Source: Corallococcus silvisoli | GTDB taxonomy: Bacteria; Myxococcota; Myxococcia; Myxococcales; Myxococcaceae | Direction: 5' to 3' | NCBI RefSeq assembly: GCF_009909145.1 | Contig: NZ_JAAAPJ010000005.1 | Coordinates: forward strand, 464,470-528,469 | DNA length: 64,000 bases | Part shown: positions 1 to 64,000 of the stretch, one piece after another | Numbering within the stretch: the first letter of the stretch is position 1 | Layout of the letters: every line of letters starts with the position of its first letter | Translations under genes and position numbers: made by a program | Notes under the pieces: model-generated | What the model was told of the DNA's origin: nothing | The model's input: the letters and a program-made list of their open reading frames with translations, nothing else | The model's database searches: none

Positions 1-1679
1 TCGCGGAGCTGCTGTCCGCGCTGAAGGCCCAGGGCAAGCGGCTCATCTTCGTGAGCGACATGTACCTGTCCGCGCCCCTGCTGCGGGAGCTGCTGAGGCA
101 CTGCGGGCTGGAGCAGTACTTCGACGCGGGGTACGTCTCCATCGACGAGGGCCTGCGCAAGGCGTCCGGCCGCCTGTTCCCGCGCGTGCTGGAGCGAGAG
201 GGACTGAAGCCCGAGCAGCTCTTCTTCGTCGGCGACGACGAGAACGCCGACAACGTGCAGCCCCGCCGGCTGGGCATCACCACGTTGCGCGTGGAGGATC
301 CCGACGAGAAGCAGCGCCGCCGCCGGCTGGAGGCCGCGCAGAAGGCCGTGGAGCGGAATCCCTACTGGGCCGCGCACTACGTGGACGTCGTGCTGAGCAA
401 CGAGGCCCACCATGTCCGCGGGCCGGAGGACGACCCCAACTACCAGCTGGGCCGCACGCTGGCGCCGGGCATCGTGGCCTTCGTGGTGGACGTCATCGAG
501 CGCGCGGAGAAGCTGGGCATCGACCATGTCTACTTCCTGGCGCGCGAGGGCCTGACGCTGCTCAAGGTGTTCGCCATCCTGAAGGACTCGGGGATCTTCC
601 GCCGGGTGCCCCAGGCGCACTACCTGTTCGTCAGCCGCGCCTCCACCATCCTCGCCTCCATGCGCGAGCTGAGCTGGGAGGAGGTCCACCGCTTCTGGCG
701 CCAGTACAGCCGCCAGTCGCTGCGCGGCCTGCTCAAGAACCTGTCGCTGCCCCAGGACGAGTTCATCCAGCTGGCCGCCGAGTGCGGCATCACCGACCCC
801 GACCAGCCCATCCTGGAGCCCACGAAGGACGCCGCCTTCATGCGCTTCCTCGCCTCGCGCCGCGTGCGCGTGGCCTTCCACCAGCGCCGCGACGAGGCGC
901 GGGCCGCGCTCGCGCGCTACCTGGAGTACCGCGGGATGATGGGCCTGGAGCGCACGGCGCTCGTGGACATCGGGTGGAAGGGCAGCATGCAGGACAACCT
1001 GATGCGCGCCTTCGAGCACGACGCGCGCTTCCCGGAGCTGCACGGCTTCTACCTGGCCTACGTGCCGGACGGTCAGCCCCAGGCGAAGAGGTCCTTCAAG
1101 TACGGCTACCTGTCGGACCTGCGGCGGCGCGACCTGGAGGAGGCGGACTTCCTGCGCAACACCGCCATCTTCGAGATGATCACCACCGCGAACCACGGCA
1201 GCACCATGCGCTATGGCGCGAACCCGTGGGCGCCGCACCTGCCGCTCCCGGAGCTGCTGCACCACGAGCAGGAGAAGGACAACAGCGCGCGCTTCTTCCG
1301 CCGCGTGCAGGAAGGCATGTACGACTACGCGCGGGACTACGCGCGCCTGTCACCGCTCCTGCGCTTCACCGCGGACGAGCTTCAGCCCGGCACGCTCCAG
1401 GAGCTGCTGCGCTACACCCGCTACCCCACGGACGAGGAGGCGCGCGAGTTCCTCAAGTACTCGCACGTGGAGAGCTTCGGCGTGCATGAGGTCACCACCT
1501 TCGGCCTCAAGCTGGACCTGCGGAAGCTCACGCAGCACGGCTCGGTGAAGGGAGCGCTCAAGGAGGCGTGGAAGGCCTTCGAGACGAACTCCTGGCGCGA
1601 CGGCGTGGTGAAGCGCAGCGGCCTGCCGCTGGCGAACCTGGCCTATGACGCCTGGTTCACCTGGCGGGCCATCCGCTAG
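1..1679 (+). CDS. HAD-like hydrolase domain protein (5' partial, continues upstream of window)
   Basis: The frame is open from base 3, reading AELLSALKAQGKRLIFVSDMYL....FFVGDDENADN, which is a HAD motif III (DD) signature. Long C-terminal region of unknown function. Likely part of the adjacent polysaccharide locus. Confidence 0.55.
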   Translation, partial: AELLSALKAQGKRLIFVSDMYLSAPLLRELLRHCGLEQYFDAGYVSIDEGLRKASGRLFPRVLEREGLKPEQLFFVGDDENADNVQPRRLGITTLRVEDPDEKQRRRRLEAAQKAVERNPYWAAHYVDVVLSNEAHHVRGPEDDPNYQLGRTLAPGIVAFVVDVIERAEKLGIDHVYFLAREGLTLLKVFAILKDSGIFRRVPQAHYLFVSRASTILASMRELSWEEVHRFWRQYSRQSLRGLLKNLSLPQDEFIQLAAECGITDPDQPILEPTKDAAFMRFLASRRVRVAFHQRRDEARAALARYLEYRGMMGLERTALVDIGWKGSMQDNLMRAFEHDARFPELHGFYLAYVPDGQPQAKRSFKYGYLSDLRRRDLEEADFLRNTAIFEMITTANHGSTMRYGANPWAPHLPLPELLHHEQEKDNSARFFRRVQEGMYDYARDYARLSPLLRFTADELQPGTLQELLRYTRYPTDEEAREFLKYSHVESFGVHEVTTFGLKLDLRKLTQHGSVKGALKEAWKAFETNSWRDGVVKRSGLPLANLAYDAWFTWRAIR

Positions 1680-1691
1680 CCGCCCAGGCCG

Positions 1692-4229
1692 TCACGCCGG
1701 CGGACGGCGCGCGCTGGGCACCTCGTGGGCCAGCGTGCGCACCGCCAGCGCCTCGCCGTCCTCGGGGTGCCGACGCAGGTCGCAGTCCCCCGACAGCAGC
1801 GTGAGGTTGGGGTTGTAGTAGGGGTCCCCTCTCAGCAGCCACGGCCGGTACGACGTGAAGGAGCGCCAGTAGTCCGGCTCCGGGATGGCGTCCGTGCGGC
1901 GGCTGGCGGACTCGTGGTGCACCACGCGCGCGAAGGGCGTGCACACCACGCGCAGGCCGCGAGCGTGCAGGCGCAGGCCCAGGTCCACGTCGCTGCCGCA
2001 CAGGAGGAAGCGCTCGTCGAAGCCGCCCAGCGCGTCGAAGAGCGGGCGGCGGATCATCACGCACGCGCTGGTGACGGACAGCCAGTTGCGCACCCACTCC
2101 GTGTGGCCGAAGGGCGTGGCGATGGGCCCATCCGGCAGGCGCCAGAAGGGGTGGCCCGCCATGCCCGTCATGCCCACCACGATGCCCGCGTGCTGCACGG
2201 TGCCTTCCGGAAAGAGGAGCTTGGCGCCTACCGCGCCCACCTCCGGGCGCTGCGCCTGGGCCACCAGCTCCGTGAGCCAGCCGGGGTCCACCACTTCCAT
2301 GTCGTTGTTGAGGAACAGCAGCAGCTCACCCGTGGCCTCCCGCGCGGCCCAGTTGTTGATGGCCGGGTAGTTGAAGGGGAAGTCCCAGGTGCGCTTCACC
2401 AGGCGCGGATCCTCCAGCCTGTCCAGCAGCGCGAAGGTCTCCGGGCGGACGCTGTTGTTGGACACCAGCAGCATCTCGAAGTGCGGGTACGTCGTGCGCT
2501 TCAGCAGCGTGTCCGTCAGGGTCTCCAGGAGGTCCGGCCGGTCCTTGAACGGAACGATGATGGACACCTTCGGCGTGCCCCGGACGGCGTAGCGCACGCG
2601 GTAGCGGCCCGGCCCCGGCACGGTCACCTCCGCGTCCTCACCCCGGCGCGTCAGGTGCTCGGCGAGCGCGCGACGGCCCTCCTGGGACACCTCGCCCACC
2701 TGTCCGGTGCGGCGGTGGTAGAGCAGGTGCGGCACGTGCCCGATGTGCTCGGAGGCTTCGCTCACGCGAAGGAAGAGGTCGTACTCCTCCGCGCCCGGAA
2801 AGCCCTCGCGAAAGCCGCCCACGGCCTCCACCAGCGCGCGGCGCACCATCACGCCCCGGCCCAGGTAGTCCACCGAGCGCAGCAGGTCCGGCGACCAGTC
2901 CGGCTTGAAGAACGGGGCCGTGCGCCGGCCGCGCGAATCCAGCCGGTCCTCATCGCCGTAGATCAGATCCAGGCCTGGGTCGGCGCCCAGGGCCAGGGCG
3001 ACCTCCGCCAGTGCGTTGGGCGCGAGCGTGTCCTCCGCGCCCAGCACGCCCACGAAGTCCCCGCTCGCGGCCTGAAGGCCCACGCGCAGCGCCCGGGCGA
3101 AGTCCGTGGGCCCGGAGAGCGTCACGCGGCGGATGCGCGTCTGGCGGTGCGCGGAGGCCCACGGCTCCGGCAGCGCGGGGCCGTCCTCCGGCCCCACCAG
3201 CACCAGCTCCCAGTCCGGGTACACCTGGGCCTCCACCGACGCCAGGCATTCGCGCAGGTGCGCGGGACAGGCCCCCGCGGTGGCCACCAGCAGGGACAGC
3301 CGGGGCCGGAGGGGCAGCCGCTCCAGGGCCTCGCGGGCGGCGTGGATGTCCGCCGGTTCGCGGAGCGTGCACCAGTGGTGGAAGTCCTCCAGCGCGGGCA
3401 GGGGCGGAGGCGGCGTGCGCACCCCGAGGATGGCGGCCAGCGCCACCACCGCCTCGCCGTTGAAGCGGGACTGCCGACGCAGCACCTCGCGCCACAGCGG
3501 CGCGGAGGCCCGGATGCCCCGGGGAAGGCCCGGACGCGCCAGCGGGGAGGCCAGCGCCACGAGCCGCGCCACCCGGTGCGTGGCATCCACGGTATCCGGC
3601 GTCCCCGCGCCCGGGACGGCGGCGACGGCCACCAGTGTTTCGCGCATGAGCGCGTTCCACTCCGCCTGTCGCGCGAGCAGGGGCTCCAGCACGGGCCCCA
3701 GCGCCCGGCGCCATGCGCGCCACGCCAGCTTCCACGCCACCGACGCGGGCGCGAAGCTTCGCGGCCCACGGTCAGGGGGCCTGCCGGTGCCCTGTGCGTC
3801 GAGCTGCTTGCGGGCCCACTCCGTCAAGTCGTCCCGGCCGCCCTGGTCTCGCCGGGCCTCCAACCGCTCCAACACCCGGAGCACGCGCTGGTTGAAGGCG
3901 GCCTGGGGCCGCAGCAGTTCGACGTGGAGCGGACGCAGGCCCAGGACGAAGGCGCGCTTGGCGGCCGTCACCCACTGCCCTCCCGAGGCCCGGTGCGACG
4001 GCGGAACGGAGAACTCGAACGGGACGGCGAGCCGGGCCGCGGCCAGCAAGGGCGACAGGGCCGTGTTGGCCGGAGGCGCCAGCCGGCGCAGCTGCTCCGT
4101 CAGGTCCGCGAGCGCCGCGGCGTTGGCCGCGTCGGGCTCGGCGCGCAACGCGGCGATCCGCTCCGCGATCTCTCCGGCGGACGCTGCCGCCTGCCCCCCC
4201 TCGGGCATGGTGTGGAACAAGGTGCTCAC
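1692..4229 (-). CDS. Large family-2 glycosyltransferase with two GT2 domains (WbgA-like O-antigen glycosyltransferase)
   Basis: Two GT2 signatures are present, LSLLVATAG....YPDWELVLVGPEDG and VSIIVPFKDRPDLLETLTDTLLKRTTYPHFEMLLVSNNS, each with a DxD region. The gene lies immediately downstream of wzm-wzt on the same strand, as in the M. xanthus wzm-wzt-wbgA locus. Confidence 0.75.
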   Translation of the reverse strand: MSTLFHTMPEGGQAAASAGEIAERIAALRAEPDAANAAALADLTEQLRRLAPPANTALSPLLAAARLAVPFEFSVPPSHRASGGQWVTAAKRAFVLGLRPLHVELLRPQAAFNQRVLRVLERLEARRDQGGRDDLTEWARKQLDAQGTGRPPDRGPRSFAPASVAWKLAWRAWRRALGPVLEPLLARQAEWNALMRETLVAVAAVPGAGTPDTVDATHRVARLVALASPLARPGLPRGIRASAPLWREVLRRQSRFNGEAVVALAAILGVRTPPPPLPALEDFHHWCTLREPADIHAAREALERLPLRPRLSLLVATAGACPAHLRECLASVEAQVYPDWELVLVGPEDGPALPEPWASAHRQTRIRRVTLSGPTDFARALRVGLQAASGDFVGVLGAEDTLAPNALAEVALALGADPGLDLIYGDEDRLDSRGRRTAPFFKPDWSPDLLRSVDYLGRGVMVRRALVEAVGGFREGFPGAEEYDLFLRVSEASEHIGHVPHLLYHRRTGQVGEVSQEGRRALAEHLTRRGEDAEVTVPGPGRYRVRYAVRGTPKVSIIVPFKDRPDLLETLTDTLLKRTTYPHFEMLLVSNNSVRPETFALLDRLEDPRLVKRTWDFPFNYPAINNWAAREATGELLLFLNNDMEVVDPGWLTELVAQAQRPEVGAVGAKLLFPEGTVQHAGIVVGMTGMAGHPFWRLPDGPIATPFGHTEWVRNWLSVTSACVMIRRPLFDALGGFDERFLLCGSDVDLGLRLHARGLRVVCTPFARVVHHESASRRTDAIPEPDYWRSFTSYRPWLLRGDPYYNPNLTLLSGDCDLRRHPEDGEALAVRTLAHEVPSARRPPA

Positions 4230-4290
4230 CTCCCAGGCGCCTCCCCTTTTTCAAGGCCCCGGGCCGCGGCGCGCGGGAGGCCTCCTCCCC

Positions 4291-5637
4291 TCAGGAGGCC
4301 GCGGCATGCGTGGGCACGGAGACCGCCTGGACCGGGGCGGCCGGAGCCTCCTCCACCACCCAGGCATGCTCCGGCCGGAAGACACCCCGGTCGTCATGCT
4401 CGGTCGACACGGAGAAGGTGCAGCGCGCCTCCCGTCCCGGCTCCGGGTTCGCCGTGTTGCCCGTCTTCAGCTCCACGCTCAGCACGTAGGAGCCACCCAA
4501 GAGCCCCAGCCGGGGCAACACGAAGCGCAGGCGCCCCTGCGGGGGCAGCGGCGCCGGCAGCGGCACCCGGTCCGTCCGGGTGCTCGTCACGTACAGCACC
4601 GCCCCGTCCGCGTGGGACAGCGTGAGGACGAACTCCACGTCCTCCACCGGCTCGCGCGCCACGTAGTCGATGCACGCCTCCACCCGCGTCTCCGCGGTGA
4701 CGGGCCCCAGCTCCTCCCCCCGAGGTCCGCACAGCGAGACCCGAGACACGGCGAGCGCGGGCGACACCGGCGGCTCGTCCCGCACCACCGGGCCCTCCGG
4801 AAGCGACGGCAGCGCCCCGCCCCCTTCCGTCAGGGCCGGCGGCGTGAAGATGGTGGAGCGCGCCTCCGCCAGCGACACCGCCTGCCGGTACTCCGCGGCG
4901 ATCTCCGCCGGGGTGCCCACGCGGCGGATCCTCCCGCCGTCCAGCCACGCCGCCTGGTCGCACCAGCGCTCCACGGTGGACATGTCGTGGGTGACCAGGA
5001 CGATGGTCTTCCCCAGCCGCTTGAACTCCGTCATCTTCGCGAGGCTCTTCTTGCTGAAGTGCTCGTCGCCGACGGCGAGGATCTCATCGATGATGAGGAT
5101 GTCCGGGTCCACGTGGGTGGCCACGGAGAACGCCAGGCGCATGTACATGCCGCTGGAGTACGTGCGCACCGGCTCGTCGATGAACTCCCCCAGCTCGCTG
5201 AACGCGATGATGGCGTCCATCTTCGCGCGCACCTCGGCGCGCGACATGCCGAGGATGATGCCGTTGATGAGGATGTTCTCCCGGCCGGAGAAGTCCGGGT
5301 GGAAGCCCGCGCCCAGGTCCAGCAGCGCGGAGATGCGCCCGTTCACCTGGATGCGCCCGGACGTGGGCGTGTAGATGCCGGTGATGAGCTTCAGCAGCGT
5401 GCTCTTGCCGGAGCCGTTGCGCCCCAGGATGGCCACCGTCTGGCCCTTGGGGATGCGCAGGTTGACGCCGCGCAGGGACTCGATGAAGCGGCCCTGCTGG
5501 GACGCGTTGCGATGCCCGCGCAGCCAGCGCACGAGCTCCGACTTGAACGTGGTGTATTCCCCCCGGATGGTCTTCTTCCGGAAGTTCTTCACCACGTCCT
5601 CGATGACGATGGCGTCCTCGGTCGTTGGATGGACCAT
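4291..5637 (-). CDS. wzt: O-antigen/polysaccharide ABC exporter ATP-binding protein Wzt with C-terminal carbohydrate-binding domain
   Basis: Walker A GRNGSGKSTLLKLITG, ABC signature YSSGMYMRLAFSV and Walker B ILIIDE are present. A roughly 180-aa C-terminal extension is typical of the Wzt_C O-antigen-recognition domain. The start abuts the wzm stop. Confidence 0.85.
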   Translation of the reverse strand: MVHPTTEDAIVIEDVVKNFRKKTIRGEYTTFKSELVRWLRGHRNASQQGRFIESLRGVNLRIPKGQTVAILGRNGSGKSTLLKLITGIYTPTSGRIQVNGRISALLDLGAGFHPDFSGRENILINGIILGMSRAEVRAKMDAIIAFSELGEFIDEPVRTYSSGMYMRLAFSVATHVDPDILIIDEILAVGDEHFSKKSLAKMTEFKRLGKTIVLVTHDMSTVERWCDQAAWLDGGRIRRVGTPAEIAAEYRQAVSLAEARSTIFTPPALTEGGGALPSLPEGPVVRDEPPVSPALAVSRVSLCGPRGEELGPVTAETRVEACIDYVAREPVEDVEFVLTLSHADGAVLYVTSTRTDRVPLPAPLPPQGRLRFVLPRLGLLGGSYVLSVELKTGNTANPEPGREARCTFSVSTEHDDRGVFRPEHAWVVEEAPAAPVQAVSVPTHAAAS

Positions 5638-6417
5638 CTAGATGGACTCCGCGAACTCCTCGCGGCGGCTCTCGAAGATCTGCGTGGCGCCCCACAGCAG
5701 CACGACGGAGACCCCCAGGAGCGACACGAGCGGCACCGCGTCCGGCAACCGGTGCTCGTAGAAGATGGCCTGGTACGAGGTGATGAGGATGGACATCGGA
5801 TTGAGCACCTGCAGCACCCGCCGGTACTCCTCCGGGATGGTGGACAGCTTGTAGAGCACCGGCGTCACGAAGAACCACAGCGTCATCAGGTTCATCACGA
5901 TGTGCTGCAGGTCCCGGAACGTCACGTTGAAGGCGCTGACCGCGTAGACCACCGCGAAGGTGAAGCACATCTGGACCAGCACCACCGCCGGGAAGAGCAC
6001 CACGTGCCAGGACGGCGCCACGCCGAACACCAGCCCCAGCGCCACCATCAAGGGCAGCGAGAAGATGAAGTTGCAGAAGTTGGTCGCCACCACCGTGGCC
6101 GGCAGCACCTGGGCCGGGAAGCGCACCTTGGTCATCAGGTCGCGCCGGTCGCTGATGGCGCTGGCCCCCGCGGACACCGACGTGGAGAACCAGATCCACG
6201 GCAGCAGCCCCACGAACATGAAGTAGGGGTAGTGCGGAATCTGGTTCTTCATGAACACGCCGAACAGCAGCGCGTAGACCAGCATGTGGAGGGTGGGGTT
6301 CAGGAACGTCCAGAAGAAGCCCAGCACCGAGCCGCGATAGCGCGCCTTCAGCTCGCGCTGCACCAGGCTGAGGAGGAGCCCCCGGTACGAGTAGAGTTCC
6401 CGGAAGTTGCGAATCAT
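5638..6417 (-). CDS. wzm: ABC-2 type polysaccharide exporter permease Wzm
   Basis: The protein carries the LVQRELKARYRGSVLGFFWTFLNPTLHMLVYALLFGVFM signature of the ABC-2/Wzm/KpsM family and has multiple TM segments. Start chosen at MIRNFRELYS (ATG at 6417), not at the upstream in-frame extension of ORF 5638..6522. Confidence 0.85.
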   Translation of the reverse strand: MIRNFRELYSYRGLLLSLVQRELKARYRGSVLGFFWTFLNPTLHMLVYALLFGVFMKNQIPHYPYFMFVGLLPWIWFSTSVSAGASAISDRRDLMTKVRFPAQVLPATVVATNFCNFIFSLPLMVALGLVFGVAPSWHVVLFPAVVLVQMCFTFAVVYAVSAFNVTFRDLQHIVMNLMTLWFFVTPVLYKLSTIPEEYRRVLQVLNPMSILITSYQAIFYEHRLPDAVPLVSLLGVSVVLLWGATQIFESRREEFAESI

Positions 6418-6535
6418 GCGCCGGTATCCATACCGCAAAGGGTTCGCTGGTGGCGAACTACCCGGAACAGCGGACCGCCGGCCCCTCGCGCGCCCGCCTG
6501 GTGTCGCGCCCCTTGGAAACAAACAGGGGAGAAAG

Positions 6536-6572
6536 AAAAAGGCCCCCTGGTTTCCCAGAGGGCCTTTATTTT
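6536..6572. terminator. GC-rich hairpin (GGCCCCCTGG-TTTC-CCAGAGGGCC) flanked by A-tract and T-tract; bidirectional intrinsic terminator downstream of tRNA-Gly
   Basis: The inverted repeat has one mismatch. On the plus strand it is followed by TTTATTTT, and on the minus strand reading by an A-run. Confidence 0.4.
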
Positions 6573-6581
6573 GGAGCGGGA

Positions 6582-6656
6582 AAAGGGATTTGAACCCTCG
6601 ACCCTCGCCTTGGCAAGGCGATGCTCTACCGCTGAGCTATTCCCGCATCAGGACTG
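6582..6656 (-). tRNA. tRNA-Gly (anticodon GCC)
   Basis: Reverse complement is GCGGGAATAGCTCAGCGGTAGAGCATCGCCTTGCCAAGGCGAGGGTCGAGGGTTCAAATCCCTTTTCCCGCTCCA. It folds as a canonical cloverleaf with a 7-bp acceptor stem, D arm GCTC/GAGC, anticodon loop TTGCCAA (GCC), T arm GAGGG/CCCTT and an encoded CCA. Confidence 0.9.
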
Positions 6657-6733
6657 CCGTACCGCTTGCTGCTTTCCGTCGGGCGGTGCCGCGCCGGAAG
6701 TGAGGTGGGGTATACAGAGGCCCTTCGGACACG

Positions 6734-7423
6734 TCAAACACTTTTCGCATCCGGATCCGCGCCCCCTCTGCGGGCGAGCATCCCGAGGAACGCGCGGAAG
6801 TACACGACGGCGCTCCACACCGAGAACGCACCCGACAGGTACACCAGCACCTTGCCGACCTGGTTGTAGTCGACGGTGACGGTGCGGAAGCCCAGGTCCA
6901 GCGGATGCACGTAGTGGACGCACAGGGAGATGATCCCCACCAGTTGGAGGGACGTCTTCCACTTCCCCTCCTGCCCCGCGGCGATGACCATGCCCTCGCT
7001 GGCGGCGATGGTGCGCAGGCCGCTGACGATGAACTCCCGCGCTAGCAGTACGATGACGACCCACGCGGCGATGCGCCCCAGGCGGACCATCATCACCAGG
7101 GCGGCCATGGCGATGAGCTTGTCCGCCAGCGGGTCCATGAACTTGCCCACCACGGTGATGAGGTTCCACTTCCGGGCGAGGTAGCCATCCACCACGTCGG
7201 TGATGGAGGCCACCGCGAACACCAGGCCCGCCAACAGGGAGTGCAGGGGGTCCGCGTCGTAGGTGAGCCAGACGAACAAGGGGATGATGAGGATCCGCCC
7301 CAGCGTGAGCATGTTGGGCAGGTTCCAGAACTCCTGCACCAGGATGCTGGGACGGCGGGAGGCGCGGCGGCGGGCCCGCTCCTCGCGCTTGCGCTGCTTC
7401 CTGAGGGCTCGCTCCGTGGCCAT
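6734..7423 (-). CDS. pgsA: CDP-diacylglycerol--glycerol-3-phosphate 3-phosphatidyltransferase
   Basis: WNLPNMLTLGRILIIPLFVWL...ASITDVVDGYLARKWNLITVVGKFMDPLADKL is the CDP-alcohol phosphatidyltransferase motif D-G-x2-AR-x8-G-x3-D-x3-D. Basic N-terminal extension of about 36 aa, so the true start may be internal (GTG near 7339). pgsA sits next to tRNA-Gly, as in E. coli pgsA-glyW. Confidence 0.85.
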   Translation of the reverse strand: MATERALRKQRKREERARRRASRRPSILVQEFWNLPNMLTLGRILIIPLFVWLTYDADPLHSLLAGLVFAVASITDVVDGYLARKWNLITVVGKFMDPLADKLIAMAALVMMVRLGRIAAWVVIVLLAREFIVSGLRTIAASEGMVIAAGQEGKWKTSLQLVGIISLCVHYVHPLDLGFRTVTVDYNQVGKVLVYLSGAFSVWSAVVYFRAFLGMLARRGGADPDAKSV

Positions 7424-7434
7424 GGGCGCGCGTT

Positions 7435-9105
7435 CTACCGGACCCCGAGTGTGATGAGGGCAAAACCTTCACCGCCCAGCTCCACCGCGCCCCTCACTGT
7501 CTCCCCGCCAGCGGAGGCCATGAGCGGCACCACGCGGGGCGTGAGGTTGCCCAGCCAGCCCACCAGGTGCGTGAGGGGCACCGTCACCGGCGCGTCCATG
7601 GCCACCGCCACCGAGCGCAGCGGCCCCGTCAGGCTCAAGAGCACCCTGCCCTGTCCCCGCAGGTGCACGAGGTCCAGGTCCGGCGCCAGGTCCGAAGGCA
7701 CGCGGCCGTTCTCGAACACCACCGGCTCCTCGAAGGCGAAGACGCACGCGTCCCGCAGGTAGACGGACTCCTCGTCCAGGACCACCGTGACGAACTGGCG
7801 GCCCTGGGCGGGCTCCAGGTGCAGCGTGCCCAGCCCCTGGGCGCGAACCATGGCCTGTTCGCCCTCCCCAAACGGCTTGTCCGTGGCCCGGCCCCGGAAG
7901 CGCTTCATCTCCGGCTGGAAGCGGACCTGGCCACGCACGGCGACCAGCCCCTCCAGCCGGGTGAGCAGCTCGCCATCCACCTCCAGCGCCACGCCCGACG
8001 CGCCCTGCGTGAAGGGCTGCCCCGACGCCACGCCCGGCAGCGCCACGGTGTGGACCCACTCGGTGAGCATCGGCGGATTCACGACTGGTGCGGGAGGAGT
8101 CGCGGCGGCGACCGTTCGCCGCGCCACCGGGGCGGGCTCGCTGGCGGCCAGCGCGGCGGAGGTCTCGGCGAAGGCGGCGCCGGGCTCGGCGTCCAGGTCG
8201 GACGCGAGCGCGGGCGGCTCCTCGGAGACTTCGATCTCCTCCGACACCGGCGTGGGGGGCAGCTCGTCCGCGACCTCGACGTCGGCCCCGGACGTGTCGG
8301 CGTCCTCGGCGAGGCTCGAACCGGCGGCGAGGCTCGGATCCTCGTCCTCCTCCTCATCCGCGCGGGCGCTGAAGGCGTGGTCGTCCGTCGGCGCGGGCGG
8401 GCCCTCGTCCTCGGCGAAGCGCAGGTCGTCATCCTGCGCCGCCGTGGACGGACGGGGCGGCGCGGCGCCCGGGGCCCTGGGGCCACGGGGCGCTTCATCC
8501 AGGCCGAACTGGGCGCCCCAGTCGTTCTCCCCGCTGGAGGCGGGAGCCGAGGCGGGGCCCGCGCTCTCCTCCTCTTCCTCGCGCGGGCGGGACGGCGCGG
8601 CGGGAGGACGGCTGTAGCCCTCGCCCGCGATGGCGCGAGACATCTTCTCCGCCATGGCGTCGCTGCCGGACAGGAGGAAGTGCTCGCGCGCGCGGCCGTA
8701 CTCGCCCATCTGGGCGAAGGTCAGGCCCAGGTAGTTGTGGGCCTTCTTGTGGTCCGGGGCCAGGTCGGTGGCGGTCTCGAACTCGCGCGCCGCGCGCTGG
8801 AGCGCGTTCGTCTTCAGGTACACGAGCCCCAGGTTGACGCGCAGCGTGGGGTCCACCGGGTTGTCCCGCACGAGCATCTCGTACAGGTCCGCGGCGCGGT
8901 CGAAGAGGCCCAGCTTGAAATACGTCAGGCCCAGGAGGTTCTGGGCCTTCTCGTGGCGCGGCTGCAGCTGGTGCGCCCGCTCCAGGAACTCCTTCGCTTC
9001 GGTGACCTTGCCGGCACCGAGCAGCTCTCCGCCTCGGTAGAGCTGCTGCAGGAACTCGTCGTCAGCGGGGCCCGGCTCCTTCGTCCCCTTCGTGCGCGTC
9101 GTCAT
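7435..9105 (-). CDS. TPR-repeat protein with acidic low-complexity linker and C-terminal AIM24-like (DUF124) domain
   Basis: N-terminal TPR repeats (YRGGELLGAGKVTEAKEFLERAHQLQPRHEKAQNLLGLTYFKLG...). The middle region is E/D/P/A-rich. The C-terminal roughly 200 aa are beta-rich and resemble the AIM24/TIGR00266 family. The start is uncertain (9123 or 9105). Confidence 0.55.
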   Translation of the reverse strand: MTTRTKGTKEPGPADDEFLQQLYRGGELLGAGKVTEAKEFLERAHQLQPRHEKAQNLLGLTYFKLGLFDRAADLYEMLVRDNPVDPTLRVNLGLVYLKTNALQRAAREFETATDLAPDHKKAHNYLGLTFAQMGEYGRAREHFLLSGSDAMAEKMSRAIAGEGYSRPPAAPSRPREEEEESAGPASAPASSGENDWGAQFGLDEAPRGPRAPGAAPPRPSTAAQDDDLRFAEDEGPPAPTDDHAFSARADEEEDEDPSLAAGSSLAEDADTSGADVEVADELPPTPVSEEIEVSEEPPALASDLDAEPGAAFAETSAALAASEPAPVARRTVAAATPPAPVVNPPMLTEWVHTVALPGVASGQPFTQGASGVALEVDGELLTRLEGLVAVRGQVRFQPEMKRFRGRATDKPFGEGEQAMVRAQGLGTLHLEPAQGRQFVTVVLDEESVYLRDACVFAFEEPVVFENGRVPSDLAPDLDLVHLRGQGRVLLSLTGPLRSVAVAMDAPVTVPLTHLVGWLGNLTPRVVPLMASAGGETVRGAVELGGEGFALITLGVR

Positions 9106-17877: not shown

Positions 17878-19758
17878 TTAGCGGCCCTGCGCTGTCGAGG
17901 GTAGCGCCTTCAACTTGCGCTCCAGCGTGGCGCGCTGATCGGCGGGTTCGGCGGCCTCCGGCTCCAGCGTCAGCACCTCCAGGGCCCGCCGCCAGGCCCG
18001 GGCGGCCTCCGGGGCATGGCCCGCCTTGAGGTGCGCGTCTCCCAGGTGCTCCAGGATGGCGGGTTCGTCGGGCGCCAGCTCCGCCGCGCGCGCCAGCGCC
18101 TCCACGGCCTTCTTCGCGTCGCCGCGCTGGAAGTACACCCACCCCAGCGAATCCACGTAGGCCGCGCTGTCGGGCCGGAGCGCCAGGGCGCGGCGCACCA
18201 GCCGCTCCGCCTCGTCCAGGTCCCGTCCCCGCTGCGCGAGCACATAGCCCATGAAGTTCATCGCCGCGGCGTGGTCCGGCGCCAGCGCGAGCACCGCCCG
18301 CATGCGGTTGAGCGCTCCGCCGACGTCGCCCTGGCGCTCCATCAGGGCGCCCAGGGAGAAGAGCAGGTCCTGGTTCCGGGGCGCCTTCGAGACGGCCTCC
18401 CTCAGGAGCGCGAGCGCGTCCGGCGCGCGGCCCTGCCGCTCCAGCAGGGTGGCCAGCGCCTCGTACGCCAGCGCGGCGCCCTCCCCGCCCAGCGCCTCGC
18501 GCAGCACGCCCTCCGCCTTCGACGCCGAGCCGCCGCGCTCCAGCGCCCGGGCATAGGCGACGCGCGCCTCCAGGTCCTCCGGCGACTCCGCCATGGCGGC
18601 GCGGTAGAGCGCCAGCGCGCGCGGGTGGTCCCCCGACAGCGACAGGCACCGGGCCTGGCGCAGGCGGGCGTCGGGGAACACCTCCGAATCCGGGGCCACG
18701 GCGGCGAAGTCCCGGGCGGCGGCGGCGAAGCGGCGCGTCCGCTCGGCGACGAGGCCCGCGTAGTACGCCAGCCGGGGCTCGTCCGGCGTCTCCTTCCTCG
18801 CGGCCTCCAGCACGGCCTCGGCGGCGGCGGATTCGTGCGCGGACAGGTAGCTGAAGGCCACCCGCACCGCCAGCTCCGGAGAGCTGGACAGGGACAGGAG
18901 CCGGTCGAAGTACGCCCGGGCCCGCGTCACCGAGCCCCCCTTGAGCGCGGCCCTCCCCGCGGACAGCAGCACCTCGCGGCTGTCGGGATCCGCCTCCAGC
19001 GCGCGAGCGAGCGCGTCCTCCGCGTCCTTCGGGCGCCCCGCGTCCTCGTGCAGCCGGGCCAGCGTGGACCACACCTCCACGTCGCCCGGGTCGCGCTCGG
19101 CGGCCTTCGTGAGCAGCCGCTCGGCGCGGGCCGTGTCGCCGCGCTCGGCCAGCACCAGCCCCAGCCGCCGGTAACCGGAGGCCTCTCCGGGCAGCGCGTG
19201 CGCGAGCGCCTCCACCACCTTCACGGCCTCGTCCGGCGCCTTCGCGTCCAGGTGCAGCTGGGACAGCACCAGGTACGCCTCGGGCTCGCGCGGGCGCAGC
19301 GACAGCGCCCGGCGCAGGTGTTGGCGCGCGCGCGCCGGCCGGCCGGCCTCCATCAGCACCCGGCCCAGGAGCACGTGGGCGGGGTAGTACGTGGGGGCCC
19401 TGTCCACGGCCCGGCGCAGCTCGCGCTCGGCGCGCTCCAGGTCGCCCAGCCGCGCGTACTCCTCGCCCAGTTGGGTGAGCAGGCGCGGGTTGCCGTCGTC
19501 GGTGGCGAGCGCGAGCCGAAGCTCGTCCACCGCGCCCCGGTGGTTGCCCTCCAGGTGCATCAACCGCGCCTGGAGGTAGTGCGCGTAGCTGGCGGACGAC
19601 GCGGCCGGCTCGTCGTCGCGCTCCCCCGAATCCATGGCCTCGCGCATCGCCTCGCGGTCGACGTGCGGGGTCTTCCTCGCGGGGACGGCCCCCGCGCCGC
19701 CGGCGGCCAGGGCGAGGCACAGCACGGCGGCACGGCTGAGGAGCGGGAGCGGGCGCAC
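17878..19758 (-). CDS. Secreted multi-TPR repeat protein
   Basis: More than 12 TPR-like repeats across about 600 aa. N-terminal hydrophobic signal LPLLSRAAVLCLALAAGGAGAV. The start is uncertain (GTG at 19758, 5 nt after the kinase stop, or an upstream in-frame ATG at 19929 that overlaps the kinase gene). Confidence 0.55.
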   Translation of the reverse strand: MRPLPLLSRAAVLCLALAAGGAGAVPARKTPHVDREAMREAMDSGERDDEPAASSASYAHYLQARLMHLEGNHRGAVDELRLALATDDGNPRLLTQLGEEYARLGDLERAERELRRAVDRAPTYYPAHVLLGRVLMEAGRPARARQHLRRALSLRPREPEAYLVLSQLHLDAKAPDEAVKVVEALAHALPGEASGYRRLGLVLAERGDTARAERLLTKAAERDPGDVEVWSTLARLHEDAGRPKDAEDALARALEADPDSREVLLSAGRAALKGGSVTRARAYFDRLLSLSSSPELAVRVAFSYLSAHESAAAEAVLEAARKETPDEPRLAYYAGLVAERTRRFAAAARDFAAVAPDSEVFPDARLRQARCLSLSGDHPRALALYRAAMAESPEDLEARVAYARALERGGSASKAEGVLREALGGEGAALAYEALATLLERQGRAPDALALLREAVSKAPRNQDLLFSLGALMERQGDVGGALNRMRAVLALAPDHAAAMNFMGYVLAQRGRDLDEAERLVRRALALRPDSAAYVDSLGWVYFQRGDAKKAVEALARAAELAPDEPAILEHLGDAHLKAGHAPEAARAWRRALEVLTLEPEAAEPADQRATLERKLKALPSTAQGR

Positions 19759-19763
19759 GCGGG

Positions 19764-22277
19764 CTAGTGGACCTCCGGAGGGGGCGCCCCCAGCTTCTCC
19801 AGCAGCTTCTCCACCGGGTCGCTGTCCTGGCTGACGTCCGCCATGGCGGCCCGGTATTCGATGGAGGTCACCTTCTCCACGTCCGGCATCAGGCGGTTGA
19901 TGACCGTGCGCGCGGCGTCCGCGTTGCACTCGGGCAGCACCACCGCGAAGACGCCCTGCCCCAGGTGGGCGATGGCGTCCGGGTGGCGAACCCGCTTGCG
20001 CATCACGTCCCCCATGTTGGGGGGCATCACGTCCAGCTCCCGGTCCGGGCGGAGCACCGCCAGCGTGAGCGCGCGGTGGTAGCGCCGGCTGCGGGCCACC
20101 TCCTGCTCCAGCCTCAGGAGCAGGCCGCGGCGGTCGTGCAGCCCCGTCGCGGGATCGCTGCCGGTGCGCCTCTGGAGCGCGGACGACTTGTCCTGCTGGT
20201 CCTTCTCCCCCTGGCGCAGCTTGAGGGCGCGCTCGGTGCGGTTGAGCAGCTCCACCGCGTTGAAGGGCTTGGCCATGTAGTCCACCGCGCCCAGGTTGAG
20301 GGCGCGGACCTTGTCGGCCACGCCCTGGTGGGCGGACAGGAGGATGACGGGGATGTGCGCCGTGTCCGACGAGGACTTGAGCGCCATGGCCGCGTCCAGG
20401 CCGTCCAGCTTGGGCAGGAACACGTCCATCACGACCAGGTCCGGACGCGACGCGCGCGCCTTCGCCAGGCCCTCCGCGCCGTCGCGCGCCACCTCCACGC
20501 GGTACTTCGAGCGCAGCACTTCCGACAGGACCGCGGCGATCTCCGGCTCGTCCTCCACCACCAGCACGCGCGGCTGCTCGGGCGCGGCGCCCGGCACGGG
20601 CTGCGGCCGGGGGTTGCGCGCGGCCTCCTGCGCCAGGGGCAGCGTGAAGACGAAGGTGCAGCCGCCGTCGGCCGGGCTCTCCGCCCAGATTTCACCGCCG
20701 TGCAGCTCCACGAACTCCTTGCAGATGGCCAGCCCCAGCCCCGTGCCCTTGGGCCCGTGCCGGTAGCGGTCGAACACCAGGTGCAGCTCGTCCGGGGGGA
20801 TGCCCACCCCGTTGTCGCTCACCATCACCCGCACCGCGTCGCCGTCCGGCCGCGACAGCCGCTGCGTGCGCACCACCACCTCGCCCGGTTCGCTGGCGTG
20901 CTGGATGGCGTTGCTGATGAGGTTCTGCAACACCTCGTGCAGCTTCACCTCGTCGCCAATCAGCATCAGGCTGTCGGGGCACTCGGAGCGCAGCGCCACG
21001 GCCTTCTCCGCGGCCAGGATCTCCAGCTCCGCCACGGCGTCGCGGCACAGCTGCGCCACGTCCAGCACGCGGGGCTCGATGGACAGCCGCGCCGCCTCGC
21101 CCTTGCCCTTCTCCAGCAGGGACTCGACCAGGGTGAGGATCTTCCGGCCCTGGCGGATCATCGCCTCCGCGGACTGCTTCTGCTGGACCTCCAGCGGCCC
21201 TTCCAGCAAGAGCCGGCCGTGGCCCAGGAGCACCTGGAGGGGCGCGCGCAGGTCGTGGCTGCACACCGCGATGATCTCATCCTTGAGGCGGTTGAGCTCC
21301 TTCAGCCGGCGGTTCGCGTCGTTGAGCTCGCGGTAGCGCTCCACGTACGCCAGCTCCAGGTCCTCGCGCTTCTTCTTCACCGCCGTGTGCAGGCGCGCGT
21401 TGCGGATGGAGTTGGCGAGCACGCCCGCCACCGCCTCCGCGAACTCCTGCTCGTCGCGCCCGATGGACGCCTCGCCCTTGGACACGCGCAGGAAGAGCGC
21501 GCCCAGCAGGTCGTCCTGGCAGATGAGCGGCTGGACCAGGATGGACTTCACGCCCTGCGGCAGCAGCGACGTGCGCACCTCCGCCATCAGCGGATCGCGC
21601 TGCGCCTCTTCAATCAAGACGGGCTGGCGCGTCTCCAGCGCGCGGCGCAGCTCCGGGTAGCGCGCCACCTCGATGTCCAGTTGGACGAGGCTGGGGTCCT
21701 CCTGCGTCGCCACCACCGCGGCCGTGCGCGCGTGGCTGCCCTCCACCAGCACCACCGAGCAGCGATCCGTCCCGGTGACCTGCCCCACCTTCTCCACCGC
21801 GATGCGGAGGATCTCCTCCAGCTCCAGGGAGCTGGTCGCCGCCTGGGTGATCTCCAGCAGCATCCCCATGCGCAGGCGGATCCGCTCCTCGCGCTCCTTG
21901 AGCCGCCAGGCGCGCAGCGCGGACTCCAACCGGGGCACCAGCTCATCCGCGCCGCGCACGAAGTCGTCCACCGCCAGCCGCTTGAACGCCTCCGCCGAAC
22001 GCGCGCGGCCCTGGTCCACCAGCACCGGCAGCCGGTTCAGCTTGTCCACCTTGCGCACCGTCTCCAGCAGCTCGGCCGCGCGCTTGGCCGTCACCGACAG
22101 GAGCACCACCTCCGGCTGGAGCTGATCCACCATCTCCGCCAGACCCGTCTCCCGCTCGGTGGAGGCGCACTGATAGCCGCTCGCGGTGAGGCGCTCCACG
22201 AGCGCGTCACCCGCGGCCTTCGCCGCCAGCACCAGCACCCGTCCCCGCTGTTCAGACGACAACATCTCGATCCTCAC
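19764..22277 (-). CDS. Hybrid sensor histidine kinase: N-terminal receiver-like region, GAF, HisKA/HATPase, receiver, C-terminal degenerate GGDEF-like domain
   Basis: H-box CSHDLRAPLQVL. HATPase G-boxes DNGVGIP and GLGLAICKEFVELHGGEIWAES. The receiver is RVLVVEDEPEIAAVL...DLVVMDVFLPKLDG. The C-terminus, LHDRRGLLLRLEQEVARSRRYHRALTLAVLRPD, resembles a GGDEF fold but lacks the GG(D/E)EF motif. Confidence 0.8.
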   Translation of the reverse strand: MRIEMLSSEQRGRVLVLAAKAAGDALVERLTASGYQCASTERETGLAEMVDQLQPEVVLLSVTAKRAAELLETVRKVDKLNRLPVLVDQGRARSAEAFKRLAVDDFVRGADELVPRLESALRAWRLKEREERIRLRMGMLLEITQAATSSLELEEILRIAVEKVGQVTGTDRCSVVLVEGSHARTAAVVATQEDPSLVQLDIEVARYPELRRALETRQPVLIEEAQRDPLMAEVRTSLLPQGVKSILVQPLICQDDLLGALFLRVSKGEASIGRDEQEFAEAVAGVLANSIRNARLHTAVKKKREDLELAYVERYRELNDANRRLKELNRLKDEIIAVCSHDLRAPLQVLLGHGRLLLEGPLEVQQKQSAEAMIRQGRKILTLVESLLEKGKGEAARLSIEPRVLDVAQLCRDAVAELEILAAEKAVALRSECPDSLMLIGDEVKLHEVLQNLISNAIQHASEPGEVVVRTQRLSRPDGDAVRVMVSDNGVGIPPDELHLVFDRYRHGPKGTGLGLAICKEFVELHGGEIWAESPADGGCTFVFTLPLAQEAARNPRPQPVPGAAPEQPRVLVVEDEPEIAAVLSEVLRSKYRVEVARDGAEGLAKARASRPDLVVMDVFLPKLDGLDAAMALKSSSDTAHIPVILLSAHQGVADKVRALNLGAVDYMAKPFNAVELLNRTERALKLRQGEKDQQDKSSALQRRTGSDPATGLHDRRGLLLRLEQEVARSRRYHRALTLAVLRPDRELDVMPPNMGDVMRKRVRHPDAIAHLGQGVFAVVLPECNADAARTVINRLMPDVEKVTSIEYRAAMADVSQDSDPVEKLLEKLGAPPPEVH

Positions 22278-22781
22278 GGCGCGCCTCCGCCCCGCCCAGA
22301 CAGGGAACGACGTCGCGGAAGCCCGTTGGGTGCGTAAGGGGTCATGGTCGATTCTGGATCATGCCGTCTAACCCGTCCGTGAGCCAGCGGATGAACGGGG
22401 CTCTCCGAGAGAGAGGGGTGAGAGAAGGGGCGCGACGTATACCCCGGCCCGACGTCCGCGCCGCGGAATCCCGCTCGCGATGACGGGCCGGTGACCGGGG
22501 AGCACCCGCGGTCTCCTCCCTCGGGAGGATGGGAAAAAGCCGCCGGAACGCCACGGCTGTGACTTTCTTCCCCCACCGCGTCCCTGCGCCTGCCTGGAGG
22601 GCCGGTCGGCAGGCAGGAGGGACCCGGGGTGGGTGCGGTTCACCGGGGCCCTGGAAGCCCTCTCCGACGGGGTCTCCAGGCCGCTTCGCGATCAGGAATG
22701 GGGGATGGAGGCGGGGGTGGCCCCGGACGGAAAGGCCGGGCCCCGCCCGCTTCCCAGGGGAGCGCGGTAGAGTGTGGAACC

Positions 22782-24341
22782 ATGCACTCCGTTCCTTCGC
22801 GCCCGTCCGCGCCCCGGGCCCTCCTGGCCATGCTCACCTTCTGCGCTTCCGTGCTCGCCGCCTGTGGGGACCCGAAGCCGCCGCCCGTGCCGGACCCTCC
22901 GGTGGTGTCCCTCAACGTCCCGCAGCCCAACTCGGCGACGCCCACGTTGACGGTGCGGGTCATCGTGTCCGGCTGTGACGCGGTCGCCCGCGTGGACATC
23001 TATGACCAGGACACGTTCCTCAAGACGGTCCCGTACACGAGCGGGTCCATGGACTTCGAGCTCGCCGCGAACGAGATCAAGTACACCCGGGGCCTCGCGG
23101 TCAGCCTGTCGCTCAACGCGCGGGCGACGTGCGCGGACGGCCGGACGAACGTGTCGCAGCCCGCGTCGGCGACGTTCCTGCCGGTGACCAAGGTGGTGAA
23201 GGACCCGGACCCCAACGGCCAGGTGGTGACGGACTTCTTCATCACCGAGGGCACCGGCGCGAACATCTCCTTCATCGGCTGCGGCAACCCCACCACTGGC
23301 AGCGGCACGCTCTTCCGCGTGGACGCCGCGGGGGTCCTGCGCAACTCGGTGGAGATGGGCATCCCGTGCAGCGCGGCCACGGTCATCACCCCCATCAACC
23401 CGAGCAGCGGCAAGCGGTGGGTGTGGACGCCCGGCGCTGGCGCGGTGGCGGTGGACGCCAACTTCACCATCACCGGCCGCACCTCGCCGACCTACTTCCT
23501 GGTCAGCCTGTCGGTGATGAGCAACGGCGACGCGCTGGTGCGCGACCGGTACACGGTCTCCCGCCTCAAGCACACCAACGCGGGCGGCACCTTCCAGTGG
23601 ACGTACAAGGGCGCCGTGCTGGGGCCCATCGCCCCGCCGCAGGAGAAGGGCCAGCAGGTGCTGGTGCCCTACGTGGCGCAGCTGGAGTTCTCCCAGGTGC
23701 CCCAGGTCATCGTGGCCTACCTGGACGCGAACGGCACCAGCCAGGAGCTGCAGCCGGTGCAGGAGCGGAAGATCTACGCCTACAACGGCCAGCTGGATGC
23801 GCCGCCCGTCACCACGTTCAGCGCCGACGGGTCGACCATCTACTTCGCGTTCCTCTTCGGCAACAACCAGTCGCGCGTGCAGGCCTGCTCCACGGACCTG
23901 GAGGGCTGCGAGGGCGCCGCGTTCAAGTGGGCGAGCCCCACGCTCCCCGTGCCCATCAACTTCCTCCTGCCCTACTCGGCGGGCTCGCGGATCGCGGCCA
24001 TTGGCACGCAGCGGGTGTGGTTCCTCGACGCGACGAACGGCATCGTCACCAACAAGGGCGGCACCTCCGTGGACGCGTCCGGCAAGCTGCGCATCGTCCA
24101 GGTGCAGCTGGGCCAGCCGACCAGCCCGGAGTTCTACCTGCTGAACGCCCCGGACGTGGCGGGCGTCCTGCCGCAGGAGATCGTCGCGGTGGACGCCTCC
24201 GAGAAGGGCGAGCTGTTCCGTTACGAGGTCTCCAGCAGCCTGTCCTGCTCCGTGGATGACACCGGGCGGCTGTGGATGCGCGTGGGCAAGAACCTGGTCC
24301 AGGCGCTGCCGCTGAGCGAGTACCGCGCGGTCCGCAAGTAG
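22782..24341 (+). CDS. Hypothetical secreted lipoprotein (519 aa), beta-rich
   Basis: Start at MHSVPS. The lipobox is LAAC within MLTFCASVLAACGDPK. No recognised catalytic motif. G/T/N-rich beta-strand-like composition. Confidence 0.6.
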   Translation: MHSVPSRPSAPRALLAMLTFCASVLAACGDPKPPPVPDPPVVSLNVPQPNSATPTLTVRVIVSGCDAVARVDIYDQDTFLKTVPYTSGSMDFELAANEIKYTRGLAVSLSLNARATCADGRTNVSQPASATFLPVTKVVKDPDPNGQVVTDFFITEGTGANISFIGCGNPTTGSGTLFRVDAAGVLRNSVEMGIPCSAATVITPINPSSGKRWVWTPGAGAVAVDANFTITGRTSPTYFLVSLSVMSNGDALVRDRYTVSRLKHTNAGGTFQWTYKGAVLGPIAPPQEKGQQVLVPYVAQLEFSQVPQVIVAYLDANGTSQELQPVQERKIYAYNGQLDAPPVTTFSADGSTIYFAFLFGNNQSRVQACSTDLEGCEGAAFKWASPTLPVPINFLLPYSAGSRIAAIGTQRVWFLDATNGIVTNKGGTSVDASGKLRIVQVQLGQPTSPEFYLLNAPDVAGVLPQEIVAVDASEKGELFRYEVSSSLSCSVDDTGRLWMRVGKNLVQALPLSEYRAVRK

Positions 24342-24359
24342 CGGCCCGCGGCGAGAGCG

Positions 24360-25100
24360 TCAGGGCCTGTCGGCGACGAGGAGCGCTTCCACGTTGCCGG
24401 CGGGCCCGGGCACGGGCGAGTCCATCACCCCGCGCACGGCGAGCCCCTGCTCGCGCACGAACGCCGTCACCGTATCGATGGCGTCCTGCCGAGCCGCCGG
24501 GTCGCGCACCACGCCGCCCTTGCCCACCCGCTCCGGCCCCACCTCGAACTGGGGCTTCACCAGCGCCACCAGCAGGCCGCCCGGCGACAGGAACGTCAGC
24601 ACCGACGGCAGCACCTGGGTGAGCGAGATGAAGCTCACGTCGATGACGACCACGCCCACCTTCTCCGGCAGGTCCTCCTCCGTGAGGTAGCGCGCGTTGA
24701 CCCGCTCGCGCGAGCGCACGCGCGGGTCGGTCCGGAGCTTCTCGTGGAGCTGGCCGTAGCCCACGTCGATGGCGTGCACCCGCACCGCGCCGTGCTGGAG
24801 CAGGCAGTCCGTGAAGCCCCCCGTGCTGGCGCCGATGTCCGCGCCCACCCGGCCCGCCACGTCCAGGCCGAAGCGGTCCATCGCCGCCTTGAGCTTGAGG
24901 CCTCCGCGCGAGACGTACGGCAGCACCTCGCCCTTGAGGCGCAGCTCCGCCTCCACCGGCACCAGCGCGCCGGGCTTGTCCACGCGCTGATCCGCCACCA
25001 CCACCTGGCCCGCGAGGATGAGCGCCTGGGCCTTGGTGCGCGACTCGGCCAGCCCGCGCTCCACCACCAGCACATCCACCCGCTCCTTCTTCGGCTTCAC
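24360..25100 (-). CDS. tlyA: TlyA family rRNA (cytidine-2'-O)-methyltransferase / hemolysin A
   Basis: S4 RNA-binding N-terminus RVDVLVVERGLAESRTKAQALILAGQVVV, then an FtsJ-type SAM MTase (VGADIGASTGGFTDCLLQHGA...VIDVSFISL). GTG start overlapping the dxs stop (GTGA). The long N-terminal extension in the ORF track is rejected. Confidence 0.8.
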   Translation of the reverse strand: MKPKKERVDVLVVERGLAESRTKAQALILAGQVVVADQRVDKPGALVPVEAELRLKGEVLPYVSRGGLKLKAAMDRFGLDVAGRVGADIGASTGGFTDCLLQHGAVRVHAIDVGYGQLHEKLRTDPRVRSRERVNARYLTEEDLPEKVGVVVIDVSFISLTQVLPSVLTFLSPGGLLVALVKPQFEVGPERVGKGGVVRDPAARQDAIDTVTAFVREQGLAVRGVMDSPVPGPAGNVEALLVADRP

Positions 25101-26848
25101 GGGGCCTCCTCTCCCAGCAGCACCCGGCCCGCGTGTCGCAGGCCCGCCGCGTCCAGTCCCAGCTGCGCCCGCTGCACGCGCGCGTCTCCGTGCGGAAGGA
25201 ACACGTCCGGCATGCCCAGGAGCTTCACCCGGGGGGCCACGCCCGCCGCCGCGTACAGCTCCAGCAGCGCGCTGCCCAACCCGCCCCGGGTGGTGCCCTC
25301 CTCCGCCACCACCACGTGCCCGCCCGCCGCGGCCTCCAGCAGCGCGGCCTCGTCCAGGGGCCACGCCTGGCGCGCGTCGAGCACGCTCCAGTCCGGCTCG
25401 CTCCGCGCGGCCTCCAGCGCGGACAGGCCCAGCGGGCCCAGCGTCACCAGCGTCAGGCGGGACGCGGCCGGGCGCTTCAGCCAGCGGGCCCCCGACACCG
25501 GGGCCTCGCCCGGCGACAGCTCCGGGGGAGCCTCCGGCAACGTGCCCCGAGGGAAGCGCAGCACCGACGGCCCGGGAGCCTGGAGCGCCGTGGCGAGCAG
25601 CGGCGCCAGGTCCTCGCCCACCACTGGCGCCCACTGCGTGAGGCCCGGCAGCGGCCGGAGGAAGGACACGTCGTAGGCGCCCTGGTGCGTGGCGCCGTCC
25701 GCGCCCACGAGCCCCGCGCGATCCACCGCGAAGACGACGGGCAACCCCGGCAGGCACACGTCGTGGACCACCTGGTCATACGCGCGCTGGAGGAACGTGG
25801 AGTAGATGACACAGACCGGCTTCGCCCCCGCCGCGGCCAGCCCCGCGCAGAAGGTGACGGCGTGCTGCTCCGCGATGCCGACGTCGTGCACGCGGTCCGG
25901 GAAGCGCGCCTTGAGGCCGGTGAGCGCGCTGCCCTCCAGCATCGCGGGCGTCACCGCCACCACGCGCGGATCCTTCTCCAGGGCCTCGCCCAGCACCTGG
26001 GCGAAGGCCTCGCTGAACGTGGGCCGGCCTCCGCGAGAGCGCACGAGCTTGCCGTCGCGCCACTCGTACGGCCCCATCGCGTGGCCGCGCGTCACCTCGT
26101 CCGCTTCCGCGGGAGGAAAGCCGCGGCCCTTCTTCGTCAGCGCGTGCACCACCACCGGGCGCGAGGAGGCCTTCGCCTCGCGCAGCGCGCGCGTGAGGGC
26201 GCCCAGGTCGTGCCCGTCCACCGGGCCCAGGTAGGTGAAGCCCAGCGACTCGAAGAAGGCCCGGGCGTTGCGCGTGCGGAGCAGCGCGGGGATGGCGCCC
26301 ACGTTCGCGCTGATGGACATCTGGTTGTCGTTGACCACGACGACCAGCGGCAGGGGACTTCCACCCGCGTTGTTGAGACCCTCGAAGCTCAGACCGCCGG
26401 TGAGCGCGCCGTCGCCCACCACCGCCACCACGTGGCCCGAGTGCCCCAGCTGCCGCCGGCCAGAGAGCAGGCCCAGCGCCGCGGAGATGGCCGTGCAGGC
26501 ATGGCCCGCGGCCAGCGCGTCATGGGGGCTCTCGCGCGGGTCCAGGAACGGCGCGATGCCTCCCGCCTGCCGGAGCGTGTGCATGCGCTCCTGCCGGCCG
26601 GTGAGCAGCTTGTGCGCGTACGCCTGGTGCCCCACGTCGAAGAAGAGCGCGTCCTGGGGCGTGTGGAAGACGCGGTGCAGGGCCACCACCAGCTCCACCG
26701 CGCCCAGCGACGCGCCCAGGTGTCCGCCCACGCGGCCACACAGGGTGATGATGGCTTCGCGCAGGGCGTCGCACAGGCCGGGCAGCGCGTCCTCGGGGAG
26801 CGCGCGCACATCCGCGGGAGAGGCCACTCCGGACAGCACGTCCGCCAT
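25097..26848 (-). CDS. dxs: 1-deoxy-D-xylulose-5-phosphate synthase
   Basis: TPP-binding GDG region HVVAVVGDGALTGG. Transketolase-like middle and C-terminal domains, 583 aa. The N-terminus is MADVLSGVASPADVRALPEDALPGLCDALREAII. Confidence 0.9.
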   Translation of the reverse strand: MADVLSGVASPADVRALPEDALPGLCDALREAIITLCGRVGGHLGASLGAVELVVALHRVFHTPQDALFFDVGHQAYAHKLLTGRQERMHTLRQAGGIAPFLDPRESPHDALAAGHACTAISAALGLLSGRRQLGHSGHVVAVVGDGALTGGLSFEGLNNAGGSPLPLVVVVNDNQMSISANVGAIPALLRTRNARAFFESLGFTYLGPVDGHDLGALTRALREAKASSRPVVVHALTKKGRGFPPAEADEVTRGHAMGPYEWRDGKLVRSRGGRPTFSEAFAQVLGEALEKDPRVVAVTPAMLEGSALTGLKARFPDRVHDVGIAEQHAVTFCAGLAAAGAKPVCVIYSTFLQRAYDQVVHDVCLPGLPVVFAVDRAGLVGADGATHQGAYDVSFLRPLPGLTQWAPVVGEDLAPLLATALQAPGPSVLRFPRGTLPEAPPELSPGEAPVSGARWLKRPAASRLTLVTLGPLGLSALEAARSEPDWSVLDARQAWPLDEAALLEAAAGGHVVVAEEGTTRGGLGSALLELYAAAGVAPRVKLLGMPDVFLPHGDARVQRAQLGLDAAGLRHAGRVLLGEEAP

Positions 26849-27741
26849 CAGGACTTCCGCTCCACCGAGTAGCGCGCCAGCGCCGCCAGCGGTCCGTCCG
26901 CGCCCTCCAGGGGCAGGACCGCGGCCTGGGCCCGGGCCACCAGCTCATCCGCCATGCGCCGCGACGCCTCCAGCCCCATCACCGCCGGGAAGGTGAAGCG
27001 CCCGGCTTCCGCGTCCGCGCCCACGGGCTTGCCCATCGCCTCCGCGCTCGACGTCACGTCCAGCACGTCGTCGGCGATCTGGAAGGCCAGGCCCACCGCG
27101 TCGCCGTAGGACTCCGCGCTCGCCAGCGCCGCCGCGTCGCCGCCGGCCGCCACCACGCCCATCCGGCACGCCGCGCGGATGAGCGCGCCCGTCTTCAGCC
27201 GGTGCAGCCGCAGCAGGTAGTCCAGCGTCGCGGCCCGGTCCTTCGCGATGTCCAGCACCTGGCCGCCCACCATCCCGAATGCGCCCGCCGCGCGCGCCAG
27301 CTCCCCGCACAGCGCGCCACGCACCGGCTCCGGTCCGGACGCCAGGAGCCCGAAGGCCTCCGTGAGCAGCCCATCCCCGGCCAGCAGGGCCAGCGGCTCG
27401 CCGTAGACCTTGTGGTTCGTGGGCTGGCCCCGGCGCAGGTCGTCGTTGTCCAGGCAGGGCAGGTCGTCGTGCACCAGCGAATACGTGTGCACGTACTCCA
27501 GCGAGCACGCGGCATCCAGGACCACCGCGCTGACGGTGCTGGCCTTCGCCACCGCGTCCGCGAAGCCCAGGCACAGCACGGGCCGCAGCCGCTTGCCCCC
27601 CGCCAGCAGCGAGTAGCGCATGGACTCCAGCAGGGCGGGCGGCGTCCCCGCGGGGGCGAGCCGATCCGCGCGCTCGCGCAACAGCGCTTCCACCCGTTCC
27701 TGGTGCGAACGCATGAAGGGTTCCAGGTTGAAAGCGGCCAT
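26848..27741 (-). CDS. ispA: Geranyl/farnesyl diphosphate synthase (polyprenyl synthetase)
   Basis: First Asp-rich motif LVHDDLPCLDNDDLRRG and second motif FQIADDVLDV. The stop overlaps the dxs start (TGATG). The start is ATG at 27741, 4 nt downstream of the receiver gene stop. Confidence 0.85.
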   Translation of the reverse strand: MAAFNLEPFMRSHQERVEALLRERADRLAPAGTPPALLESMRYSLLAGGKRLRPVLCLGFADAVAKASTVSAVVLDAACSLEYVHTYSLVHDDLPCLDNDDLRRGQPTNHKVYGEPLALLAGDGLLTEAFGLLASGPEPVRGALCGELARAAGAFGMVGGQVLDIAKDRAATLDYLLRLHRLKTGALIRAACRMGVVAAGGDAAALASAESYGDAVGLAFQIADDVLDVTSSAEAMGKPVGADAEAGRFTFPAVMGLEASRRMADELVARAQAAVLPLEGADGPLAALARYSVERKS

Positions 27742-27746
27742 CGGCT

Positions 27747-28136
27747 TCAGGGCTCCTTCGCCACGTCGGCGGGGATGAGTTCGCGGATGCGGTGGACCAG
27801 CGTGTCCAGCTCCAGCGGCTTCACGAAGTAGTCGGCCGCGCCGACCTCCATGCCGCGCCGCTTGTCCTCCGGGTCTCCCCGCCCGCTGATGAAGATGATG
27901 GGGATGTCCCGGAACTGCTTGTTCTGCTTCACGGCCTGGCACAGCTCGAAGCCGTTGATCCAGGACATGTTCACGTCCAGCAGGATGGCGTGCGGCCGGT
28001 GCAGCTCCAGCGACGCGACGAGGCGCAGGCCGTTGGCCGCGGACGTCACCTCGAACCCCTCGGCCCCTAGGGCCTCGGCGAGCAGCTCGCGCGTGTCCCG
28101 GTCGTCATCGACAATGGTGATCTTCGGTTTCGACAT
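27747..28136 (-). CDS. Single-domain response regulator (CheY-like receiver)
   Basis: KITIVDDDRDTRELL...ILLDVNMSWINGFELCQAVK...IPIIFISGRGD...KPLELD gives a receiver with conserved D residues, T/S and K. Confidence 0.8.
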   Translation of the reverse strand: MSKPKITIVDDDRDTRELLAEALGAEGFEVTSAANGLRLVASLELHRPHAILLDVNMSWINGFELCQAVKQNKQFRDIPIIFISGRGDPEDKRRGMEVGAADYFVKPLELDTLVHRIRELIPADVAKEP

Positions 28137-28163
28137 GCCCGGCCTCCGCCCTTCCCCTGATAC

Positions 28164-28502
28164 CTAGAACGGGACATCGTCCTCCGGTGGCGGACGGGCC
28201 TGCGCGGCCGTCCGGGGAGCAGCCTGGGGAGCAGGCCGTGCCGCCACCGCCAGCGGCGCGACGACCTCCTGGCCGTCCTCGTCCACGAGCAGCTGTTCGA
28301 TGCGCTGCTCGGCCTCCGTCAGGAGCTTCTCGCCCCGGCGCACGAGGCGGATGCCCTCCTCGAATGCCTTGAGCGACTCTTCCAGCGACAGGTCGCCGCT
28401 CTCCAGCCGCGCCACCGTCTCTTCCAGGCGCGACACCACGTCCCCGTACTGCTCGGGAGCGGGTTCCACCTTGGGGTTCTTGTCCGACTTCGCCACGGCC
28501 AT
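28164..28502 (-). CDS. xseB: Exodeoxyribonuclease VII small subunit
   Basis: FEETVARLESGDLSLEESLKAFEEGIRLVRRGEKLLTEAEQRIEQL is the conserved XseB helix-hairpin core. Confidence 0.85.
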   Translation of the reverse strand: MAVAKSDKNPKVEPAPEQYGDVVSRLEETVARLESGDLSLEESLKAFEEGIRLVRRGEKLLTEAEQRIEQLLVDEDGQEVVAPLAVAARPAPQAAPRTAAQARPPPEDDVPF

Positions 28503-28543
28503 CCACCTCCCCGAGCGGGGCGCGGAATGTAGAGGGTGGCCCG

Positions 28544-30262
28544 CTAGCAGTCCACCGGCCCTTTCAAGCCAGTGACCGTGGCTTCGATTTCTTCACACCC
28601 GCCCAGCGTCTGGGCGCCGTGGGCCGCCAGCTTGATGCCCAGCACGTCCCCCACCGCGACGTCCGCCACGGAGCGCACCACCCCTCCGTCCTTCTGTCGG
28701 AACGTCACCGCGTAGCCGCGCGACATCACCTTCAATGGGCTGAGGGCGTCCAGCCGTCCCCCCAAACGTCCGAAATGCGTCTGCGCGGACGCGAGCGCCC
28801 CTCGCTGGAGCTCCAGGAGCCGCGAGCGGGCCAGCGCCACCCTCGCCCGCTCGGACGCCACCCGCGCCGTGGGCGAGGCCCGCTGAAGGCCCAGCCGCGC
28901 GTCCGCCAGCGCGCCCCGCCGCCGGGTCACCCCCGCGCGCGCCGCCTCCGACAGGCGCCTGGCCAGCTTGAGCAGGTGCGCGCGCTGCTCGGACAGCCGC
29001 GTCTGGGGCCGCGCGCGCTGCAGCCGCTCCTGGAGGGCCCGCAGCGTCTCCCGGTGCTCGCGCGTCCGGGGGCGCAGCACGCGCATCATGGCCTCCACCT
29101 GTTCCGACAGGTGCAGCCGCTGCTGGTTCACCGCGCGGCGCGGATCCGCGAGCCTCGCGCGCAGCTGTCCCTGGCGTTCGCGCAGCTCCAGCACCCGCCG
29201 CTCCATGGCGCGGCGCAGGCGCCCGGACTGCGTGGCCAGGGTCAGCTCCAGGTCCGCCAGCACCGGCGCCAGCCGCTCCGCCGCCGCGCTGGGCGTGGGC
29301 GCGCGCAGGTCCGCGACGAAGTCCGCGATGGTGAAGTCAATCTCATGGCCGATGGCGGACACCACCGGCACGGGCGAGGCGAAGATGGCGCGCGCCACCC
29401 GCTCCTCGTTGAACGTCCAGAGGTCCTCCACGGAGCCTCCGCCGCGCGTCACCACGATGACGTCCACGTCGGTGCGCGCGAGCCGCTCGATGGCCCGCGC
29501 CACGTCCTCCGCGGAGCCCTCGCCCTGCACGCGCGCGTCCGCGAGCAGCACGCCCAGCCGGGGGTTGCGCGAGTGCAGCACGCGCAGGAAGTCCTGGAGC
29601 GCCGCGCCGGTGCGGCTGGTGACGACGCCGATGCGCCGGGGCAGGAACGGCACCGGACGCGGAGGCCGCACGCGCCTGTCGCCGATGAGGCCCTCGGCCG
29701 CCAGCCGCTGCTTGAGCTGTTCGAACGCGAGCGCCAGCGCGCCCTCACCCACCGGCTCCAGCCGGGAGATGATGAGGCTGTAGCGGCCCTGCGGCTCGTA
29801 CAGGTCCACGCTGCCCTCGGCCAGCACCTCCATGCCGTCGCGCAGCGCGAAGCGGATCCGCGCCGCCATGGACGCCCACACCTTCGCGTCGATGGAGGCG
29901 TCCACGTCCTTGAGCGTGAAGTACCAGTGGCCGCGCGCGTTGGCGCCCCGGAAGCTGGACACCTCGCCGCGCACCAGCACGCGCGGGAAGCGCGACTCCA
30001 CCGTCTGTTTGATCTGCCGGGTGAGCTCTCCCACCGTCAGCACCGTGCGCTCGGGGCGCGGCGGCGGGAGCGGAGCGGAGGGCGGAGCCGGAGCGAGGTC
30101 CGCCTTCGGCGCGGGCGGAGGGGCCTCGGGCGTCTTCCTGCCAGAGGCGGAGGCCTTCGCCGGAGAGGCGGGGCGCAGGGGCGGCAGGAGCGACGTGCCG
30201 AAGAGGTCGCCCTGCCCCGGCTCGTCGGCCGGGGGCGGCTCCAGCCCCTTGCGCTTCTTCAT
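28544..30262 (-). CDS. xseA: Exodeoxyribonuclease VII large subunit
   Basis: OB-fold N-terminus LTVGELTRQIKQTVESRFPRVLVRGEVSSFRGANARGHWYFTLKD. The catalytic region is RIGVVTSRTGAALQDFL...VIVVTRGGGSVEDLWTFNEE. Start at MKKRKG (ATG at 30262), overlapping the stop of the upstream FHA gene (ATGA). Confidence 0.85.
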   Translation of the reverse strand: MKKRKGLEPPPADEPGQGDLFGTSLLPPLRPASPAKASASGRKTPEAPPPAPKADLAPAPPSAPLPPPRPERTVLTVGELTRQIKQTVESRFPRVLVRGEVSSFRGANARGHWYFTLKDVDASIDAKVWASMAARIRFALRDGMEVLAEGSVDLYEPQGRYSLIISRLEPVGEGALALAFEQLKQRLAAEGLIGDRRVRPPRPVPFLPRRIGVVTSRTGAALQDFLRVLHSRNPRLGVLLADARVQGEGSAEDVARAIERLARTDVDVIVVTRGGGSVEDLWTFNEERVARAIFASPVPVVSAIGHEIDFTIADFVADLRAPTPSAAAERLAPVLADLELTLATQSGRLRRAMERRVLELRERQGQLRARLADPRRAVNQQRLHLSEQVEAMMRVLRPRTREHRETLRALQERLQRARPQTRLSEQRAHLLKLARRLSEAARAGVTRRRGALADARLGLQRASPTARVASERARVALARSRLLELQRGALASAQTHFGRLGGRLDALSPLKVMSRGYAVTFRQKDGGVVRSVADVAVGDVLGIKLAAHGAQTLGGCEEIEATVTGLKGPVDC

Positions 30263-32013
30263 CGCGACAGCTTCTCGACCCAGCCCTGGGCCTTGCCGTG
30301 CAGCTCGTCGTCGGGCGGCGTCATCGCGACGACGTCGCGGAACTTGGGCAGCGCGTCCTCCGGGCTGGAGTCCTTGATGGCGTAGGCCTGGAAGTACAGG
30401 TCCTTCGCCTTGGCCTTGAGGTCGTTGACGATGTTGGCCGCGCCGGTGTGGGCCGGGTCGGCCTGGAGCGCGCGGCGTGCGAACTCCATCGCGCGAGACC
30501 ACTGGCCGGCGGCCTTCGCGCCCGCGGCGCTCTTGTAATAGATGGTCGCCGCGCGGGTGCCCGCGTTGCGCGCCATCTTGCTGCCGCGGCCGTCGGTGAT
30601 GTCCTTGTCCAGCGCCAGCAGCCGGCTCAGGCCCTTGGCGTCCAGGTCCTCCAGCTTCTTGTAGAGGTTCCCGAACTCCGTCACCTGCCCCATGAGCTGC
30701 TTGCACTGGGGTGCCTTGGCCGCGCACGCATTGAGGATGGCCACCGCGCCAGAGACGTCACCGTCGCGGAAGCGGTCCACCGCGGGCTCCCACGGCTTGG
30801 GAGCGGCGGCCACGCGGACGGGATCCGGACGGGTCATGTCCGCGATGACGCGCGCGGCCTCGTCGTTGATCAGCTTGCCATCGCGGTGGTCCGGGAACGT
30901 CGCGAGCACGTCGTCGGTGATGGCCTTGGCCCGCTGCACCGCCTCCAGCTGCCGCATGTCCAGCTGCTGCTTGGCTTCCTTGGTGCGCTTGTCGGCGGCG
31001 TCCACCAGGTTCTTGCGCGCCGTCTTCACCTGCTCATAGAGCTGGGTGTCGCTGCTCACCTTGTCGATGGCCGCCTTCGCGTTGGCGAGCTCACCCTTGC
31101 CCAGGGCCGTCTGCGCGGTGGCCAGGTGCCCCTGGTTGGGGATCTCCCGCTCCGCCGCCTTCAGGTAGTCCTCCACGCCAGGGTAGTCCGGAGCCTGTGA
31201 GTGCAGCTCCTCCAGCTTCGCCTTGGCCTGCGCCCACTGGCCCTCGCGCACCAGGTTCTTGGCCTCCTGGAAGAGGCCCCCCAGCTGCTCGCGGTACTGG
31301 CGCTGCTCGGCCTCGATGCGGCCCTGCTCCTCCTGCTGGTGCCGCATGCGCGAGCGCGCGACGCCCAGGCCTGCGAAGAGCACCACCAGCACGCCCACGG
31401 CGGCGAGCTTGATCCGCATCCGCTTGCGCAGGACCTCCGGCGTCAGCTCCGCGGCCGCGGACGCGCGCGAGGTCTGCGGGCGCGAACGGCCCTCGCCTCG
31501 GGGAGCGGGACGGGCAGGCACCGCGCCGGAGCCGCGGCCACCCGCCGCGGACGGACGGGGACGCGGGCCGGAGGGGGCCTGCACCTTGGCGGTGCTGTTG
31601 GCGGTGTCCTCGTATCGCAGCTCGGAGTCGCCCAGCGTGATGACGTCGCCGTTGGCCAGCAGCGTCTCCTCGCTGATGGGCTCGCCGTTGAGGATGGTGC
31701 CGTTGCCCGACCCCATGTCACTGACCATCCAGCCAGCGGACTCCTTGCGCAGCGTCACGTGCTTGCGGGAGACGGACGTATCCTGGAGGCAGATGGGGTT
31801 GTCGGTGGACCGGCCGACCGTGTACTCGGCGTCGGAGAGCGCGAACTCCTCGCCCTCGCTGGGACCGGCGATGACCACGAGCTTCGCGGGGCGTGCCGCG
31901 GCGGCACCGGCGGTCGACCGGCGGACCGGGGCGCGCTGCCCGGTCCCGGAGGAGGGCGTACCGGACGTAGGCCTTCGGCGGGCGGGAGGAGGGGCGTTCG
32001 ACATGGATTTCAC
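30259..32013 (-). CDS. FHA domain protein with single TM segment and periplasmic TPR-like/helical domain
   Basis: FHA core YTVGRSTDNPICLQDTSVSRKHVTLRKESAGWMVSDMGSGNGTILNGEPI...GDVITLG. TM segment IKLAAVGVLVVLFAGLGVA. A C-terminal helical repeat region of about 330 aa. Confidence 0.7.
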   Translation of the reverse strand: MKSMSNAPPPARRRPTSGTPSSGTGQRAPVRRSTAGAAAARPAKLVVIAGPSEGEEFALSDAEYTVGRSTDNPICLQDTSVSRKHVTLRKESAGWMVSDMGSGNGTILNGEPISEETLLANGDVITLGDSELRYEDTANSTAKVQAPSGPRPRPSAAGGRGSGAVPARPAPRGEGRSRPQTSRASAAAELTPEVLRKRMRIKLAAVGVLVVLFAGLGVARSRMRHQQEEQGRIEAEQRQYREQLGGLFQEAKNLVREGQWAQAKAKLEELHSQAPDYPGVEDYLKAAEREIPNQGHLATAQTALGKGELANAKAAIDKVSSDTQLYEQVKTARKNLVDAADKRTKEAKQQLDMRQLEAVQRAKAITDDVLATFPDHRDGKLINDEAARVIADMTRPDPVRVAAAPKPWEPAVDRFRDGDVSGAVAILNACAAKAPQCKQLMGQVTEFGNLYKKLEDLDAKGLSRLLALDKDITDGRGSKMARNAGTRAATIYYKSAAGAKAAGQWSRAMEFARRALQADPAHTGAANIVNDLKAKAKDLYFQAYAIKDSSPEDALPKFRDVVAMTPPDDELHGKAQGWVEKLSR

Positions 32014-32040
32014 CGCGTCCTACTGAGGGGGGCACGAGCC

Positions 32041-35000
32041 CTAAAGCTCATGCTCATAGGCTTTTTCCAGCGCGAGATTGTGGCAGCGATGCTCGGTGGT
32101 AGGGAAGCGTCTCCGTACGTCTTCCAAGGTCGCGACCGCATCGCGTCGGCTGCGGAACTGAACCGCCCGCTGGAATTGCATCATCAACTGACCGCAGCGG
32201 TGGTCCAGCTCCGTTGAAATCTGGGAGATCCGCTCCCGTACGTCCTCGTACAGGTCCGGCTTCTCGTCGAGCGCTTCCAGGGTGATCCACGCGGCCCGGT
32301 ACTCCCGCCACGCCTTGAAGAGGTTCTCCGCGCCCACATCCTTGAGCTCGTAGAACCGGGCTCCCGCCCGCGCGGACTCCCGAGCCGAAGCGACCAGCTG
32401 ATCCGGCGGCGCCTCGGGTACCGGGATGATCTCCAGCCGGAGGTTCCAGATGCGCCACCGCTCACGGCCGGGCGGATTCAGGGCGTTGTCGAAGAGGAGC
32501 TGGTTGTTCGCGTTGCGGCGCAGGAGGCTGGGGGGAAGGACCTGCTCCAGCTCGCGCTCGGCGGTCTGGGCCGTGTCGGGAGGGACCCAGCCCAGGGACA
32601 CGCCGTTGAGGGAGAGGTTCACCTCATCCCGGGAGATGTCACTCGCCTGGTAGTGCAGCACGGCCACCGCGCGTGTGGGGGACACGAAGCGGAAGTCGAA
32701 GAGCTTGTCGTCGGCGTGGGCCCAACGCACGCCATCGCCCAGGCCGAAGGAGTCCGTCACCGGCTCCAACCCCAGCTTGAACGGCTCACGGCCCGGGAGC
32801 CGGAGGCCCGCGGGGGCCACGGAGACCAGGAGGGCCAGCAACGCCAGCACGCTCAACACCCCGAGCGACGCGAAGCCGATGCGCCGAGGCAGCGACTGAC
32901 GCTGCCAGAAGAGGAGGAACTTGCCGTGCAACGACCGGCCCAGCTGACGCCGCTGCCGGGCCTTGTCGGCGGCGGATGAGGGCGCGACCTTCGCGACGAC
33001 GGTGATGGGTCCCGCGGGCACGGGCTGCGAGGAGGAAGCCTCCAGGTCGTTGACGGGCTCCGTGGTGTCGCCATCCGCCTCTGGTCGAGGATGGAGCGCC
33101 AGCGCGCGGACCTCGCCCGGTAGCAGCCCGGGATCCAGCACCGCGGGCGAAGCGCCCGGAGGCCGGCGCACGAAGGTCACCGGATCCGGCGGAGGGGGCG
33201 GAACCGACGACCCCCAGGCGGCCGACGGTGGCACACCACCCTGGTCGCGGCCGACCGCGGTCACCAGCTCGGGCGAGTCGGGCTCGGCAGGCGAGCCCCA
33301 GGACGACGGTGACACACCGCCCTGGTCGCGGCCGACCGCCGTCACCAGCTCGGGCGAGTCGGGCTCGGCGGGCGAGCTCCAGGACGACGGTGACACACCG
33401 CCCTGGTCGCGGCCCACGAAGGTCACCGGCTCTGGCGAAGGGGGCCCAACGGGCGCACCCCAGGCCGACGGGGGAGCCAACGCGGGAGGCCTGGCCCCAG
33501 GCTCATCCTGGCCCACGAAGGTCACCAGCTCTTCGGCCTCCGCGGGAGGGCCGGAGGGGACTTCGTCGTCCTGACCCACGAAGGTCGCCGGCTCATCGGT
33601 GCCGTTCGTGGGCAGGGCCCCGCTGTGGCGTACGGGCGGAGCGACGAGCGGGCTGACGGGAGTGATGGGCCGGAGGTCGAGCATGGTCCGCTCCTCCGGC
33701 TCATCCATCGTCGATGCGGGGAGCATGGACGGGGCGATGTGCGGGGACGGCTCGGCGACGAGGGATGGGACGTCCGGCGTCGCCGGGATCGCCATCAGCG
33801 TGCGTTCCTCGGGTTCATCGAATCCCGCGAGGGGCAGTTCCGGTGGTGGCGGGAAGCCGGGCTCCGGCGATTCCACGGTGGGAATCGCCATCAGCGTGCG
33901 CTCCTCGGGTTCGTCCGGATCCACCGGGGACAGATCCACGGGAGAAGTCAGGAGGCCGGCGACAGGGGCCTCCCAACCGCGGGGCGCGGAAGCAGGAGGA
34001 GGCGCCTGGGGTGGAGCGACCGGCTGCGGAGGCACGGCGGCCACGACGTTCCGGGGTTCCGGCGTGCGGCCCTGGGTCGGAGTCGAAGCCGCCGGTACGT
34101 TCCTTCGCGGTGCGGACGAGGGCGAAGCAGCGCTGTCCGCGTCACGAGGTTCAGAGAGCGTCGCCGTCGAGGACGCGCGTGCGGCGCCACGCCCCAGATC
34201 GGGACGATTGAGCGCGGGTGCGCCGACCTCGGGCAAGCCAGGGATGGCCTTTCGCCGAGGGGACGCTCCTGGCTGAGGAGGGCCCGACACAGCAGCGCCG
34301 AGCACGGGAGGCTTCGGCAGGACAGGCGCGGCGGAGGCTCCCACCCCGGACACTTCCAGCGCCGTGGAACGGGCCTGCGCGGCGACCCCGGCTGGAACAA
34401 CCGCCAACGACGGACTCCTGCCCGCCGACGAGGCCGCGCCCAGCCCGCCTCCCGACGAGGAGGACCTCCCCGGTGTCGAAGCGCCGACCGGCTGCGGACC
34501 TGGTGCGGAGGGCCTTCCCGATGACGAGCCATCGACGGCTGGCGATCCAGGCCCCGAGGCCCGGGCCTCGGAGGCTCCCCCCGGAGCAGGCGCAACCGGT
34601 CCCCTGTTTGGCGAGGAAGCCCCCAGGATCGGAGGCCCAACGGTGGCCTTGTTCGACGTGGGCGCATCGACCGCGGGCAAACCTGACGCCGACGCCTTCC
34701 CCGAACCGGGCCCCAACACGGGAGGCCCCACGGGAGCACGTCCCGATACCGTGGCTCCCGACATCGAGGCTCCCGGCGCGGAAGCCCCCAACACGGGAGG
34801 CCCCACGGGAGCACGTCCCGATACCGTGGCTCCCGACATCGACGCTCCCGGCGAGGAAGCCCCCAGCATGGGAGGTCCCACGGGAGCACGTCCCGATACC
34901 GTGGCCCCCGACATCGACGCTCCCGGCGCGGAAGCCCCCAATACGGGAGGCCCCCCAGGAATGCGTCCTGGCGCGGACGCACCTGCCGCAGCAGAGCCCG

Positions 35001-35781
35001 AAGCCCCCAGCACCGGAGGTCCCGCGGGAGCACGTCCCGCCGCGGACGCGCCTGCCGCAGCAGAGCCCGAAGCCCCCAACACGGGACCACCCGTCGGTGC
35101 CCGATTGGCCGTGGACGTACCCGCGGACGGAGGACCCGAAGCCCCCAACACGGGACCACCCGTCGGTGCCCGATTGGCCGTGGACGTACCCGCCGAAGCT
35201 CCCGGAACTCCCCCCCCCATCGAGGGAGCGCCCGTGGGTGCCCTGTTCGGCGTCGCGGCGCCTGCCCCTGGTTGAGCCGGAGTGGGAGCGCCGACCGCCG
35301 GAAGATCCGGAGCGGAGGGGCGCTTGGGCGGCGGCACCCGGACCTCGGGCTGCTTCGGCGTGGCGGGCGGAGCTTCCGACATCGCCCCACCCTTCGCGGC
35401 GGGCACGGCCATCCCGGGCCTCGGCGCGAACGCCGGACGCGCCATCGCGGGCATGGACTGCTGGTAGCTCGTGGGCGCCGCTTCGATCTCCGCGAGCGCG
35501 GCCTGCTCCACGCCCTGGGGCGACACCCGTGCGTGCGGCGGCGCGAGCACCCTGCGGATGGGCCGGGTCACATCGTCATCGTCGTCCGGCGGCATCCACA
35601 CGAAGGTGAACTCCACCGGTCCGACGGTGATGCGATCCCCGTCACGCAGCTGCTTCTCGCCCGCCAGCGGCTGGCCGTTGAGCTGCGTGCCGTTCGCGCT
35701 GCCTACGTCCTCGGCGAAGTAGCGCCCATCCCGCGCCGTGATGCGTGCATGCCGCCGGGAGACACCATGGTCATGCAGCAC
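32041..35781 (-). CDS. Giant FHA-domain protein (>=1246 aa) with 25-aa tandem repeats, TM segment and C-terminal globular domain; annotated from GTG but true start probably about 100 nt upstream
   Basis: FHA core (VKIGRTSENDLV)LHDHGVSRRHARITARDGRYFAEDVGSANGTQLNGQPL...GDRITVG. Residues 196-358 are P/G/A-rich repeats (GASMSGATVSGRAPVGPPVLGAS). Downstream are a Pro-rich region, a TM helix (IGFASLGVLSVLALLALLVSVA) and a conserved C-terminal domain of about 300 aa. The first half of the FHA domain (PILLTITQGLQVGRELAFEQAEVKIGRTSENDLV) is encoded in-frame upstream of the annotated GTG, with no ATG/GTG/TTG available. Confidence 0.7.
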   Translation of the reverse strand: MLHDHGVSRRHARITARDGRYFAEDVGSANGTQLNGQPLAGEKQLRDGDRITVGPVEFTFVWMPPDDDDDVTRPIRRVLAPPHARVSPQGVEQAALAEIEAAPTSYQQSMPAMARPAFAPRPGMAVPAAKGGAMSEAPPATPKQPEVRVPPPKRPSAPDLPAVGAPTPAQPGAGAATPNRAPTGAPSMGGGVPGASAGTSTANRAPTGGPVLGASGPPSAGTSTANRAPTGGPVLGASGSAAAGASAAGRAPAGPPVLGASGSAAAGASAPGRIPGGPPVLGASAPGASMSGATVSGRAPVGPPMLGASSPGASMSGATVSGRAPVGPPVLGASAPGASMSGATVSGRAPVGPPVLGPGSGKASASGLPAVDAPTSNKATVGPPILGASSPNRGPVAPAPGGASEARASGPGSPAVDGSSSGRPSAPGPQPVGASTPGRSSSSGGGLGAASSAGRSPSLAVVPAGVAAQARSTALEVSGVGASAAPVLPKPPVLGAAVSGPPQPGASPRRKAIPGLPEVGAPALNRPDLGRGAARASSTATLSEPRDADSAASPSSAPRRNVPAASTPTQGRTPEPRNVVAAVPPQPVAPPQAPPPASAPRGWEAPVAGLLTSPVDLSPVDPDEPEERTLMAIPTVESPEPGFPPPPELPLAGFDEPEERTLMAIPATPDVPSLVAEPSPHIAPSMLPASTMDEPEERTMLDLRPITPVSPLVAPPVRHSGALPTNGTDEPATFVGQDDEVPSGPPAEAEELVTFVGQDEPGARPPALAPPSAWGAPVGPPSPEPVTFVGRDQGGVSPSSWSSPAEPDSPELVTAVGRDQGGVSPSSWGSPAEPDSPELVTAVGRDQGGVPPSAAWGSSVPPPPPDPVTFVRRPPGASPAVLDPGLLPGEVRALALHPRPEADGDTTEPVNDLEASSSQPVPAGPITVVAKVAPSSAADKARQRRQLGRSLHGKFLLFWQRQSLPRRIGFASLGVLSVLALLALLVSVAPAGLRLPGREPFKLGLEPVTDSFGLGDGVRWAHADDKLFDFRFVSPTRAVAVLHYQASDISRDEVNLSLNGVSLGWVPPDTAQTAERELEQVLPPSLLRRNANNQLLFDNALNPPGRERWRIWNLRLEIIPVPEAPPDQLVASARESARAGARFYELKDVGAENLFKAWREYRAAWITLEALDEKPDLYEDVRERISQISTELDHRCGQLMMQFQRAVQFRSRRDAVATLEDVRRRFPTTEHRCHNLALEKAYEHEL
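34708..35196 (-). repeat. Intragenic tandem repeat array: degenerate 75-78 bp units, with three near-identical 75-bp copies at about 34708-34932
   Basis: The unit GGAGGCCCCACGGGAGCACGTCCCGATACCGTGGCTCCCGACATCGA(G/C)GCTCCCGGCG(C/A)GGAAGCCCCCAA(C/T)ACG recurs with fewer than 5 mismatches. The encoded repeat on the minus strand is GASMSGATVSGRAPVGPPVLGASAP. Confidence 0.8.
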
Positions 35782-35887
35782 CAGGTCATTCTCCGAGGTC
35801 CGGCCGATCTTGACCTCGGCCTGCTCGAAGGCGAGCTCCCGTCCAACCTGGAGCCCCTGGGTGATGGTGAGCAGGATGGGCAGAGGA

Positions 35888-36778
35888 CTAGCCCCCGACG
35901 TTCCCGAACATGAACTGGAACACGATGGGCCCGAAGAGCACCATGAACACCGTCGGGAAGATGCAGGCGATGAGCGGGAAGAGCATCTTCACCGGCGCCT
36001 CGCCGGCCAGCTTCTCCGCGCGCTGCGTGCGGTCGATGCGCATCTGCGTGGACTGGATGCGCAGCACCTTGCCCAGGCTCGTGCCCATCTTGTCCGCCTG
36101 GATCAGCGCCGTGACGAAGGTCGTCAACGACGGCAGGTCCACGCGAGCAATCATGCTCTTGAGCCCTTCCTCACGCGTCTTGCCCATCTTGAGCTGCTTG
36201 AGCACCAGCTGCAGCTCCTCGCGCAGCGGCCCCTGGCGGCCCTTCTCCACCACCTTCGCGAGCGCACCCGTGAAGTCCATGCCCGCTTCCACCGACAGCG
36301 TGAGCAGGTCCAGGTTGTACGGAAGCGCGCGGCTGATGGCCAGGTGGCGGCGCTTCACCTGATCGTTCAACCAGATGAGCGGATAGAAGAGCCCCAGCAG
36401 CATCACCAGCAGCGACCAGGCCAGGTTGCCGCCAAGGCCGTTGACGACGAAGAGGCCCGCCAGCAGGGCAAAGAAGGCGCTGACTTCCTGCAGCGCCATG
36501 ATGTCCTCGGGCTTGTACTGCGACGGCTCGCCCGCCTTGATCAGCTTGCGGCGCGTCTTGGACTCGTAGCCCGGCCACATGAAGCGCCGGTTCATCGCGC
36601 CCAGCTTGCGGACGGCGACGGAGCCCGCGCCCTTCACGCCACCCGCGGACTCGTCACGTACCTCCGTGAGGAAGCGTTCGAGGACGTTGGTGTAGAGGCC
36701 GACGCCCAGGAACGCCACCGCGCCCGCAGTGAGCAGTGCCGAGCCGCCCATCAGCAAGAATGTCAGGAAATCCTGCAC
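35888..36778 (-). CDS. tadC: Tad/Flp pilus assembly inner-membrane platform protein TadC (T2SSF domain)
   Basis: GspF/TadC-type T2SSF domain (LPYNLDLLTLSVEAGMDFTGALAKVVEKGRQGPLREELQLVLKQLKMGKTREEGLKSM) flanked by TM helices. 296 aa. Confidence 0.85.
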   Translation of the reverse strand: MQDFLTFLLMGGSALLTAGAVAFLGVGLYTNVLERFLTEVRDESAGGVKGAGSVAVRKLGAMNRRFMWPGYESKTRRKLIKAGEPSQYKPEDIMALQEVSAFFALLAGLFVVNGLGGNLAWSLLVMLLGLFYPLIWLNDQVKRRHLAISRALPYNLDLLTLSVEAGMDFTGALAKVVEKGRQGPLREELQLVLKQLKMGKTREEGLKSMIARVDLPSLTTFVTALIQADKMGTSLGKVLRIQSTQMRIDRTQRAEKLAGEAPVKMLFPLIACIFPTVFMVLFGPIVFQFMFGNVGG

Positions 36779-36791
36779 GGTGCGCCTCGAT

Positions 36792-37637
36792 TCAGATGTC
36801 GATGTTGACGATGCGCCGGATGATGAGGATGCCCATGATCTCCATGATGGCGATGATGGTCACCAGGATGTAGCCGAAGATGTGGTTCATCATCGGCTCC
36901 ATCAGGTCCGGACGCATGTAGTTGAGGACCAGGCCCAGCACCGCAGGCATGGCCGCGACGATCCACCCTTGAAGCTTGCCCTGGGACGTCAGCGCGTCGA
37001 TCTTGCCTTCCAGACGGAAGCGCTCGCGGATCACCGTGGAGATGGTCTCGAACATCTCCGCCATGTTGCCGCCCAGCTGGCGCGCGATGTTGGTGGACAC
37101 CACCACCAGCTCCAGGTCATCGCTGCCCACCCGGCGGCCCATGTTGACGAGCGCCTCTTCCAGGGGAACGCCCAGCTTCACTTCCTTCACGAAGAGGCCG
37201 AACTCCTGTGACAGGGGCGGCATCGCCTCGCGCGCCACGTGCTCGATGGCCTGCGGGAACGTGAGACCCGCCTTGAACGCGTTGGCCATGGCCTGCAGCG
37301 CGTCCACCAACTGCACGTTGAACTTCTTGATGCGGCGCGTGCGGTAGTGCTTCACGAGCAGCATCGGCAGGAAGAAACCGAAGATGGTCGCCAGCACCGC
37401 CAGGATGGGGTTGAAGACGATGTAGCTGAGGATGCCCAGGAGGCACATGCACGCGATGTTGAGGATCAACATCTGCCGCGCGTCGATGAAGAGGAACATG
37501 TCGCTCAAGTCGTTCATCGACTTGGCGACGTAGCGCTCCTGGTACTGCTCATACGCCTTCGACAGGACGCTGAAGATCACCAGGCTGAAGAAGAACACCG
37601 AGCCGGTGACGAGAAGGAGGACGATACCTGCGAGCAT
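36792..37637 (-). CDS. tadB: Tad/Flp pilus assembly inner-membrane platform protein TadB (T2SSF domain)
   Basis: T2SSF domain (LVDALQAMANAFKAGLTFPQAIEHVAREAMPPLSQEFGLFVKEVKLGVPLEEALVNMGRRVGSDDLELVV) with N- and C-terminal TM helices. 281 aa, 13 nt upstream of tadC. Confidence 0.85.
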   Translation of the reverse strand: MLAGIVLLLVTGSVFFFSLVIFSVLSKAYEQYQERYVAKSMNDLSDMFLFIDARQMLILNIACMCLLGILSYIVFNPILAVLATIFGFFLPMLLVKHYRTRRIKKFNVQLVDALQAMANAFKAGLTFPQAIEHVAREAMPPLSQEFGLFVKEVKLGVPLEEALVNMGRRVGSDDLELVVVSTNIARQLGGNMAEMFETISTVIRERFRLEGKIDALTSQGKLQGWIVAAMPAVLGLVLNYMRPDLMEPMMNHIFGYILVTIIAIMEIMGILIIRRIVNIDI

Positions 37638-37715
37638 GGGCGCGAATCCCCGGGGGAAGAGGGAGGGGTCGGCGGGGCCGCTTCACCCGTGAGGGAAGCG
37701 GCCCCACGCGGCGGA

Positions 37716-38531
37716 CTACGGCGAGCCAGCCGCCGACTTGTCGCTGCCGCCACCCTTGATGATCTGGATGATCTCCCGGCGCTTCTGCTCCAGCACGCGG
37801 GTGCGCTCGCCGGACAGCAGCGTGCTGATGGTCGCGCGGCCGCGCTCCTCGATGAGGTCCACGTCGTCCTCGTTGCGCAGCGACAGGGTCAGCTGTCCGA
37901 GCTCCGCCGCCAGCACCAGGATCTCCGCCTCTTCCGGCAGCACCATCAGCGACACGTTGTTGTAGTCGCGCTGGTTCTCCGGGATGAGGTTGATGTTCGT
38001 GGTGCCGGTGATCTTGCCCGTGGCGACCACGATGATGTTCTGCAGCAGCGTCACCGCGACGCTCTCATCCGTCTGCGGATCGCGGAACGTGCCGATGATG
38101 TCCACGTGGTCGTTGGGACGGATCCACCCGCCCACGGCCGTGGTCAGCTTCGCCTCGATGGTGATGGCGCGCGCCTTCTTCTGCACCTTCGTCGACAGGC
38201 GCTCGGCGGCCTTCGTCGTCTCGAACTGGCTCCAGAGGATGGGGTCGCCGGCCTGCAGCGCCACGAGCACCTTCTGGTTCACGATGTAGTTGGCGGAGTC
38301 CGGCTTCACCACCGACGAGGTGACGAACTGCTCCGGCACGGAGCGCTGGGAGATCATCTCGTACGTGATGACCGACCCCTCGGGCATGTCCTGGCCCGCC
38401 ACCACCACGGGCACCAGGTTCCACCCGCGACGCACATCCGATTCCTTCTTCTTGATGGCCGAGTAGGCCACGATGCCGGCGAGCAAACCGAGCACCAGCG
38501 CGACGACGAGCGGGGTCTTACCCTTCAACAT
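37716..38531 (-). CDS. cpaB: Flp pilus assembly protein CpaB/RcpC (SAF domain)
   Basis: N-terminal TM anchor LVVALVLGLLAGIVAYSAI, then a SAF-like and RcpC beta region (VPVVVAGQDMPEGSVITYEMI...). 271 aa. RBS GGAGGA located 7 nt upstream. Confidence 0.85.
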   Translation of the reverse strand: MLKGKTPLVVALVLGLLAGIVAYSAIKKKESDVRRGWNLVPVVVAGQDMPEGSVITYEMISQRSVPEQFVTSSVVKPDSANYIVNQKVLVALQAGDPILWSQFETTKAAERLSTKVQKKARAITIEAKLTTAVGGWIRPNDHVDIIGTFRDPQTDESVAVTLLQNIIVVATGKITGTTNINLIPENQRDYNNVSLMVLPEEAEILVLAAELGQLTLSLRNEDDVDLIEERGRATISTLLSGERTRVLEQKRREIIQIIKGGGSDKSAAGSP

Positions 38532-38614
38532 GGTTCAAGGTCCTCCAGAACGGTGGGGCGCCGTCGTGGCGGCAGGACTGCTTTGGACGAGGGGGCAATG
38601 CCAGGGCGCGAACG

Positions 38615-38672
38615 AGTGAAGATGTTAGCCATGCCCCAGAGCAGGTGTCAAAACCACCTCTCGTGACAAAGC
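38615..38672 (-). promoter_or_regulatory. Candidate promoter/operator upstream of cpaB: TTGACA-like -35 inside a TGTCA-N13-TGACA inverted repeat, with a TAACAT -10-like hexamer 18 nt downstream
   Basis: The minus-strand sequence reads CTTTGTCACGAGAGGTGGTTTTGACACCTGCTCTGGGGCATGGCTAACATCTTC. It lies in the only sizeable non-coding gap (about 230 nt) inside the Tad block, between the pilin and cpaB. Confidence 0.25.
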
Positions 38673-38760
38673 GGAATCCCTGGACGCCTGGGAGGCCGCG
38701 GCGCCTGTCCACCCCCGGGGGGACGGCGCGAAACGCGGCCGGATCCATGGCCTCCGTCCC

Positions 38761-39063
38761 TCAGGGGAACGGCAGGTTCAGCACGAAGTAGAACGAGTCG
38801 TAATAAATCTGGTACGCCTCGAGGAAGAGGTCGATGACGTTGGTCTGCTTGTCCTCGCTCCAGCGGACCTTCACCGTGGCGCCGACGACGAGCGCGACGA
38901 TCAACACCCAGTTGATCATCGAGTACTCCACCATCGCCTGGCCACGGCGGGCCCTGCGCGGGGAGCGCTTCGACGACTTCCGGGGAGTGTTCACGGGGGG
39001 ATGATCCACGTCCGGCCTCATGGTCGCATCATCCACGGCCCGGGGGAGCGCCGCATCGGTCAT
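38761..39063 (-). CDS. Flp-type (type IVc/Tad) prepilin with unusually long basic leader
   Basis: The prepilin peptidase motif is G/XXXXEY in RRARRG-QAMVEYSMINWVLIVALVVGATV, with E at +5 and Y at +6, followed by a hydrophobic helix. The mature part of about 59 aa (…KVRWSEDKQTNVIDLFLEAYQIYYDSFYFVLNLPFP) is pilin-sized. The leader is 27-41 aa depending on start (MTDAALP or MRPDVDH). Confidence 0.6.
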   Translation of the reverse strand: MTDAALPRAVDDATMRPDVDHPPVNTPRKSSKRSPRRARRGQAMVEYSMINWVLIVALVVGATVKVRWSEDKQTNVIDLFLEAYQIYYDSFYFVLNLPFP

Positions 39064-39101
39064 GTGGACCGTCGCCGGAGAAAGCGCGGCGGCCCCCTCC
39101 C

Positions 39102-40547
39102 CTATTCCGTGGGCGCCGGGGCGCTGGCGGGCAGCTTCGTGCTGGCGGCGGGCGCCATGATGGGCGCGGCCTTGCGCATGCGGCGCTGGGCCATCTGGGC
39201 GGCGCCGGACTCGGGGGCTTCGTGGACGACCTGGGCGCAGACGACCGCGGCGGCGTCGCTCTGGCCCTGAGCGGACTCCGAGTCACACAGCCGCGAGAGC
39301 AGGTCCAGCCGCTCACCGCCACTGGGTCCGGCCGCGAGCGCGGCGCGCAGCAGCTGGGCCTCCCGGACGCGATCTCCCTGGCTCGCGGCGGCTTGCGCCT
39401 GACGGGCCAGCTCGCGCGACGTCATCGCTCCGGCCGGGGGCTGCTTCTCCATGGGCTTGGGCTTCGCGGCCTCCGCGCGTGCCGATTCCTTCACCGGTTC
39501 GGCGACCGCGCGGGCCGGGCCCGGGGCCAGCTTCGAGGCGCTGACCGCGCCGGTGGCGGAAGGCGTCGCGGGCGCGGCCTGCGCCATGGGCGCCGAGGCC
39601 ACCGGCGCCGGAGGCGGCGGCGACGCGGCCTCTCCCATGGCGGCATCGTCGGACGCGAGCCCGCGCCCGTAGGACGCACCGCCCAGCCGCAGTGAGTCGC
39701 GCTTCGCGACCTGGGCCTTGTCCGTGCCTCCCCCTGCCTGGTCGAACGCGGAGTCCGAGGTGGAGCGTGCGTCCTTCCCGCCATACACGGCGCCGGCCGC
39801 CTCTTCCTTCGGGGCCTGTGCCGGCTCGAGCGCCGCGAACTCGCCGTCCGCGTCCTGGGCCTTGGACAGCTTCTTCGTGGGCGCGGGCCCCTCGCGTCGG
39901 CGCTCCAGCATCGCGCCTCCACCGCCCGCGTTCATCCAATCCGACGGACGGCCCGCGGCATTGCCCTTGAGCTGCGCATCCGCCTGATTCCGTGCGGGCG
40001 CGTCTTTCAGCGCCTCGGAGGCCGGAGCCGCCGCCAGCAGGTCATCGCTCCGCGGGGTGTAACTCCTCCCCATCGGCGCGGGCGCGGAGGCGGGCGCGGA
40101 CTTCGGCTCGCGCTTGCCCAGCGTGCGGGTCTCATCCTCCGCCGGGGCCCTCGCGGGGCTCGCGGTCTTCTGCGCCAGGTTCGGCTCCAGGTGGAGGCCC
40201 TCGTTGACCTCCAGCGACAGGATGCCGAAGGTGCTCACCGTGGCCAGGCCCACCGCGGGCAAGAGCCAGCGGCGCCAGCGCGAGGGCTTCGGCTCCGGCC
40301 CCGCGGAGGCGCGGCGCGCGGACTGCTGGGCGTACGCGAGCAGCGACTCCAGGCCCGCGTCCGGCGCGGGTTCGGTCGACAGCTGCGCCATGGTGGTGCG
40401 CACGCCGCGGATGTCCGCCAGCGCCTTGGAACAGCGCACACAGCCCTGGACGTGCTGCTCCAACGCCTGGGCCTCCGTCGCCGGAAGCTCGCCGTAGGCG
40501 AAGTCGAGGAGCCGGTCCTCGTGCGCGTGAGCATTCTGGGCACTCAT
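39102..40547 (-). CDS. Anti-sigma factor (zf-HC2 type), single-pass membrane protein with long low-complexity periplasmic region
   Basis: Start MSAQNAHAHEDRLLDFAYGELP. Zinc-finger anti-sigma motif HVQGCVRCSKALADI (H-x3-C-x2-C). TM segment WLLPAVGLATVSTFGILSL. The start overlaps the stop of the upstream ECF sigma gene (ATGA). The 155-aa N-terminal extension in the ORF track is rejected. Confidence 0.7.
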   Translation of the reverse strand: MSAQNAHAHEDRLLDFAYGELPATEAQALEQHVQGCVRCSKALADIRGVRTTMAQLSTEPAPDAGLESLLAYAQQSARRASAGPEPKPSRWRRWLLPAVGLATVSTFGILSLEVNEGLHLEPNLAQKTASPARAPAEDETRTLGKREPKSAPASAPAPMGRSYTPRSDDLLAAAPASEALKDAPARNQADAQLKGNAAGRPSDWMNAGGGGAMLERRREGPAPTKKLSKAQDADGEFAALEPAQAPKEEAAGAVYGGKDARSTSDSAFDQAGGGTDKAQVAKRDSLRLGGASYGRGLASDDAAMGEAASPPPPAPVASAPMAQAAPATPSATGAVSASKLAPGPARAVAEPVKESARAEAAKPKPMEKQPPAGAMTSRELARQAQAAASQGDRVREAQLLRAALAAGPSGGERLDLLSRLCDSESAQGQSDAAAVVCAQVVHEAPESGAAQMAQRRMRKAAPIMAPAASTKLPASAPAPTE

Positions 40548-41191
40548 CCCGCCACCGTCCTTCCATCCTCCGACAGGTCGCCATCCACACCCAGCTCGCC
40601 CAGGCGGCGGCGCAAGCCCTCCAGCGCGTAACGCATCCGGCTCTTCACCGTGTTTTCGGACACGCCCGTCACCTCGGCGATCTCCTTGAACGGGATGCCG
40701 CTGTACTCCCGCAGCACGAACACCTCGCGCTGCTCCTCCGGCAGCCCCGCGAGGGCCCGCTCCAGCAGGGGCCGCAGGCGCGCGTTGTGCGCGCCGCGCT
40801 CCGGACTGGCACCGGCGTCCGGCAGCCCCTCGCCCAACGGACGTCCCTCGTCCCCGTCCGCACCGGCCGCGGGGGCCTCCAGGGACGTCGCCTGGCGGTA
40901 GCTCTCTTTGCGCGTGCTGTCCACGCAGAGGTTCCTCGCGATGGTGTACAGCCAGGTCGTGAACCGGGCCTTCGGCGCGTATTCCCGGGCACTGCGGACC
41001 ACCTTGAGCCACGTCTCCTGCAGCACGTCCTCCGCCCGCGCCCGGTGCCCGACGAAGCGCAGGATGAAGTTGAACACCGGCGCGCGGTGCTTTCGCACCA
41101 GCGCCTCGAACGCACGCGCGTCTCCCGCCTGGAAGGCGAGCATCAGATGCTCGTCTGAGGTTTCGGGTGCCAAACTTCCCCCAGTGCCCAT
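40544..41191 (-). CDS. ECF-type RNA polymerase sigma-70 factor
   Basis: Sigma70 region 2 (FEALVRKHRAPVFNFILRFVGHRARAEDVLQETWLKVVRS...FTTWLYTIARNLCVDSTR) and region 4 (LPEEQREVFVLREYSGIPFKEIAEVTGVSENTVKSRMRYALEGLRRRL). The start is ambiguous (41191 or 41224). Confidence 0.8.
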   Translation of the reverse strand: MGTGGSLAPETSDEHLMLAFQAGDARAFEALVRKHRAPVFNFILRFVGHRARAEDVLQETWLKVVRSAREYAPKARFTTWLYTIARNLCVDSTRKESYRQATSLEAPAAGADGDEGRPLGEGLPDAGASPERGAHNARLRPLLERALAGLPEEQREVFVLREYSGIPFKEIAEVTGVSENTVKSRMRYALEGLRRRLGELGVDGDLSEDGRTVAG

Positions 41192-41255
41192 GAAGCCACG
41201 GGTGCCATCCCCTTCGCCGCCCACCGCCTGTAACGGACAGCCGTGCGCGAAAGGT

Positions 41256-41669
41256 CTATTCCGGCCGTGGCCGCCGGTAAGTGGCGAGAATGACAGGGAC
41301 CGCCACCCCTGTCACCAGAAGTGCCTGCGCCAACAGCACCGCGGGGAGCGGGTGCTGCACGTGGACATGCAGCGAGCGGCCAAGCCCCGCCCCCAATAGG
41401 ACGCCCGTCAGCGTGCGCACCGCGTTGGAACCCGACGCGGGCCGGAACCGCCCCACCGCCCAGTCCAGCAGCGCGGGCAGCGTGAGGCCCAGTCCCACCG
41501 GGACCTCCCACGACCACTGGAGCGGCGCCTTCAGCGCGAACAGCCCCAGGAAGACGGCGGCGAGCACCGGGTACGTGCCCAGGCATCGCGCGCACACGCG
41601 CACGCCCGCGAGCACATAGGTGCGGTTGTATTCATCCGGGTGATGATGGCTGAGCCAGAACACCGGCAC
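41256..41669 (-). CDS. DUF2085-like small membrane protein (CxxC, 3-4 TM)
   Basis: [44 protein letters not shown] matches the DUF2085 pattern of conserved H-rich segment, C-x-R-C and TM helices. The start is uncertain (GTG near 41669). The ORF-track N-terminus overlaps the upstream ABC gene and is rejected. Confidence 0.45.
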
Positions 41670-42683
41670 CTCCTCCGGACGCGGAGACAGTGGGGGTTTC
41701 CCACGCGGGACGGGCGTCCCCCTCCGCCAGGAAGCACGCCGCGGCGTGGCCTCCCCCCAGCGGGTACAGCGGGGGCGACTCGCGCCGGCAGCGCTCCATC
41801 GCGTGGGGACAGCGTGGGTGGAACGCACAGCCGGCGGGCGGAGACAGCGGCGAGGGCGGCTCCCCCGGCAGCAACAGCCGGGCGCGAGGCCGCTCCGGAT
41901 CCGGCACCGGCACCGCGGACAACAGGGCCTGCGTGTACGGGTGGCGCGGCCCGGAGTACAGCGCGCGCGACGGCGCCACCTCCACGATGCGGCCCAGGTA
42001 CATCACCGCCACGCGCGTGGACACGTACTCCACGATCTTCAGGTCGTGCGCGATGAAGACGTAGGTGAGGCCGCGCTCGCGCTGCAGGTCCACCAGCAGG
42101 TTGACGATCTGCGCCTGGATGGAGACGTCCAGCGCGCTGATGGGCTCGTCCGCCACCACCAGCTCCGGGCGCAACGCGATGGCACGTGCAATGCCGATGC
42201 GCTGGCGCTGGCCCCCGGAGAACTCGTGCGGGTAGCGGTGCCGCGCCTCGCGGGGCAGGCCCATGGCGTCCAGGAGCGCCAGCACCTCGTCCTCGCGTGC
42301 CCGGCCCTTCGCGAGCCCGTGGATGGCGAAGGGCTCCGCGAGGATGTCCCCCACCGTCATGCGCGGGTTGAGGGACGCGTACGGATCCTGGAAGACCAGC
42401 TGCATGCGGCGGCGCAGCGGCCGCAGCTCGCGCTGCGACAGGCCGGTCAGCTCGCGCCCCTCCACGCGGATGGAGCCGGACGTCGGGTCGATGAGGCGCA
42501 GGAGCGCGCGCCCCAGGGTGCTCTTGCCGCAGCCGCTCTCCCCCACCAGGCCCAGCGTCTCACCCCGGGCGACCTCGAAGGACACGCCGTCCACCGCGCG
42601 CACCGTGCCGCGCGTGCGCCCCAGGAAGCCGCCCCGCACCGGGAAGTGCACCTTCAGGTCGCGCACCTGGACCAGCGGCTCGC

Positions 42684-42687
<4 letters not shown>
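41632..42687 (-). CDS. Oligopeptide/dipeptide-type ABC transporter ATP-binding protein (DppF/OppF-like), no cognate permease or binding protein nearby
   Basis: Walker [19 protein letters not shown], signature [14 protein letters not shown] and Walker [14 protein letters not shown]-terminal oligopeptide-ABC extension with Cys/His motifs ([13 protein letters not shown]). Start [13 protein letters not shown] overlaps the upstream gene stop (ATGA). Confidence 0.8.
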
Positions 42688-43702
<1,015 letters not shown>

Positions 43703-43706
<4 letters not shown>

Positions 43707-44704
43707 TTCTGGGCCAGCTCCTCCAGGAACTCCGCCTCCTGGATGAGCCCCTTGCGGATGAGCAGGCGGATGAGGCTCGCGACCATGCGCGCGGGCTTCA
43801 CCTTCTCCGTGTCCAGGCTGGCCTCCTCGCCGCGAGAGATGCGGTCGATGTCGTCCAGCACCGCCAGGTCCTCCTCGGAGAAGTCCGGCTTGGGCGTGAG
43901 CGCCACCGACGGCTTCACGCCCTGCGCGGCGCCGCCGAAGAGCACCACCGGCACGCGCGGCTTGTTGGGATCCGCGTCCGCCTCCGAGGGCGGCGGCGGC
44001 GGCGGGGGCGGAGGCCTCGCGGCGGCGGGGGGCGGCGGGGGCCTGGCGGCGGGCCGGGGCTTGGAGCCCAGGATGTCCTCCAGCACCTCCGCGCCGTCCG
44101 CGGAGGACTCGTGGGGCGGCGGCGGGGGCAGGTCCCAGTCCAGAGGCGGAGGCGCGGGCGGGCGCGCCGACGAGGGACGCGCGGCGGCGGGCGCCGGCGT
44201 CGACGGCAGGATGTCCGGCGAATCGTCCTCGTCCATGTCCATCGGTTCTGCCTCCACGATGTCCAGGGGCTCTCCCCGGCCGCGCGCGAGCGCCTGCTCC
44301 AGGTCGTCTGGAGCGGCGACAAAGACCTTGAGCTGCTTGCGCAGTTGGAAGCGCAGCTGGTCCACCAGGTTCAGGTTGCCCGGGTCCTCCACCGCCACGT
44401 GGAGCTTCTCGCTGCGGCCGTCCTGCTCCAGCGCGAAGAGCAGCACGCGCTGCTCGGTCTGGAAGTCCATGGACACCAGCGAGGACACCGCGTGCGGGAT
44501 GTACTCGGGGATCTCCACGAAGGGCAGCTCGTGCTGCGCCGCCAGCGCCCGCGCGATGTCCCGGCCGGTGCACAGGCCCATGGACACCAGCACCTCGCCC
44601 AGCTTGCGGCCCTGGCCGCGCCGTCCGGAGGCCAATGCCTGCTTCACCTGCTCGTCCGTGACCACGCCCGCCTGGACGAGGAGTTCACCAATCTTCTTGC
44701 GCAT
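43703..44704 (-). CDS. GspE N-terminal (T2SSE_N / MshEN-like) domain protein with long Pro-rich tail
   Basis: [63 protein letters not shown] is the canonical T2SSE_N helical hairpin found at the N-terminus of GspE/MshE ATPases. No ATPase domain follows, only a P/A-rich low-complexity region of about 120 aa and a short C-terminal helix. Confidence 0.65.
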
Positions 44705-44713
44705 GGCCGGGGG

Positions 44714-45469
44714 CTACCGCTTGACCTTGGCGAGGTATTCCTCGCGGGAAAAAACGCCCTTCTCGATGAGCAGCTCCACCATGGCCTTGAGCGCCGCGAC
44801 CTCCTTGCGCTGCACGTCCTCCACGCTCTTGAGCAGCTCCGCGGGACTTCCGGAGGCCGCCGCGCGAGGCGCCTCCGCGGGAGGCGGCGGACGGGCCGGC
44901 GCGGGGGCGGGACGGGCGGGCGCGGACGCAGCGACCGCGGCGGCCGGGTCCAGGTCCTTGAGGTTCTTCACGACGGTGCGGCCCTGGGCGTCCACCACCT
45001 TGAAGTTGGTGTCCGCGTCCTCCAATTCCGCCGACTCCTCGTAGAGGCGCGCGAACGCCCGCGCCACGGACGTGCGCCCCGCCACGTTGGCCACGATGCG
45101 GCACTTGGACAGGGCCCGCAGCTCGTCCAGCACCCGCACGTTGAGCGGATCCGACATCGCGACCACCAGCGTCTTGCCGTCGTCGCGCAGCTGCAGGGGC
45201 ACGACAGAGAAGTCGCGCGCCGTCTGCGAGGGAATCTTGGCCTTCACGTGCGGCGGCACCGCCTGCACGGCGTCCAGGTTCACCGCCGGCATGCCGAGCT
45301 GCTTCGACAAGGCGCGCACGAGGATGTCCTCGGAGACGAGGTTCATCCGGACGAGGATCTCGCCCAGCTTCCCGCCCCACTTGGCCTGCTCGGCGAGCGC
45401 CGCCTTGAGCTGGCTCTCCTGCAGGACGTTCGCCTTGATCAGCAGTTCTCCAAGCTTGATCTGTGCCAT
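44714..45469 (-). CDS. GspE N-terminal (T2SSE_N / MshEN-like) domain protein, paralog
   Basis: MAQIKLGELLIKANVLQESQLKAALAEQAKWGGKLGEILVRMNLVSEDILVRALSKQLGMPAV carries the same T2SSE_N signature, followed by a second helical region and a P/A-rich linker. 9 nt upstream of its paralog. Confidence 0.65.
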   Translation of the reverse strand: MAQIKLGELLIKANVLQESQLKAALAEQAKWGGKLGEILVRMNLVSEDILVRALSKQLGMPAVNLDAVQAVPPHVKAKIPSQTARDFSVVPLQLRDDGKTLVVAMSDPLNVRVLDELRALSKCRIVANVAGRTSVARAFARLYEESAELEDADTNFKVVDAQGRTVVKNLKDLDPAAAVAASAPARPAPAPARPPPPAEAPRAAASGSPAELLKSVEDVQRKEVAALKAMVELLIEKGVFSREEYLAKVKR

Positions 45470-45528
45470 GTCGTGCGCGCCATAGTACCCGGTTTGAGCC
45501 GGGGCGCTGCCTTTCGACGCCTGGAAGC

Positions 45529-46359
45529 TCAGGAACCCGGCGCCGGGGGCGGCGGCGACACCGTGTCCCGGCCCCGGACTTCCTGGCCCCGCGCGTCGAC
45601 GTTCACCACCTTCGCCCCCTCGGGTGCCGTCAGCTCGTACAGCGTCAGGTCCGGCCGGCCGTTGAGGCGGATGTCCGTGTAGCGGAGGTCCAGCCGTGTG
45701 TCCGCCGACGCGGCGATGAGGTGGACCTTGTCGGGGAAGAACAGCTCGCCGCGCTGCTGGAAGTCCTCGAACGCCAGGTCGTAGCCCGGCACACCTCGCA
45801 CCTCGCTCTTCACCACGCGCAGGTGTTTGGGATCCACGCGGAGTGTTTGCGTCGCGGGCCCCCGCTGGAGCTTCAGCACATACACGCGGTCCTTCTCATC
45901 CAGCGCCAGGGTCATGGACTCCGGCGGCAGGAGGGGGACCTGCCCGAGCATCACCGCGACCAGCTCCTCGCTCGGCAGGACGACAGGCAGGAAGCGCGAC
46001 ACGTTCTCCGCGCTGGCGGGGCCCTGGAGGTAGACGTTGTCCCGCGCCTGATAGACGCCGAAGCGCGCCCCGTCGGAGACGAGCGAGGCGACCGGGCGGT
46101 TGAAGAAGTCGTAGGTCTCCAGGTGGATGAGCCCTGGACGGGTGATGGAGAGGAAGGTGGAGAGGGTGCCGCTGCCCTGGGGGGAGTCCACGTGCAGCTT
46201 GGCGTCGCCCTCCAGGTTCACCACCTTCGCCTGTCGCTCGCGCACATGCTGGTAGAGCGTCTGGGCATCCTCGATGCGGCCTTCCGGACCGAACTCGAGG
46301 CGTTTGGGGCAGGCCGAACAGAGGAGGGCCAGGAAGATTGCGGCGGCTGCGCGGTTCAT
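45529..46359 (-). CDS. Outer-membrane lipoprotein, LolB/DUF4292-like
   Basis: Signal plus lipobox MNRAAAAIFLALLCSAC. A beta-rich body of about 250 aa with LolB/LppX-like features. The first ATG of the ORF track (46386) is also possible. Confidence 0.55.
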   Translation of the reverse strand: MNRAAAAIFLALLCSACPKRLEFGPEGRIEDAQTLYQHVRERQAKVVNLEGDAKLHVDSPQGSGTLSTFLSITRPGLIHLETYDFFNRPVASLVSDGARFGVYQARDNVYLQGPASAENVSRFLPVVLPSEELVAVMLGQVPLLPPESMTLALDEKDRVYVLKLQRGPATQTLRVDPKHLRVVKSEVRGVPGYDLAFEDFQQRGELFFPDKVHLIAASADTRLDLRYTDIRLNGRPDLTLYELTAPEGAKVVNVDARGQEVRGRDTVSPPPPAPGS

Positions 46360-46401
46360 ATGTCCTAGTGTGAGCCAGGGCCGCATGCCCGGTCATCCAT
46401 C

Positions 46402-47133
46402 ATGAGCCTGAACGATCTACTTCATTACCTTCGCCTGGGCGGCGTCACCCTCGCCCTCCTCCTGGGTGCCTCCGTGGTCGCCCTGGGTGTGGCCATCGAA
46501 CGACTCATCGCCCTGTGGGGCGTGAGCGAGCGCTCCCGAAACCTGGGGGAGATCGTCCACAAGCACCTCCTCCGGGGGGACGTGGCCGCGGCCCGCACCG
46601 CCGCCGAGCGCTCCGACGCGGTGGCCGCCGACATCTTCCTCGCCGGCTTCGACCGCTGGGAGCGCTCCCGCGCCACCGGCGGCAACGGCATCGAGTCCGC
46701 CGTGGAGCGCGAGCGCGCCCAGGTGGGGCTCAAGCTGCGGCGCAACCTGTGGCTGCTCGCGACCATCGGTTCGACGACGCCCTTCGTGGGCCTCTTCGGC
46801 ACCGTGGCCGGCATCATGCGCTCCTTCAAGGACCTGGGCGTGGACGTGGAGGCCGGCGGCACGGGCGGCTCCGCGGCGGTGATGACGGGCATCTCCGAGG
46901 CGCTCGTGGCCACCGCGGTGGGCATCCTCGTCGCCGTGCAGGCGATGGTCTTCTACAACTACTTCCAGGCGCGGCTGTCCCGCGTGCTCGTGGAGCTGCG
47001 GCTGCTGGGCGACGAGTTCGTGGAGATCCTCAAGGAGCGCGCCGCCGGCGGCCCGCTGCCAGAACCAACGCCTTCACGCGAGAGCCCCGCGGCCCCCGCG
47101 CCGCGCCCGGATCCGCAGCCCGCCTCGTCGTAA
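46402..47133 (+). CDS. exbB: MotA/TolQ/ExbB proton-channel family protein
   Basis: Three TM helices with the signature LWLLATIGSTTPFVGLFGTVAGIMRSF. 243 aa. Confidence 0.85.
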   Translation: MSLNDLLHYLRLGGVTLALLLGASVVALGVAIERLIALWGVSERSRNLGEIVHKHLLRGDVAAARTAAERSDAVAADIFLAGFDRWERSRATGGNGIESAVERERAQVGLKLRRNLWLLATIGSTTPFVGLFGTVAGIMRSFKDLGVDVEAGGTGGSAAVMTGISEALVATAVGILVAVQAMVFYNYFQARLSRVLVELRLLGDEFVEILKERAAGGPLPEPTPSRESPAAPAPRPDPQPASS

Positions 47134-47148
47134 GGAGACACGCCCACC

Positions 47149-47604
47149 ATGGCCATGGGAAAGACGCCGGGCTCGTCCGACGATGAGGTCGAAGGCGCCG
47201 GCTTCGCGGAGATCAACATCACGCCGCTCACGGACGTGATGCTGGTGCTGCTCATCATCTTCATGGTGACCAGCTCCGTCATCACGCAGCAGGGTCCGGG
47301 CGGCGGCGCCAAGGCGGGCCTCAAGGTGAACCTGCCCAAGGGCGGCGCGGCGGACGTCACCGCGCGCACGACGGACCTGTCCGTGGCGGTGCTGGCGGAC
47401 GGCCGCTTCATGCTCGCCGGCAACGTCGTCGCGGAGGCGGAGCTGAAGCAGGCCTTCGACAAGGCGAAGGATCAGAACCCCGACACCGTGGTCATCGTCC
47501 AGGCGGACGAGGGCGTCTCCCACGGGACGGTGGTGCAGGTGATGGAGCTGGCGAAGAAGGCCGGCCTCGCGCAGCTCGCCATCGGCGTGCGCGAGGGCAA
47601 CTAG
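47149..47604 (+). CDS. exbD: ExbD/TolR biopolymer transport protein
   Basis: The N-terminus EINITPLTDVMLVLLIIFMVTS has the conserved D in the TM helix. The periplasmic domain is VVIVQADEGVSHGTVVQVMELAKKAG. 151 aa, 15 nt after exbB. Confidence 0.85.
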   Translation: MAMGKTPGSSDDEVEGAGFAEINITPLTDVMLVLLIIFMVTSSVITQQGPGGGAKAGLKVNLPKGGAADVTARTTDLSVAVLADGRFMLAGNVVAEAELKQAFDKAKDQNPDTVVIVQADEGVSHGTVVQVMELAKKAGLAQLAIGVREGN

Positions 47605-47626
47605 CCCCCCTCCCCCCTCGGAAAGG

Positions 47627-47666
47627 AAAAAGGCCCCCCGGCACGCATGCCGGAGGGCCTTTTTTC
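47627..47666. terminator. Bidirectional intrinsic terminator between convergent exbD and acyl-CoA dehydrogenase genes
   Basis: AAAAAGGCCCCCCGGCACGCATGCCGGAGGGCCTTTTTT is a 12-bp GC stem with one mismatch, flanked by an A-tract and a T-tract. Confidence 0.55.
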
Positions 47667-47693
47667 ATGGCGTCAGCCGGGTGTCCGGCGGAC

Positions 47694-49538
<1,845 letters not shown>

Positions 49539-49725
49539 GGCCACTCCTGCGTAGGGGCTCGCTGCCTGCTCTCTTCCCGCAGGGCAGGAAAAAGAAAGGG
49601 TCAGCGGCCCATGTGACGCAGGAAGTGTGGCGTCGACTGATTTTTGAGTCAACCCGGAATGACACCCCGCGTTGACGAGCGGTCGAAGCCGCCCCGTCCG
49701 AACGCGGGATTCCAGCGTTGAACGC

Positions 49726-50418
49726 CTACTTCTTGGCCTTCTTCGCCAGAGGGAGGGAGGCCGTCTTGGCGGCGGGCTTCTCCCGGGGGGCGGTCTTCTT
49801 GGACGAGGCGCCGGAGCGGGGCTCGCCCGCCTCCTCGTCGTCGTCCTCGTCCTCTTCCGGCGCGGTGGGAGCGGCGCTGGTGGACGACTCGGGGGCGGCG
49901 CTGGTGGCGGCGGGGACGACCAGGCTCTCGCGAGGGACCTCCACCACGATGGGGGACTGGCCGGAGCGCTGCCGGTTCTCGTCCTCCAGGGAGTAGAAGA
50001 GTTGGATCTGCGAGCCGCCCTTCATGACGAGCTCGCCCTTCTGGTTCTCCGCCCAGAGGTCGATTTCGACGAAGTACCGGCCGCCGGAGCCGTGGCGGTC
50101 GCTCACGCGGCCCTTGCAGACCACGGTGTCGCCCGGCCACACCATCTTGATGAACCGGACGTTGTAGCGGCGCAGCTGCCCGCCGCGCGCCCAGTCGCTG
50201 ATCAACTGGCCGAGCATGCCCATGACGAGCATGCCCGGGGCGTAGACGGACGGCATGCCCACGCTCTTGGCGTACAGCTCGTCCACGTGGACGGGGTTGT
50301 AGTCGCCGGAGGCGCCCGCGTAGCGCGACAGCTGCACGCGGTCCACCGGGGCCTTGGCCAGCGCGGGCAGCTCGTCACCCACGCGAATGGATTCGAAGTA
50401 GAGCTTGCGCGCGGGCAT
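49726..50418 (-). CDS. MaoC-like (R)-specific enoyl-CoA hydratase, hot-dog fold, with Lys/Ala-rich C-terminal tail
   Basis: SRYAGASGDYNPVHVDELYAKSVGMPSVYAPGMLVMGMLGQLI is the MaoC dehydratase motif. C-terminal tail KKTAPREKPAAKTASLPLAKKAKK. Confidence 0.75.
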   Translation of the reverse strand: MPARKLYFESIRVGDELPALAKAPVDRVQLSRYAGASGDYNPVHVDELYAKSVGMPSVYAPGMLVMGMLGQLISDWARGGQLRRYNVRFIKMVWPGDTVVCKGRVSDRHGSGGRYFVEIDLWAENQKGELVMKGGSQIQLFYSLEDENRQRSGQSPIVVEVPRESLVVPAATSAAPESSTSAAPTAPEEDEDDDEEAGEPRSGASSKKTAPREKPAAKTASLPLAKKAKK

Positions 50419-50867
50419 CAGACGTTCTCCTTGGCGGCACGCACCACGAGGGTCCGGCGAGCACGGAAGACGAGGTTGCCCTCCTCGTCACGGCCTTCGT
50501 CCTCGATGACCGCGATGTCCATCTTGCCGGACATGCCCGGCCGTTCGAAGACGTCCGACACGCGGGTGGACACGTAGATGCGATCCCCCGCGAAGATGGG
50601 CCGCTCGTAGTCGAAGCCCTGTTCGGCGTGCAGCAGGCTCTTGATGCCCACCCCCAACAGCTCACGGAGGTCCGCGGCGGAATGGAACGACGCGGGGAAC
50701 GTGGGCGGCGCGACGATGGTGGGATAGCCCGAGGCACGGGCGTACTCCTCGTCGTAGTAGATGGGATTGTAGTCGCCGATCGCTTCGGCGAAGCGCCGGA
50801 TGGCGCCCTTCTCCACCTCGTTGAGCGTCGGCGGTGAGGCGCGGCCAATCGCGTTCTTGTCCAGCAT
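50418..50867 (-). CDS. MaoC-like dehydratase N-terminal-type hot-dog protein (partner subunit)
   Basis: IRRFAEAIGDYNPIYYDEEYARASGYPTIVAPPTF...DRIYVSTRVSDVFERPG. The stop overlaps the start of the downstream MaoC gene, resembling two-subunit HadAB-type hydratases. Confidence 0.7.
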   Translation of the reverse strand: MLDKNAIGRASPPTLNEVEKGAIRRFAEAIGDYNPIYYDEEYARASGYPTIVAPPTFPASFHSAADLRELLGVGIKSLLHAEQGFDYERPIFAGDRIYVSTRVSDVFERPGMSGKMDIAVIEDEGRDEEGNLVFRARRTLVVRAAKENV

Positions 50868-50887
50868 TTCCCTCTCCTGATGAACCT

Positions 50888-51889
50888 TCAGCGTCCTGAC
50901 GGCAGCTCAAGCACCGTCATGAGCCCGGCCTCCGCGGCCGTCAAACGTGGCGCGGCATTCACCAGCGCGTTCGCGGTGGCCCGGTCGCCCGCCACTCCCC
51001 CCGGGATTTCCAGCACCAGTCTGGGATCCGCGTCGATTTCGATGCGATCCCTTGGGTTGTCCGCCCCCACCGCGATGGTCAGCTCCAGGCGCACCCGCTC
51101 CTGACCCTCCTCCAAACCCACCACGGATTGGAACATGCCCGCGACGCGGCCTTTCTTCACGACAAATGCGCCGCCGGAGATCTCCTCCTCCGCGAACACC
51201 GGCGCGACCTCCTCCTCGAAGTCGTCGCAGTCCAGGCCCAAACCCAGCGCCGCCAGCGCCGCGGACTCCACCAGCCCCACGTGGCCCAGCTCCTCGCGGT
51301 CCACCAGCTCGAAGAACTCCTCCTCCGTCAGGCCCGCCCCCACCTTGCGCTGCAGCGCTTCACGCCGCGTCCGCGCGTCCACCACGCGGCTGGCCAGCAC
51401 CTTGCGGACGGGCCCGCAGACCTGCCCCGCGGTGGCCACCAGCCGGTCCAGCACGAAGCCCGGGTTCACGCCGGTGCCCACGATGGCGACGCCCGCCTTC
51501 TGCGCGGCGCGCTCCAGCTTCTCCGCCAGCTCCGGGTACTTGAGGTGCGGGAACGCCAGCTCCTCGCACGTGCTGGCCACCGGCAGGCCCAGCTTCAGCG
51601 CGTCCAGCAGCTGCTCCATCACCTGCGAGAGCCGCGAGCTGGTGGCGTGCAGCACCACCACGCCCTTGCGGCGCCCCACGGCGCGCTCCAGCGAGTCCGC
51701 GACCTTGAAGCGCGGCGCGGCCTGCCCCAGCACGTCCCCCAGCGGACGCCCCACCAGGGAAGGCTGCGAGTCCACCGCGCCCATCAATTCCACTTCGGGG
51801 GACGACAGGGCGGCCCTGGCAATTTCCTGCCCGATGAACCCCAGCCCCATCACCACCACCGGCACCGGCCCATCAGGGGCTCTAGCCAT
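50888..51889 (-). CDS. DapB-like NAD(P)-binding oxidoreductase (dihydrodipicolinate reductase / amine dehydrogenase family)
   Basis: Rossmann N-terminus PVVVMGLGFIGQEIARAAL with a DapB-like C-terminal domain. 333 aa. The exact substrate cannot be determined from sequence alone. Confidence 0.5.
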   Translation of the reverse strand: MARAPDGPVPVVVMGLGFIGQEIARAALSSPEVELMGAVDSQPSLVGRPLGDVLGQAAPRFKVADSLERAVGRRKGVVVLHATSSRLSQVMEQLLDALKLGLPVASTCEELAFPHLKYPELAEKLERAAQKAGVAIVGTGVNPGFVLDRLVATAGQVCGPVRKVLASRVVDARTRREALQRKVGAGLTEEEFFELVDREELGHVGLVESAALAALGLGLDCDDFEEEVAPVFAEEEISGGAFVVKKGRVAGMFQSVVGLEEGQERVRLELTIAVGADNPRDRIEIDADPRLVLEIPGGVAGDRATANALVNAAPRLTAAEAGLMTVLELPSGR

Positions 51890-52133
51890 CGGAGATTGCT
51901 CCCGAATTCCAAGGGGTTACAACCATTTACGGCGGGTCGCCAGCCACCATAGAACACGCTTCCTTGAGCAAGCAAGCGTAACGTGGAGTCCAGCGACCAC
52001 TGGTTTCGGGGAATCTTCAAGAATTCCGGCAGTTTACCAGCACTGGAAAGCTTGGGGGGCCTGTTTGCCTGCCCGTGGAGCGGATATAAGACTCTGAGAA
52101 AACGCAGCCCACTCGCTCGGAGCGTATCTGCCC

Positions 52134-53255
52134 ATGGCTCGGATCCTCGTGGTGGACGACGACGTGCTCATCCTCGCGGCGCTTTCCCGAATCCTGCAGG
52201 CGGAGGGCTACGAGGTCGTCACCCACAGCGATCCGGTGGTCGCGGCGCGGGAACAGGGCTTCGACGTGGTGCTGACGGACTTCATGATGCCGTACCTCAA
52301 CGGCATCGAGCTGCTGTCGGCGCTCCGGGAGAAGAACCCGCGCGCGGTGCGGCTGATGTTGACGGCGGCGGCGGACTTCAAGACGGCGTCGGAGGCGGTG
52401 AACCGGGGCGAGGTCTTCCGGTTGCTGGGCAAGCCGTGGGCGCTGAGCGAGCTGACCAGCAGCGTGAGGCAGGCCATCGAGCACCACCGGCTGGTGGCGG
52501 CCAACGAGCGGCTGACGCGCGAGGTCGCGGAGAAGAACGCGGAGCTGCTGGCCATCAACGAGGGCCTGGAGCGCCGGGTCATCGAGCGCACGACGGGGCT
52601 TCTGGACGGGCTCATCAGCGCGCTGGACTACCGCGACACGGAGACGCAGTGGCACTCACGGCGCGTGTCGCTGTACGCGCGGCGGCTGGCGCAGGAGATT
52701 GGCCTCACCGGGCCGGCGTTGGACGTGGTGGAACAGGGCGCGCTCCTGCACGACATCGGCAAGATTGGCGTGCGCGACTCCATCCTGCTCAAGCCCGGGC
52801 CGCTCACGCCCGAGGAGTGGGTGGAGATGAAGCAGCACCCGGAGTTCGGCTACCGGATGCTGGCGAAGATGCCCTACCTGCACGAGGCGGCGCTCATCGT
52901 GCTGCAGCACCAGGAGCGCTGGGACGGCAAGGGCTACCCGCTGGGGCTCAAGGGCGAGGACATCGTCGTCGGCGCGCGCATCTTCTGCCTCGTGGATACG
53001 CTGGACGCCATCACCTCCGACCGGCCCTATCGCAAGGGACGTCCCATGAGCGTGGCCCGCGACGAGGTCCGCCGCTGCGCGGGGACGCAGTTCGACCCGG
53101 CGCTCGCGGAGGCGTTCCTGGGCCTCCCGGAGACGGAGTGGGCCCGCATCCGCCGCGAGGTGGAGATGATGGAAGAAGCGGAGGACCGCCGCTGGAACGG
53201 CGGGAAGCTCAACGCCCACGGTGAACCCGAGCCCGCGCGCGCCAGCGGGGCCTGA
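52134..53255 (+). CDS. Response regulator with HD-GYP domain (c-di-GMP phosphodiesterase type)
   Basis: Receiver MARILVVDDDVLILAALS...DVVLTDFMMPYLNGIELL. The HD-GYP part is HSRRVSLYARRLAQEIGL...LLHDIGKIGVRDSILLKPGPLTPEEW...HPEFGYRML..HQERWDGKGYPLGLKGEDI, with HD and GYP motifs intact. Confidence 0.85.
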   Translation: MARILVVDDDVLILAALSRILQAEGYEVVTHSDPVVAAREQGFDVVLTDFMMPYLNGIELLSALREKNPRAVRLMLTAAADFKTASEAVNRGEVFRLLGKPWALSELTSSVRQAIEHHRLVAANERLTREVAEKNAELLAINEGLERRVIERTTGLLDGLISALDYRDTETQWHSRRVSLYARRLAQEIGLTGPALDVVEQGALLHDIGKIGVRDSILLKPGPLTPEEWVEMKQHPEFGYRMLAKMPYLHEAALIVLQHQERWDGKGYPLGLKGEDIVVGARIFCLVDTLDAITSDRPYRKGRPMSVARDEVRRCAGTQFDPALAEAFLGLPETEWARIRREVEMMEEAEDRRWNGGKLNAHGEPEPARASGA

Positions 53256-53273
53256 CGCGCGCGAGAGGCCGGC

Positions 53274-55403
53274 TCAGGGGCGGTGGTCGCCAACGATGAC
53301 GTCGTCGATGACCGTGCCCTCCAGCAGCGCGTCCACGACGTCCATGCCCGCGATGACGCTTCCGAAGGCCGTGTAGCGGCCGTCCAGGTGCGGCTGCGGC
53401 GAGTGGGTGAAGAAGAACTGGCTGCCGCCGGTGTCCTTGCCGGACAGCGCCATCCCCACGGTGCCCCGGGCATATGGCCGGCGCGTCATCTCACACCGGA
53501 TGGAGTACCCGGGGCCGCCCTCCCCGTCCCCGCGCGGGTCGCCGCCTTGCGCGACGAAGTCCGGCACCACGCGGTGGAACGTCGTGCCCCGGAAGTAGCC
53601 CTGCCGCGCGAGCGCCACCAGGTTGCCGCCCGTGAGCGGCGCCTGTTCATCCAGGAGCACGGTGATGTCGCCCTTGCGCGTGCGCAGCGTGAGCGTCGTG
53701 GAAGGGGGCGCGGCGGGCGGACGGGAGGTGTGCGGCGGCAGCTCCACGCGGCCGGCGCGGATGGGCGTCCCCGTGAGGGAGGTGAGGGCTTCGGCGGCGA
53801 CGCGGCGCACGTTCGCGTGCGGGTGGGTCAGCCACTCGCGCAGGCGGGGCTCGGCGGCGCGCCCCTGCAACGCGACGAGCGCGCCAGCCACGGACTCCGC
53901 CAGGTCCGGCTCCCGAGGCACCCGCGCCGCCAGGGCCTCCACCGCGGGCAGCGCTTCGGCGTCGTGCAGCTTTCCGGCGGCGGAGGCGGCGAGCCCCGCC
54001 ACCACCGCGTCGCTCCCGGCGATGAGCGCTCGCACCGGCGCCTTCGCTTCGGGCACGGGCCGCTCGGAAATGGCATCCAGCGCCGCGCCGCGCACCACGG
54101 GACTGACGTGGCTCAGGTAGGGCACCGCGAAGGCGGCTCCCGACACGGGTGGAGTCACGTCCCCCGGCTTCGCCGCGGTCGCGGACAGCACCTTGAACTG
54201 GGCCACCTCATGCAGCCCCAACGCGAGCCTCCGGGCTTCAGGGACGCGGCCCTCTCCACACCGAAGCACCTCCTCCAGGATGCCCCGCTGCCGGTCCATC
54301 GCCGCCGCGAACCGGCAGTCCAGCCACGCGAGGTCCGCGCGGGCCTCGTCGGACGCGGCGCCAGGGGCCGCTTCCGCCATGGCCGCCCTGAGGCCCGACA
54401 ACACCGGCCGTCCCTGGAGCGGGAGTCCCTGCTGGGCCACCGCCAGCAAGGCGTGGCCCCACTCCGCCTTCCCTTCCGCCACGCGCTTCGCGCGGTACCC
54501 GATGCCCTGCAGGGCCAGCAGCGGACCACAGGTCGTCCCCTCCTGGCACTTCACCGCCAGCTTCGCCAACGCCCGCGCCGCCTCCGCCGAGACCCGGGGG
54601 ACTTCGTCTCCGAGCATCAAGCCCAGCGCGAAGGTGTCCGTGGAGCCGCCCACATCCCCCAGGCCCTTCGTGCACAGGGCCCTCACGTCGGGCTGGGCGT
54701 TGGACAGACAGGCGCGAAGCGCGTCCACGGCGTCCGGCCGCTTCGACGCCGCCAGCAGGTACGCCCCGGCGAGGTTCACCTCCCAGCGCTCGCGCGCCTT
54801 CAACAGCGCGCGGATCGCATCCAGGGGAACGCCCGCCACCGCCGCCGGGCCCGCCTTGCGCGCGGCGACGCCCAGGGCCGTCGCCGCGAACTCCGACCAG
54901 GGCTCGCCGGGTGGCGACAGGCGGGCCGTCAGGACCTCCACCGCGCCGGGCGTGGCCAGCTTCCCCAGCGACTCCAGCAGGGTGATGCGCACCCGGTCCG
55001 TCGTCTCCGTGGCCTCCGCGCGCACCAGCGCCGCGGTCAGCTTCGCCTGGGCGTCCGCCGGCAGTGGCTCCCACGACAACGCCAGCTCGCCCGCCGCGAA
55101 GGCGGCCTCGTCGCGCACGGTGGTCGCGGGCGCCGTCAGCCCCGCGAGGATCGCGTCCAGCGTCTCCAGGTCCTGGATGCGCGCCAGGGCCCGCAGGGCG
55201 CGGCTTCGCACGAGGGCCTCCGGGGCTGACGTGGCGAGCCGCACGAGCTCGCCGCCCCCGAGCGAACGGCGATCCTCCCAGTCCTGGATGCGTTGGAGGA
55301 CGCGGGCAGGCGGCTCGTCCCCTCCGTCGGACGGTGGCACGGTGCGCACGCACGCGCTCAGGAGGAGGATTCCGGCGGACACGGCGGCGGTCAGGCGGGC
55401 CAT
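53274..55403 (-). CDS. Lipoprotein with N-terminal HEAT/ARM-like repeat region and C-terminal cyclophilin-type peptidyl-prolyl isomerase domain
   Basis: Lipobox LLLSAC. HEAT-like repeats of about 550 aa (…VRSRALRALARI…, …VRALCTKGLGDVG…, …VRRVAAEALTSL…). The C-terminal cyclophilin region is GYFRGTTFHRVVPDFVAQGGDP...RGTVGMALSGKDTGGSQFFFT. Confidence 0.75.
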   Translation of the reverse strand: MARLTAAVSAGILLLSACVRTVPPSDGGDEPPARVLQRIQDWEDRRSLGGGELVRLATSAPEALVRSRALRALARIQDLETLDAILAGLTAPATTVRDEAAFAAGELALSWEPLPADAQAKLTAALVRAEATETTDRVRITLLESLGKLATPGAVEVLTARLSPPGEPWSEFAATALGVAARKAGPAAVAGVPLDAIRALLKARERWEVNLAGAYLLAASKRPDAVDALRACLSNAQPDVRALCTKGLGDVGGSTDTFALGLMLGDEVPRVSAEAARALAKLAVKCQEGTTCGPLLALQGIGYRAKRVAEGKAEWGHALLAVAQQGLPLQGRPVLSGLRAAMAEAAPGAASDEARADLAWLDCRFAAAMDRQRGILEEVLRCGEGRVPEARRLALGLHEVAQFKVLSATAAKPGDVTPPVSGAAFAVPYLSHVSPVVRGAALDAISERPVPEAKAPVRALIAGSDAVVAGLAASAAGKLHDAEALPAVEALAARVPREPDLAESVAGALVALQGRAAEPRLREWLTHPHANVRRVAAEALTSLTGTPIRAGRVELPPHTSRPPAAPPSTTLTLRTRKGDITVLLDEQAPLTGGNLVALARQGYFRGTTFHRVVPDFVAQGGDPRGDGEGGPGYSIRCEMTRRPYARGTVGMALSGKDTGGSQFFFTHSPQPHLDGRYTAFGSVIAGMDVVDALLEGTVIDDVIVGDHRP

Positions 55404-55526
55404 GTCCGGAGGGGCTAGGTCAATTCCCCGCGAAAATCCAGGGGTTATGGCTTTGAAGGGGTTTGACAGGCGCGCGCGGGGGCCGGGAAGATATCGCGCC
55501 GTTTCCCCCCTCCCGGAGCACCAGCC

Positions 55527-56462
55527 CTGAACTGCCCAGGCTGCAATCGCAAGGTCGCGGACGACACCGCCATCTGCCCCGAATGCGACTACATCATCGA
55601 CCAGTCCTTCCTCGGGGGCGGGGACGAGGGCGGTTCCGGGGATGACGAGAGCACCGGAGTCGGCCCCCCGCCGCGCTCACGCCCGCCCGCCCCGAAGGCC
55701 GCGCCGCCGCCCAAGGCACGCCCTGCCCCGGCCCGCGCCAAGCCGGGCGCCCGCGCCGCCGCGCCGCCGCCGGGCGACGACGCCACGAACGTGCGCAGCA
55801 TGGACGACATCGCCAGGGAGCGCGCCCAGCGCCCCGCGGGCCGGACCGGTGCCGCGGCGAAGGCCGCCCCCGCGCGTGCCGCCCCGGCCCCCCGCCGCCC
55901 GGCTCCCGCGCCCGTCGAGGAGGAAGAGGACGACGCCGGGGACGCCGCGGACCCCTGGTCCCGCGAGGCCCGCGAGCTCGAGTCCAACCGCTCGCCCATC
56001 GATGATCCGGAAGTCCTGCTGGACGACGCGCGCTCGTTCCTGAAGGAGCTGGAAGGTGGGGACCGCATCGCCTTCTGGGGCGCGACGCTGGTGGTGCTGT
56101 CCTGCTTCATGCCGTGGAAGGAGACGGCCGCGGACGGCGACTTCCTGGGCCTCATCAGCCTGGGCTTCGTCTCCTTCCTCTTCGCCGTCGCGCAGATGGT
56201 CCTCGTCGGCCTGCGGTCGCGCAACGTGATGACCTGGGTGAACCCCATGATTCCCTGGGGCGCGCAGATGGTCTGCAGCGTGGTGTGCCTCGCGTGGTCG
56301 CTGGTGTTCCTGAAGCTCTCGTCGGACACGACGCTGGTGCCGTCGCCGCTCGGCAACTCGGAGATGATGAACTCGTCGCCGAGCATCGGCTGCTTCCTGG
56401 GCATCCTCGGCGCGGTCATCGCGCTCCTCGGCGGACTGATGGGCCTGAGACGCCAGGACTAG
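55527..56462 (+). CDS. Zinc-ribbon membrane protein (N-terminal CxxC-x13-CxxC, Pro/Ala-rich linker, 4 TM C-terminal domain); probable CTG start
   Basis: The in-frame translation from 55527 reads LNCPGCNRKVADDTAICPECDYIID...., then continues through the ORF-track fragment 55791..56462 (MRSMDDIARE...), which contains the TM helices (IAFWGATLVVLSCFMPW, FLGLISLGFVSFLFAVAQMVLVGL, MIPWGAQMVCSVVCLAWSLVFL, IGCFLGILGAVIALLGGLMGL). There is no ATG/GTG/TTG between the upstream stop (55464) and 55791. A GGAG sits 8 nt upstream of CTG 55527. Confidence 0.5.
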   Translation: MNCPGCNRKVADDTAICPECDYIIDQSFLGGGDEGGSGDDESTGVGPPPRSRPPAPKAAPPPKARPAPARAKPGARAAAPPPGDDATNVRSMDDIARERAQRPAGRTGAAAKAAPARAAPAPRRPAPAPVEEEEDDAGDAADPWSREARELESNRSPIDDPEVLLDDARSFLKELEGGDRIAFWGATLVVLSCFMPWKETAADGDFLGLISLGFVSFLFAVAQMVLVGLRSRNVMTWVNPMIPWGAQMVCSVVCLAWSLVFLKLSSDTTLVPSPLGNSEMMNSSPSIGCFLGILGAVIALLGGLMGLRRQD

Positions 56463-56527
56463 GTCCGGCCCCCCCGAGGATTTCGCTGCCGCGGGGGATG
56501 GGAGGCGGGCTACCGTCGCGGGCCACC

Positions 56528-57463
56528 ATGTCCGACGCCACGCCCCTCTCCCGCCTCCTCGACGCGCTGGGCTCGGCCGTCGTGGGCCAGCCCCGCGTGC
56601 TGGCCGACCTGGTGACGGCCTTCCTCGCGCGCGGCCATGTGCTGCTGGAGGGTGTGCCCGGCGTCGCCAAGACGCTCACCGCCCGCAGCATGGCGGGCGC
56701 GCTGGGCCTGTCCTTCTCCCGCGTGCAGTTCACCCCGGACCTGATGCCCGCGGACATCCTGGGCACCAACGTCTTCCAGCCGCAGTCGCAGTCCTTCCGC
56801 CTGATGAAGGGCCCCGTCTTCACGGAGGTCCTGGTCGCGGATGAGATCAACCGCACCCCGCCCAAGACGCAGGCGGCGCTGCTGGAGGCCATGGAGGAGC
56901 GGCAGGTCACCATCGACGGTGTCACCCACCCGCTGCCGCCGCACTTCTTCGTCGTCGCCACGCAGAACCCGCTGGAGCTGGAGGGCACCTATCCCCTCCC
57001 CGAGGCGCAGCTGGACCGCTTCCTCATGCGCGTGCGCGTGGGCTATCCGGACGGGGACGCGGAGGCCTCCCTCCTGCGCGCCTTCCACCAGCGCGAGGGC
57101 CGGCCGCCCGCCGTGTCCCGCGTGCTCGACGCCGCCACGCTGACGGAGCTGCAGGACCGCGCGGCTCGCGTCGCGTGCGACGACTCCATCCTCCAGTACG
57201 TCGTGCAGCTCGTGCGCGACACCCGCGCCCATCCCCGCGTGCGGCTGGGCGCGAGCCCCCGCGCAGCCCAGGCCCTGCTCGCGGCGGCCAAGGCGCACGC
57301 GGCGCTCCGGGGCACCGACTTCGTCACCCCGGATGACGTGAAGTCCGTCACGCCCAGCGTCCTCAACCACCGCCTCCTCCTCAAGGCCGAGGCCGAGGTG
57401 GAGGGCGTCACGGCGGATGACGTCCTCCGGCAGACGCTCGAGCGGGTGCGAGTGCCCCGGTGA
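56528..57463 (+). CDS. MoxR-family AAA+ ATPase
   Basis: Walker [12 protein letters not shown] and Walker [25 protein letters not shown]. Sensor regions are present, and the C-terminal helical lid is typical of MoxR. Start at MSDATPLS. The upstream extension in the ORF track is rejected. Confidence 0.85.
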
Positions 57464-58788
57464 GCCCAGGGCGTCCCGTCCCCACCGGCCTCGCCGTGGC
57501 GCTGTTCGCGGCGGCGCTCGTGCCCGCTGCGCTCGCGGTGGCGAACCCCTCCTTCGGGTGGCTGGCGCTCGCGGTGGACGTGGCCGTCCTGCTCCTGTGC
57601 GCCGTGGACTTCCTGCGCGCCCCCCAAGCCCGCGACCTGGAGGCGCGCCGCGAGGTGGAGCCCATCCTCTCCTCCGGCGTGGACAACCTCGTGCGCTGGG
57701 AGCTGCGCGCGAACACGCCCCGGCCCGTGCGCGGCGAGCTGCGCGACGAGCCGCCCCTGGACATGGAGAGCCACGGACACCGGCAACCCTTCACGCTGGA
57801 GGCCGGAGGCGGGCCCACGCGGCTGACGTACCGGGTGCGCCCGCCCGCGCGGGGCGACGCGCGCTTTGGCGACGTGAGCCTGCGCCTGTCGGGCCCGCTG
57901 GGGCTGTGCTCACGGCAGGTACAGCTGCCCGCCGCGCGGGACGTGAAGGTGTATCCGGACCTGAGCGCCCTGTCGCGCGAGGCGCTGACGCTGGCGCGCA
58001 CGTCGGAGGCCGTGTCCGCGCGCACGCTCCTGCGCAAGACGGCGGAGGGCCGCGAGTTCGAATCGCTGCGCGAATACCGCCCCGGAGATGACTACCGCCA
58101 CATCGACTGGAAGTCCTCCGCGCGCCATGGCCACACGCTCGTGCGCACGTGGCAGCCGGAGCGCCACCAGCCGGTGCTGCTGCTGCTGGACTGTGGCCGC
58201 CACATGGCGGGCCGGGTGCAGGGGAGGCGCAAGCTGGACCACGCGGTGGACGCGGCGCTGAGGCTCGCGCGGGTGAGCCTGGACGCGGGCGACGTGGTGG
58301 GCGTCCTCGCCTTCGCCAGCGACGTGCGCGCCTTCCTCCCTCCGCGCAAGGGCGCGGAGCACCTGCGCCTCATCACCGAGTCCCTCTACCGCGCGGAGGC
58401 CGGGCTGGAGGAGAGCGACTACGGCCGCGCGTTCGACTTCGCCTTCGCCCGCCAGACGCGCCGCGCGCTGGTGGTGCTCTTCACCGACCTGGTGGATCCG
58501 GACGCGTCCGCCGCGCTCCTCACGCGCACGCTCGCCCTGCGCCCCCGGCACCTGCCCGTCGTCGCGTCGCTGCTGGACGAGGACCTGGAGGCCGCCGCCA
58601 CCGACGTGCCCGGCGACGCGCCCGCCGCCTACGCACGGCAGGCCGCCGCCCGCATGGAGGCCGAATACCGCCGCACCGCCACCACGCTGCGCGACGCGGG
58701 CGCGCTGGTGGTGCGCGCGCCGGCCCGCGGCTTCGGCGCCGCTGCACTCAACGTGTACCTGGACGTCAAGGCGCGCGGACGCCTCTGA
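57460..58788 (+). CDS. DUF58 family protein (vWA-like, MoxR partner)
   Basis: N-terminal TM helices. The signature [36 protein letters not shown] and the vWA-like fold are characteristic of DUF58. GTG start overlaps the moxR stop (GTGA). Confidence 0.8.
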
Positions 58789-58922
58789 GCGCTCCAGTCG
58801 CATCCGTCAAGCCTTTTGGCACGCTCCAACGCTCGAGTGCGCCCGCGACACTCCGCCGAACTGCGTCCTTGCCAATCGCGCGGAGGCCGAGTTTTCGGCC
58901 TCGCGGAGGACCCCCTTTACAG

Positions 58923-61751
58923 ATGCGGATCGCTGCCCAGAATGGCGCGCCTCAACTGTTCGCGCGCACGCGCGCACGCTCCAAACCGGACGGGAGGCGG
59001 GACTTGGCGGAGGTCGCAAGGGGTTTGAAGCTGCAGGTGGAGGCGGACGCCGCGGCCGTCGCGGCCCGGGCCGCGGAGGAGCTGGTGGAGGCGGGGCTGA
59101 CGCCCTTCCACGAGCGGCTCCTCGCCGAGGAGCTGCTGGCGCGCAGCGGGGACACGCAGCAGCGGCTGGCCAACGCGCTCGCCGAAGCGAAGGTGGACCT
59201 GAACCCCCACCAGGTCGAAGCGGCGATGTTCGCGCTGGACGCCCTGTCGCGCGGCGGCTGCATGCTGGCGGACGAGGTGGGCCTGGGGAAGACCATCGAG
59301 GCGGGCCTCGTCGTGGCCCAGCTGATGGCGGAGGGCAAGAACCGCATCCTCATCCTGGCGCCGGCGGTGCTGCGCGCGCAGTGGAACGCGGAGCTGCGCG
59401 AGAAGTTCGACCTGGACAGCGTCCTCGTCGACGGCCGCGACGTGAAGCGCCACAACAACTGCTTCGATCAGCCCTTCCCCGTCATCTGCTCGCACCCGTT
59501 CGCGGCGAACCGCTCCGCGCTCGTGGCGGAGATCCCGTGGGACCTCATCATCATCGACGAGGCGCACCGCCTCCGGAACGCGCACCGGCCCAACAACAAG
59601 ACGGGGCAGGCGCTGCGCGCGTCGCTCGCGGGCCGGCCCAAGCTGCTGCTCACCGCCACCCCGCTCCAGAACGACCTGATGGAGCTGTTCGGCCTGATGT
59701 CGCTGCTGGACGAGCAGATCCTGGGCCCCGAGCACGCCTTCCGCAGCCGCTACCGCGCCGACGAGGGCGGCGGCATGACGGAGGCCGCCGCCTGCGAGCT
59801 CAAGGAGCGGCTGGCGCCCGTGGTGCAGCGCACGCTGCGCCGCCAGGTGCGCGAGTACGTCCGCTACACCAACCGGCGCAGCATCGTGGAGGACTTCCAC
59901 CCGTCCCCCGAGGAGCACGACCTCTACGAGAAGGTCAGTGAGTACCTCCAGCGCTCGGAGGCCGCGGCCATCGAGCCCGGCAAGAAGACGCTGCTGACGC
60001 TGTGCTACCGCAAGCTCCTGGCCTCCTCGACGTTCGCCATCGCGCCCACCCTGCGCCGGCTGTCGGAGAACCTGCAGAAGCGCCTGGAGGCCGCGCGGCT
60101 GGGACAGCAGGCCCTGGCGCTCTTCGAGCCCGAGGAAGCCAAGCAGTACCAGGAGGAAGGCGAGGAGTGGTCCGACGACCCCGCCAAGGCCCCCCAGGTC
60201 CGCTCGCTGGAGCAGGAGGTCTGGGAGCTGCGGCAGTACGCGGACCTCGCGGACTCCATCCGCATCAACGCCAAGGGCGAGGCGCTCAAGCGCGCCCTGG
60301 ACCGCACCTTCGCGGTGATGCGCACGCACTCCTGGCCGGAGAAGGCGCTCATCTTCACGGAGTCCAAGCGCACGCAGCAGTACCTCTTCAACCTGCTGTC
60401 GGAGCACGGCTACCGGGGGAAGATCTCGCTGCTCTCCGGGGACGCGGGCGGCACGCCCGAGGAGCGCCGGGCGCTGGTGGAGGAGTTCCGCCACCGCTCG
60501 CAGATCCTCATCTGCACGGAGGCGGGCGCCGAAGGGCTCAACCTCCAGTTCTGCAACCTGGTCGTGAACTACGACCTGCCGTGGAACCCGCAGCGCGTGG
60601 AGCAGCGCATCGGCCGCTGCCACCGCTACGGGCAGCAGCGCGACGTGCTGGTGGTGAACTTCCTCAACCGGCAGAACGCGGCGGACGCGCGCCTGTTCGA
60701 GCTGCTGGAGAAGAAGCTCAACCTGTTCGACGGCGTCTTCGGCGCGTCGGATGAGATCCTGGGCGTGCTGGAGAGCGGCGTCGACTTCGAGCGGCGCGTG
60801 CTGGACATCTACCAGTCCTGCCGCAACCCGGCCGACATCAACGTCGCCTTCGACAAGCTGCGCGAGGAGCTGGAGGGCAGCATCAGCCAGCGCATGACGG
60901 CGATGCGCTCGGTGGTGCTGGAGCGCTTCGACGGCGACGTGCGCCGACGCCTGCGCGTCGCGGGAGACCAGGCCAAGGAGGTCGTCGCGAAGCGCCAGCA
61001 GGAGGCGAAGGCGCTCACCGGCTCCGTGCTGGGCAGCCGCACCTCCGGCCGGCTCCAGGTGGCCAAGGCCGCCTACGCGGTGCGCGACCGCACCCAGGAC
61101 GCCGTCAGCTACCTTCAGCTGGACGCGGCCGGCCTGCCCTCGCGGCTGGCCCGGCTCGCGGGCAGCGAGGGCTGGTGGTTCGTCTACAAGTTCGAGACGA
61201 CGGGCCTCAAGCCCGAGGAGAAGCTGGTCCATCTGGTGCTGGTGAAGGACCGCGACGGCGGCTTCCGCGCCCTGCCGCTGACGGACGGGGTCCACTTCAC
61301 CAAGCTCGACGCGAAGGAAGAGAAGCGCCGCCAGCCCGCGCCGGTGTCCGTGCAGCTCATGCAAGAGCAGTCGCTGATGACCGCCAAGGATGAGCTGATC
61401 CGCGCCGCGGAGCGCCGCAACGCGCTGGAGCTGGACAAGGCCAAGGAGCGCGCGGACCGCTACGTCGAGGACTGCCTGATGGAGTCGCGCGAGGTGGTGG
61501 AGTCCGCCCGGCAGGCGTGGTTCGACGCGCGCAAGGACGTGCTCGGCGTGGAGGACACCGCGGAGCGCGCCAAGGCCCGGGCGCACTCGGACCGGCAGGA
61601 GCGCGACTACCGCCGCAAGCTGGCGTCGCTGCGCAACGAAGAGGAGAAGCGCTACGCGGCCAAGGACCGGCAGCTCGCGGAGCTGGCCCAGAAGGGGCGC
61701 GTGACGGAGAAGCGCACCCTCATCGCCTCCGCGTACTTCTGGCTGTCCTGA
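58923..61751 (+). CDS. SNF2-family helicase/ATPase (RapA/HepA-like) with about 380-aa coiled-coil C-terminal domain
   Basis: SNF2 N domain (DEVGLGKTIEAGLVVAQL motif I, LIIIDEAHRLRN motif II DEAH, LLLTATPLQNDLMEL motif III) and helicase C domain (ALIFTESKRTQQYL...QRIGRCHRYGQQRDVLVVNFL). Start at MRIAAQNG (ATG at 58923). The 258-aa upstream extension of ORF 58149 overlaps the DUF58 gene and is rejected. Confidence 0.8.
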   Translation: MRIAAQNGAPQLFARTRARSKPDGRRDLAEVARGLKLQVEADAAAVAARAAEELVEAGLTPFHERLLAEELLARSGDTQQRLANALAEAKVDLNPHQVEAAMFALDALSRGGCMLADEVGLGKTIEAGLVVAQLMAEGKNRILILAPAVLRAQWNAELREKFDLDSVLVDGRDVKRHNNCFDQPFPVICSHPFAANRSALVAEIPWDLIIIDEAHRLRNAHRPNNKTGQALRASLAGRPKLLLTATPLQNDLMELFGLMSLLDEQILGPEHAFRSRYRADEGGGMTEAAACELKERLAPVVQRTLRRQVREYVRYTNRRSIVEDFHPSPEEHDLYEKVSEYLQRSEAAAIEPGKKTLLTLCYRKLLASSTFAIAPTLRRLSENLQKRLEAARLGQQALALFEPEEAKQYQEEGEEWSDDPAKAPQVRSLEQEVWELRQYADLADSIRINAKGEALKRALDRTFAVMRTHSWPEKALIFTESKRTQQYLFNLLSEHGYRGKISLLSGDAGGTPEERRALVEEFRHRSQILICTEAGAEGLNLQFCNLVVNYDLPWNPQRVEQRIGRCHRYGQQRDVLVVNFLNRQNAADARLFELLEKKLNLFDGVFGASDEILGVLESGVDFERRVLDIYQSCRNPADINVAFDKLREELEGSISQRMTAMRSVVLERFDGDVRRRLRVAGDQAKEVVAKRQQEAKALTGSVLGSRTSGRLQVAKAAYAVRDRTQDAVSYLQLDAAGLPSRLARLAGSEGWWFVYKFETTGLKPEEKLVHLVLVKDRDGGFRALPLTDGVHFTKLDAKEEKRRQPAPVSVQLMQEQSLMTAKDELIRAAERRNALELDKAKERADRYVEDCLMESREVVESARQAWFDARKDVLGVEDTAERAKARAHSDRQERDYRRKLASLRNEEEKRYAAKDRQLAELAQKGRVTEKRTLIASAYFWLS

Positions 61752-61772
61752 GGGCCGCGGCGCCGGGCCCCT

Positions 61773-62105
61773 TCATCGGGGCTTGAGCCGCACCCACGTC
61801 GCGCCCCAGCCGCCGTCCACCTCCGAGGCGGTCTGGAAGCCTTCCACCTCCGGCAACGTGGCCAGCAGCTTCTGCACGGTGCGCCGGAGCGCGCCCGTGC
61901 CCTTGCCGTGGATGACGCGAACGTCGAGCACGCCCTCCTGGCGACAGGCCCAGAGGTACTCGGTGACGACGTCCTTCACGTCCTGGGGCTGGAACAGGTG
62001 CAGGTCGAGGTTGCCGTCGACCGGAACCTCGATCGCCTCCGACTCATCGGGCGGGGGTTCGTTCCCCTCCGGAGGCAGGGGTGGGAGCGGTTTTCGCCGG
62101 GACAC
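61773..62105 (-). CDS. Smr domain protein (MutS2 C-terminal-like small nuclease domain)
   Basis: DLHLFQPQDVKDVVTEYLWACRQEGVLDVRVIHGKGTGALRRTVQKL has the Smr LDLHG and HGKG signatures. 110 aa. Confidence 0.7.
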   Translation of the reverse strand: MSRRKPLPPLPPEGNEPPPDESEAIEVPVDGNLDLHLFQPQDVKDVVTEYLWACRQEGVLDVRVIHGKGTGALRRTVQKLLATLPEVEGFQTASEVDGGWGATWVRLKPR

Positions 62106-62349
62106 CGTAACGAGCCTCCTCCTGGCGCTGCTTCTCTTCCGCCGCCAGGCGCTGCCGCTCTCGCGCGCGCCGGAACTCTTCCTTCAAGCTGACGATTTCG
62201 CCCTTGAGCGAGGTGATGTCCTCCGCCACCGCGCCCTTGTGTTCGGTTCCCACGTCTTCCACGTGCTTGCCCGCCCGCTTGTCCTCCGCGCCCGCGCCAC
62301 CGGCGGAGGTCATTTGCATCAGCAGGGCAGCCAGGGTCATCACCTTCAT
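62044..62349 (-). CDS. Small secreted coiled-coil protein (hypothetical)
   Basis: Signal peptide MKVMTLAALLMQMTSAGGAGA, then a charged helical segment. It overlaps the Smr gene start by 62 nt, so either its 3' end or the Smr start is mis-set. GC3 bias is consistent with coding. Confidence 0.35.
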   Translation of the reverse strand: MKVMTLAALLMQMTSAGGAGAEDKRAGKHVEDVGTEHKGAVAEDITSLKGEIVSLKEEFRRARERQRLAAEEKQRQEEARYGVPAKTAPTPASGGERTPAR

Positions 62350-62387
62350 GGACTTTCACGTAAGCAAGCGCCGTGCTCACGCGCAAG

Positions 62388-63446
62388 TCATGTTGCGTGC
62401 GCGACAGCCCGCTGGCCGCCCTCCTCCTTGTGTGACACGACGCGTTCCGCGAGGCGGACGGCGGACAGCGGAGCGCTCCCTTCCGCCTTGTTGTTGATGG
62501 TCACGAAGACGGGGCGCTCGCGTCGCACCGCGGCCATGCACACCCGGGCCAGCACGTCCCGGGTGCCAACATCTTCGTCCACCAACCGATTGAACGGCGC
62601 ATAGCGGGCGTAGGCCTCCTCGTAGCCGAGGTTGGGCGGCAGCATCCAGCGCACCACCACGGCGCGGGACTCGAAGGCGCGCGTGAGCTTCGCCTGCCGG
62701 GCGACCGGCGGCATGTGAGCCCACACCGCGAGCACCGGGCTGACGCCCGTGTCGGCGAGCGCCTGGGCGAAGGCCTCCGTGAGCAACTCCTCGTTGCGCA
62801 CCTCCACCGCGTACAGCGGCCCCCGGGGCAGCGCGGAGAAGAACGCGTGCAGCCGCTCCACGAAGCGCCCGGGGCCGCCCAGCGCCGCCGGGTCCTGCGG
62901 CGGGAACTGGAAGACGAGCGGGCCGGCCTTGTCGCCCAGCCCCTCCAGGAACGGCGCCACGACGTGATCCACCGCGTACGCGGCCTGGAGGAACCGCTCG
63001 TTCGCCTGCCCCCGGTGCGCGCCGTAGCGCTCGTGGACGGGGAAGCGCGCCAGCGTGCAGGCCTCGTGCGCCTTCACGAGGAAGCGGAAACCGTCAGGCA
63101 CCTGCTGGGCATATTCGGCGAACGTGGCGGCGGGCACCGGCGCGTAGAAGGTCCGGTCGATGCCCACCGTGCGCAGCACCGGGTGGTGCGCGTAGGCCCC
63201 CAGGCCCTCGCGCGCCAGCTGGGTCGTGCTGGCCTCGTGATCATAGACGAGGCCGTTCCAGCCCGGGAAGGTCCACGACGACGTGCCCAGGTAGACGCCT
63301 CGGGGCAGCTGCTCCCCCAACGCGCGAAGGCTGTCGGACGCGGGGGCCGGCCCTACCGGCTGGGTGCGACGCCGGGACGACACCGGGGCTTCTTCCGCCG
63401 CGCCAGTGAAGAGGTCGAACTGCGCGGGTCGTCGCGGTGCGCTCAT
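62388..63446 (-). CDS. DUF72 (YecE/UPF0759) family protein
   Basis: Start MSAPRRPAQFDLF. Conserved DUF72 segments (GVYLGTSSWTFPGW...FRFLVKAHE...LGPLVFQFPP...YAVEVRNEELL). The 62-aa N-terminal extension in the ORF track is rejected. Confidence 0.75.
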   Translation of the reverse strand: MSAPRRPAQFDLFTGAAEEAPVSSRRRTQPVGPAPASDSLRALGEQLPRGVYLGTSSWTFPGWNGLVYDHEASTTQLAREGLGAYAHHPVLRTVGIDRTFYAPVPAATFAEYAQQVPDGFRFLVKAHEACTLARFPVHERYGAHRGQANERFLQAAYAVDHVVAPFLEGLGDKAGPLVFQFPPQDPAALGGPGRFVERLHAFFSALPRGPLYAVEVRNEELLTEAFAQALADTGVSPVLAVWAHMPPVARQAKLTRAFESRAVVVRWMLPPNLGYEEAYARYAPFNRLVDEDVGTRDVLARVCMAAVRRERPVFVTINNKAEGSAPLSAVRLAERVVSHKEEGGQRAVAHAT

Positions 63447-63724
63447 GCGGTCGGCTCCCTTCCCGAGCCAGGCTTGCGAGGGTGGCCCCTGGATGTAATC
63501 CAGGAGCCCGGGGGATGCAGGAGGTTGCCTGGATTCAGGGCGACGTTCCAGGTTTCTGGCACGCCCTCCAGGCAGACGGGTGCGCGCGCCGTCGCGGCCG
63601 CGGCCCGCGCTGGGATGTTTGTCCAGCTGCAAACCCTGTCACTTCGCGGCAAAATGATGAAGCCACGCAATTCATCAATATCCATTAATAGACTGGCCGT
63701 GGGCGCAACACGCGGGGGGTCACC

Positions 63725-64000
63725 ATGGATTGGTCATCGACCGCATCGCTGCTGGCGGAACGGGACGTGCGTCCCATCGTCGTGATGGACCGGAGGGGCC
63801 GGATCGAGCTGGCCAATGTCGCGTTCACGTCGCTGCTGCGCCGGCCGCGCGAGGAATTGCTGGGACGACGCTGGACGGACGTCTGCACACCGCGGGAGCA
63901 CGGCCCGGCGGTGGGGCGGGCCCTGCGGGCCATCTTCACCAGCGCCGAGCACCGGCTGGAGACGGAGGTCCTCACCCGCGAGGGTGAGCGGCTGCCGGTG
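63725..64000 (+). CDS. PAS-domain sensor protein (3' partial, runs off window)
   Basis: From ATG 63725 the reading is MDWSSTASLLAERDVRPIVVMDRRGRIELANVAFTSLLRRPREELLGRRWTDVCTPREHGP..., which is a PAS fold N-terminus. No stop occurs before the window ends, so it is absent from the ORF track. Confidence 0.5.
   Translation, partial: MDWSSTASLLAERDVRPIVVMDRRGRIELANVAFTSLLRRPREELLGRRWTDVCTPREHGPAVGRALRAIFTSAEHRLETEVLTREGERLPV

Follow-up and report, generated by a model that had tools for sequence, protein, structure and literature searches.

A minus-strand gene block of Corallococcus that is very probably orthologous to kil gene cluster II of Myxococcus xanthus

We analysed a 64-kb stretch of Corallococcus DNA (hereafter the window), in which an initial annotation had placed ten consecutive genes of an incomplete Tad-like machine on the minus strand between 30259 and 41224. 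At the DNA level, the window is 99.2-99.7% identical to a contig of C. silvisoli. The block consists of eight genes, and the list in that annotation also comes to eight. Pfam and NCBIfam profile searches recovered the domains named there at their minus-strand positions, with the exception of Flp_Fap, which was unmatched. The first gene encodes an ECF sigma factor (40544..41191, minus strand, 215 aa from the ATG at 41191, with an alternative GTG at 41224). It was matched by the Sigma70_r2, Sigma70_r4_2 and ECF profiles of Pfam and by NCBIfam NF009166 (268 bits for a cut-off of 206), and the public call on a near-identical contig also has 215 aa. The sigma stop overlaps by 4 nt with the start of a zf-HC2 anti-sigma gene (39102..40547, minus strand, 481 aa), the ortholog of MXAN_4661, which is annotated as 'putative zinc-finger' (PMC8460266 supplement). 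In this protein, the zinc finger (zf-HC2 in Pfam, 26 bits for a cut-off of 22.2) precedes a moderately hydrophobic segment and a long low-complexity C-terminal part. Further along the same strand are kilB (37716..38531, 271 aa), encoding a CpaB/RcpC homolog with an N-terminal transmembrane anchor that matches SAF and RcpC in Pfam and reaches 190 bits with TIGR03177 (cut-off 71), and the platform genes kilG (TadB/CpaG-type, 36792..37637, 281 aa) and kilH (TadC/CpaH-type, 35888..36778, 296 aa), each with one T2SSF domain in Pfam. The two T2SSF genes could be taken for GspF/PilC paralogs of a type II secretion or type IVa pilus system located just outside the window. This is scarcely conceivable: at 281-296 aa and with one T2SSF domain apiece, the proteins resemble TadB and TadC, their genes adjoin the CpaB equivalog (TIGR03177, 190 bits), their identity to KilH and KilG amounts to 82-95%, and no GspD, GspE or PilB was found in the 23-30 kb flanking them on each side.

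Between the anti-sigma gene and kilB lies the kilK ortholog (38761..38994, minus strand), encoding a Flp-type adapter minor prepilin of 77 aa when read from the GTG at 38994. An ATG is present upstream at 39063; in one related locus (L008), an in-frame stop follows the first ATG. Read from the sequence, the product carries the cleavage motif RRG/QAMVEY, then a hydrophobic helix, and its mature part has 56 aa. It is 71% identical to KilK of Myxococcus sp. Y35 (E=7e-38). The window prepilin has no match in Pfam, Flp_Fap included, and KilK itself is likewise without one. A study of 2025 showed KilK to be a minor pilin that serves as an adapter: in M. xanthus, it joins the minor-pilin 'Tip' complexes to the filament of KilP, the major pilin, which is encoded elsewhere (PMC12075869). 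The Flp prepilin with a G/QAMVEY site had been correctly recognised, but its role is that of the KilK adapter minor pilin and not of the major pilin (PMC12075869).

The last two genes encode the FHA proteins that had been reported beside the platform genes; both are present, each with one transmembrane segment. The MXAN_4649 ortholog (32041..35883, minus strand, 1280 aa) starts with a CTG at 35883, 4 nt past the kilH stop. Its FHA domain (residues 19-83) is followed by a Pro/Ala/Gly/Ser-rich repeat linker of about 900 aa, a transmembrane segment (about 1001-1031) and, C-terminally, a conserved part made of a periplasmic beta-sandwich and a TPR-like helical domain. This 'giant' FHA protein is a repeat-expanded version (1280 aa) of a protein of about 490 aa, and its FHA region gave a sub-threshold match to TIGR03354 (TagH). 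The MXAN_4648 ortholog (30259..32013, minus strand, 584 aa) is an FHA-TM-TPR protein, with an FHA domain, a transmembrane segment at 199-222 and a helical TPR-like C-terminal region. The phosphothreonine-binding signature (GR, SxxH, NG) is kept in both FHA proteins, and no Ser/Thr kinase or phosphatase gene was detected in the 64-kb window. In the literature searched, we found no study on the function of the two FHA proteins or of the sigma pair.

The CpaF-type ATPase, the secretin, the prepilin peptidase and TadZ had been declared missing from the 64 kb, and our searches agree. About 65 candidate ORFs, several of them overlapping, gave no Pfam match to T2SSE, Secretin, Peptidase_A24, TadE/TadG or CpaE-like profiles over the entire 64 kb, and a six-frame search of the same sequence detected only three Walker-A motifs, each in an ABC transporter ATPase. 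The absence of three essential Tad parts, together with a pilin gene unmatched by Flp_Fap, would fit the decaying remnant of an adhesive Tad/Flp pilus locus from which the ATPase, secretin and peptidase have been lost. We regard such a remnant as highly improbable. All eight ORFs of the block are intact and strongly conserved across the family: between Corallococcus species, the proteins are 96-99% identical while the DNA is at about 91%, which indicates purifying selection. The promoter upstream of kilB is conserved too, M. xanthus has a functional system with the same split into two loci (PMC8460266), and four complete Corallococcus genomes contain the genes missing here, kilD, kilF, kilC and kilA, at a distance of 78-88 genes past kilB. 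Neither KilM4, KilN4 and KilL4 (Tip4) nor MXAN_4657, 4656, 4654 and 4653 have a homolog anywhere in the window, and the Tip4 minor-pilin module with its four neighbouring genes is absent from all 13 Corallococcus loci. Tip4 and MXAN_4653, 4654, 4656 and 4657 belong to cluster II as defined in M. xanthus, and this counts against orthology to cluster II.

The Kil machine is a Tad-like apparatus of the type IV filament class; Myxococcus builds it where prey is contacted and uses it to kill on contact. Two loci jointly encode this machine, and the window block is very probably the Corallococcus ortholog of one of them, kil gene cluster II. Its orthology to cluster II of M. xanthus (MXAN_4648-4661) is supported by sequence as well as by position. 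KilG, KilB and KilH are 95%, 92% and 82% identical to their counterparts in the M. xanthus AM003 locus, and KilG is 97-99% identical to that of other Corallococcus. Window KilB falls in the same 90%-identity cluster as the CpaB protein Q1D3F5 of M. xanthus DK1622, and window KilH in that of WP_120622538, listed as KilH of C. coralloides by Herrou et al. 2025. The gene content agrees with the published table for MXAN_4648-4652, 4655 and 4661 (PMC8460266 supplement), and Corallococcus orthologs of kilB, kilG and kilH already figure in published tables, with kilA, kilC, kilF and kilD 78-88 genes off. The downstream flank xseA-xseB-RR-ispA-dxs is common to the window and M. xanthus, and so are bacN, bacO, bacP and the ParB-like padC, found at 14035-16974, whose presence had been noted. 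With these identities and shared flanks, the proposed match to the Kil locus that carries the platform, pilin and FHA genes without ATPase and secretin is upheld. The host being a Corallococcus and not M. xanthus, the block is the uncharacterised ortholog that the initial annotation had foreseen for this case.

Two promoter motifs were found in the block. A sigma-70-type promoter, TTGACA-N18-TAACAT (38622..38651, minus strand), is located about 90 nt upstream of kilB and is the sole such site within 30000-42000. Of 79 loci, 67 have TTGACA-N17-19-TAnnAT ahead of kilB, and these 67 sites are every occurrence of the motif in the 2.79 Mb of locus sequence, both strands counted. A candidate ECF-type promoter, AGACC-N17-CGTT (41232..41257, minus strand), immediately precedes the sigma gene and overlaps the stop codon of a DUF2085 gene. 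AGAYC-N15-18-CGTT occupies this position in 34 of the 36 loci reaching far enough (60 occurrences in total in 2.79 Mb) and no other conserved position in the cluster. Most likely, kilB-kilG-kilH and the two FHA genes are transcribed from their own housekeeping-type promoter. The sigma/anti-sigma operon is most likely autoregulated, and its transcription may continue into kilK. The pair had been proposed to make expression of the apparatus depend on an envelope signal. In this reading it is a dedicated Kil regulator: an envelope or prey signal would free the sigma factor, which would then switch on the kil genes. In about 50 of 80 related loci, from Corallococcus to MAGs with KilG only 74% identical, a homologous pair indeed precedes cluster II, most of the remaining loci ending before the position of the sigma gene. 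Moreover, Corallococcus kilK starts at most 107 nt past the anti-sigma stop on the same strand with no intrinsic terminator predicted between them, and in Myxococcus the Tip4 genes occupy the corresponding position after the anti-sigma gene. However, kilB-kilG-kilH and the FHA genes stand behind the conserved TTGACA-N18-TAACAT promoter, which is not of ECF type, and since the ECF-type motif is found only before the sigma gene, control of the machine by the pair is unproven. In Archangium and Cystobacter, the entire module from kilM4 to kilK is flipped with respect to the sigma pair, and therefore co-transcription with the pair is not conserved. No published test of such control was found in the literature searched, and we consider a dedicated regulator possible but rather unlikely.

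As a cluster II ortholog, the Corallococcus locus would contribute KilG and KilH as inner-membrane platform, KilB as CpaB-like periplasmic component, KilK as Flp-type adapter pilin and two single-pass membrane proteins, with the FHA domain predicted in the cytoplasm and the helical TPR-like part in the periplasm. Genes located elsewhere would encode KilF (ATPase), KilC (secretin), KilA (prepilin peptidase), KilD, KilP (major pilin) and the Tip complexes. By orthology, the Corallococcus Kil machine would polymerise a short pilus and would be needed for contact-dependent killing. Domain logic suggests that the two FHA proteins may couple signalling across the envelope to the recruitment of KilF and KilD, which also bear FHA domains, in a phosphothreonine-dependent manner.

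Like canonical Tad/Cpa loci (Caulobacter cpa, Aggregatibacter tad), the window locus has a platform pair of TadB/TadC type, CpaB/RcpC and a short Flp-like prepilin whose cleavage motif reads G/XXXXE. Unlike them, it is devoid of CpaF/TadA, CpaC/RcpA, CpaA/TadV, TadZ/CpaE, TadD and TadE/F/G, its pilin is unmatched by Flp_Fap, and it contains two FHA membrane proteins and a sigma/anti-sigma pair. The predators Bdellovibrio bacteriovorus and Bradymonas sediminis carry homologs of KilB, KilG, KilH and KilF that belong to the same Tad-derived lineage as Kil (PMC8460266); their sequences are distant from those of the window. In the Pseudomonas aeruginosa H1-T6SS (PpkA/Fha1/TagH-type FHA proteins), an FHA-domain protein is likewise found on a contact-triggered envelope machine, there under threonine-phosphorylation control, and an analogy of Kil to this control was proposed by the Kil authors. 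Contrarily to H1-T6SS, the window has no kinase or phosphatase gene, and the TIGR03354 match concerns the FHA domain only; the likeness is a mechanistic analogy, not family membership. M. xanthus cluster II (Seef et al. 2021, eLife; Herrou et al. 2025, Nat Commun) and the window locus agree in genes, order and strand (zf-HC2 protein, KilK, KilB, KilG, KilH, FHA (4649), FHA-TPR (4648)), have 62-95% protein identity, lie in the same chromosomal neighbourhood and are equally separate from the ATPase/secretin/peptidase cluster. The two differ in the spacing of kilB from the anti-sigma gene (0.57 kb in the window, about 8 kb in M. xanthus), in the 4649 protein (1280 aa with a CTG start versus about 486 aa with a GTG start) and in the distance to cluster I (78-88 genes in Corallococcus genomes versus about 1500). 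Kil is a recognised system, of which the Corallococcus copy is a trimmed form without one pilus-tip gene set.

All the domains that the initial annotation had named on the minus strand between 30259 and 41224 were confirmed with Pfam and NCBIfam profiles, in a window whose G+C content is about 71%; the consecutive genes number eight, and not ten as first counted. The block opens with a gene for an ECF sigma factor (40544-41191, or to 41224 from an upstream GTG), which carries Sigma70_r2 and Sigma70_r4_2 domains and reaches 268 bits with NF009166 for a cut-off of 206. It is followed by a zf-HC2 anti-sigma factor gene detected with Pfam (39102-40547), with a 4-nt overlap between its start and the sigma stop, by a gene for a Flp-like prepilin (kilK, 38761-38994) whose RRG/QAMVEY motif precedes a hydrophobic helix, by a CpaB gene (kilB, 37716-38531; TIGR03177, 190 bits), and by kilG (36792-37637) and kilH (35888-36778), encoding T2SSF proteins of 281 and 296 aa with one T2SSF domain each. 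The last two genes were recognised with Pfam and NCBIfam and encode a very large FHA protein (32041-35883) and an FHA-TM-TPR protein (30259-32013), the FHA domains of which score 68-70 bits with Pfam. The bacNOP-padC genes, said to lie near the block, were indeed found about 13 kb away on the minus strand (14035-16974), as bacN (16633-16974), bacO (16247-16570), bacP (15524-16243) and a padC-like gene encoding a ParB-like protein that contains ParB_N (14035-15540).

We looked for the relatives of this block by searching the TadB-like protein, KilG, against one genome per species. This gave 80 loci, all from Myxococcaceae. Corallococcus species have a KilG that is 97-99% identical to the query; Myxococcus and Pyxidicoccus follow with 94-96%, then Archangium and Cystobacter at about 90% and uncultured lineages at 74-86%. 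The published table of M. xanthus cluster II (PMC8460266 supplement) lists MXAN_4648 (FHA and TPR), MXAN_4649 (FHA), MXAN_4650 (KilH), MXAN_4651 (KilG), MXAN_4652 (KilB), MXAN_4653 and MXAN_4654 (unknown product), MXAN_4655 (KilK), MXAN_4656 and MXAN_4657 (unknown product), MXAN_4658 (KilL), MXAN_4659 (TadG-like), MXAN_4660 (KilM) and MXAN_4661 (zinc finger). The order and strand of the window genes agree with this table, with kilB directly upstream of kilG as in cluster II. Compared with the M. xanthus AM003 locus, KilG is 95% identical, KilB 92%, KilH 82% and the FHA-TPR protein 62%. Moreover, KilB falls into one 90%-identity cluster with Q1D3F5 of M. xanthus DK1622, and KilH shares such a cluster with WP_120622538, an entry listed as KilH of C. 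coralloides by Herrou et al. 2025 (PMC12075869). The downstream flank xseA-xseB-response regulator-ispA-dxs is common to Corallococcus, M. xanthus, Archangium and more distant loci. In the loci of the 80-locus set that reach that far, the orthologs of MXAN_4649 and then MXAN_4648 follow kilH in matching order and positions, except in L033, L036 and L069-L078: the MXAN_4649 ortholog is seemingly missing or disrupted in the Cystobacter fuscus loci L033 and L036, and the FHA-TPR gene comes directly after kilH in the most distant loci, L069-L078, from uncultured Myxococcaceae. Orthologous in both position and sequence, the block represents kil cluster II in a Corallococcus genome. The reading as a Kil-type apparatus was thus borne out by gene order and strand, by the 82-95% identity of KilG, KilB and KilH and by the shared flanks, which confirms that reading the raw sequence alone had recognised the Kil locus correctly. 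One locus labelled Corallococcus terminator strain BB12-2 (L028, JBLZWL010000017.1) has the long Myxococcus-type layout with the Tip4 minor-pilin module (KilL4/KilM4/KilN4); a KilG identity of 93% puts it in one group with L024, L026 and L027 of Myxococcus, and its species label may be wrong.

The CpaF/TadA ATPase, the secretin, the prepilin peptidase and TadZ/CpaE had been reported missing from the 64 kb, and this holds: no Pfam match to T2SSE/CpaF, Secretin, Peptidase_A24, TadE/TadG or CpaE-type families was obtained among about 65 candidate ORFs that together span the window, and a six-frame regular-expression search for Walker-A motifs returned only three, all in ABC-transporter ATPases. 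The platform proteins could alternatively have been of the GspF/PilC kind, found in T2SS and type IVa pili as proteins that reach about 400 aa, bear two T2SSF domains and are encoded beside GspE/PilB. This is contradicted by the window, in which the platform is split into proteins of 281 and 296 aa that show one matched T2SSF stretch each, and no T2SSE gene is present. In M. xanthus, the peptidase KilA, the secretin KilC, the ATPase KilF and KilD are encoded in cluster I (MXAN_3102-3108), about 1500 genes from cluster II. According to the entries of PMC12075869 Supplementary Data 1 for four complete Corallococcus genomes, kilH-G-B and kilD-F-C-A have gene indices 4609-4611 and 4689-4692 in C. 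coralloides GCF_004104415.1, 4842-4844 and 4932-4935 in C. coralloides DSM 2259, and 4645-4647 and 4732-4735 in Corallococcus sp019968905; in Corallococcus sp017309135, kilG is 6465, kilB 6466 and kilD-F-C-A 6553-6556. From these indices, cluster I of the genus therefore lies only 78-88 genes beyond kilB. The right end of the window is only about 24 genes from kilB, and the expected position of cluster I is to the right of this end.

The stretch between the anti-sigma gene and kilB is only 0.57 kb long in the window (38532-39101). In M. xanthus cluster II, by contrast, the Tip4 module and MXAN_4653, MXAN_4654, MXAN_4656 and MXAN_4657 lie between the zinc-finger gene and kilB, and the Corallococcus loci lack them. 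When KilM4, KilN4, KilL4 and the MXAN_4657, 4656, 4654 and 4653 proteins of Myxococcus sp. Y35 were used as tblastn queries to E=10, no match in the 64 kb was better than E=0.03, so that no credible remnant of the Tip4 module or of MXAN_4653/4654 was seen there, and none of the seven had a match in any of the 13 Corallococcus loci (L001-L012, L017). Despite the missing module, kilK was found by tblastn in all 13. Myxococcus, Pyxidicoccus, Citreicoccus, Hyalangium and many MAGs carry the module, and the Archangium and Cystobacter loci have it in inverted orientation; further compact lineages are represented by L041, L058, L059, L066 and L069-L078. Since Corallococcus branches beside Myxococcus and Pyxidicoccus, both of which bear Tip4, loss of the module in Corallococcus is the parsimonious reading. 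Five kilLMN-like complexes have been modelled in C. coralloides DSM 2259 (locus tags 0620-0622, 1099-1101, 2819-2821, 7211-7213 and 7640-7642), none of them near gene index 4844, that of kilB.

The pilin that is retained is 71% identical to KilK of Myxococcus sp. Y35 (E=7e-38), with the cleavage motif G/QAMVE. Its 100-aa ORF gave no Pfam match to the Flp/Fap family profile at E<=0.01, a profile that canonical Tad pilins do match. KilK is the adapter minor pilin for Tip1, Tip2 and Tip4, and the filament is made of KilP (MXAN_5121), encoded elsewhere (PMC12075869). The Flp-like pilin of the block is KilK, and not the major pilin. The first ATG (39063) was considered a less likely kilK start because an in-frame stop follows it in one of the collected loci, L008.

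Two types of promoter motif were found around these genes. Between 30000 and 42000 there is a single sigma-70-type site, TTGACA-N18-TAACAT at 38651-38622 on the minus strand, which precedes kilB by about 90 nt. Of 79 loci, 67 have a TTGACA-N17-19-TAnnAT site ahead of kilB, and these 67 are every occurrence of the motif on both strands of 2.79 Mb of locus sequence. The conserved site therefore makes the kilB platform operon look housekeeping-driven, with a promoter type kept across the family. The second type, an ECF-type motif (AGAYC-N15-18-CGTT), immediately precedes the sigma gene in 34 of the 36 loci reaching that far, and its copy in the window (41257-41232, minus strand) overlaps the stop codon of the DUF2085 gene. 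Upstream of kilK, kilM4, kilB and the FHA genes, a search of 20 loci for an ECF-type promoter revealed no conserved position besides that of the sigma gene itself. The proposal that the sigma/anti-sigma pair controls the apparatus was therefore upheld in part: a homologous pair is adjacent to the cluster, upstream of it, in about 50 of the 80 loci, most of the others ending before that position, but the inference of control was weakened, as kilB has its own promoter and the ECF motif keeps a conserved position only at the sigma gene. Transcription of the sigma operon may read through into kilK: no more than 107 nt separate the anti-sigma stop from the kilK start, and no terminator is predicted in this interval. 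In Myxococcus, the equivalent read-through would possibly enter the Tip4 genes. The Tip4-kilK module being inverted in Archangium and Cystobacter, the sigma-to-pilin arrangement is not universal. After kilK (38690-38770), no terminator was detected, the fold being no better than that of shuffled sequences (z = -0.9) and a consensus scan being negative as well. For the kilB leader, RNAalifold on 12 loci yielded only -4 kcal/mol and eight pairs, giving no sign of a regulatory RNA, and the sole Rfam match over the whole window was one tRNA gene (6575-6646).

A palindrome, TGACAG-N12-CTGTCA, was seen at 41291-41314 (minus strand) within the 3'-terminal part of the DUF2085 gene, the ECF-type -35 element following it about 35 nt downstream. 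It is at the same position in 30 loci, for 62 occurrences in 2.79 Mb, and uses A/T-ending codons (ACA, CCT, ATT, ACT) that are rare in the genome. The kept position and the rare codons suggest a constraint at the DNA level, for example a putative regulator site. Further upstream, about 2.5 kb from the sigma gene, with the DUF2085 gene and two oligopeptide-type ABC ATPases in between, two adjacent minus-strand genes (43703-44713 and 44714-45469) encode one MshEN domain each, neither with an ATPase domain; in pilus ATPases of the MshE/PilB type, MshEN is the N-terminal domain that binds c-di-GMP. At 45529-47604, a DUF4292 (LolB-like) gene adjoins an ExbB/TolQ-ExbD/TolR pair.

The giant FHA protein is, as judged from its sequence, a repeat-expanded MXAN_4649. 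Its orthologs range from 485 to 1389 aa between species, those of M. xanthus, Pyxidicoccus and Archangium being short (485-520 aa), those of other Corallococcus longer (945-1129 aa) and that of the window 1280 aa long. The extra length is a linker rich in Pro, Ala, Gly and Ser, with tandem repeats of 81, 75 and 69 nt (33164-33471 and 34711-35214), and this linker is the sole stretch of the locus that differs markedly from a near-identical C. silvisoli contig (95.5% identity, indels). No ATG, GTG or TTG lies ahead of the FHA domain, the frame being open back to the kilH stop, and a mechanical ORF list puts the start inside the domain. A CTG at 35883 on the minus strand (site 35881-35890), 4 nt past the kilH stop and preceded by a G-rich stretch, aligns with the GTG start of M. 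xanthus; the aligned codon is CTG in Corallococcus, Pyxidicoccus and Archangium loci alike, and TTG or ATG in distant loci. This CTG is the predicted start codon of the MXAN_4649 ortholog. In the public gene call for the near-identical contig, a 659-aa C-terminal product without FHA remains and a 1.9-kb gap is left. As a by-product, it appears that the MXAN_4649 family needs a non-canonical start in many genera to keep its FHA domain, and public annotation therefore truncates it. MXAN_4649 carries a published HHpred label of SctD (PrgH/YscD), the inner ring of T3SS, whose members have FHA, transmembrane and periplasmic ring-building domains. The window protein possesses the FHA domain and the transmembrane segment of this layout, and its sub-threshold score with TIGR02500 (21.7 bits, cut-off 86) is the sole measured point against membership; the 'PrgH-like' label probably rests on the FHA domain.

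Both FHA domains retain the GR, SxxH and NG signature of phosphothreonine binding, and each FHA protein has one predicted transmembrane segment (199-222 in the FHA-TPR protein, about 1001-1031 in the giant one). In M. xanthus, KilF and KilD also carry FHA domains, and predation requires KilG, KilH, KilB, KilC and KilF, which cluster where prey is contacted. There, the KilP pilus is polymerised, and KilK serves as the adapter between the Tip complexes and this filament (PMC12075869). The Corallococcus kil genes would act likewise, building a prey-contact pilus for contact-dependent killing. By the logic of their domains and by analogy, the FHA proteins would most likely serve a phosphorylation-dependent recruitment step; the Kil authors proposed such recruitment by analogy with the Pseudomonas T6SS. 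No kinase gene was found in the window, and no study of the function of MXAN_4648, 4649, 4661 or 4662 was found in the literature searched. We also put forward, as a conjecture that is quite likely wrong, that in this stripped-core cluster II, with an autoregulated sigma operon abutting kilK, the sigma/anti-sigma pair, together with the conserved DUF2085 gene and the palindrome, might be the transcriptional input setting the supply of adapter pilin and so choosing the mountable pilus tips, and that the repeat-expanded FHA protein might be a length-variable trans-envelope link from prey contact to the recruitment of the FHA-bearing ATPase.

Predatory myxobacteria have in Kil, characterised in 2021-2025, their central device for killing on contact. 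The system is already described and its Corallococcus orthologs are already tabulated, so that the window brings no new kind of system, its deviations (the lost Tip4, the smaller distance separating the clusters, the enlarged FHA protein starting at CTG and the layout of the promoters) being variations inside a known one. In a canonical Tad/Cpa locus, the ATPase, the secretin and the peptidase are encoded with the platform genes, whereas the window block is without all three. Compared with M. xanthus, in which about 1500 genes separate the two kil clusters, the split is much narrower in the four complete Corallococcus genomes, at 78-88 genes. Corallococcus provides a natural example of a cluster II that lacks Tip4, and its two kil clusters sit at a far shorter distance from each other than those of M. 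xanthus.

Follow-up and report, generated by a model that had tools for sequence, protein, structure and literature searches.

The FHA gene on the minus strand of the window (that is, the whole stretch of 64,000 nucleotides of Corallococcus silvisoli DNA analyzed in this work) has no ATG, GTG, or TTG codon ahead of its FHA domain, and the comparison with its orthologs suggests that its true start is most likely the CTG at 35883 (35881..35883, minus strand), which the alignment with the ortholog starts points to as the initiation codon (position P0). The start position is homologous in the orthologs, and CTG is conserved there. We propose that CTG represents the ancestral state across the Cystobacterineae (Myxococcaceae and Archangiaceae) and not a recent lesion; the P0 codon is ATG in more distant relatives and would have changed back to GTG in Myxococcus.

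Architecture and neighborhood of the gene

Read from CTG 35883, the gene (32041..35883, minus strand) has an uninterrupted frame of 1280 codons plus the stop, embedding an FHA domain, a linker, a transmembrane segment, and a periplasmic domain. The FHA fold covers residues 3-96 (35596..35877, minus strand; Pfam and AF2): the match to FHA (PF00498) is full-length (74.7 bits; 1-67/67 on residues 24-88) and includes the Gly-Arg, Ser-x-x-His, and Asn-Gly residues, that to Yop-YscD_cpl spans 2-91/94 on residues 7-95, and the AF2 model exhibits nine strands with pLDDT above 90. Residues G10, G27, R28, S42, R43, H45, S62, G65, and G88 are the invariant ones of the FHA domain; the set G27, R28, S42, R43, H45, N64, and G65 is invariant or nearly so. 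The low-complexity linker rich in P, A, G, and S (33016..35556, minus strand) consists of tandem repeats of 69, 75, and 81 nt; its expansion in Corallococcus explains why the protein is giant, the orthologs of other genera being 460-560 aa long. It is followed by a predicted transmembrane helix (32818..32892, minus strand), a hydrophobic stretch of 25 residues (42-66 of the C-terminal domain) that, on the basis of the AF2 model, we infer to span the membrane, and then by a conserved C-terminal domain (32044..32793, minus strand), predicted to be a beta-sandwich plus a TPR-like helical bundle, for which 115 homologs were found and no match to any Pfam or NCBIfam family.

The neighboring genes lie on the same strand and, together with the FHA gene, make up a predation cluster of the Kil/Tad-like pilus type. 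Immediately upstream there is a tadC/kilH-like gene for an inner-membrane platform protein (T2SSF, 296 aa; 35888..36778; Pfam PF00482, 66 bits), 82-97% identical to the T2SSF gene at the same position in the Myxococcus, Pyxidicoccus, and Corallococcus loci, preceded by a tadB/kilG-like T2SSF gene (36792..37637; PF00482) and by a cpaB/kilB-like gene (RcpC plus SAF; 37716..38531; PF16976 and PF08666). Downstream, an FHA+TPR gene (30259..32013; Pfam) is the counterpart of MXAN_4648 and is found at the same position in all related loci. The order CpaB-T2SSF-T2SSF-FHA-FHA/TPR-xseA is shared with the Myxococcus loci and agrees with the table of kil cluster II (PMC8460266 supplement), in which MXAN_4649, an unnamed FHA protein encoded downstream of kilH, is listed (Seef et al. 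2021, PMC8460266) in the same neighborhood of KilB/CpaB, KilG, KilH, FHA, and FHA+TPR. Judging from its position after kilB-kilG-kilH and before the FHA+TPR gene, and from the shared C-terminal domain, the gene can be regarded as the Corallococcus positional counterpart of M. xanthus MXAN_4649. The orthologs in the Myxococcus genomes that were read share the architecture of FHA, TM, and conserved C-terminal domain with the window protein and reach 79% identity with it over the FHA region and 60% over the C-terminal domain; they differ in having GTG at the start position, a length of about 490 aa, and no repeat expansion. Our literature search retrieved nothing on MXAN_4649 itself beyond the cluster table, no MXAN_4649 mutant, and nothing on CTG starts in Myxococcus.

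The start codon

The frame of the FHA gene is open from the TGA at 35991-35989, and walking upstream in frame from GTG 35781, 69 sense codons are crossed before this stop is reached, none of which (0/69) is ATG, GTG, or TTG, as the original prediction had maintained. That prediction had also described the open frame as overlapping the tadC stop; the open stretch is real, but at the 3' end of tadC it is simply the +1 frame and carries no coding meaning of its own. The near-cognate codons that it listed (CTG 35883, ATC 35877, and CTG 35874) were correctly placed, and ATC 35865, ATC 35808, and CTG 35784 are also present in frame upstream of the GTG. A stretch of 34 codons lacking a canonical start is not rare, having a probability of about 0.06 by chance (7.8% of the operon codons are ATG, GTG, or TTG); the missing start is considered real on the strength of the domain and the orthologs, not on statistical grounds. 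No canonical in-frame start exists between the upstream stop and the conserved domain in L001, L002, L004, L095, L009, L011, L092, L093, and L094 either.

The first canonical start codon of the frame, from which the ORF track begins the gene, is GTG 35781 itself (35779..35781, minus strand), preceded by a GGAG about 9 nt upstream, and MKIGR, MVLHD, or MLHD is the annotated N-terminus of many orthologs in the databases; one might thus imagine that this is where the gene truly starts (for relatives, at the VKIGR GTG) and that it encodes a truncated FHA remnant unable to bind phosphopeptides. We consider this very improbable. The GTG is residue 35 and falls inside the FHA fold, after beta1 (residues 3-9), beta2 (16-19), and beta3 (23-27), modeled by AlphaFold with pLDDT about 93, and after the Gly27-Arg28 motif, all of which would be lost, so that it was rejected as the true start; the Pfam coverage from the GTG shrinks to 13-67/67 for FHA and 31-91/94 for Yop-YscD_cpl. 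The in-frame upstream translation, LPILLTITQGLQVGRELAFEQAEVKIGRTSENDLV, is the missing N-terminal part of the domain, exactly as previously supposed, and the 34 codons encoding beta1-beta3 and the invariant G10, G27, and R28 are conserved across six genera. Moreover, the window lacks the VKIGR GTG, having GTC 35814 instead, and the truncated starts annotated in different genomes differ in position, each coinciding with some chance GTG or ATG, as expected of gene callers limited to ATG, GTG, and TTG. Where the DNA was read, the truncated N-termini (MVLHD..., MKIGR...) are gene-caller artefacts of the missing canonical start, and orthologs having a Met at the GTG 35781 position together with a truly truncated FHA domain did not emerge among them.

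Mis-annotation is widespread in this gene family: a large share of the ~130 database orthologs start inside the FHA domain, with at least four different N-termini in one genus. RefSeq places the start at the homologous CTG in Stigmatella sp. ncwal1 (GCA_028368975.1) and Corallococcus sp. H22C18031201 (GCA_019039035.1) (L093 and L095), and at four or more other positions elsewhere in the relatives.

The alignment of orthologs, which had been suggested as a check, places CTG 35883 opposite the GTG starts of Myxococcus and the ATG starts of distant relatives. In M. hansupus and two Myxococcus sp. genomes (L008, L097, and L098), the homologous codon is a GTG annotated as the start; in five distant orthologs among the matches listed (L012-L015 and L018) it is an ATG start, which in two cases overlaps the tadC stop in a TGATG. 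P0 is CTG in 13/13 junctions from Corallococcus, Pyxidicoccus, Archangium, Stigmatella, Hyalangium, and metagenome contigs (six genera), namely those of the window, C. aberystwythensis, C. carmarthensis, C. interemptor, Corallococcus sp. H22C18031201, two Pyxidicoccus, two Archangium, one Stigmatella, one Hyalangium, and two metagenome contigs. The metagenome scan with the N-terminal FHA alignment gave mostly unrelated FHA proteins among the matches listed, the orthologs with a usable junction or start being L011-L015 and L018. In L011, L093, and L094, the tadC/kilH stop is in frame one codon before the CTG (TAG GCC/GTC CTG), so that no initiation is possible upstream of the CTG in these loci. 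In L010, L091, and L096, an in-frame GTG or TTG is found a few codons upstream, inside tadC, and could serve as a start there.

Conservation of the protein begins exactly at P0: L5, just after it, is invariant or nearly so even when the ATG-start relatives are included, and the dN/dS of the pairs involving the window is mostly 0.17-0.5. The predicted N-terminus would be (M)PILLTITQGLQVGR; the JGI protein P0150 has the N-terminus VPILL. The conservation of the CTG codon in itself is not significant, since 9/37 of the invariant-Leu columns of tadC and FHA are all CTG in the eight lineages compared. Likewise, no extra nucleotide conservation was found at the junction among the Corallococcus species (0.98 vs 0.93 overall, other tadC stretches reaching 1.00), nor was a structure signal when the RNA was folded from -60 to +60 around the start (z = 0.34).

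The idea of an initiation at CTG or ATC near the tadC stop is supported by the comparison for CTG 35883, which aligns with the GTG and ATG starts of orthologs and recurs in the 13 CTG junctions, but not for ATC 35877 and CTG 35874: P0+2 is TTC, TTT, GTC, or TGC and P0+3 is CGT, CGG, or CAG in other genera, so these two are not conserved near-cognates. A start at one of them, or at ATC 35865 (MTQGLQ...), appears unlikely to us as a whole. The latter codon has some annotations on its side, since eight RefSeq proteins (P0001, P0002, P0004, P0011, P0012, P0014, P0015, and P0018) begin with MTQGLQ or MTRGLQ, P0005 begins with MLTITQG, and the RefSeq start of Hyalangium rubrum is the ATC corresponding to 35865; this ATC (P0+6) is kept in all lineages read, being a usual Ile codon, so that codon conservation alone does not discriminate against it. 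On the other hand, an initiation at 35865 would delete most of beta1, including the invariant L5, and would lie 26 nt from the Shine-Dalgarno-like run; among the orthologs examined, a canonical start occurs at P0 in eight and at 35877, 35874, or 35865 in none.

Besides a non-canonical start, a sequencing error or indel and a decaying gene had been put forward. The probability that the assembly is wrong, or that a recent pseudogene has lost its ATG, is in our opinion negligible. The missing canonical start is the only datum in its favor, whereas the 120-nt junction is base-for-base identical in three other independently assembled Corallococcus species and near-identical in a fourth, divergent one; CTG is also present in that species and in five other genera; and a decaying gene is at odds with N-terminal 34 codons that are conserved at the protein level across genera and with an intact frame throughout the 1280 codons.

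The junction with the kilH-like gene

The TAG stop of the tadC/kilH-like gene (35888..35890, minus strand) lies 4 nt ahead of the CTG. The distance between this stop and P0 is 3-10 nt in every lineage whose P0 is CTG or GTG, and -1 to 10 nt when all orthologs are considered. Translational coupling requires gaps below about 10-14 nt and is enriched among the subunits of heteromeric complexes (PMC10666635); a gap of 4 nt between genes of the same strand, within the limit of about 10 nt taken from that work, fits such a coupling. The G-rich stretch that had been noticed upstream is indeed present as a Shine-Dalgarno-like GGGGG run (35892..35896, minus strand) inside the last tadC codons (Gly-Gly), with a spacer of 8 nt to the CTG, that is, within the range of 5-10 nt from the start. 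Its duplex with the anti-Shine-Dalgarno sequence ACCUCCUUU, a generic one that may differ from the 16S 3' end of the host, has an energy of -8.6 kcal/mol. With the exception of the distant L012, all junctions examined have a G-rich or GGAGG element within the 22 nt that precede P0 (-4.1 to -11.1 kcal/mol).

The same features might recall a recoding event at the tadC stop, by which no separate initiation would occur and a KilH/TadC-FHA fusion would be produced, either through a +1 frameshift on GGG GGC TAG or, where the frames coincide, through readthrough. The FHA frame of the window is in fact +1 relative to tadC and open across its 3' end, with a G-run before the stop, and in L008, L011, L093, and L094 the two genes share one frame, with the stop and one or two codons in between. 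Such a fusion is nevertheless extremely unlikely. Relative to the tadC stop, the frame of P0 is offset by 0, 1, or 2 depending on the lineage, and with such varying offsets and gaps no single recoding mechanism fits all lineages. Furthermore, the P-site codon ahead of the stop is GGC, GGG, GGA, or GCC, most of them unable to re-pair after a +1 shift, P0 is an ordinary GTG or ATG start in Myxococcus and the distant orthologs, and the onset of protein conservation exactly at P0 speaks against a fusion. A programmed +1 frameshift of the prfB type was also considered and discarded, in view of the offsets of 0, 1, or 2 and of the lack of a conserved slippery P-site codon.

Returning to initiation at CTG 35883, we regard the following scenario, drawn from sequence comparison, as probable in its entirety. 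The CTG would act as start codon and be read as fMet by the initiator tRNA, with the ribosome positioned by the G-rich run (35896-35892) at the 3' end of the kilH/tadC-like gene. As the CTG is only 4 nt past the TAG, initiation would probably be supplied largely by ribosomes just finishing KilH, through termination-reinitiation or through a de novo initiation that is locally coupled. The product would be a bitopic membrane protein with a complete N-terminal FHA domain, and its output would presumably be low and tied to KilH synthesis. In E. coli, where CUG is a very weak initiator, it initiates at 1-2% of AUG (10.1101/063800), a figure that may not hold for myxobacteria.

Comparison with known systems and biological meaning

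The closest parallels are the orthologs of Stigmatella sp. ncwal1 and Corallococcus sp. H22C18031201, in which the same gene likewise follows the T2SSF gene and has the same CTG and Shine-Dalgarno-like run; the linker of the window protein is about 800 residues longer than theirs, and their CTG starts are pipeline calls, the same pipeline assigning four or more other starts to sister genomes. Termination-reinitiation is known from coupled gene pairs (PMC10666635) and from the M13 gene V/VII system (PMC2268962). The junction described here resembles coupled pairs in the common strand, the gap of a few nucleotides, the Shine-Dalgarno sequence inside the end of the upstream gene, and products that are plausibly subunits of one membrane complex; however, typical pairs have ATG or GTG and overlaps of -4 or -1, whereas here a CUG stands at a gap of +4.

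As for the protein, it resembles the inner-membrane ring proteins SctD/YscD/PrgH of type III secretion in that an FHA-like domain (PF16697, 71 bits) lies on the cytoplasmic, N-terminal side of one predicted TM helix and an extracytoplasmic domain follows, but its periplasmic part, a predicted beta-sandwich plus TPR-like bundle, lacks the ring-building alpha/beta motifs. A PrgH/SctD-like identity of the whole protein was considered and rejected as regards the periplasmic part: TIGR02500 scores 22 bits vs a cut-off of 86, and fold searches gave only TPR and CBM/BcsB-like matches.

A further comparison can be made with E. coli infC, which codes for IF3 and starts at an AUU disfavored by IF3 itself, the system being autoregulatory. 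The discrimination of non-canonical start codons by IF3 is documented (PMC2268962). By analogy, the near-cognate start of the FHA gene may have been kept in evolution, and not corrected, with an expression that might be sensitive to IF3 fidelity; infC differs in having AUU and autoregulation, while here the codon is CUG, tightly beside an upstream stop.

No new mechanism is revealed by these data, which add a further gene to a known kind of start. What they offer is a proposed CUG initiation codon that is comparatively well supported, stop-adjacent, and apparently retained across two bacterial families. The correct start matters for the design of constructs, N-terminal tags, and deletions of the MXAN_4649-family gene of the Kil predation machine. 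The GTG of Myxococcus represents a natural control and M. xanthus is genetically tractable, which makes this a convenient system for studying a possible control of subunit stoichiometry by near-cognate starts in envelope machines. It is tempting, if doubtful, to speculate that the CUG has been kept as a control device since the ancestor of Myxococcaceae and Archangiaceae, rendering the synthesis of the FHA scaffold strictly dependent on kilH termination, low in its FHA:KilH ratio, and hypersensitive to IF3. According to a citation in PMC2268962, Dsg is the myxobacterial IF3 homologue and affects development; if the speculation were true, the translational or physiological state of the cell would be tied to how the Kil killing machine is assembled.

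The FHA frame upstream of GTG 35781

The first canonical start of the FHA frame in the ORF listing of the window is GTG 35781 (minus strand). In agreement with the original prediction, the 69 open codons that precede it, back to TGA 35991-35989 on the same strand, contain no ATG, GTG or TTG. The T2SSF/TadC-type ORF located upstream (tadC, kilH-like; 36778..35888, minus strand) ends at TAG 35890-35888, with a GGGGG run ahead of the stop (35896-35892, minus strand), and, relative to the 3' end of this ORF, the FHA frame is +1. The near-cognate codons of the FHA frame are CTG 35883, ATC 35877, CTG 35874 and ATC 35865 (all on the minus strand), the first three exactly where they had been placed. 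A run of 34 codons free of ATG, GTG and TTG has P ~0.06 at the codon usage of this operon and is not rare by chance; the case for an upstream start is founded on homology and not on statistics.

If the gene truly began at GTG 35781, its first canonical start, conserved structural elements would be lost. Indeed, the protein translated from this codon matches Pfam FHA over profile positions 13-67 of 67 and Yop-YscD_cpl over 31-91 of 94; from CTG 35883 the matches cover 1-67 and 2-91, respectively. In an AlphaFold model of the FHA region (residues 1-138, 30-sequence alignment), strands are predicted at residues 3-9, 16-19 and 23-27 (pLDDT ~93), and all of them, together with the invariant Gly27-Arg28 of the phosphothreonine pocket, lie upstream of residue 35, which corresponds to GTG 35781. 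A GGAG is present at 35793-35796 (minus strand), about 9 nt upstream of this GTG and inside the conserved S-E-N-D-L-V codons. Ribosomes may sometimes initiate internally at GTG 35781, which would yield an isoform truncated at its N-terminus.

The P0 codon at orthologous loci

DNA was read at 20 orthologous loci beyond the window, that is, 18 tadC-FHA junctions plus two loci (L012 and L013) whose FHA gene had no detectable tadC ahead of it. The ortholog alignment that had been proposed as a check returned CTG, GTG or ATG at the position aligned with CTG 35883 (hereafter P0). P0 is CTG in the window, C. aberystwythensis, C. carmarthensis and C. interemptor, whose junctions are base-for-base identical over ~120 nt, as well as in Corallococcus sp. 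H22C18031201, Pyxidicoccus parkwaysis, P. caerfyrddinensis, Archangium gephyra, A. violaceum, Stigmatella sp. ncwal1, Hyalangium rubrum and two metagenome contigs. It is GTG, annotated as the start, in Myxococcus hansupus and two Myxococcus sp., and ATG in five more distant orthologs, two of which have a TGATG overlap with the tadC stop. The identity of the junction in independent assemblies and the intact 1280-codon frame exclude a sequencing error or a decaying gene, both of which had been considered for a gene lacking a canonical start.

In the metagenome contig L011, Stigmatella and Hyalangium, an in-frame tadC stop lies one codon before P0 (TAG GCC/GTC CTG), so that no start upstream of the CTG is possible there. 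Only three lineages (L010 2995-3030, L091 1495-1520 and L096 230-260) have a GTG or TTG in the FHA frame shortly before P0, within the last codons of tadC, and its position is not homologous among them. In all three it is annotated as the FHA-gene start, which puts 5-8 non-conserved residues ahead of the CTG; these could be genuine alternative starts or artefacts.

As for the other codons, ATC 35877 (P0+2) reads TTC/TTT/GTC/TGC and CTG 35874 (P0+3) reads CGT/CGG/CAG in other lineages. Thus, of the non-canonical starts suggested near the tadC stop, the alignment favors CTG 35883, the other two not being kept elsewhere. P0+4 is CTC in some lineages and CTG in others. P0+6 is ATC in all lineages, but a protein begun there would lack the invariant Leu5 and the greater part of beta1. 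The invariance of CTG at P0 was not significant, as 9 of 37 columns with an invariant Leu are likewise always CTG, and the nucleotide conservation of the tadC-FHA junction was not unusual.

Stigmatella, Archangium and Hyalangium belong to the Archangiaceae and Corallococcus to the Myxococcaceae; Pyxidicoccus and Myxococcus are also Myxococcaceae. Since CTG occupies P0 in both families, the simplest history suggested by these sequences would be that P0 turned from ATG into CTG in a common ancestor of the two families and later from CTG into GTG in Myxococcus.

Initiation signals and probable coupling to kilH

The gene order in the window (CpaB/RcpC, two T2SSF genes, the FHA gene, an FHA+TPR gene and xseA) is identical at the Myxococcus, Pyxidicoccus, Archangium, Stigmatella and Hyalangium loci and agrees with M. 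xanthus kil cluster II, i.e., MXAN_4652 KilB, 4651 KilG, 4650 KilH, 4649 FHA 'PrgH-like' and 4648 FHA+TPR (PMC8460266 supplement). Upstream of the cpaB-like gene, a quick Pfam scan returned a zf-HC2 (anti-sigma-type) motif in an ORF of 636 aa, an ABC ATPase in another ORF and MshEN domains in two more (window 39102-41012 and 43703-45469, minus strand).

A G-rich or GGAGG element is present in the 22 nt upstream of P0 at all junctions examined but the distant L012 (-4.1 to -11.1 kcal/mol, scored against a generic anti-SD); in the window, the SD-like element scores -8.6 kcal/mol with a spacer of 8 nt. In CTG and GTG lineages alike, P0 follows the tadC stop after a gap of 3-10 nt, and no predicted RNA structure signal was found at the junction (z = 0.34). 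The short gap and the SD-like element are compatible with translational coupling, which declines once the gap exceeds ~10-14 nt and is over-represented among genes for subunits of the same complex (PMC10666635). A KilH-FHA fusion, produced through frameshift or readthrough at the tadC stop, is unlikely because the frame offset from this stop to P0 is 0, 1 or 2 depending on the lineage and the last sense codons of tadC differ among lineages.

The best explanation, which the comparative reading of these sequences makes likely, would be that translation starts at CTG 35883 and that this start is probably coupled to termination on kilH. Initiation at CUG is a known phenomenon; the FHA gene would add a new case with deep conservation, which the RefSeq calls for two relatives had anticipated in part. 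In E. coli, CUG initiation amounts to 1-2% of that from AUG (10.1101/063800), and IF3 discriminates against codons such as CUG (PMC2268962); from this weak initiation and the coupling geometry, we infer that the output of the FHA protein would be low and dependent on KilH translation.

Protein architecture and start annotation in the family

The FHA protein measures 460-560 aa in other genera, 903-1083 aa in Corallococcus orthologs and 1280 aa in the window, where it is the longest family member seen. The length excess of the Corallococcus proteins is a Pro/Ala/Gly-rich linker carrying tandem repeats of 69-81 nt; in the window (33016-35556, minus strand), it is Pro/Ala/Gly/Ser-rich and low-complexity, with repeats of 69, 75 and 81 nt. 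The peptide motifs DEPEERTLMAIP (3-4 times) and PVTFVGQD / LVTAVGRDQGGV recur in it, and D-x-D-A-T-R-P-I motifs are repeated in orthologs with a short linker. We can speculate that these Thr-x-x-I/L motifs serve as phosphothreonine ligands of the many Kil-system FHA domains.

The C-terminal 324 residues (32044-33015, minus strand) form a conserved domain (115 homologs, 28 invariant residues) that matched no family in Pfam or NCBIfam. In an AF2 model (pLDDT 90), a TM helix is combined with a beta-sandwich of eight strands and a TPR-like bundle of five helices. Fold searches returned TPR matches and a weak similarity of the beta-sandwich to CBM6/35 and BcsB, whereas no PrgH/YscD ring-building motifs were among the matches; the domain would seem to be a periplasmic module of Tad-like Kil systems that has not been described before. 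Four database proteins (P0105, P0109, P0111 and P0115, from Melittangium boletus, Archangium primigenium and relatives) keep the C-terminal domain with no FHA Pfam match, and their N-termini are acidic/Pro-rich and unrelated. Either these genes were mis-called or their lineages have lost or replaced the FHA domain.

RefSeq and JGI start calls fall at no fewer than nine different positions in the family (P0001-P0145), the N-termini among ~130 database orthologs including MPILLTITQG, MLTITQG, MTITKG, MTQGLQ, MQQGKELLF, MKIGRTSEND, MGRTSEN, MVLHD and MLHD. Two versions exist even within one organism (P0146 MPILLTITQG and P0147 MTITQG; P0148 MGYSLRISKG and P0130 MRISKG). The CTG at P0 is the RefSeq start in Stigmatella sp. 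ncwal1 and Corallococcus sp. H22C18031201; in A. violaceum and H. rubrum, the start was set at a downstream CTG and at an ATC, respectively, although both have CTG at P0. The annotation problem is family-wide and concerns a protein that forms part of the Kil machine with which myxobacteria prey on other cells.

Follow-up and report, generated by a model that had tools for sequence, protein, structure and literature searches.

A Corallococcus gene identified as a very probable kilK, coding for a small Flp-type minor pilin of the Kil system

The small pilin gene analysed here, located on the reverse strand of a 64-kb window (the whole stretch of Corallococcus silvisoli DNA under analysis, 64,000 nucleotides), is very probably the Corallococcus kilK, and its product would be a small minor pilin of the Flp type belonging to the Kil system, the Tad-like pilus with which myxobacteria kill their prey. 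The confidence that we place in this reading covers the best explanation as a whole, that is, the kilK identity together with the adapter mechanism proposed below. The gene is already known: it is the ortholog of Myxococcus xanthus KilK, whose role was worked out genetically in 2021–2025.

An earlier note on this DNA had described an open reading frame (ORF) of 100 codons as an Flp-type pilin with an exceptionally long, basic leader and an aromatic tail, possibly a specialised pilin or spike. The ORF is real and its translation is exactly as described there. As the note also stated, the gap between the anti-sigma gene (stop TAG, 39102-39104) and the first ATG of the long ORF is 38 nt and the ORF is the only pilin gene of its block; a motif scan found no other prepilin-like motif in the entire 64-kb window. 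This high-GC DNA contains many antisense and shadow ORFs. GC3-based gene prediction over the window is confounded by antisense frames, and it therefore served for the motif scan only. No prepilin peptidase gene was found within the 64 kb. The features are collected in Table 1.

Table 1. Features of the kilK region, in window coordinates.
Feature	Position	Strand	Remarks
100-codon ORF	38761-39063	-	Translation as in the earlier note
kilK CDS, preferred start ATG 39019-39021	38761..39021	-	86-aa prepilin and stop TGA 38761-38763
Leader peptide MRPDVDHPPVNTPRKSSKRSPRRARRG, Arg/Lys-rich, invariant Arg-Gly end	38941..39021	-	27 aa, or 18 aa from GTG
Alternative start GTG, codon 24 of the long ORF	38992..38994	-	77-aa prepilin, 18-aa leader
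Codons 1-14 of the long ORF	39022..39063	-	Most likely untranslated
Predicted prepilin-peptidase site G41/Q42-A-M-V-E46-Y47	38923..38943	-	Gly -1, Glu +5, Tyr +6
Predicted hydrophobic N-terminal helix, residues 43-64 of the long ORF, alpha1N assembly interface	38872..38937	-	AlphaFold2
C-terminal amphipathic aromatic helix and NLPFP end, residues 76-100	38764..38838	-	KilK family signature
Block 1 of the bipartite element, GTCCACATGACCGATGC	39053..39069	-	Other genera read GTCCAtTTGACCGATGC
Box GATGAT (relatives: GATAAT or GATACT), candidate -10 element	39028..39033	-	6 nt upstream of ATG 39021
Predicted sigma-70-type promoter TTGACA-N18-TAACAT for kilB-kilG-kilH	38622..38651	-	In the 230-nt kilK-kilB gap
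kilB (CpaB/RcpC homolog), downstream neighbour of kilK	37716..38531	-	TIGR03177 pilus_cpaB, E = 5.5e-56
kilG	36792-37637	-	TadB/TadC-type inner-membrane platform protein; Pfam T2SSF
kilH	35888-36778	-	TadB/TadC-type inner-membrane platform protein; Pfam T2SSF
zf-HC2 anti-sigma factor (MXAN_4661 homolog), upstream neighbour	39102 to about 40550	-	Pfam zf-HC2
ECF sigma factor, upstream neighbour	about 40544-41224	-	Pfam Sigma70_r2/r4

Identity of the gene and its family

The M. xanthus homolog of the window protein, P0031, was found with E = 3.3e-31 and is 73% identical by BLAST (75% in alignment A1). We identify P0031 as KilK (MXAN_4655) because the published kilK cloning primers match both of its ends: kilK-for and kilK-rev encode the N-terminus (MNHPKTL) and the C-terminus (LNLPFP*), the first seven codons of P0031 matching primer ATGAACCACCCGAAGACGCTG and the last six the reverse complement of TCACGGGAACGGCAGGTTCAG. 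The cleavage motif R-G/QAM(V/L)EYS, the C-terminal YQIYYDSFYFVLNLPFP and the mature length of 59 aa are identical in M. xanthus KilK and the window protein.

Altogether, 265 homologs were found, every one of them from Myxococcaceae or Archangiaceae, and in a set of 1.84 billion representative proteins the KilK family accounts for only 119 clusters at 50% identity. The window protein carries the signature of this family, R-G/Q(A/S)M(V/L)EYS in its N-terminal part and AYQxYYDS(F/Y)YFVLNLPFP at its C-terminus (invariant columns of alignments A1, A2 and A4), which persists in distant members of 55-73 aa. Sharp as the signature is, the family is missed by Pfam and NCBIfam; we think that a dedicated KilK profile would allow the recognition of Kil-type predatory pili in genomes.

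The gene lies in kil gene cluster II, adjoining kilB, kilG, kilH (kilG and kilH named according to PMC8460266, Supplementary file 1) and the ECF sigma/anti-sigma pair, in a different order from that of M. xanthus. Two FHA-protein genes are found downstream together with kilB, kilG and kilH, a neighbourhood as in M. xanthus, which also has the sigma/anti-sigma pair upstream. The genes flanking kilK show 88-94% identity to their M. xanthus counterparts, with 91% for KilB and 94% for KilG. The M. xanthus row reads kilM4, kilN4, kilL4, 4657, 4656, kilK, 4654, 4653, kilB, and its kilK starts with a GTG overlapping the stop of MXAN_4656 and has a 16-aa leader, whereas the Corallococcus gene stands directly behind the anti-sigma gene and the element located ahead of kilM4 in M. 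xanthus, and its leader is probably 27 aa long. The seven genes that separate the anti-sigma gene from kilB in M. xanthus, besides kilK itself, are missing in 12 of 12 full-length Corallococcus loci (L004-L015), and no homologs of the Tip4 genes or of MXAN_4653, 4654, 4656 and 4657 were found at the window locus. The retention of kilK at the Corallococcus core locus without Tip4 or the four unknown genes fits a general adapter and a dispensable Tip4.

Prepilin features and pilin class

The cleavage motif, whose G, Q, E, Y and S do not vary across alignments A1, A2 and A4, fits the Flp prepilin motif as had been noticed before: G41/QAMVEY47 is followed by SMINWVLIVALVVGATV, about 20 hydrophobic residues. 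In class III signal peptides, the basic leader stays in the cytoplasm and the hydrophobic alpha1N helix enters the inner membrane. Motif and hydrophobic stretch together indicate a signal peptide of this class, with predicted cleavage at that site. The leader is strongly basic, as described, and this holds across the 112 homologs considered as annotated, with a median net charge of +6 and a median length of 16 aa.

The AlphaFold2 model of the 77-aa form (mdbe613f3ced2) shows a helix at 12-40, with a pLDDT of 89 over the alpha1N block, a short hairpin and a second helix at 53-72, with a mean pLDDT of 73.6, which corresponds to moderate confidence; the short beta hairpin is a low-confidence detail. 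The first AlphaFold2 model agrees on the N-terminal helix. With a mature part of 59 aa, the protein is predicted to be a very small all-helical pilin lacking a globular beta domain.

The mature part has 11 aromatic residues, 7 of them among the last 17, whereas Caulobacter PilA has 2 in 45. The aromatic tail is thus unusual with respect to canonical Flp pilins, as the earlier note held, but it is an invariant trait of the KilK family and therefore no mark of specialness for the Corallococcus copy: the KilK C-terminus YxxYYDSxYFVLNLPFP is invariant, with Y84, Y87, Y88, D89, S90, Y92, F93, V94, L95, N96, L97, P98, F99 and P100 unchanged throughout A1. The basic leader and the aromatic tail are both traits of the whole family.

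The protein is an Flp-type (type IVc) prepilin, a call that rests on motif, size, predicted fold, tad-like locus, orthology and published genetics. The canonical Flp pilins (PF04964; Caulobacter PilA, Aggregatibacter actinomycetemcomitans Flp1) share with KilK a class III signal peptide with the Gly -1, Glu +5 and Tyr +6 residues, the hydrophobic alpha1N, a very small size without a globular domain, and a location beside cpaB/tadB/tadC-type genes; in the window, CpaB and two T2SSF platform genes are encoded directly downstream. The differences are that there is no significant sequence similarity outside the motif, that the KilK leader is much more basic (+6 to +8), and that KilK acts as a minor pilin, not as the fibre.

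Profile searches reflect this distance. Pfam Flp_Fap gave no match to the ORF at E <= 1 and none to 22 family members at E <= 10, TadE gave none to the ORF and none among 22 family members at E <= 10, and in an NCBIfam scan no Flp/TadE-type model exceeded its threshold for the ORF or the family members. Distant KilK members reached E = 0.082 at best with Flp_Fap (13 bits vs a cut-off of 32) and, in a set of 10, gave sub-threshold matches to TadE (E = 0.007 and 0.038). Alignment by hhalign with 20 Caulobacter-type Flp pilins covered the 15-residue cleavage motif alone, with a probability of 1.6%, in a register that places the KilK motif on G/ATAIEYG of Caulobacter PilA. A profile search of PDB sequences returned nothing at E <= 10; in Foldseek searches of the PDB, the first AlphaFold2 model had no matches and the second only chance helical ones (E > 1), with no pilin among them. 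A TadE/TadF-type pseudopilin (PF07811, about 150-400 aa, with a globular part) was considered and rejected, as there is no profile match and the mature protein has just 59 aa. The earlier note had named two signs that would speak against a pilin, a lack of similarity to Flp/TadE models and a lack of the N-terminal hydrophobic helix; the former was observed, and the helix is predicted nonetheless.

Start of translation and the upstream element

Public annotations of the Corallococcus gene disagree on its start, giving products of 74 to 100 aa. The comparative data argue for a prepilin of 86 aa, or possibly 77 aa. The ATG at 39021 is the preferred start, with a plausible leader of 27 aa, the lower of the lengths (27-41) that had been proposed. 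Such a leader is not exceptionally long: it exceeds by one residue that of A. actinomycetemcomitans Flp1, whose 26 residues are the upper end of a 6-26 aa range (PMC4471445).

The evidence for this start comes from a conserved bipartite element, GTCCAnnTGACCGATGC-N19/20-GATAAT, followed after 6-7 nt by an ATG. Its block 1 has a single exact match in the 64-kb window and is invariant in 13 Corallococcus sequences. About 50 loci, covering both locus types, carry it downstream of their anti-sigma gene, and in genera such as Myxococcus, Pyxidicoccus and Hyalangium it is intergenic, upstream of kilM4. Among the 41 loci that have both blocks, the first ATG follows the box after 6 nt in 31 cases and after 7 nt in 5. 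The element is followed by the first gene of the Tip4 operon in Myxococcus, and by kilK in Corallococcus and a few further lineages.

The element is a candidate promoter that would probably give a leaderless kilK mRNA, as judged from its sequence and position. A plain sigma-70 promoter (TTGACC...GATAAT) was dropped as an interpretation in view of the 24-25 nt spacing. We also rejected an ECF-type promoter common to this region and to the DNA ahead of the sigma gene, where the conserved block (CTGTCCGTTACAGGC...) differs in sequence and spacing. As a more tentative extension, the element could be a dedicated leaderless-mRNA promoter serving the pilin gene next to the ECF sigma/anti-sigma pair, whatever that gene is, with a KilK leader of 26-27 residues. 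If so, the supply of adapter pilin might answer an envelope or prey-contact signal, with the adjacent sigma/anti-sigma pair, or an activator bound near -41, as the possible relay. We think that this conserved element, with its ATG at a constant distance of 6-7 nt, makes a candidate control point of kil pilin genes.

Translation might instead begin at the GTG at 38994, with an ordinary leader of 18 residues and with the ATG at 39021 in a short 5' untranslated region, which we regard as possible but doubtful. The annotated KilK starts of Myxococcus, Pyxidicoccus, Hyalangium and Archangium align with this codon, M. xanthus KilK likewise begins with GTG-AAC, and a construct from the equivalent codon complemented the M. 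xanthus kilK deletion (PMC12075869). Moreover, codons 15-23 show no coding-type substitution pattern, the extra 9 leader residues are poorly conserved, one locus (L010) has no ATG at M15, and the NCBI annotation gives 74-77 aa in several Corallococcus species. However, no Shine-Dalgarno sequence precedes the GTG, an ATG follows the box at 6-7 nt in 36 of 41 loci, and on a leaderless transcript the AUG at the 5' terminus would be the one used. The GTG is deleted in one locus (L015) and has no equivalent in another (L083), so the box-adjacent ATG must be the start in both; in L083 it is the only possible one, giving a 26-aa leader. The preferred start was moved from the GTG to the ATG at 39021 because of the conserved box-to-ATG spacing and these two loci.

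Probable adapter role of the Corallococcus KilK

In M. xanthus, genetics have shown KilK to be a minor "adapter" Flp pilin, the link between the KilP filament and the KilL/M/N tip complexes (Herrou et al. 2025, PMC12075869). Deletion of kilK leads to loss of Tip1, Tip2 and Tip4 function, and the kilK kilO double deletion to loss of KilP polymerisation, while the published AlphaFold models place KilK at the tip-filament junction (PMC12075869). Such an adapter position is a matter of modelling, and for the Corallococcus protein the adapter function would follow by orthology with M. xanthus KilK. The suggestion of a specialised pilin rather than a fibre subunit agrees with these genetics; a role as a spike is not supported, KilK being placed at the junction in the models.

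On this basis the following mechanism can be proposed. Translation would most likely start at the ATG at 39021 (86-aa prepilin) or at the GTG at 38994 (77-aa prepilin). With its N-terminus retained in the cytoplasm by the basic leader, the prepilin would insert its alpha1N helix into the inner membrane, and a prepilin peptidase, to judge from the motif, would cleave after Gly41 to give a 59-aa mature pilin beginning with QAMVEY. Mature KilK would act as an adapter and not as a fibre builder, the fibre being made of KilP. According to the published AlphaFold models, its N-terminal helix may pack into the top of the KilP filament, and its invariant aromatic C-terminal helix may be flanked by KilP on one side and the KilM/KilN tip pilins on the other; KilK would thereby dock the KilL/M/N tip complex and prime polymerisation. 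At the Corallococcus core locus, kilK would be the last pilin gene, right behind the promoter-like element that in Myxococcus would drive the Tip4 operon. The Tip clusters and kilP are presumed to lie elsewhere in this Corallococcus genome.

Alternatively, the gene might code for the subunit that builds the fibre of the Corallococcus Kil/Tad pilus, its major Flp pilin, a reading that we consider improbable. It has the Flp size and motif and is the only pilin gene beside kilB, kilG and kilH in the window, and KilK was at first annotated as the major pilin (Seef et al. 2021, PMC8460266). On the other hand, the major pilin of M. xanthus, which forms the labelled filament, is KilP (MXAN_5121) and not KilK; deletion of kilP abolishes predation whereas that of kilK causes a partial defect only, and the kilK transcript level is very low (PMC12075869). 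Besides, the window protein shares 75% identity with KilK as well as its invariant C-terminus. According to published deletion primers, KilP starts with MKAG and ends with QNNAY, whereas the window protein has another start and ends with NLPFP; by this comparison of primer-derived KilP ends, the termini do not fit and an identification of the window protein as KilP was rejected. [quoted passage not shown]

As an adapter, KilK has a counterpart in KilO (MXAN_1150), the second, Tip3-specific adapter Flp of the Kil pilus, for which the same role was proposed (PMC12075869). Compared by description and primers, KilO is likewise a small, fully helical Flp-like minor pilin with leader and cleavage motif, but its prepilin has 59 aa, its gene belongs to the tip3 cluster, and it ends with VIQAPI instead of NLPFP. 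The same job, linking a tip complex to a major-pilin filament and priming assembly, has been proposed for the pseudopilins of type II secretion systems and others (PMC12075869); the adapter or coupling minor pilins of these other type IV filaments, likened to KilK by proposed role, have globular heads and are not Flp-sized, unlike KilK.

The upstream end of the open frame

The upper of the two leader lengths that had been proposed, 41 residues, is an artefact of reading the open frame too far upstream. It would require translation of the full 100-codon ORF and a true leader with an added function (regulation or slower processing), which is very improbable. Of 13 Corallococcus sequences, 12 have no stop in the frame that begins at M1, and several database entries have 97-100 aa. 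The indels before codon 24 have lengths divisible by three; however, there are just two of them, and they would be in-frame by chance about 1 time in 9. M1 (39061-39063) falls inside the 17-nt DNA-invariant block (39053-39069), which is conserved at all three codon positions and is intergenic in Myxococcus, where the M1 triplet reads TTG, and Corallococcus sp. CA053C (L005) has an in-frame TGA at codon 5, upstream of M15. Codons 5-9 are hypervariable, and codons 1-23 show no third-position bias, a GC3 of 0.78-0.79 vs 0.89-0.97 downstream, and atypical codon usage, with GAT/CAT in 5 of 6 Asp/His codons vs 12 of 64 in neighbouring genes (Fisher p = 0.0026). Codons 1-14 overlap the conserved regulatory element and are therefore most likely untranslated.

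Coding status and the kilK-kilB gap

The earlier note had also considered that the ORF might be an untranslated leader of cpaB. This reading, in which a short ORF without a Pfam match, in high-GC DNA prone to antisense and shadow ORFs, would be no gene but a leader or regulatory region of cpaB/kilB, has next to no probability; the way the sequence is conserved and the genetics published for the ortholog refute it. The 59 mature codons are under purifying selection (dN/dS 0.17-0.49), there are 265 protein homologs with invariant residues, and in M. xanthus the ortholog has been both deleted and complemented. An Rfam scan of 38400-39300 gave no match, and a conserved promoter belonging to kilB itself lies downstream of the ORF. 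Variability in the mature part is 0.08/0.04/0.10 by codon position.

In the kilK-kilB gap, an intrinsic terminator after kilK was looked for and none was found. The RNAalifold consensus of the spacer consists of GC-rich stems with a covariation term of +0.7, and therefore no conserved RNA structure is claimed. The predicted kilB promoter, TTGACA-N18-TAACAT, gave 10/12 matches in the pattern scan, with 0.0 expected in shuffles, and is kept in all Corallococcus loci and upstream of M. xanthus kilB.

Identity of the ORF

The translation of the 100-codon minus-strand ORF is MTDAALPRAVDDATMRPDVDHPPVNTPRKSSKRSPRRARRG/QAMVEYSMINWVLIVALVVGATVKVRWSEDKQTNVIDLFLEAYQIYYDSFYFVLNLPFP, the slash marking the predicted cleavage point. 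The cleavage motif, with Gly −1, Glu +5 and Tyr +6, is followed by about 20 hydrophobic residues. The leader is basic, the mature part of 59 residues contains 11 aromatic ones (seven of them within the last 17 positions), and 38 nt separate the ORF from the stop codon that ends the zf-HC2 anti-sigma gene upstream of it. These features, listed in an earlier note on this DNA, were all found in the window, and its statement that the pilin is the only one of the block agrees with a six-frame motif scan of the 64 kb, which gave no second prepilin-like sequence.

A search of 5.8 billion proteins retrieved 265 homologs, all from Myxococcaceae or Archangiaceae and mostly of 74–78 aa; the nearest named sequences belong to C. 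exercitus, C. praedator, C. sicarius and related species. The M. xanthus homolog P0031 (MNHPKTLRSHARNRRGQAMLEYS...FVLNLPFP) is identified by its sequence as KilK (MXAN_4655), because the published cloning primers (kilK-for ...ATGAACCACCCGAAGACGCTG; kilK-rev ...TCACGGGAACGGCAGGTTCAG; Herrou et al. 2025, PMC12075869) match exactly the seven codons at its 5' end and the final six with the stop, and its genomic neighbours are those given for kil cluster II by Seef et al. 2021 (PMC8460266). KilK and the window protein share about 75% identity, with the cleavage motif and the entire C-terminal segment invariant in the alignment. Purifying selection acts on the mature part (variability at the three codon positions 0.08/0.04/0.10; dN/dS 0.17–0.49), which, together with the similarity to KilK, indicates that the ORF is a real gene, namely kilK in its Corallococcus version (an ortholog). 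Over roughly the last 20 codons of kilK, synonymous changes are almost absent from 13 Corallococcus sequences (the window and L004–L015); strong codon bias could explain this, as could an overlapping constraint at the nucleotide level. The 3' end of M. xanthus kilK overlaps the MXAN_4654 start.

Coordinates of the kilK region and neighbouring features (all on the minus strand)
Feature	Position	Remarks
MshEN-domain proteins, adjacent pair	43703-44704; 44714-45469	sole recognisable domain MshEN (N-terminal domain of GspE/MshE-type ATPases)
Conserved non-coding block	~41185-41255	between DUF2085 and ECF sigma genes
ECF sigma factor	~40544-41224	first of the same-strand neighbour series
zf-HC2 anti-sigma factor	39102 to ~40550	directly upstream of kilK ORF
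Bipartite element	39025-39069	M. xanthus counterpart L001 4077-4128; ~40 further loci
Second half of element	39028-39033	GATGAT in window
kilK ORF, longest frame	38761-39063	100 codons
Candidate start ATG	39063	41-aa leader
Candidate start ATG	39021	27-aa leader
Candidate start GTG	38994	18-aa leader
Last ~20 kilK codons	38764-38825	almost no synonymous change
Promoter TTGACA-N18-TAACAT	38622-38651	upstream of kilB; score 10/12, none expected in shuffles
CpaB (kilB)	37716-38531	directly downstream of kilK ORF
Two T2SSF platform genes	36792-37637; 35888-36778	after CpaB
Two FHA-domain proteins		after T2SSF platform genes
FHA-domain protein, MXAN_4649 homolog	32041-35781	1246 aa

Role of KilK

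The gene is one already described, kilK, which encodes the minor pilin acting as adapter in the Kil predation pilus. KilK was at first named the major pilin, yet its deletion mutant was only partially defective (PMC8460266). In later work the major pilin is KilP (MXAN_5121), whose filament was visualised at prey contacts, and KilK and KilO are minor pilins of the Flp type, expressed at low levels; deletion of kilK inactivates Tip1, Tip2 and Tip4, that of kilO inactivates Tip3, and the double mutant makes no pilus (PMC12075869). AlphaFold models in the same work place the KilK N-terminal helix in the KilP bundle and the C-terminal helix between KilM, KilN and KilP, as an adapter joining tip and fibre. 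By orthology, we think that the best explanation is that the window protein would likewise link tip to fibre. The earlier guess of a specialised pilin that is not a fibre subunit fits this role, and the accompanying idea of a spike finds no support in models that put KilK between tip and fibre. The points added here are modest: a family signature missing from Pfam, a proposed correction of the start, a compact locus and a conserved element at a fixed distance from an ATG.

Relation to Flp pilins

The architecture is Flp-like, with a class III signal peptide carrying the Flp-specific Tyr +6 and a short mature part. In an AlphaFold2 model from 111 sequences (mean pLDDT 73.6), a short hairpin connects a long N-terminal helix (block pLDDT 89) to a second helix; a first model from only 22 sequences was weaker, with a similar fold. 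Foldseek gave no informative match for these models, as expected of a two-helix protein. With a threshold as loose as E ≤ 10, the Pfam models Flp_Fap and TadE matched none of 22 diverse family members and not the ORF either, an NCBIfam scan gave nothing for the window protein, and the family profile found no PDB sequence. In hhalign against 20 Caulobacter-type Flp pilins, only RARRG-QAMVEYSMIN aligned to KDESG-ATAIEYGLIV (probability 1.6%), and distant KilK-like members gave sub-threshold matches only (TadE 0.007, Class_IIIsignal 0.0046, Flp_Fap 0.082). The earlier Flp-type assignment thus stands for motif, size and predicted fold and fails at the profile level; the protein is best classed in the KilK group, Flp-like by motif and fold and outside the Pfam Flp family.

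This KilK-like family (P0241–P0359) is very small and has no covering Pfam or NCBIfam model; when 1.84 billion representative proteins were searched exhaustively by HMM, only 119 clusters (50% identity) reached E ≤ 0.001. Members of 55–73 aa retain the beginning G/Q-x-x-x-E-Y and the end (A)Y-x-x-Y-x-x-S-(F/Y)-Y-x-x-L-x-L-P-(F/I/V/L)-P, and the preservation of this end in distant members marks the aromatic tail as the signature of a small, distinct subfamily.

Upstream element and translation start

A bipartite element (GTCCAnnTGACCGATGC, 19–20 variable nt, GATAAT, 6–7 nt, ATG) lies 3' of the anti-sigma gene in both locus types described below, ahead of kilM4 in Myxococcus and of kilK in Corallococcus. 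Its first block recurs in the intergenic space before kilM4 as GTCCATTTGACCGATGC in Myxococcus, Pyxidicoccus, Hyalangium and others. Where both halves are present, the box stands 6 nt from the ATG in 31 of 41 loci and 7 nt in five; this ATG is the kilM4 start in M. xanthus and ATG 39021 in the window. The fixed spacing, with no Shine-Dalgarno sequence, suggests, by inference only, that GATAAT is a candidate −10 box giving a leaderless mRNA. A plain sigma-70 promoter was rejected, the TTGACC-to-GATAAT spacing of 24–25 nt being too long.

Translation probably starts at ATG 39021, because in Myxococcaceae bacterium GXIMD 01537 the box-adjoining ATG is the only possible KilK start (26-aa leader), and in locus L015 a 24-nt in-frame deletion removed the GTG and fused this ATG to TPSPRK. 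The same two loci weigh against GTG 38994, a possible though rather unlikely start. In its favour, all other genera have their annotated start at the homologous codon, M. xanthus kilK likewise begins with GTG (L001 10001–10003, overlapping the MXAN_4656 stop as GTGA), and in locus L010 the ATG is missing and a GTG follows the box at 9 nt. Moreover, a construct beginning at the homologous codon, with ATG in place of the native GTG and under the pilA promoter, complemented the M. xanthus kilK deletion (PMC12075869). Very improbable is ATG 39063, and with it the 41-residue leader of the earlier note: codon 5 is TGA in Corallococcus sp. CA053C (locus L005), codons 1–14 vary at their first and second positions as strongly as at the third (0.21/0.24/0.19), their GC3 is 0.79 versus 0.90–0.97 in real coding sequence, Asp/His codons of the extension end in T in 5/6 cases versus 12/64 in neighbouring genes (p = 0.0026) and, most tellingly, the ATG falls within the 17-nt block GTCCACATGACCGATGC, the first half of the bipartite element, which is invariant at every codon position in 13 Corallococcus sequences and intergenic before kilM4 in the other genera named above. 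Public annotations of the ortholog (P0001–P0015, L004–L015) conflict on the start, giving 74, 76, 77, 82, 86, 97 and 100 aa.

With ATG 39021, the leader is hardly "exceptionally long", as had been claimed: class III signal peptides have 6–26 residues, the upper end being Flp1 of A. actinomycetemcomitans (PMC4471445), one residue shorter than the window leader. The nine residues beyond GTG 38994 are poorly conserved, and no sign of a special function was seen in them. The basic composition is a family trait, the 112 homologs as annotated having a median leader of 16 aa with a median net charge of +6.

Locus organization

Comparison by tblastn with M. xanthus proteins distinguished three arrangements. 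The expanded one (sigma, anti-sigma, kilM4, kilN4, kilL4, 4657, 4656, kilK, 4654, (4653), kilB; L001 4029–12025) occurs in Myxococcus, Pyxidicoccus, Citreicoccus, Hyalangium and many MAGs. In Archangium, Cystobacter and Vitiosangium the kilM4-to-4654 block adjoins an inverted anti-sigma/sigma pair, apart from kilB. The compact one (sigma, anti-sigma, kilK, kilB; window 38532–39101), in which the element found before kilM4 elsewhere stands before kilK, occurs in all Corallococcus loci, strain GXIMD 01537 and several deep-branching MAGs, and tblastn found there neither the Tip4 genes kilM4, kilN4 and kilL4 nor homologs of MXAN_4653, 4654, 4656 and 4657. The seven-gene difference is either a loss in Corallococcus or a gain in the other lineage. 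The leader of the deep MAG L046, MSRSEIHPPIRQK, resembles Corallococcus MRPDVDHPPVNTPRK.

Within the 230 nt that separate kilK from kilB is a sigma-70-type promoter, TTGACA-N18-TAACAT, kept at every Corallococcus locus and also before kilB in M. xanthus; an extended invariant stretch (GAGAGGTGGTTTTGACACC) surrounds it, and a long conserved 5' region leads from there to the kilB start. Since kilB has its own conserved promoter, kilK is not an untranslated cpaB leader, the alternative that the earlier note had named. No terminator or Rfam family was found in this spacer. A 2026 preprint predicts the whole M. xanthus cluster as one 20-gene operon, with which internal promoters are compatible.

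Between the DUF2085 and sigma genes lies a strongly conserved non-coding block, GACCTTTC-N8-CTGTCCGTTACAGGC...GAAGGGGATGGCACCCGTGGCTTCATGGGCAC, which may serve the sigma/anti-sigma pair as promoter or operator and does not match the kilK element. A few kb upstream of the kil cluster are the two MshEN proteins, then a DUF4292 protein and an ExbB/ExbD pair. The MXAN_4649 homolog has 484 aa in M. xanthus, and its surplus length in the window is Pro/Ala/Gly/Ser-rich and consists of tandem repeats with periods of 81, 75 and 69 nt.

Follow-up and report, generated by a model that had tools for sequence, protein, structure and literature searches.

Kil is a Tad-like apparatus by which Myxococcus xanthus kills in a contact-dependent manner, and it is encoded by two gene clusters, MXAN_3102-3108 and MXAN_4648-4661 (Seef et al. 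2021, PMC8460266). The gene for its ATPase KilF belongs to cluster 1, and this ATPase has an FHA domain in place of an MshEN N-domain (PMC8460266); the last gene of cluster 2, MXAN_4661, is listed as 'putative zinc-finger' in the supplementary table of Seef et al. The kil clusters were reported to be starvation-induced, and an upstream signalling cascade was suspected among the uncharacterised kil-cluster genes (Seef et al. 2021, PMC8460266). A 2026 preprint describes as unknown how Kil assembles only at prey contact. In the literature searched, we found no report of a second-messenger input to Kil, including one by c-di-GMP, and no functional study of MXAN_4662-4670.

Outside secretion ATPases, MshEN occurs as a portable domain in the E. 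coli glycosyltransferase NfrB, the Bdellovibrio REC-MshEN protein Bd2402, PA3740 of P. aeruginosa and FrgA of M. xanthus, all of which have an output domain in the same polypeptide, and it is frequently fused to uncharacterised sequence (Wang et al. 2016). M. xanthus possesses 17-22 MshEN proteins, mostly of unknown role, among which MXAN_4667 and MXAN_4666 were catalogued in papers of 2016 and 2022. In a table of Wang et al. 2016, these two share a column with the proven binders MshE, PA3740 and Bd2402, and GspE and PilB of V. cholerae stand apart from that column. A separately encoded c-di-GMP receptor that controls a type IV filament machine via its ATPase is described for the Xanthomonas PilZ-FimX-PilB system, where, however, the receptor fold is PilZ/EAL instead of MshEN and the PilB N-domain is a docking site, not a sensor. 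PilZ-domain genes are also found near the tad genes of Bdellovibrio.

The window analysed here, a 64,000-nucleotide stretch of Corallococcus silvisoli DNA, encodes on its minus strand the orthologues of MXAN_4667 (44714..45469, 251 aa, designated protein A) and MXAN_4666 (43703..44704, 333 aa, protein B), whose genes are separated by 9 nt. Protein A is 100% identical to a Corallococcus protein and 84% identical to the M. xanthus DK1622 protein. Orthologues of protein B are fast-evolving, with 57% identity to Myxococcus and 45-50% to Archangiaceae. Each ORF encodes an MshEN domain, as proposed in the first-pass annotation: the Pfam MshEN profile PF05157 (cutoff 23.1 bits) matched residues ~58-147 of A with 56.9 bits and of B with 48.6 bits, and the 53-residue NCBIfam model 'c-di-GMP_motif' NF053729 (cutoff 38 bits) matched residues 5-57 of A with 64.7 bits and residues 4-57 of B with 61.0 bits. 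An ATPase domain, said to be missing, was indeed absent from both proteins in the Pfam and NCBIfam profile searches. The proline- and alanine-rich linkers described in the same place are real and predicted to be disordered, spanning residues ~145-208 of A and 143-275 of B. Both proteins are thus built from an MshEN head, consisting of the four-helix MshEN_N bundle and the alpha/beta MshEN_C part, a disordered Pro/Ala tether and a C-terminal hairpin. In the AF2 models, the MshEN fold was confident over residues 1-~144 of A (pLDDT >90; mean of the whole protein 87.5) and residues 1-142 of B (pLDDT >90). Fold and tandem 24-residue motif are shared with the N-domains of MshE (V. cholerae, 5HTL), PilB and PilF (T. 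thermophilus, 8PDK), but there an ATPase is attached, whereas here two separate proteins carry a disordered tether and an orphan hairpin. NfrB-family models were the next-best NCBIfam matches of A and B; unlike NfrB and similar proteins, A and B have as their only other conserved element a hairpin of ~30-40 residues, and the two paralogues are always adjacent.

GspE/PilB equivalog models matched only the first ~150 positions of A and B (13-66 bits against cutoffs >600), and the NCBI name 'general secretion pathway protein GspE' for these proteins is a misnomer. This name, together with the tandem arrangement of two MshEN ORFs, might suggest pseudogene fragments left by a disrupted GspE/PilB gene. 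Such an origin, against which the first-pass annotation had already argued, is refuted by the conservation pattern and in our judgement has next to no chance of being correct: the ORFs are intact and full length in >150 loci, both termini of the proteins are under strong constraint, no ATPase remnant lies downstream, the C-terminal regions show no relationship to ATPase domains, and transcripts of the M. xanthus orthologues have been recorded.

The c-di-GMP motifs of protein A (45299..45457, minus strand, residues 5-57) consist of the 24-residue units KLGELLIKANVLQESQLKAALAEQ and KLGEILVRMNLVSEDILVRALSKQ with a spacer of 5 residues, which could be aligned to the motifs of PilB and PilF. Residues 1-58 of A are almost invariant across genera. 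Foldseek superposed the model of A with the MshE/c-di-GMP structure 5HTL (TM 0.84, rmsd 2.2 A) and also returned PilF GSPII domains, 8PDK, 9G1W and 2D28, as well as the PilB-N/PilZ structures 7LKM/7LKO. In a 73-sequence family alignment reaching down to ~33% identity, L6, G7, L21, L25, Q28, L35, G36, L54 and Q57 were invariant or near-invariant; among all residues of the family, conservation is highest at the predicted c-di-GMP-contacting positions. Distant A and B orthologues likewise exceeded the cutoff of NF053729 (76.5, 62.5 and 67.0 bits against 38).

The proposed relationship to the c-di-GMP site of MshE held for protein A, which retains the complete set of Leu-Gly and Gln ligand contacts (L6-G7, Q28, L35-G36, Q57), and only in part for protein B, whose first half-motif is partly degenerate. 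The motif region of B (44534..44695, minus strand, residues 4-57, two 24-residue motifs) keeps I5-G6, L35-G36 and Q57, but the first Gln is replaced by Arg/Gly. Alignment to 5HTL placed a 1-residue insertion in the first half-site and an Arg opposite Gln32 of MshE. G6, L35, G36, L54 and Q57 are invariant among B orthologues; distant ones retain the canonical ...ALGHQKQWGGKLG..., and it is in Myxococcaceae that the first half-site and the spacer have drifted. We also applied the published relaxed expression of Wang et al. 2016, [RKPN]hGxxhhxx[GAS]hhxxxxhxxxhxx[QNKRYWST], which is required twice. Protein A gave no literal match, solely through Asn at position 10 of both motifs, a residue shared with PilB of M. 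xanthus and Geobacter, and protein B gave none because motif 1 has Gly at position 24 and motif 2 has Cys at position 12. By analogy with PilF GSPII-B, which has Lys at motif position 1 and a Kd of 6 nM and binds 25-fold worse as K167R, Lys at this position would be compatible with nanomolar binding.

These mismatches and the degenerate first half-site of B in this genus would also suit proteins that no longer bind c-di-GMP and act as pure scaffolds, comparable to the N-domain of XpsE/GspE in its contact with GspL or that of Xanthomonas PilB in its contact with PilZ; indeed, the XpsE N-domain and PilF GSPII-A, neither of which binds, and the PilB-N/PilZ complex are among the structural matches of A. 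We consider such a loss of binding quite improbable. In the family alignment, conservation is highest in the columns of those residues by which MshE contacts c-di-GMP, and both A and B score >20 bits over the NF053729 cutoff. Binding by XpsE is abolished by changes including G11V, R38G, G40L and Q61V, yet protein A shows no change of this type and keeps G7, K34, G36 and Q57; in addition, an HD-GYP-like gene lies in the same gene string in a soil clade described below. Sequence comparison supports A and B as stand-alone MshEN proteins with a largely intact tandem c-di-GMP motif. Protein A likely binds c-di-GMP, and binding by protein B is plausible, with a weaker site in this genus.

The C-terminal part of A forms a helix-turn-helix hairpin (44717..44845, minus strand, residues 209-251, …RKEVAALKAMVELLIEKGVFSREEYLAKVKR) with helices 209-236 and 242-250 modelled at pLDDT 92-97. 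It is invariant in Myxococcaceae/Archangiaceae and nearly unchanged in the soil clade. Protein B ends in a conserved alignment block (43706..43876, minus strand, residues 277-333) comprising a helix and a hairpin, for which AF2 predicted helices 277-290, 304-317 and 323-332. The hairpins of A and B are homologous to each other (hhalign 88%, E 3e-6). That of B resembles a single 24-residue MshEN motif (hhalign 74%, E 3e-5), and that of A shows weak similarity to the N-terminal motif (hhalign 28%). The hairpin might accordingly represent an orphan third copy of the 24-residue motif, which, with a moderate signal for B only, we regard as a lead, not a result. In distant B orthologues, the hairpin was recognised by profile methods.

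The genes of A and B stand at the beginning of a tightly packed gene string, all on the minus strand, that runs into an ECF sigma/anti-sigma pair, an arrangement newly described here. Upstream of A, with a gap of 59 nt, lies a gene for a DUF4292 (LolB-like) lipoprotein (45529..46386; PF14125 49.8 bits, weak LolB1 match); in the two large clades, it occupies this position in 68/73 and 35/36 loci. Downstream of B follow two orphan Opp/Dpp-type ABC ATPases, the first with ABC_tran and oligo_HPY domains (42684..43706 and 41632..42687), a small DUF2085 membrane protein (41256..41669; PF09858 38.4 bits), which is syntenic in M. xanthus, an ECF-type sigma factor with Sigma70_r2/r4 regions orthologous to MXAN_4662 (40544..41224) and a zf-HC2 anti-sigma factor orthologous to MXAN_4661 (39102..40547; PF13490). 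The sigma gene has an uncertain start codon, at 41191 or 41224. Start/stop overlaps connect B, ABC ATPase 1, ABC ATPase 2 and DUF2085 as well as sigma and anti-sigma genes: the GTG start of ABC ATPase 1 overlaps the TGA stop of B (GTGA), ATGA overlaps join the two ABC ATPase genes and the sigma and anti-sigma genes, and the DUF2085 gene overlaps the end of ABC ATPase 2. In this genus, the A/B genes are therefore translationally coupled to the two orphan ABC ATPases and not to Tad genes.

The Tad-like set is located 5 kb downstream of A/B and, also on the minus strand, comprises a candidate Flp-type pilin (38761..39063, …GQAMVEYSMINWVLIVALVV…), RcpC/CpaB (KilB-like, 37716-38531; Pfam RcpC), TadB (KilG-like, 36792-37637; Pfam T2SSF) and TadC (KilH-like, 35888-36778; Pfam T2SSF). 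The pilin candidate was recognised from its ORF and sequence and had no Pfam match; its position before RcpC is conserved in related loci (tblastn). After the Tad core, two FHA-domain proteins are encoded (30259..35781, minus strand; 1246 aa and an FHA-TPR protein of 584 aa; Pfam FHA / Yop-YscD_cpl / TPR). No CpaF-type ATPase was found among the window ORFs scanned, so that the neighbouring Tad-like machine lacks its ATPase here as had been stated, and the set corresponds to Kil cluster 2: Flp-like pilin, KilB/RcpC, KilG/TadB, KilH/TadC, FHA and zinc-finger proteins, in the same order relative to A/B as in M. xanthus. The statement that Tad-type ATPases lack the MshEN N-domain agrees with KilF of cluster 1, the ATPase of this machine, which has an FHA N-domain instead and thereby differs from MshE, PilB and PilF. 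The published boundary of the cluster, however, excludes MXAN_4667 and MXAN_4666, which are also missing from the set of genes deleted by Seef et al.

The order A, B, ABC, ABC, DUF2085, sigma was invariant in 60+ Myxococcaceae/Archangiaceae genome loci, and Flp, RcpC, TadB and TadC come next wherever the flank is long enough. Tad genes were present within 10 kb in only 18/55 Myxococcaceae loci because other genes are inserted, such as minor pilins in M. xanthus. In three loci (L087, L090 and L095), the anti-sigma gene is followed, within the available sequence, by a gene for a giant TSP3-repeat protein and not by Tad genes. The genome-contig scan covered the closest 80 of 372 relatives. Homologue searches with the family profile returned almost only Myxococcaceae/Archangiaceae, and the wider loci came from scanning metagenomes with a distant subfamily as seed. 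The overlaps described above, the contiguity of the five genes from A to DUF2085 in 63/63 Myxococcaceae/Archangiaceae loci as well as in L083, a locus of a Myxococcales MAG, and the classical role of MshEN domains as N-terminal regulators of ATPases could mean that A and B regulate the two orphan Opp-type ABC ATPases and DUF2085, e.g. by c-di-GMP gating, with the Kil genes as mere neighbours. We regard this as unlikely. The metagenomic clade of soil Myxococcota, in which A is 44-51% identical and whose members carry names of Deltaproteobacteria/Myxococcales MAGs, lacks the ABC/DUF2085 genes (0/24 loci), yet A and B, with a near-identical A hairpin, still stand there beside the sigma/anti-sigma and Tad genes. 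As the ABC partner is dispensable across half the family, it is unlikely to explain the invariant hairpin.

Gene order in this uncultured clade is conserved as DUF4292, A, B, variable genes, sigma, anti-sigma, RcpC, TadB, TadC and FHA, an observation that is new here; an FHA gene after TadC was also seen in locus L164 of the clade. Between B and the sigma gene, a stand-alone HD-GYP-like gene with preserved HD and GYP signatures replaces ABC-ATPase/DUF2085. In the two large clades, 56/57 and 17/17 loci have the sigma gene after the A-B string. In L083, the string A, B, ABC, ABC, DUF2085, sigma adjoins type III secretion genes, which lie upstream. ExbB/ExbD genes are adjacent in 65/65 Myxococcaceae/Archangiaceae loci and in the closely related L101 and L145; as they were found in 0/25 loci of the soil clade, we rejected ExbB/ExbD as a functional partner.

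Genomic linkage of A/B with Kil core genes is hence conserved, and a functional tie to the Tad-like machine is backed by the gene order kept across divergent Myxococcota and by the operon MXAN_4667-MXAN_4661 published for M. xanthus. The loci come from a single phylum and represent effectively two large clades and a few singletons, so that shared ancestry explains part of the synteny. Synteny is not equal to interaction, and as the closest conserved neighbours are the ECF sigma/anti-sigma pair, transcriptional control through this pair fits the gene order equally well.

In M. xanthus, Kuzmich et al. 2022 described MXAN_4667-4666-4665-4664-4663-4662-4661 as 'Operon 24' with a transcription start site 5 nt before MXAN_4667; the sigma gene MXAN_4662 has its own start site. 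According to published data, both orthologues are expressed in growing cells and drop slightly during development (log2FC -0.4 to -0.8), which speaks against the Kil link in so far as the kil clusters were reported to be induced by starvation. Upstream of A, a consensus promoter scan gave no match. By eye, a TAnnnT box is discernible 12 nt before the ATG of A in Myxococcaceae, which fits the start site at -5 and to which we attach little weight; it is not conserved in Archangiaceae. Vegetative expression from an own promoter, the 17-22 MshEN proteins of M. xanthus, owing to which the pair need not be Kil-specific, and the origin of all examined loci from one phylum would agree with A and B serving in general to receive or buffer c-di-GMP, or regulating another process, e.g. 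type IVa pili, gliding or matrix production, and standing next to Kil by inherited gene order. We consider this rather unlikely, as the order DUF4292-A-B…sigma-anti-sigma-Tad has survived at 44-51% identity despite reshuffled flanks, with ExbBD only in Myxococcaceae/Archangiaceae, ABC/DUF2085 swapped for the HD-GYP-like gene and type III secretion genes in L083.

The explanation we favour, at roughly even confidence, is that the cytoplasmic, stand-alone MshEN proteins A and B make up a conserved pair and are candidate c-di-GMP sensors for the Kil module of Myxococcota. We infer ligand binding, partner and direction of control as follows. Binding of c-di-GMP to the MshEN_N bundle would alter the engagement of a partner by the head and the tethered hairpin. 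The target may be the inner-membrane platform of Kil or its ATPase KilF, to which an MshEN N-domain would be supplied 'in trans'; its in-cis counterpart would be the MshEN N-domain on PilB/MshE motors, which is not present on Tad/Kil ATPases. Alternatively, the target may be the adjacent ECF sigma/anti-sigma pair, through which A and B would control expression of the kil genes. The two proteins may also pair through their matching hairpins. One can further speculate about a 'split PilB head', a possible arrangement that we nevertheless hold to be doubtful: A and B would form a heterodimeric, c-di-GMP-gated adaptor, in which the hairpins pair as an MshEN_N-like bundle and which, by way of the long disordered tethers, licenses Kil assembly or KilF engagement at prey contacts, or ECF sigma release. 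If true, this would constitute a second-messenger input into contact-dependent killing, and Kil cluster 2 would grow by seven genes (MXAN_4662-4668 equivalents).

The locus offers a deeply conserved candidate signalling input physically chained to Kil cluster 2, composed of two MshEN proteins and an ECF sigma/anti-sigma pair, with an HD-GYP-like protein in some lineages. As c-di-GMP already has a central role in the motility and development of Myxococcus, confirmation would tie this messenger to predation, and it would mean that a Tad system with an MshEN-less ATPase can gain a sensor in trans. A negative outcome would leave A and B as two more uncharacterised proteins among the many MshEN proteins of myxobacteria.

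The proposal of the first-pass annotation is less new than implied, as MXAN_4666 and MXAN_4667 were already included in the 2016 MshEN list. It had overlooked this prior cataloguing in M. xanthus, the C-terminal hairpins, the ABC ATPase/DUF2085 overlaps and the sigma/anti-sigma pair. Two further genes of the window which it had connected with c-di-GMP were confirmed, namely an HD-GYP response regulator at 52134-53255 and a GGDEF hybrid kinase at 19764-22277, which appears to be the SgmT orthologue.

Two adjacent minus-strand ORFs separated by 9 nt were found exactly where the first-pass annotation had placed them in this window of ~71% G+C. They encode proteins of 251 aa (44714-45469) and 333 aa (43703-44704), designated here as A and B, respectively. 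The Pfam model of MshEN (PF05157), the c-di-GMP-sensing N-domain of MshE/PilB/PilF-type ATPases, matches residues ~58-147 of both proteins, and the 53-residue NCBIfam model 'c-di-GMP_motif, MshE-related' (NF053729) matches residues 4/5-57, each well over cutoff. Neither other Pfam or NCBIfam families nor an ATPase domain were detected in A or B, which bears out the proposal of stand-alone MshEN proteins. The NCBI label 'general secretion pathway protein GspE' is a misnomer, because an ATPase domain is absent and the GspE/PilB equivalog models cover only their own first ~150 positions in A and B, far under threshold. A homologue search revealed 100% identity of A with a protein named 'MULTISPECIES … [Corallococcus]', which assigns the window to a Corallococcus.

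A was confidently modelled with an MshEN domain that spans residues 1-144 (pLDDT above 95), joined by a Pro/Ala linker of low confidence (145-208) to a C-terminal hairpin of two helices (209-236 and 242-250, pLDDT 92-97). In B, the MshEN domain (1-142) is followed by a disordered Pro-rich region of ~130 residues and then by three helices at the C-terminus, predicted with moderate confidence; the Pro/Ala-rich linkers noticed earlier were thus recovered in both models. Foldseek searches with the model of A returned PilF GSPII-A, MshE in complex with c-di-GMP (5HTL; TM 0.84, rmsd 2.2 Å), c-di-GMP-bound PilF GSPII-B, the PilB-N/PilZ complex of Xanthomonas and XpsE-N. The two proteins A and B are paralogues with 34% identity across the MshEN domain.

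The motif region of A consists of KLGELLIKANVLQESQLKAALAEQ, the spacer AKWGG and KLGEILVRMNLVSEDILVRALSKQ. It departs from the MshE consensus RLGxx(L/V/I)(L/V/I)xxG(L/V/I)(L/V/I)xxxxLxxxLxxQ in two ways, with Lys for Arg at position 1 and Asn for Gly at position 10. Lys at position 1 also occurs in PilF GSPII-B, whose Kd for c-di-GMP is 6 nM and whose K167R mutant is a 25-fold weaker binder. The Asn was found by alignment in PilB of M. xanthus and Geobacter as well, two proteins for which we found no c-di-GMP binding data. Alignment of B with MshE revealed a one-residue insertion before the spacer, which places Arg28 opposite Gln32 of MshE, and a second motif copy that is canonical apart from Cys at position 12. 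From Corallococcus through Archangium, residues 1-58 of A hardly vary, and L6, G7, L21, L25, Q28, L35, G36, L54 and Q57 are among the columns that are invariant or nearly so in a 73-member family alignment reaching down to ~33% identity. Divergence is much faster in B, which shares 57% identity with Myxococcus and 45-50% with Archangiaceae; its orthologues retain G6, L35, G36, L54 and Q57, and distant ones carry a canonical first motif copy (…SALGHQKQWGGKLG…). The motif conservation expected from MshE therefore held for the near-invariant residues of A and for the curated profile, which both proteins pass, but not for the literal relaxed regular expression of Wang et al., which neither matches, nor for the drifted first copy of B. 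Altogether, conservation argues for a functional predicted c-di-GMP site. A purely scaffolding role without ligand binding appears less likely from the sequences, as the ligand-contacting residues are conserved and the substitutions that inactivate XpsE are absent.

The last ~30 residues of A (AALKAMVELLIEKGVFSREEYLAKVKR) are invariant in cultured families and almost identical in a clade of uncultured soil Myxococcota, and B ends in a related hairpin. Profile-profile comparison matched the two hairpins with 88% probability (E 3e-6) and the hairpin of B with a single N-terminal MshEN motif with 74% (E 3e-5); the corresponding value for A was only 28%. The hairpins match the 24-residue motif in its hydrophobic pattern, but its position-3 Gly and final Gln are missing from them. 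We infer that they form a docking or dimerisation element rather than a ligand site.

On the minus strand, A is directly preceded by the gene of a DUF4292/LolB-like lipoprotein (45529-46386). B is followed, in 5' to 3' order, by two ABC ATPases (42684-43706, with a GTG start overlapping the TGA stop of B, and 41632-42687, with an ATGA overlap to the first), a DUF2085 membrane protein (41256-41669, overlapping the second ATPase gene), an ECF sigma factor (40544-41224), a zf-HC2 anti-sigma factor (39102-40547, ATGA overlap with the sigma gene), a Flp-like ORF, RcpC, TadB, TadC and two FHA proteins. The Flp-like ORF (38761-39063, 100 aa) contains a Flp-type processing signature (…RRGQAMVEYSMINWVLIVALVV…) and matched no Pfam family; it is a candidate Flp-type Kil pilin, and its real start codon probably lies 3' of the listed one. 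This Tad-like set agrees with cluster 2 (MXAN_4648-4661) of Kil, the Tad-like contact-dependent prey-killing apparatus of M. xanthus (Seef et al. 2021, PMC8460266). Cluster 1 (MXAN_3102-3108) encodes the prepilin peptidase, the secretin and the ATPase KilF with its fused N-terminal FHA domain (PMC8460266). The first-pass annotation had described a neighbouring machine that lacks its ATPase; this is correct and explained by the distribution of Kil genes over two published clusters.

A TolQ/ExbB-TolR/ExbD pair (46402-47604, plus strand) lies upstream of and divergent from the lipoprotein gene, with no TonB or TolA gene adjacent to it; the arrangement is kept in 65/65 Myxococcaceae/Archangiaceae loci and in 0/25 soil-clade loci. 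The lipoprotein showed a weak LolB1-like match under cutoff. Kil is described as lacking the pilotin TadD and RcpB (Seef et al., PMC8460266), and one can speculate that the KilC secretin has a LolB-like outer-membrane lipoprotein as accessory factor.

Synteny and the sequences given in Wang et al. 2016 identify A and B as the orthologues of MXAN_4667 and MXAN_4666 of M. xanthus, respectively. In that paper both appear in the list of MshEN proteins of M. xanthus, sharing a table column with the proven binders MshE, PA3740 and Bd2402. Kuzmich et al. 2022 include them among 17 MshEN genes, with ~1200 and ~650 normalised counts in growing cells and a mild fall during development. Their 'Operon 24' (MXAN_4667-4666-4665-4664-4663-4662-4661) has a strong TSS 5 nt before MXAN_4667 and a second one 66 nt before MXAN_4662. 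Its final gene, the zinc-finger anti-sigma gene MXAN_4661, is also the one that ends Kil cluster 2 (PMC8460266). Because transcription of A starts at a separate TSS in M. xanthus, A need not be co-transcribed with the DUF4292 gene. In Myxococcaceae a TAnnnT box lies 12 nt 5' of the A start codon (window 45470-45500, minus; TACTAT in the window and TAGAGT in M. xanthus). Its location agrees with the TSS published at -5 and with a nearly leaderless mRNA; the alignment showed no conservation at this position in Archangiaceae. In the literature searched we found neither main-text discussion of MXAN_4662-4670 nor a link between Kil and any MshEN protein; the orthologues of A and B were catalogued previously, and we found no study of their function.

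The order divergent ExbD-ExbB, DUF4292, A, B, ABC, ABC, DUF2085, sigma is essentially invariant in more than 60 Myxococcaceae/Archangiaceae loci, and Flp, RcpC, TadB and TadC come next wherever the 10-kb flank reaches. In M. xanthus (locus L001, 16421-20718) the anti-sigma gene is followed by an insertion of three minor-pilin genes (TadE, Tad/TadG, TadE = KilM4/N4/L4); they are absent from that position in Corallococcus, where the Flp-like pilin and RcpC follow directly (window 38531-39102 and other loci). An exhaustive search showed that MshEN, linker and hairpin define a large family, with ~90 of the best 150 clusters (50% identity) encoding ~200-400 aa and keeping both ends.

Scanning metagenomes with a distant subfamily as seed recovered the soil clade, which comprises members named 'Deltaproteobacteria bacterium 13_1_…' and 'Myxococcales bacterium', whose A proteins are 44-51% identical to A of the window. 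DUF4292 lies directly 5' of A in 35/36 of these loci and in 68/73 of the other large clade. In the soil clade A is always followed by a second MshEN protein, B, which has 640-1040 aa there; an ECF sigma gene lies downstream in 17/17 loci, and RcpC, TadB and TadC in all 16 of sufficient length, with an FHA gene next in L164. Between B and sigma, a stand-alone HD-GYP-like protein of ~305 aa replaces the ABC/DUF2085 genes (L164 10802-11725; L107 8377-9294; L098 11662-12594). It is divergent, retaining the 'AHDVG' and 'GFGYPR' signatures and scoring only 19.7 bits with Pfam HD_5, under cutoff. L098, a separate lineage, has the same sigma/anti-sigma/Tad arrangement.

These loci bear on a rival assignment of A and B to the two orphan ABC ATPases, to which they are tightly coupled in Corallococcus. 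The ATPases are of Opp/Dpp type (ABC_tran plus oligo_HPY) and are chained to DUF2085 by overlapping start and stop codons (41256-43706, minus); no permease or binding-protein gene was found among the neighbouring genes scanned, and the three may form an ABC system of unconventional type in which DUF2085 is the membrane part. The assignment is weakened by the absence of ABC/DUF2085 genes from 24 of 24 soil-clade loci, where the A hairpin is conserved.

In L083 (1-9618 and 10574-15763), a Myxococcales MAG whose A protein is 59% identical, the neighbours of the string A, B, ABC, ABC, DUF2085 and sigma are type III secretion genes (SctJ/YscJ, SctQ, FliO/P-like and SctS) and a 1102-aa TSP3-repeat protein; B has 1729 aa in this locus. 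The literature describes T3SS* as cooperating with Kil when M. xanthus preys. Large TSP3-repeat proteins follow sigma/anti-sigma in the usual Tad position in L087 (15066-16901), L090 (12122-15772) and L095 (14489-16423); the sequence available for these loci shows no Tad genes. In L087 and L095, OmpA-CarboxypepD_reg proteins are encoded upstream. Comparison across lineages thus defines a deep core of DUF4292, A, B, sigma, anti-sigma and the Kil platform with variable inserts, a pattern that exceeds simple inheritance of gene order but comes from about two large clades plus singletons of one phylum.

A and B exist as the first-pass annotation described them, and MshEN domains were already known as c-di-GMP receptors. 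New are the conserved linkage of the pair to Kil cluster 2, its two-protein architecture in which the hairpins are homologous, and the replacement by an HD-GYP-like gene in the sister clade; together they lead to a specific, testable hypothesis of c-di-GMP input to contact-dependent predation. The idea that separate MshEN heads would serve a Tad-type machine whose ATPase has none is strengthened by synteny and the published operon call. A and B might act directly on the Kil machine, through its platform or its ATPase, or they might control the adjacent sigma/anti-sigma pair; both outputs fit the data equally well.

Two further genes had been cited for a c-di-GMP theme. The HD-GYP response regulator (52134-53255) is real and syntenic throughout Myxococcaceae/Archangiaceae. 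The hybrid kinase with degenerate GGDEF domain (19764-22277, minus; GAF-HisKA-HATPase-REC-GGDEF, 837 aa) is also present, but adds no independent support for a Kil link. Its architecture, its length, its I-site (RHPD, residue 764) and its degenerate A-site (GQGVF) match those of SgmT (MXAN_4640; 836 aa, R763HPD, GGGVF). [quoted passage not shown] Elsewhere in the window, a 475-aa protein (14035-15462, minus) showed a marginal C-terminal ParB_N match of 26.1 bits against a cutoff of 26.3.
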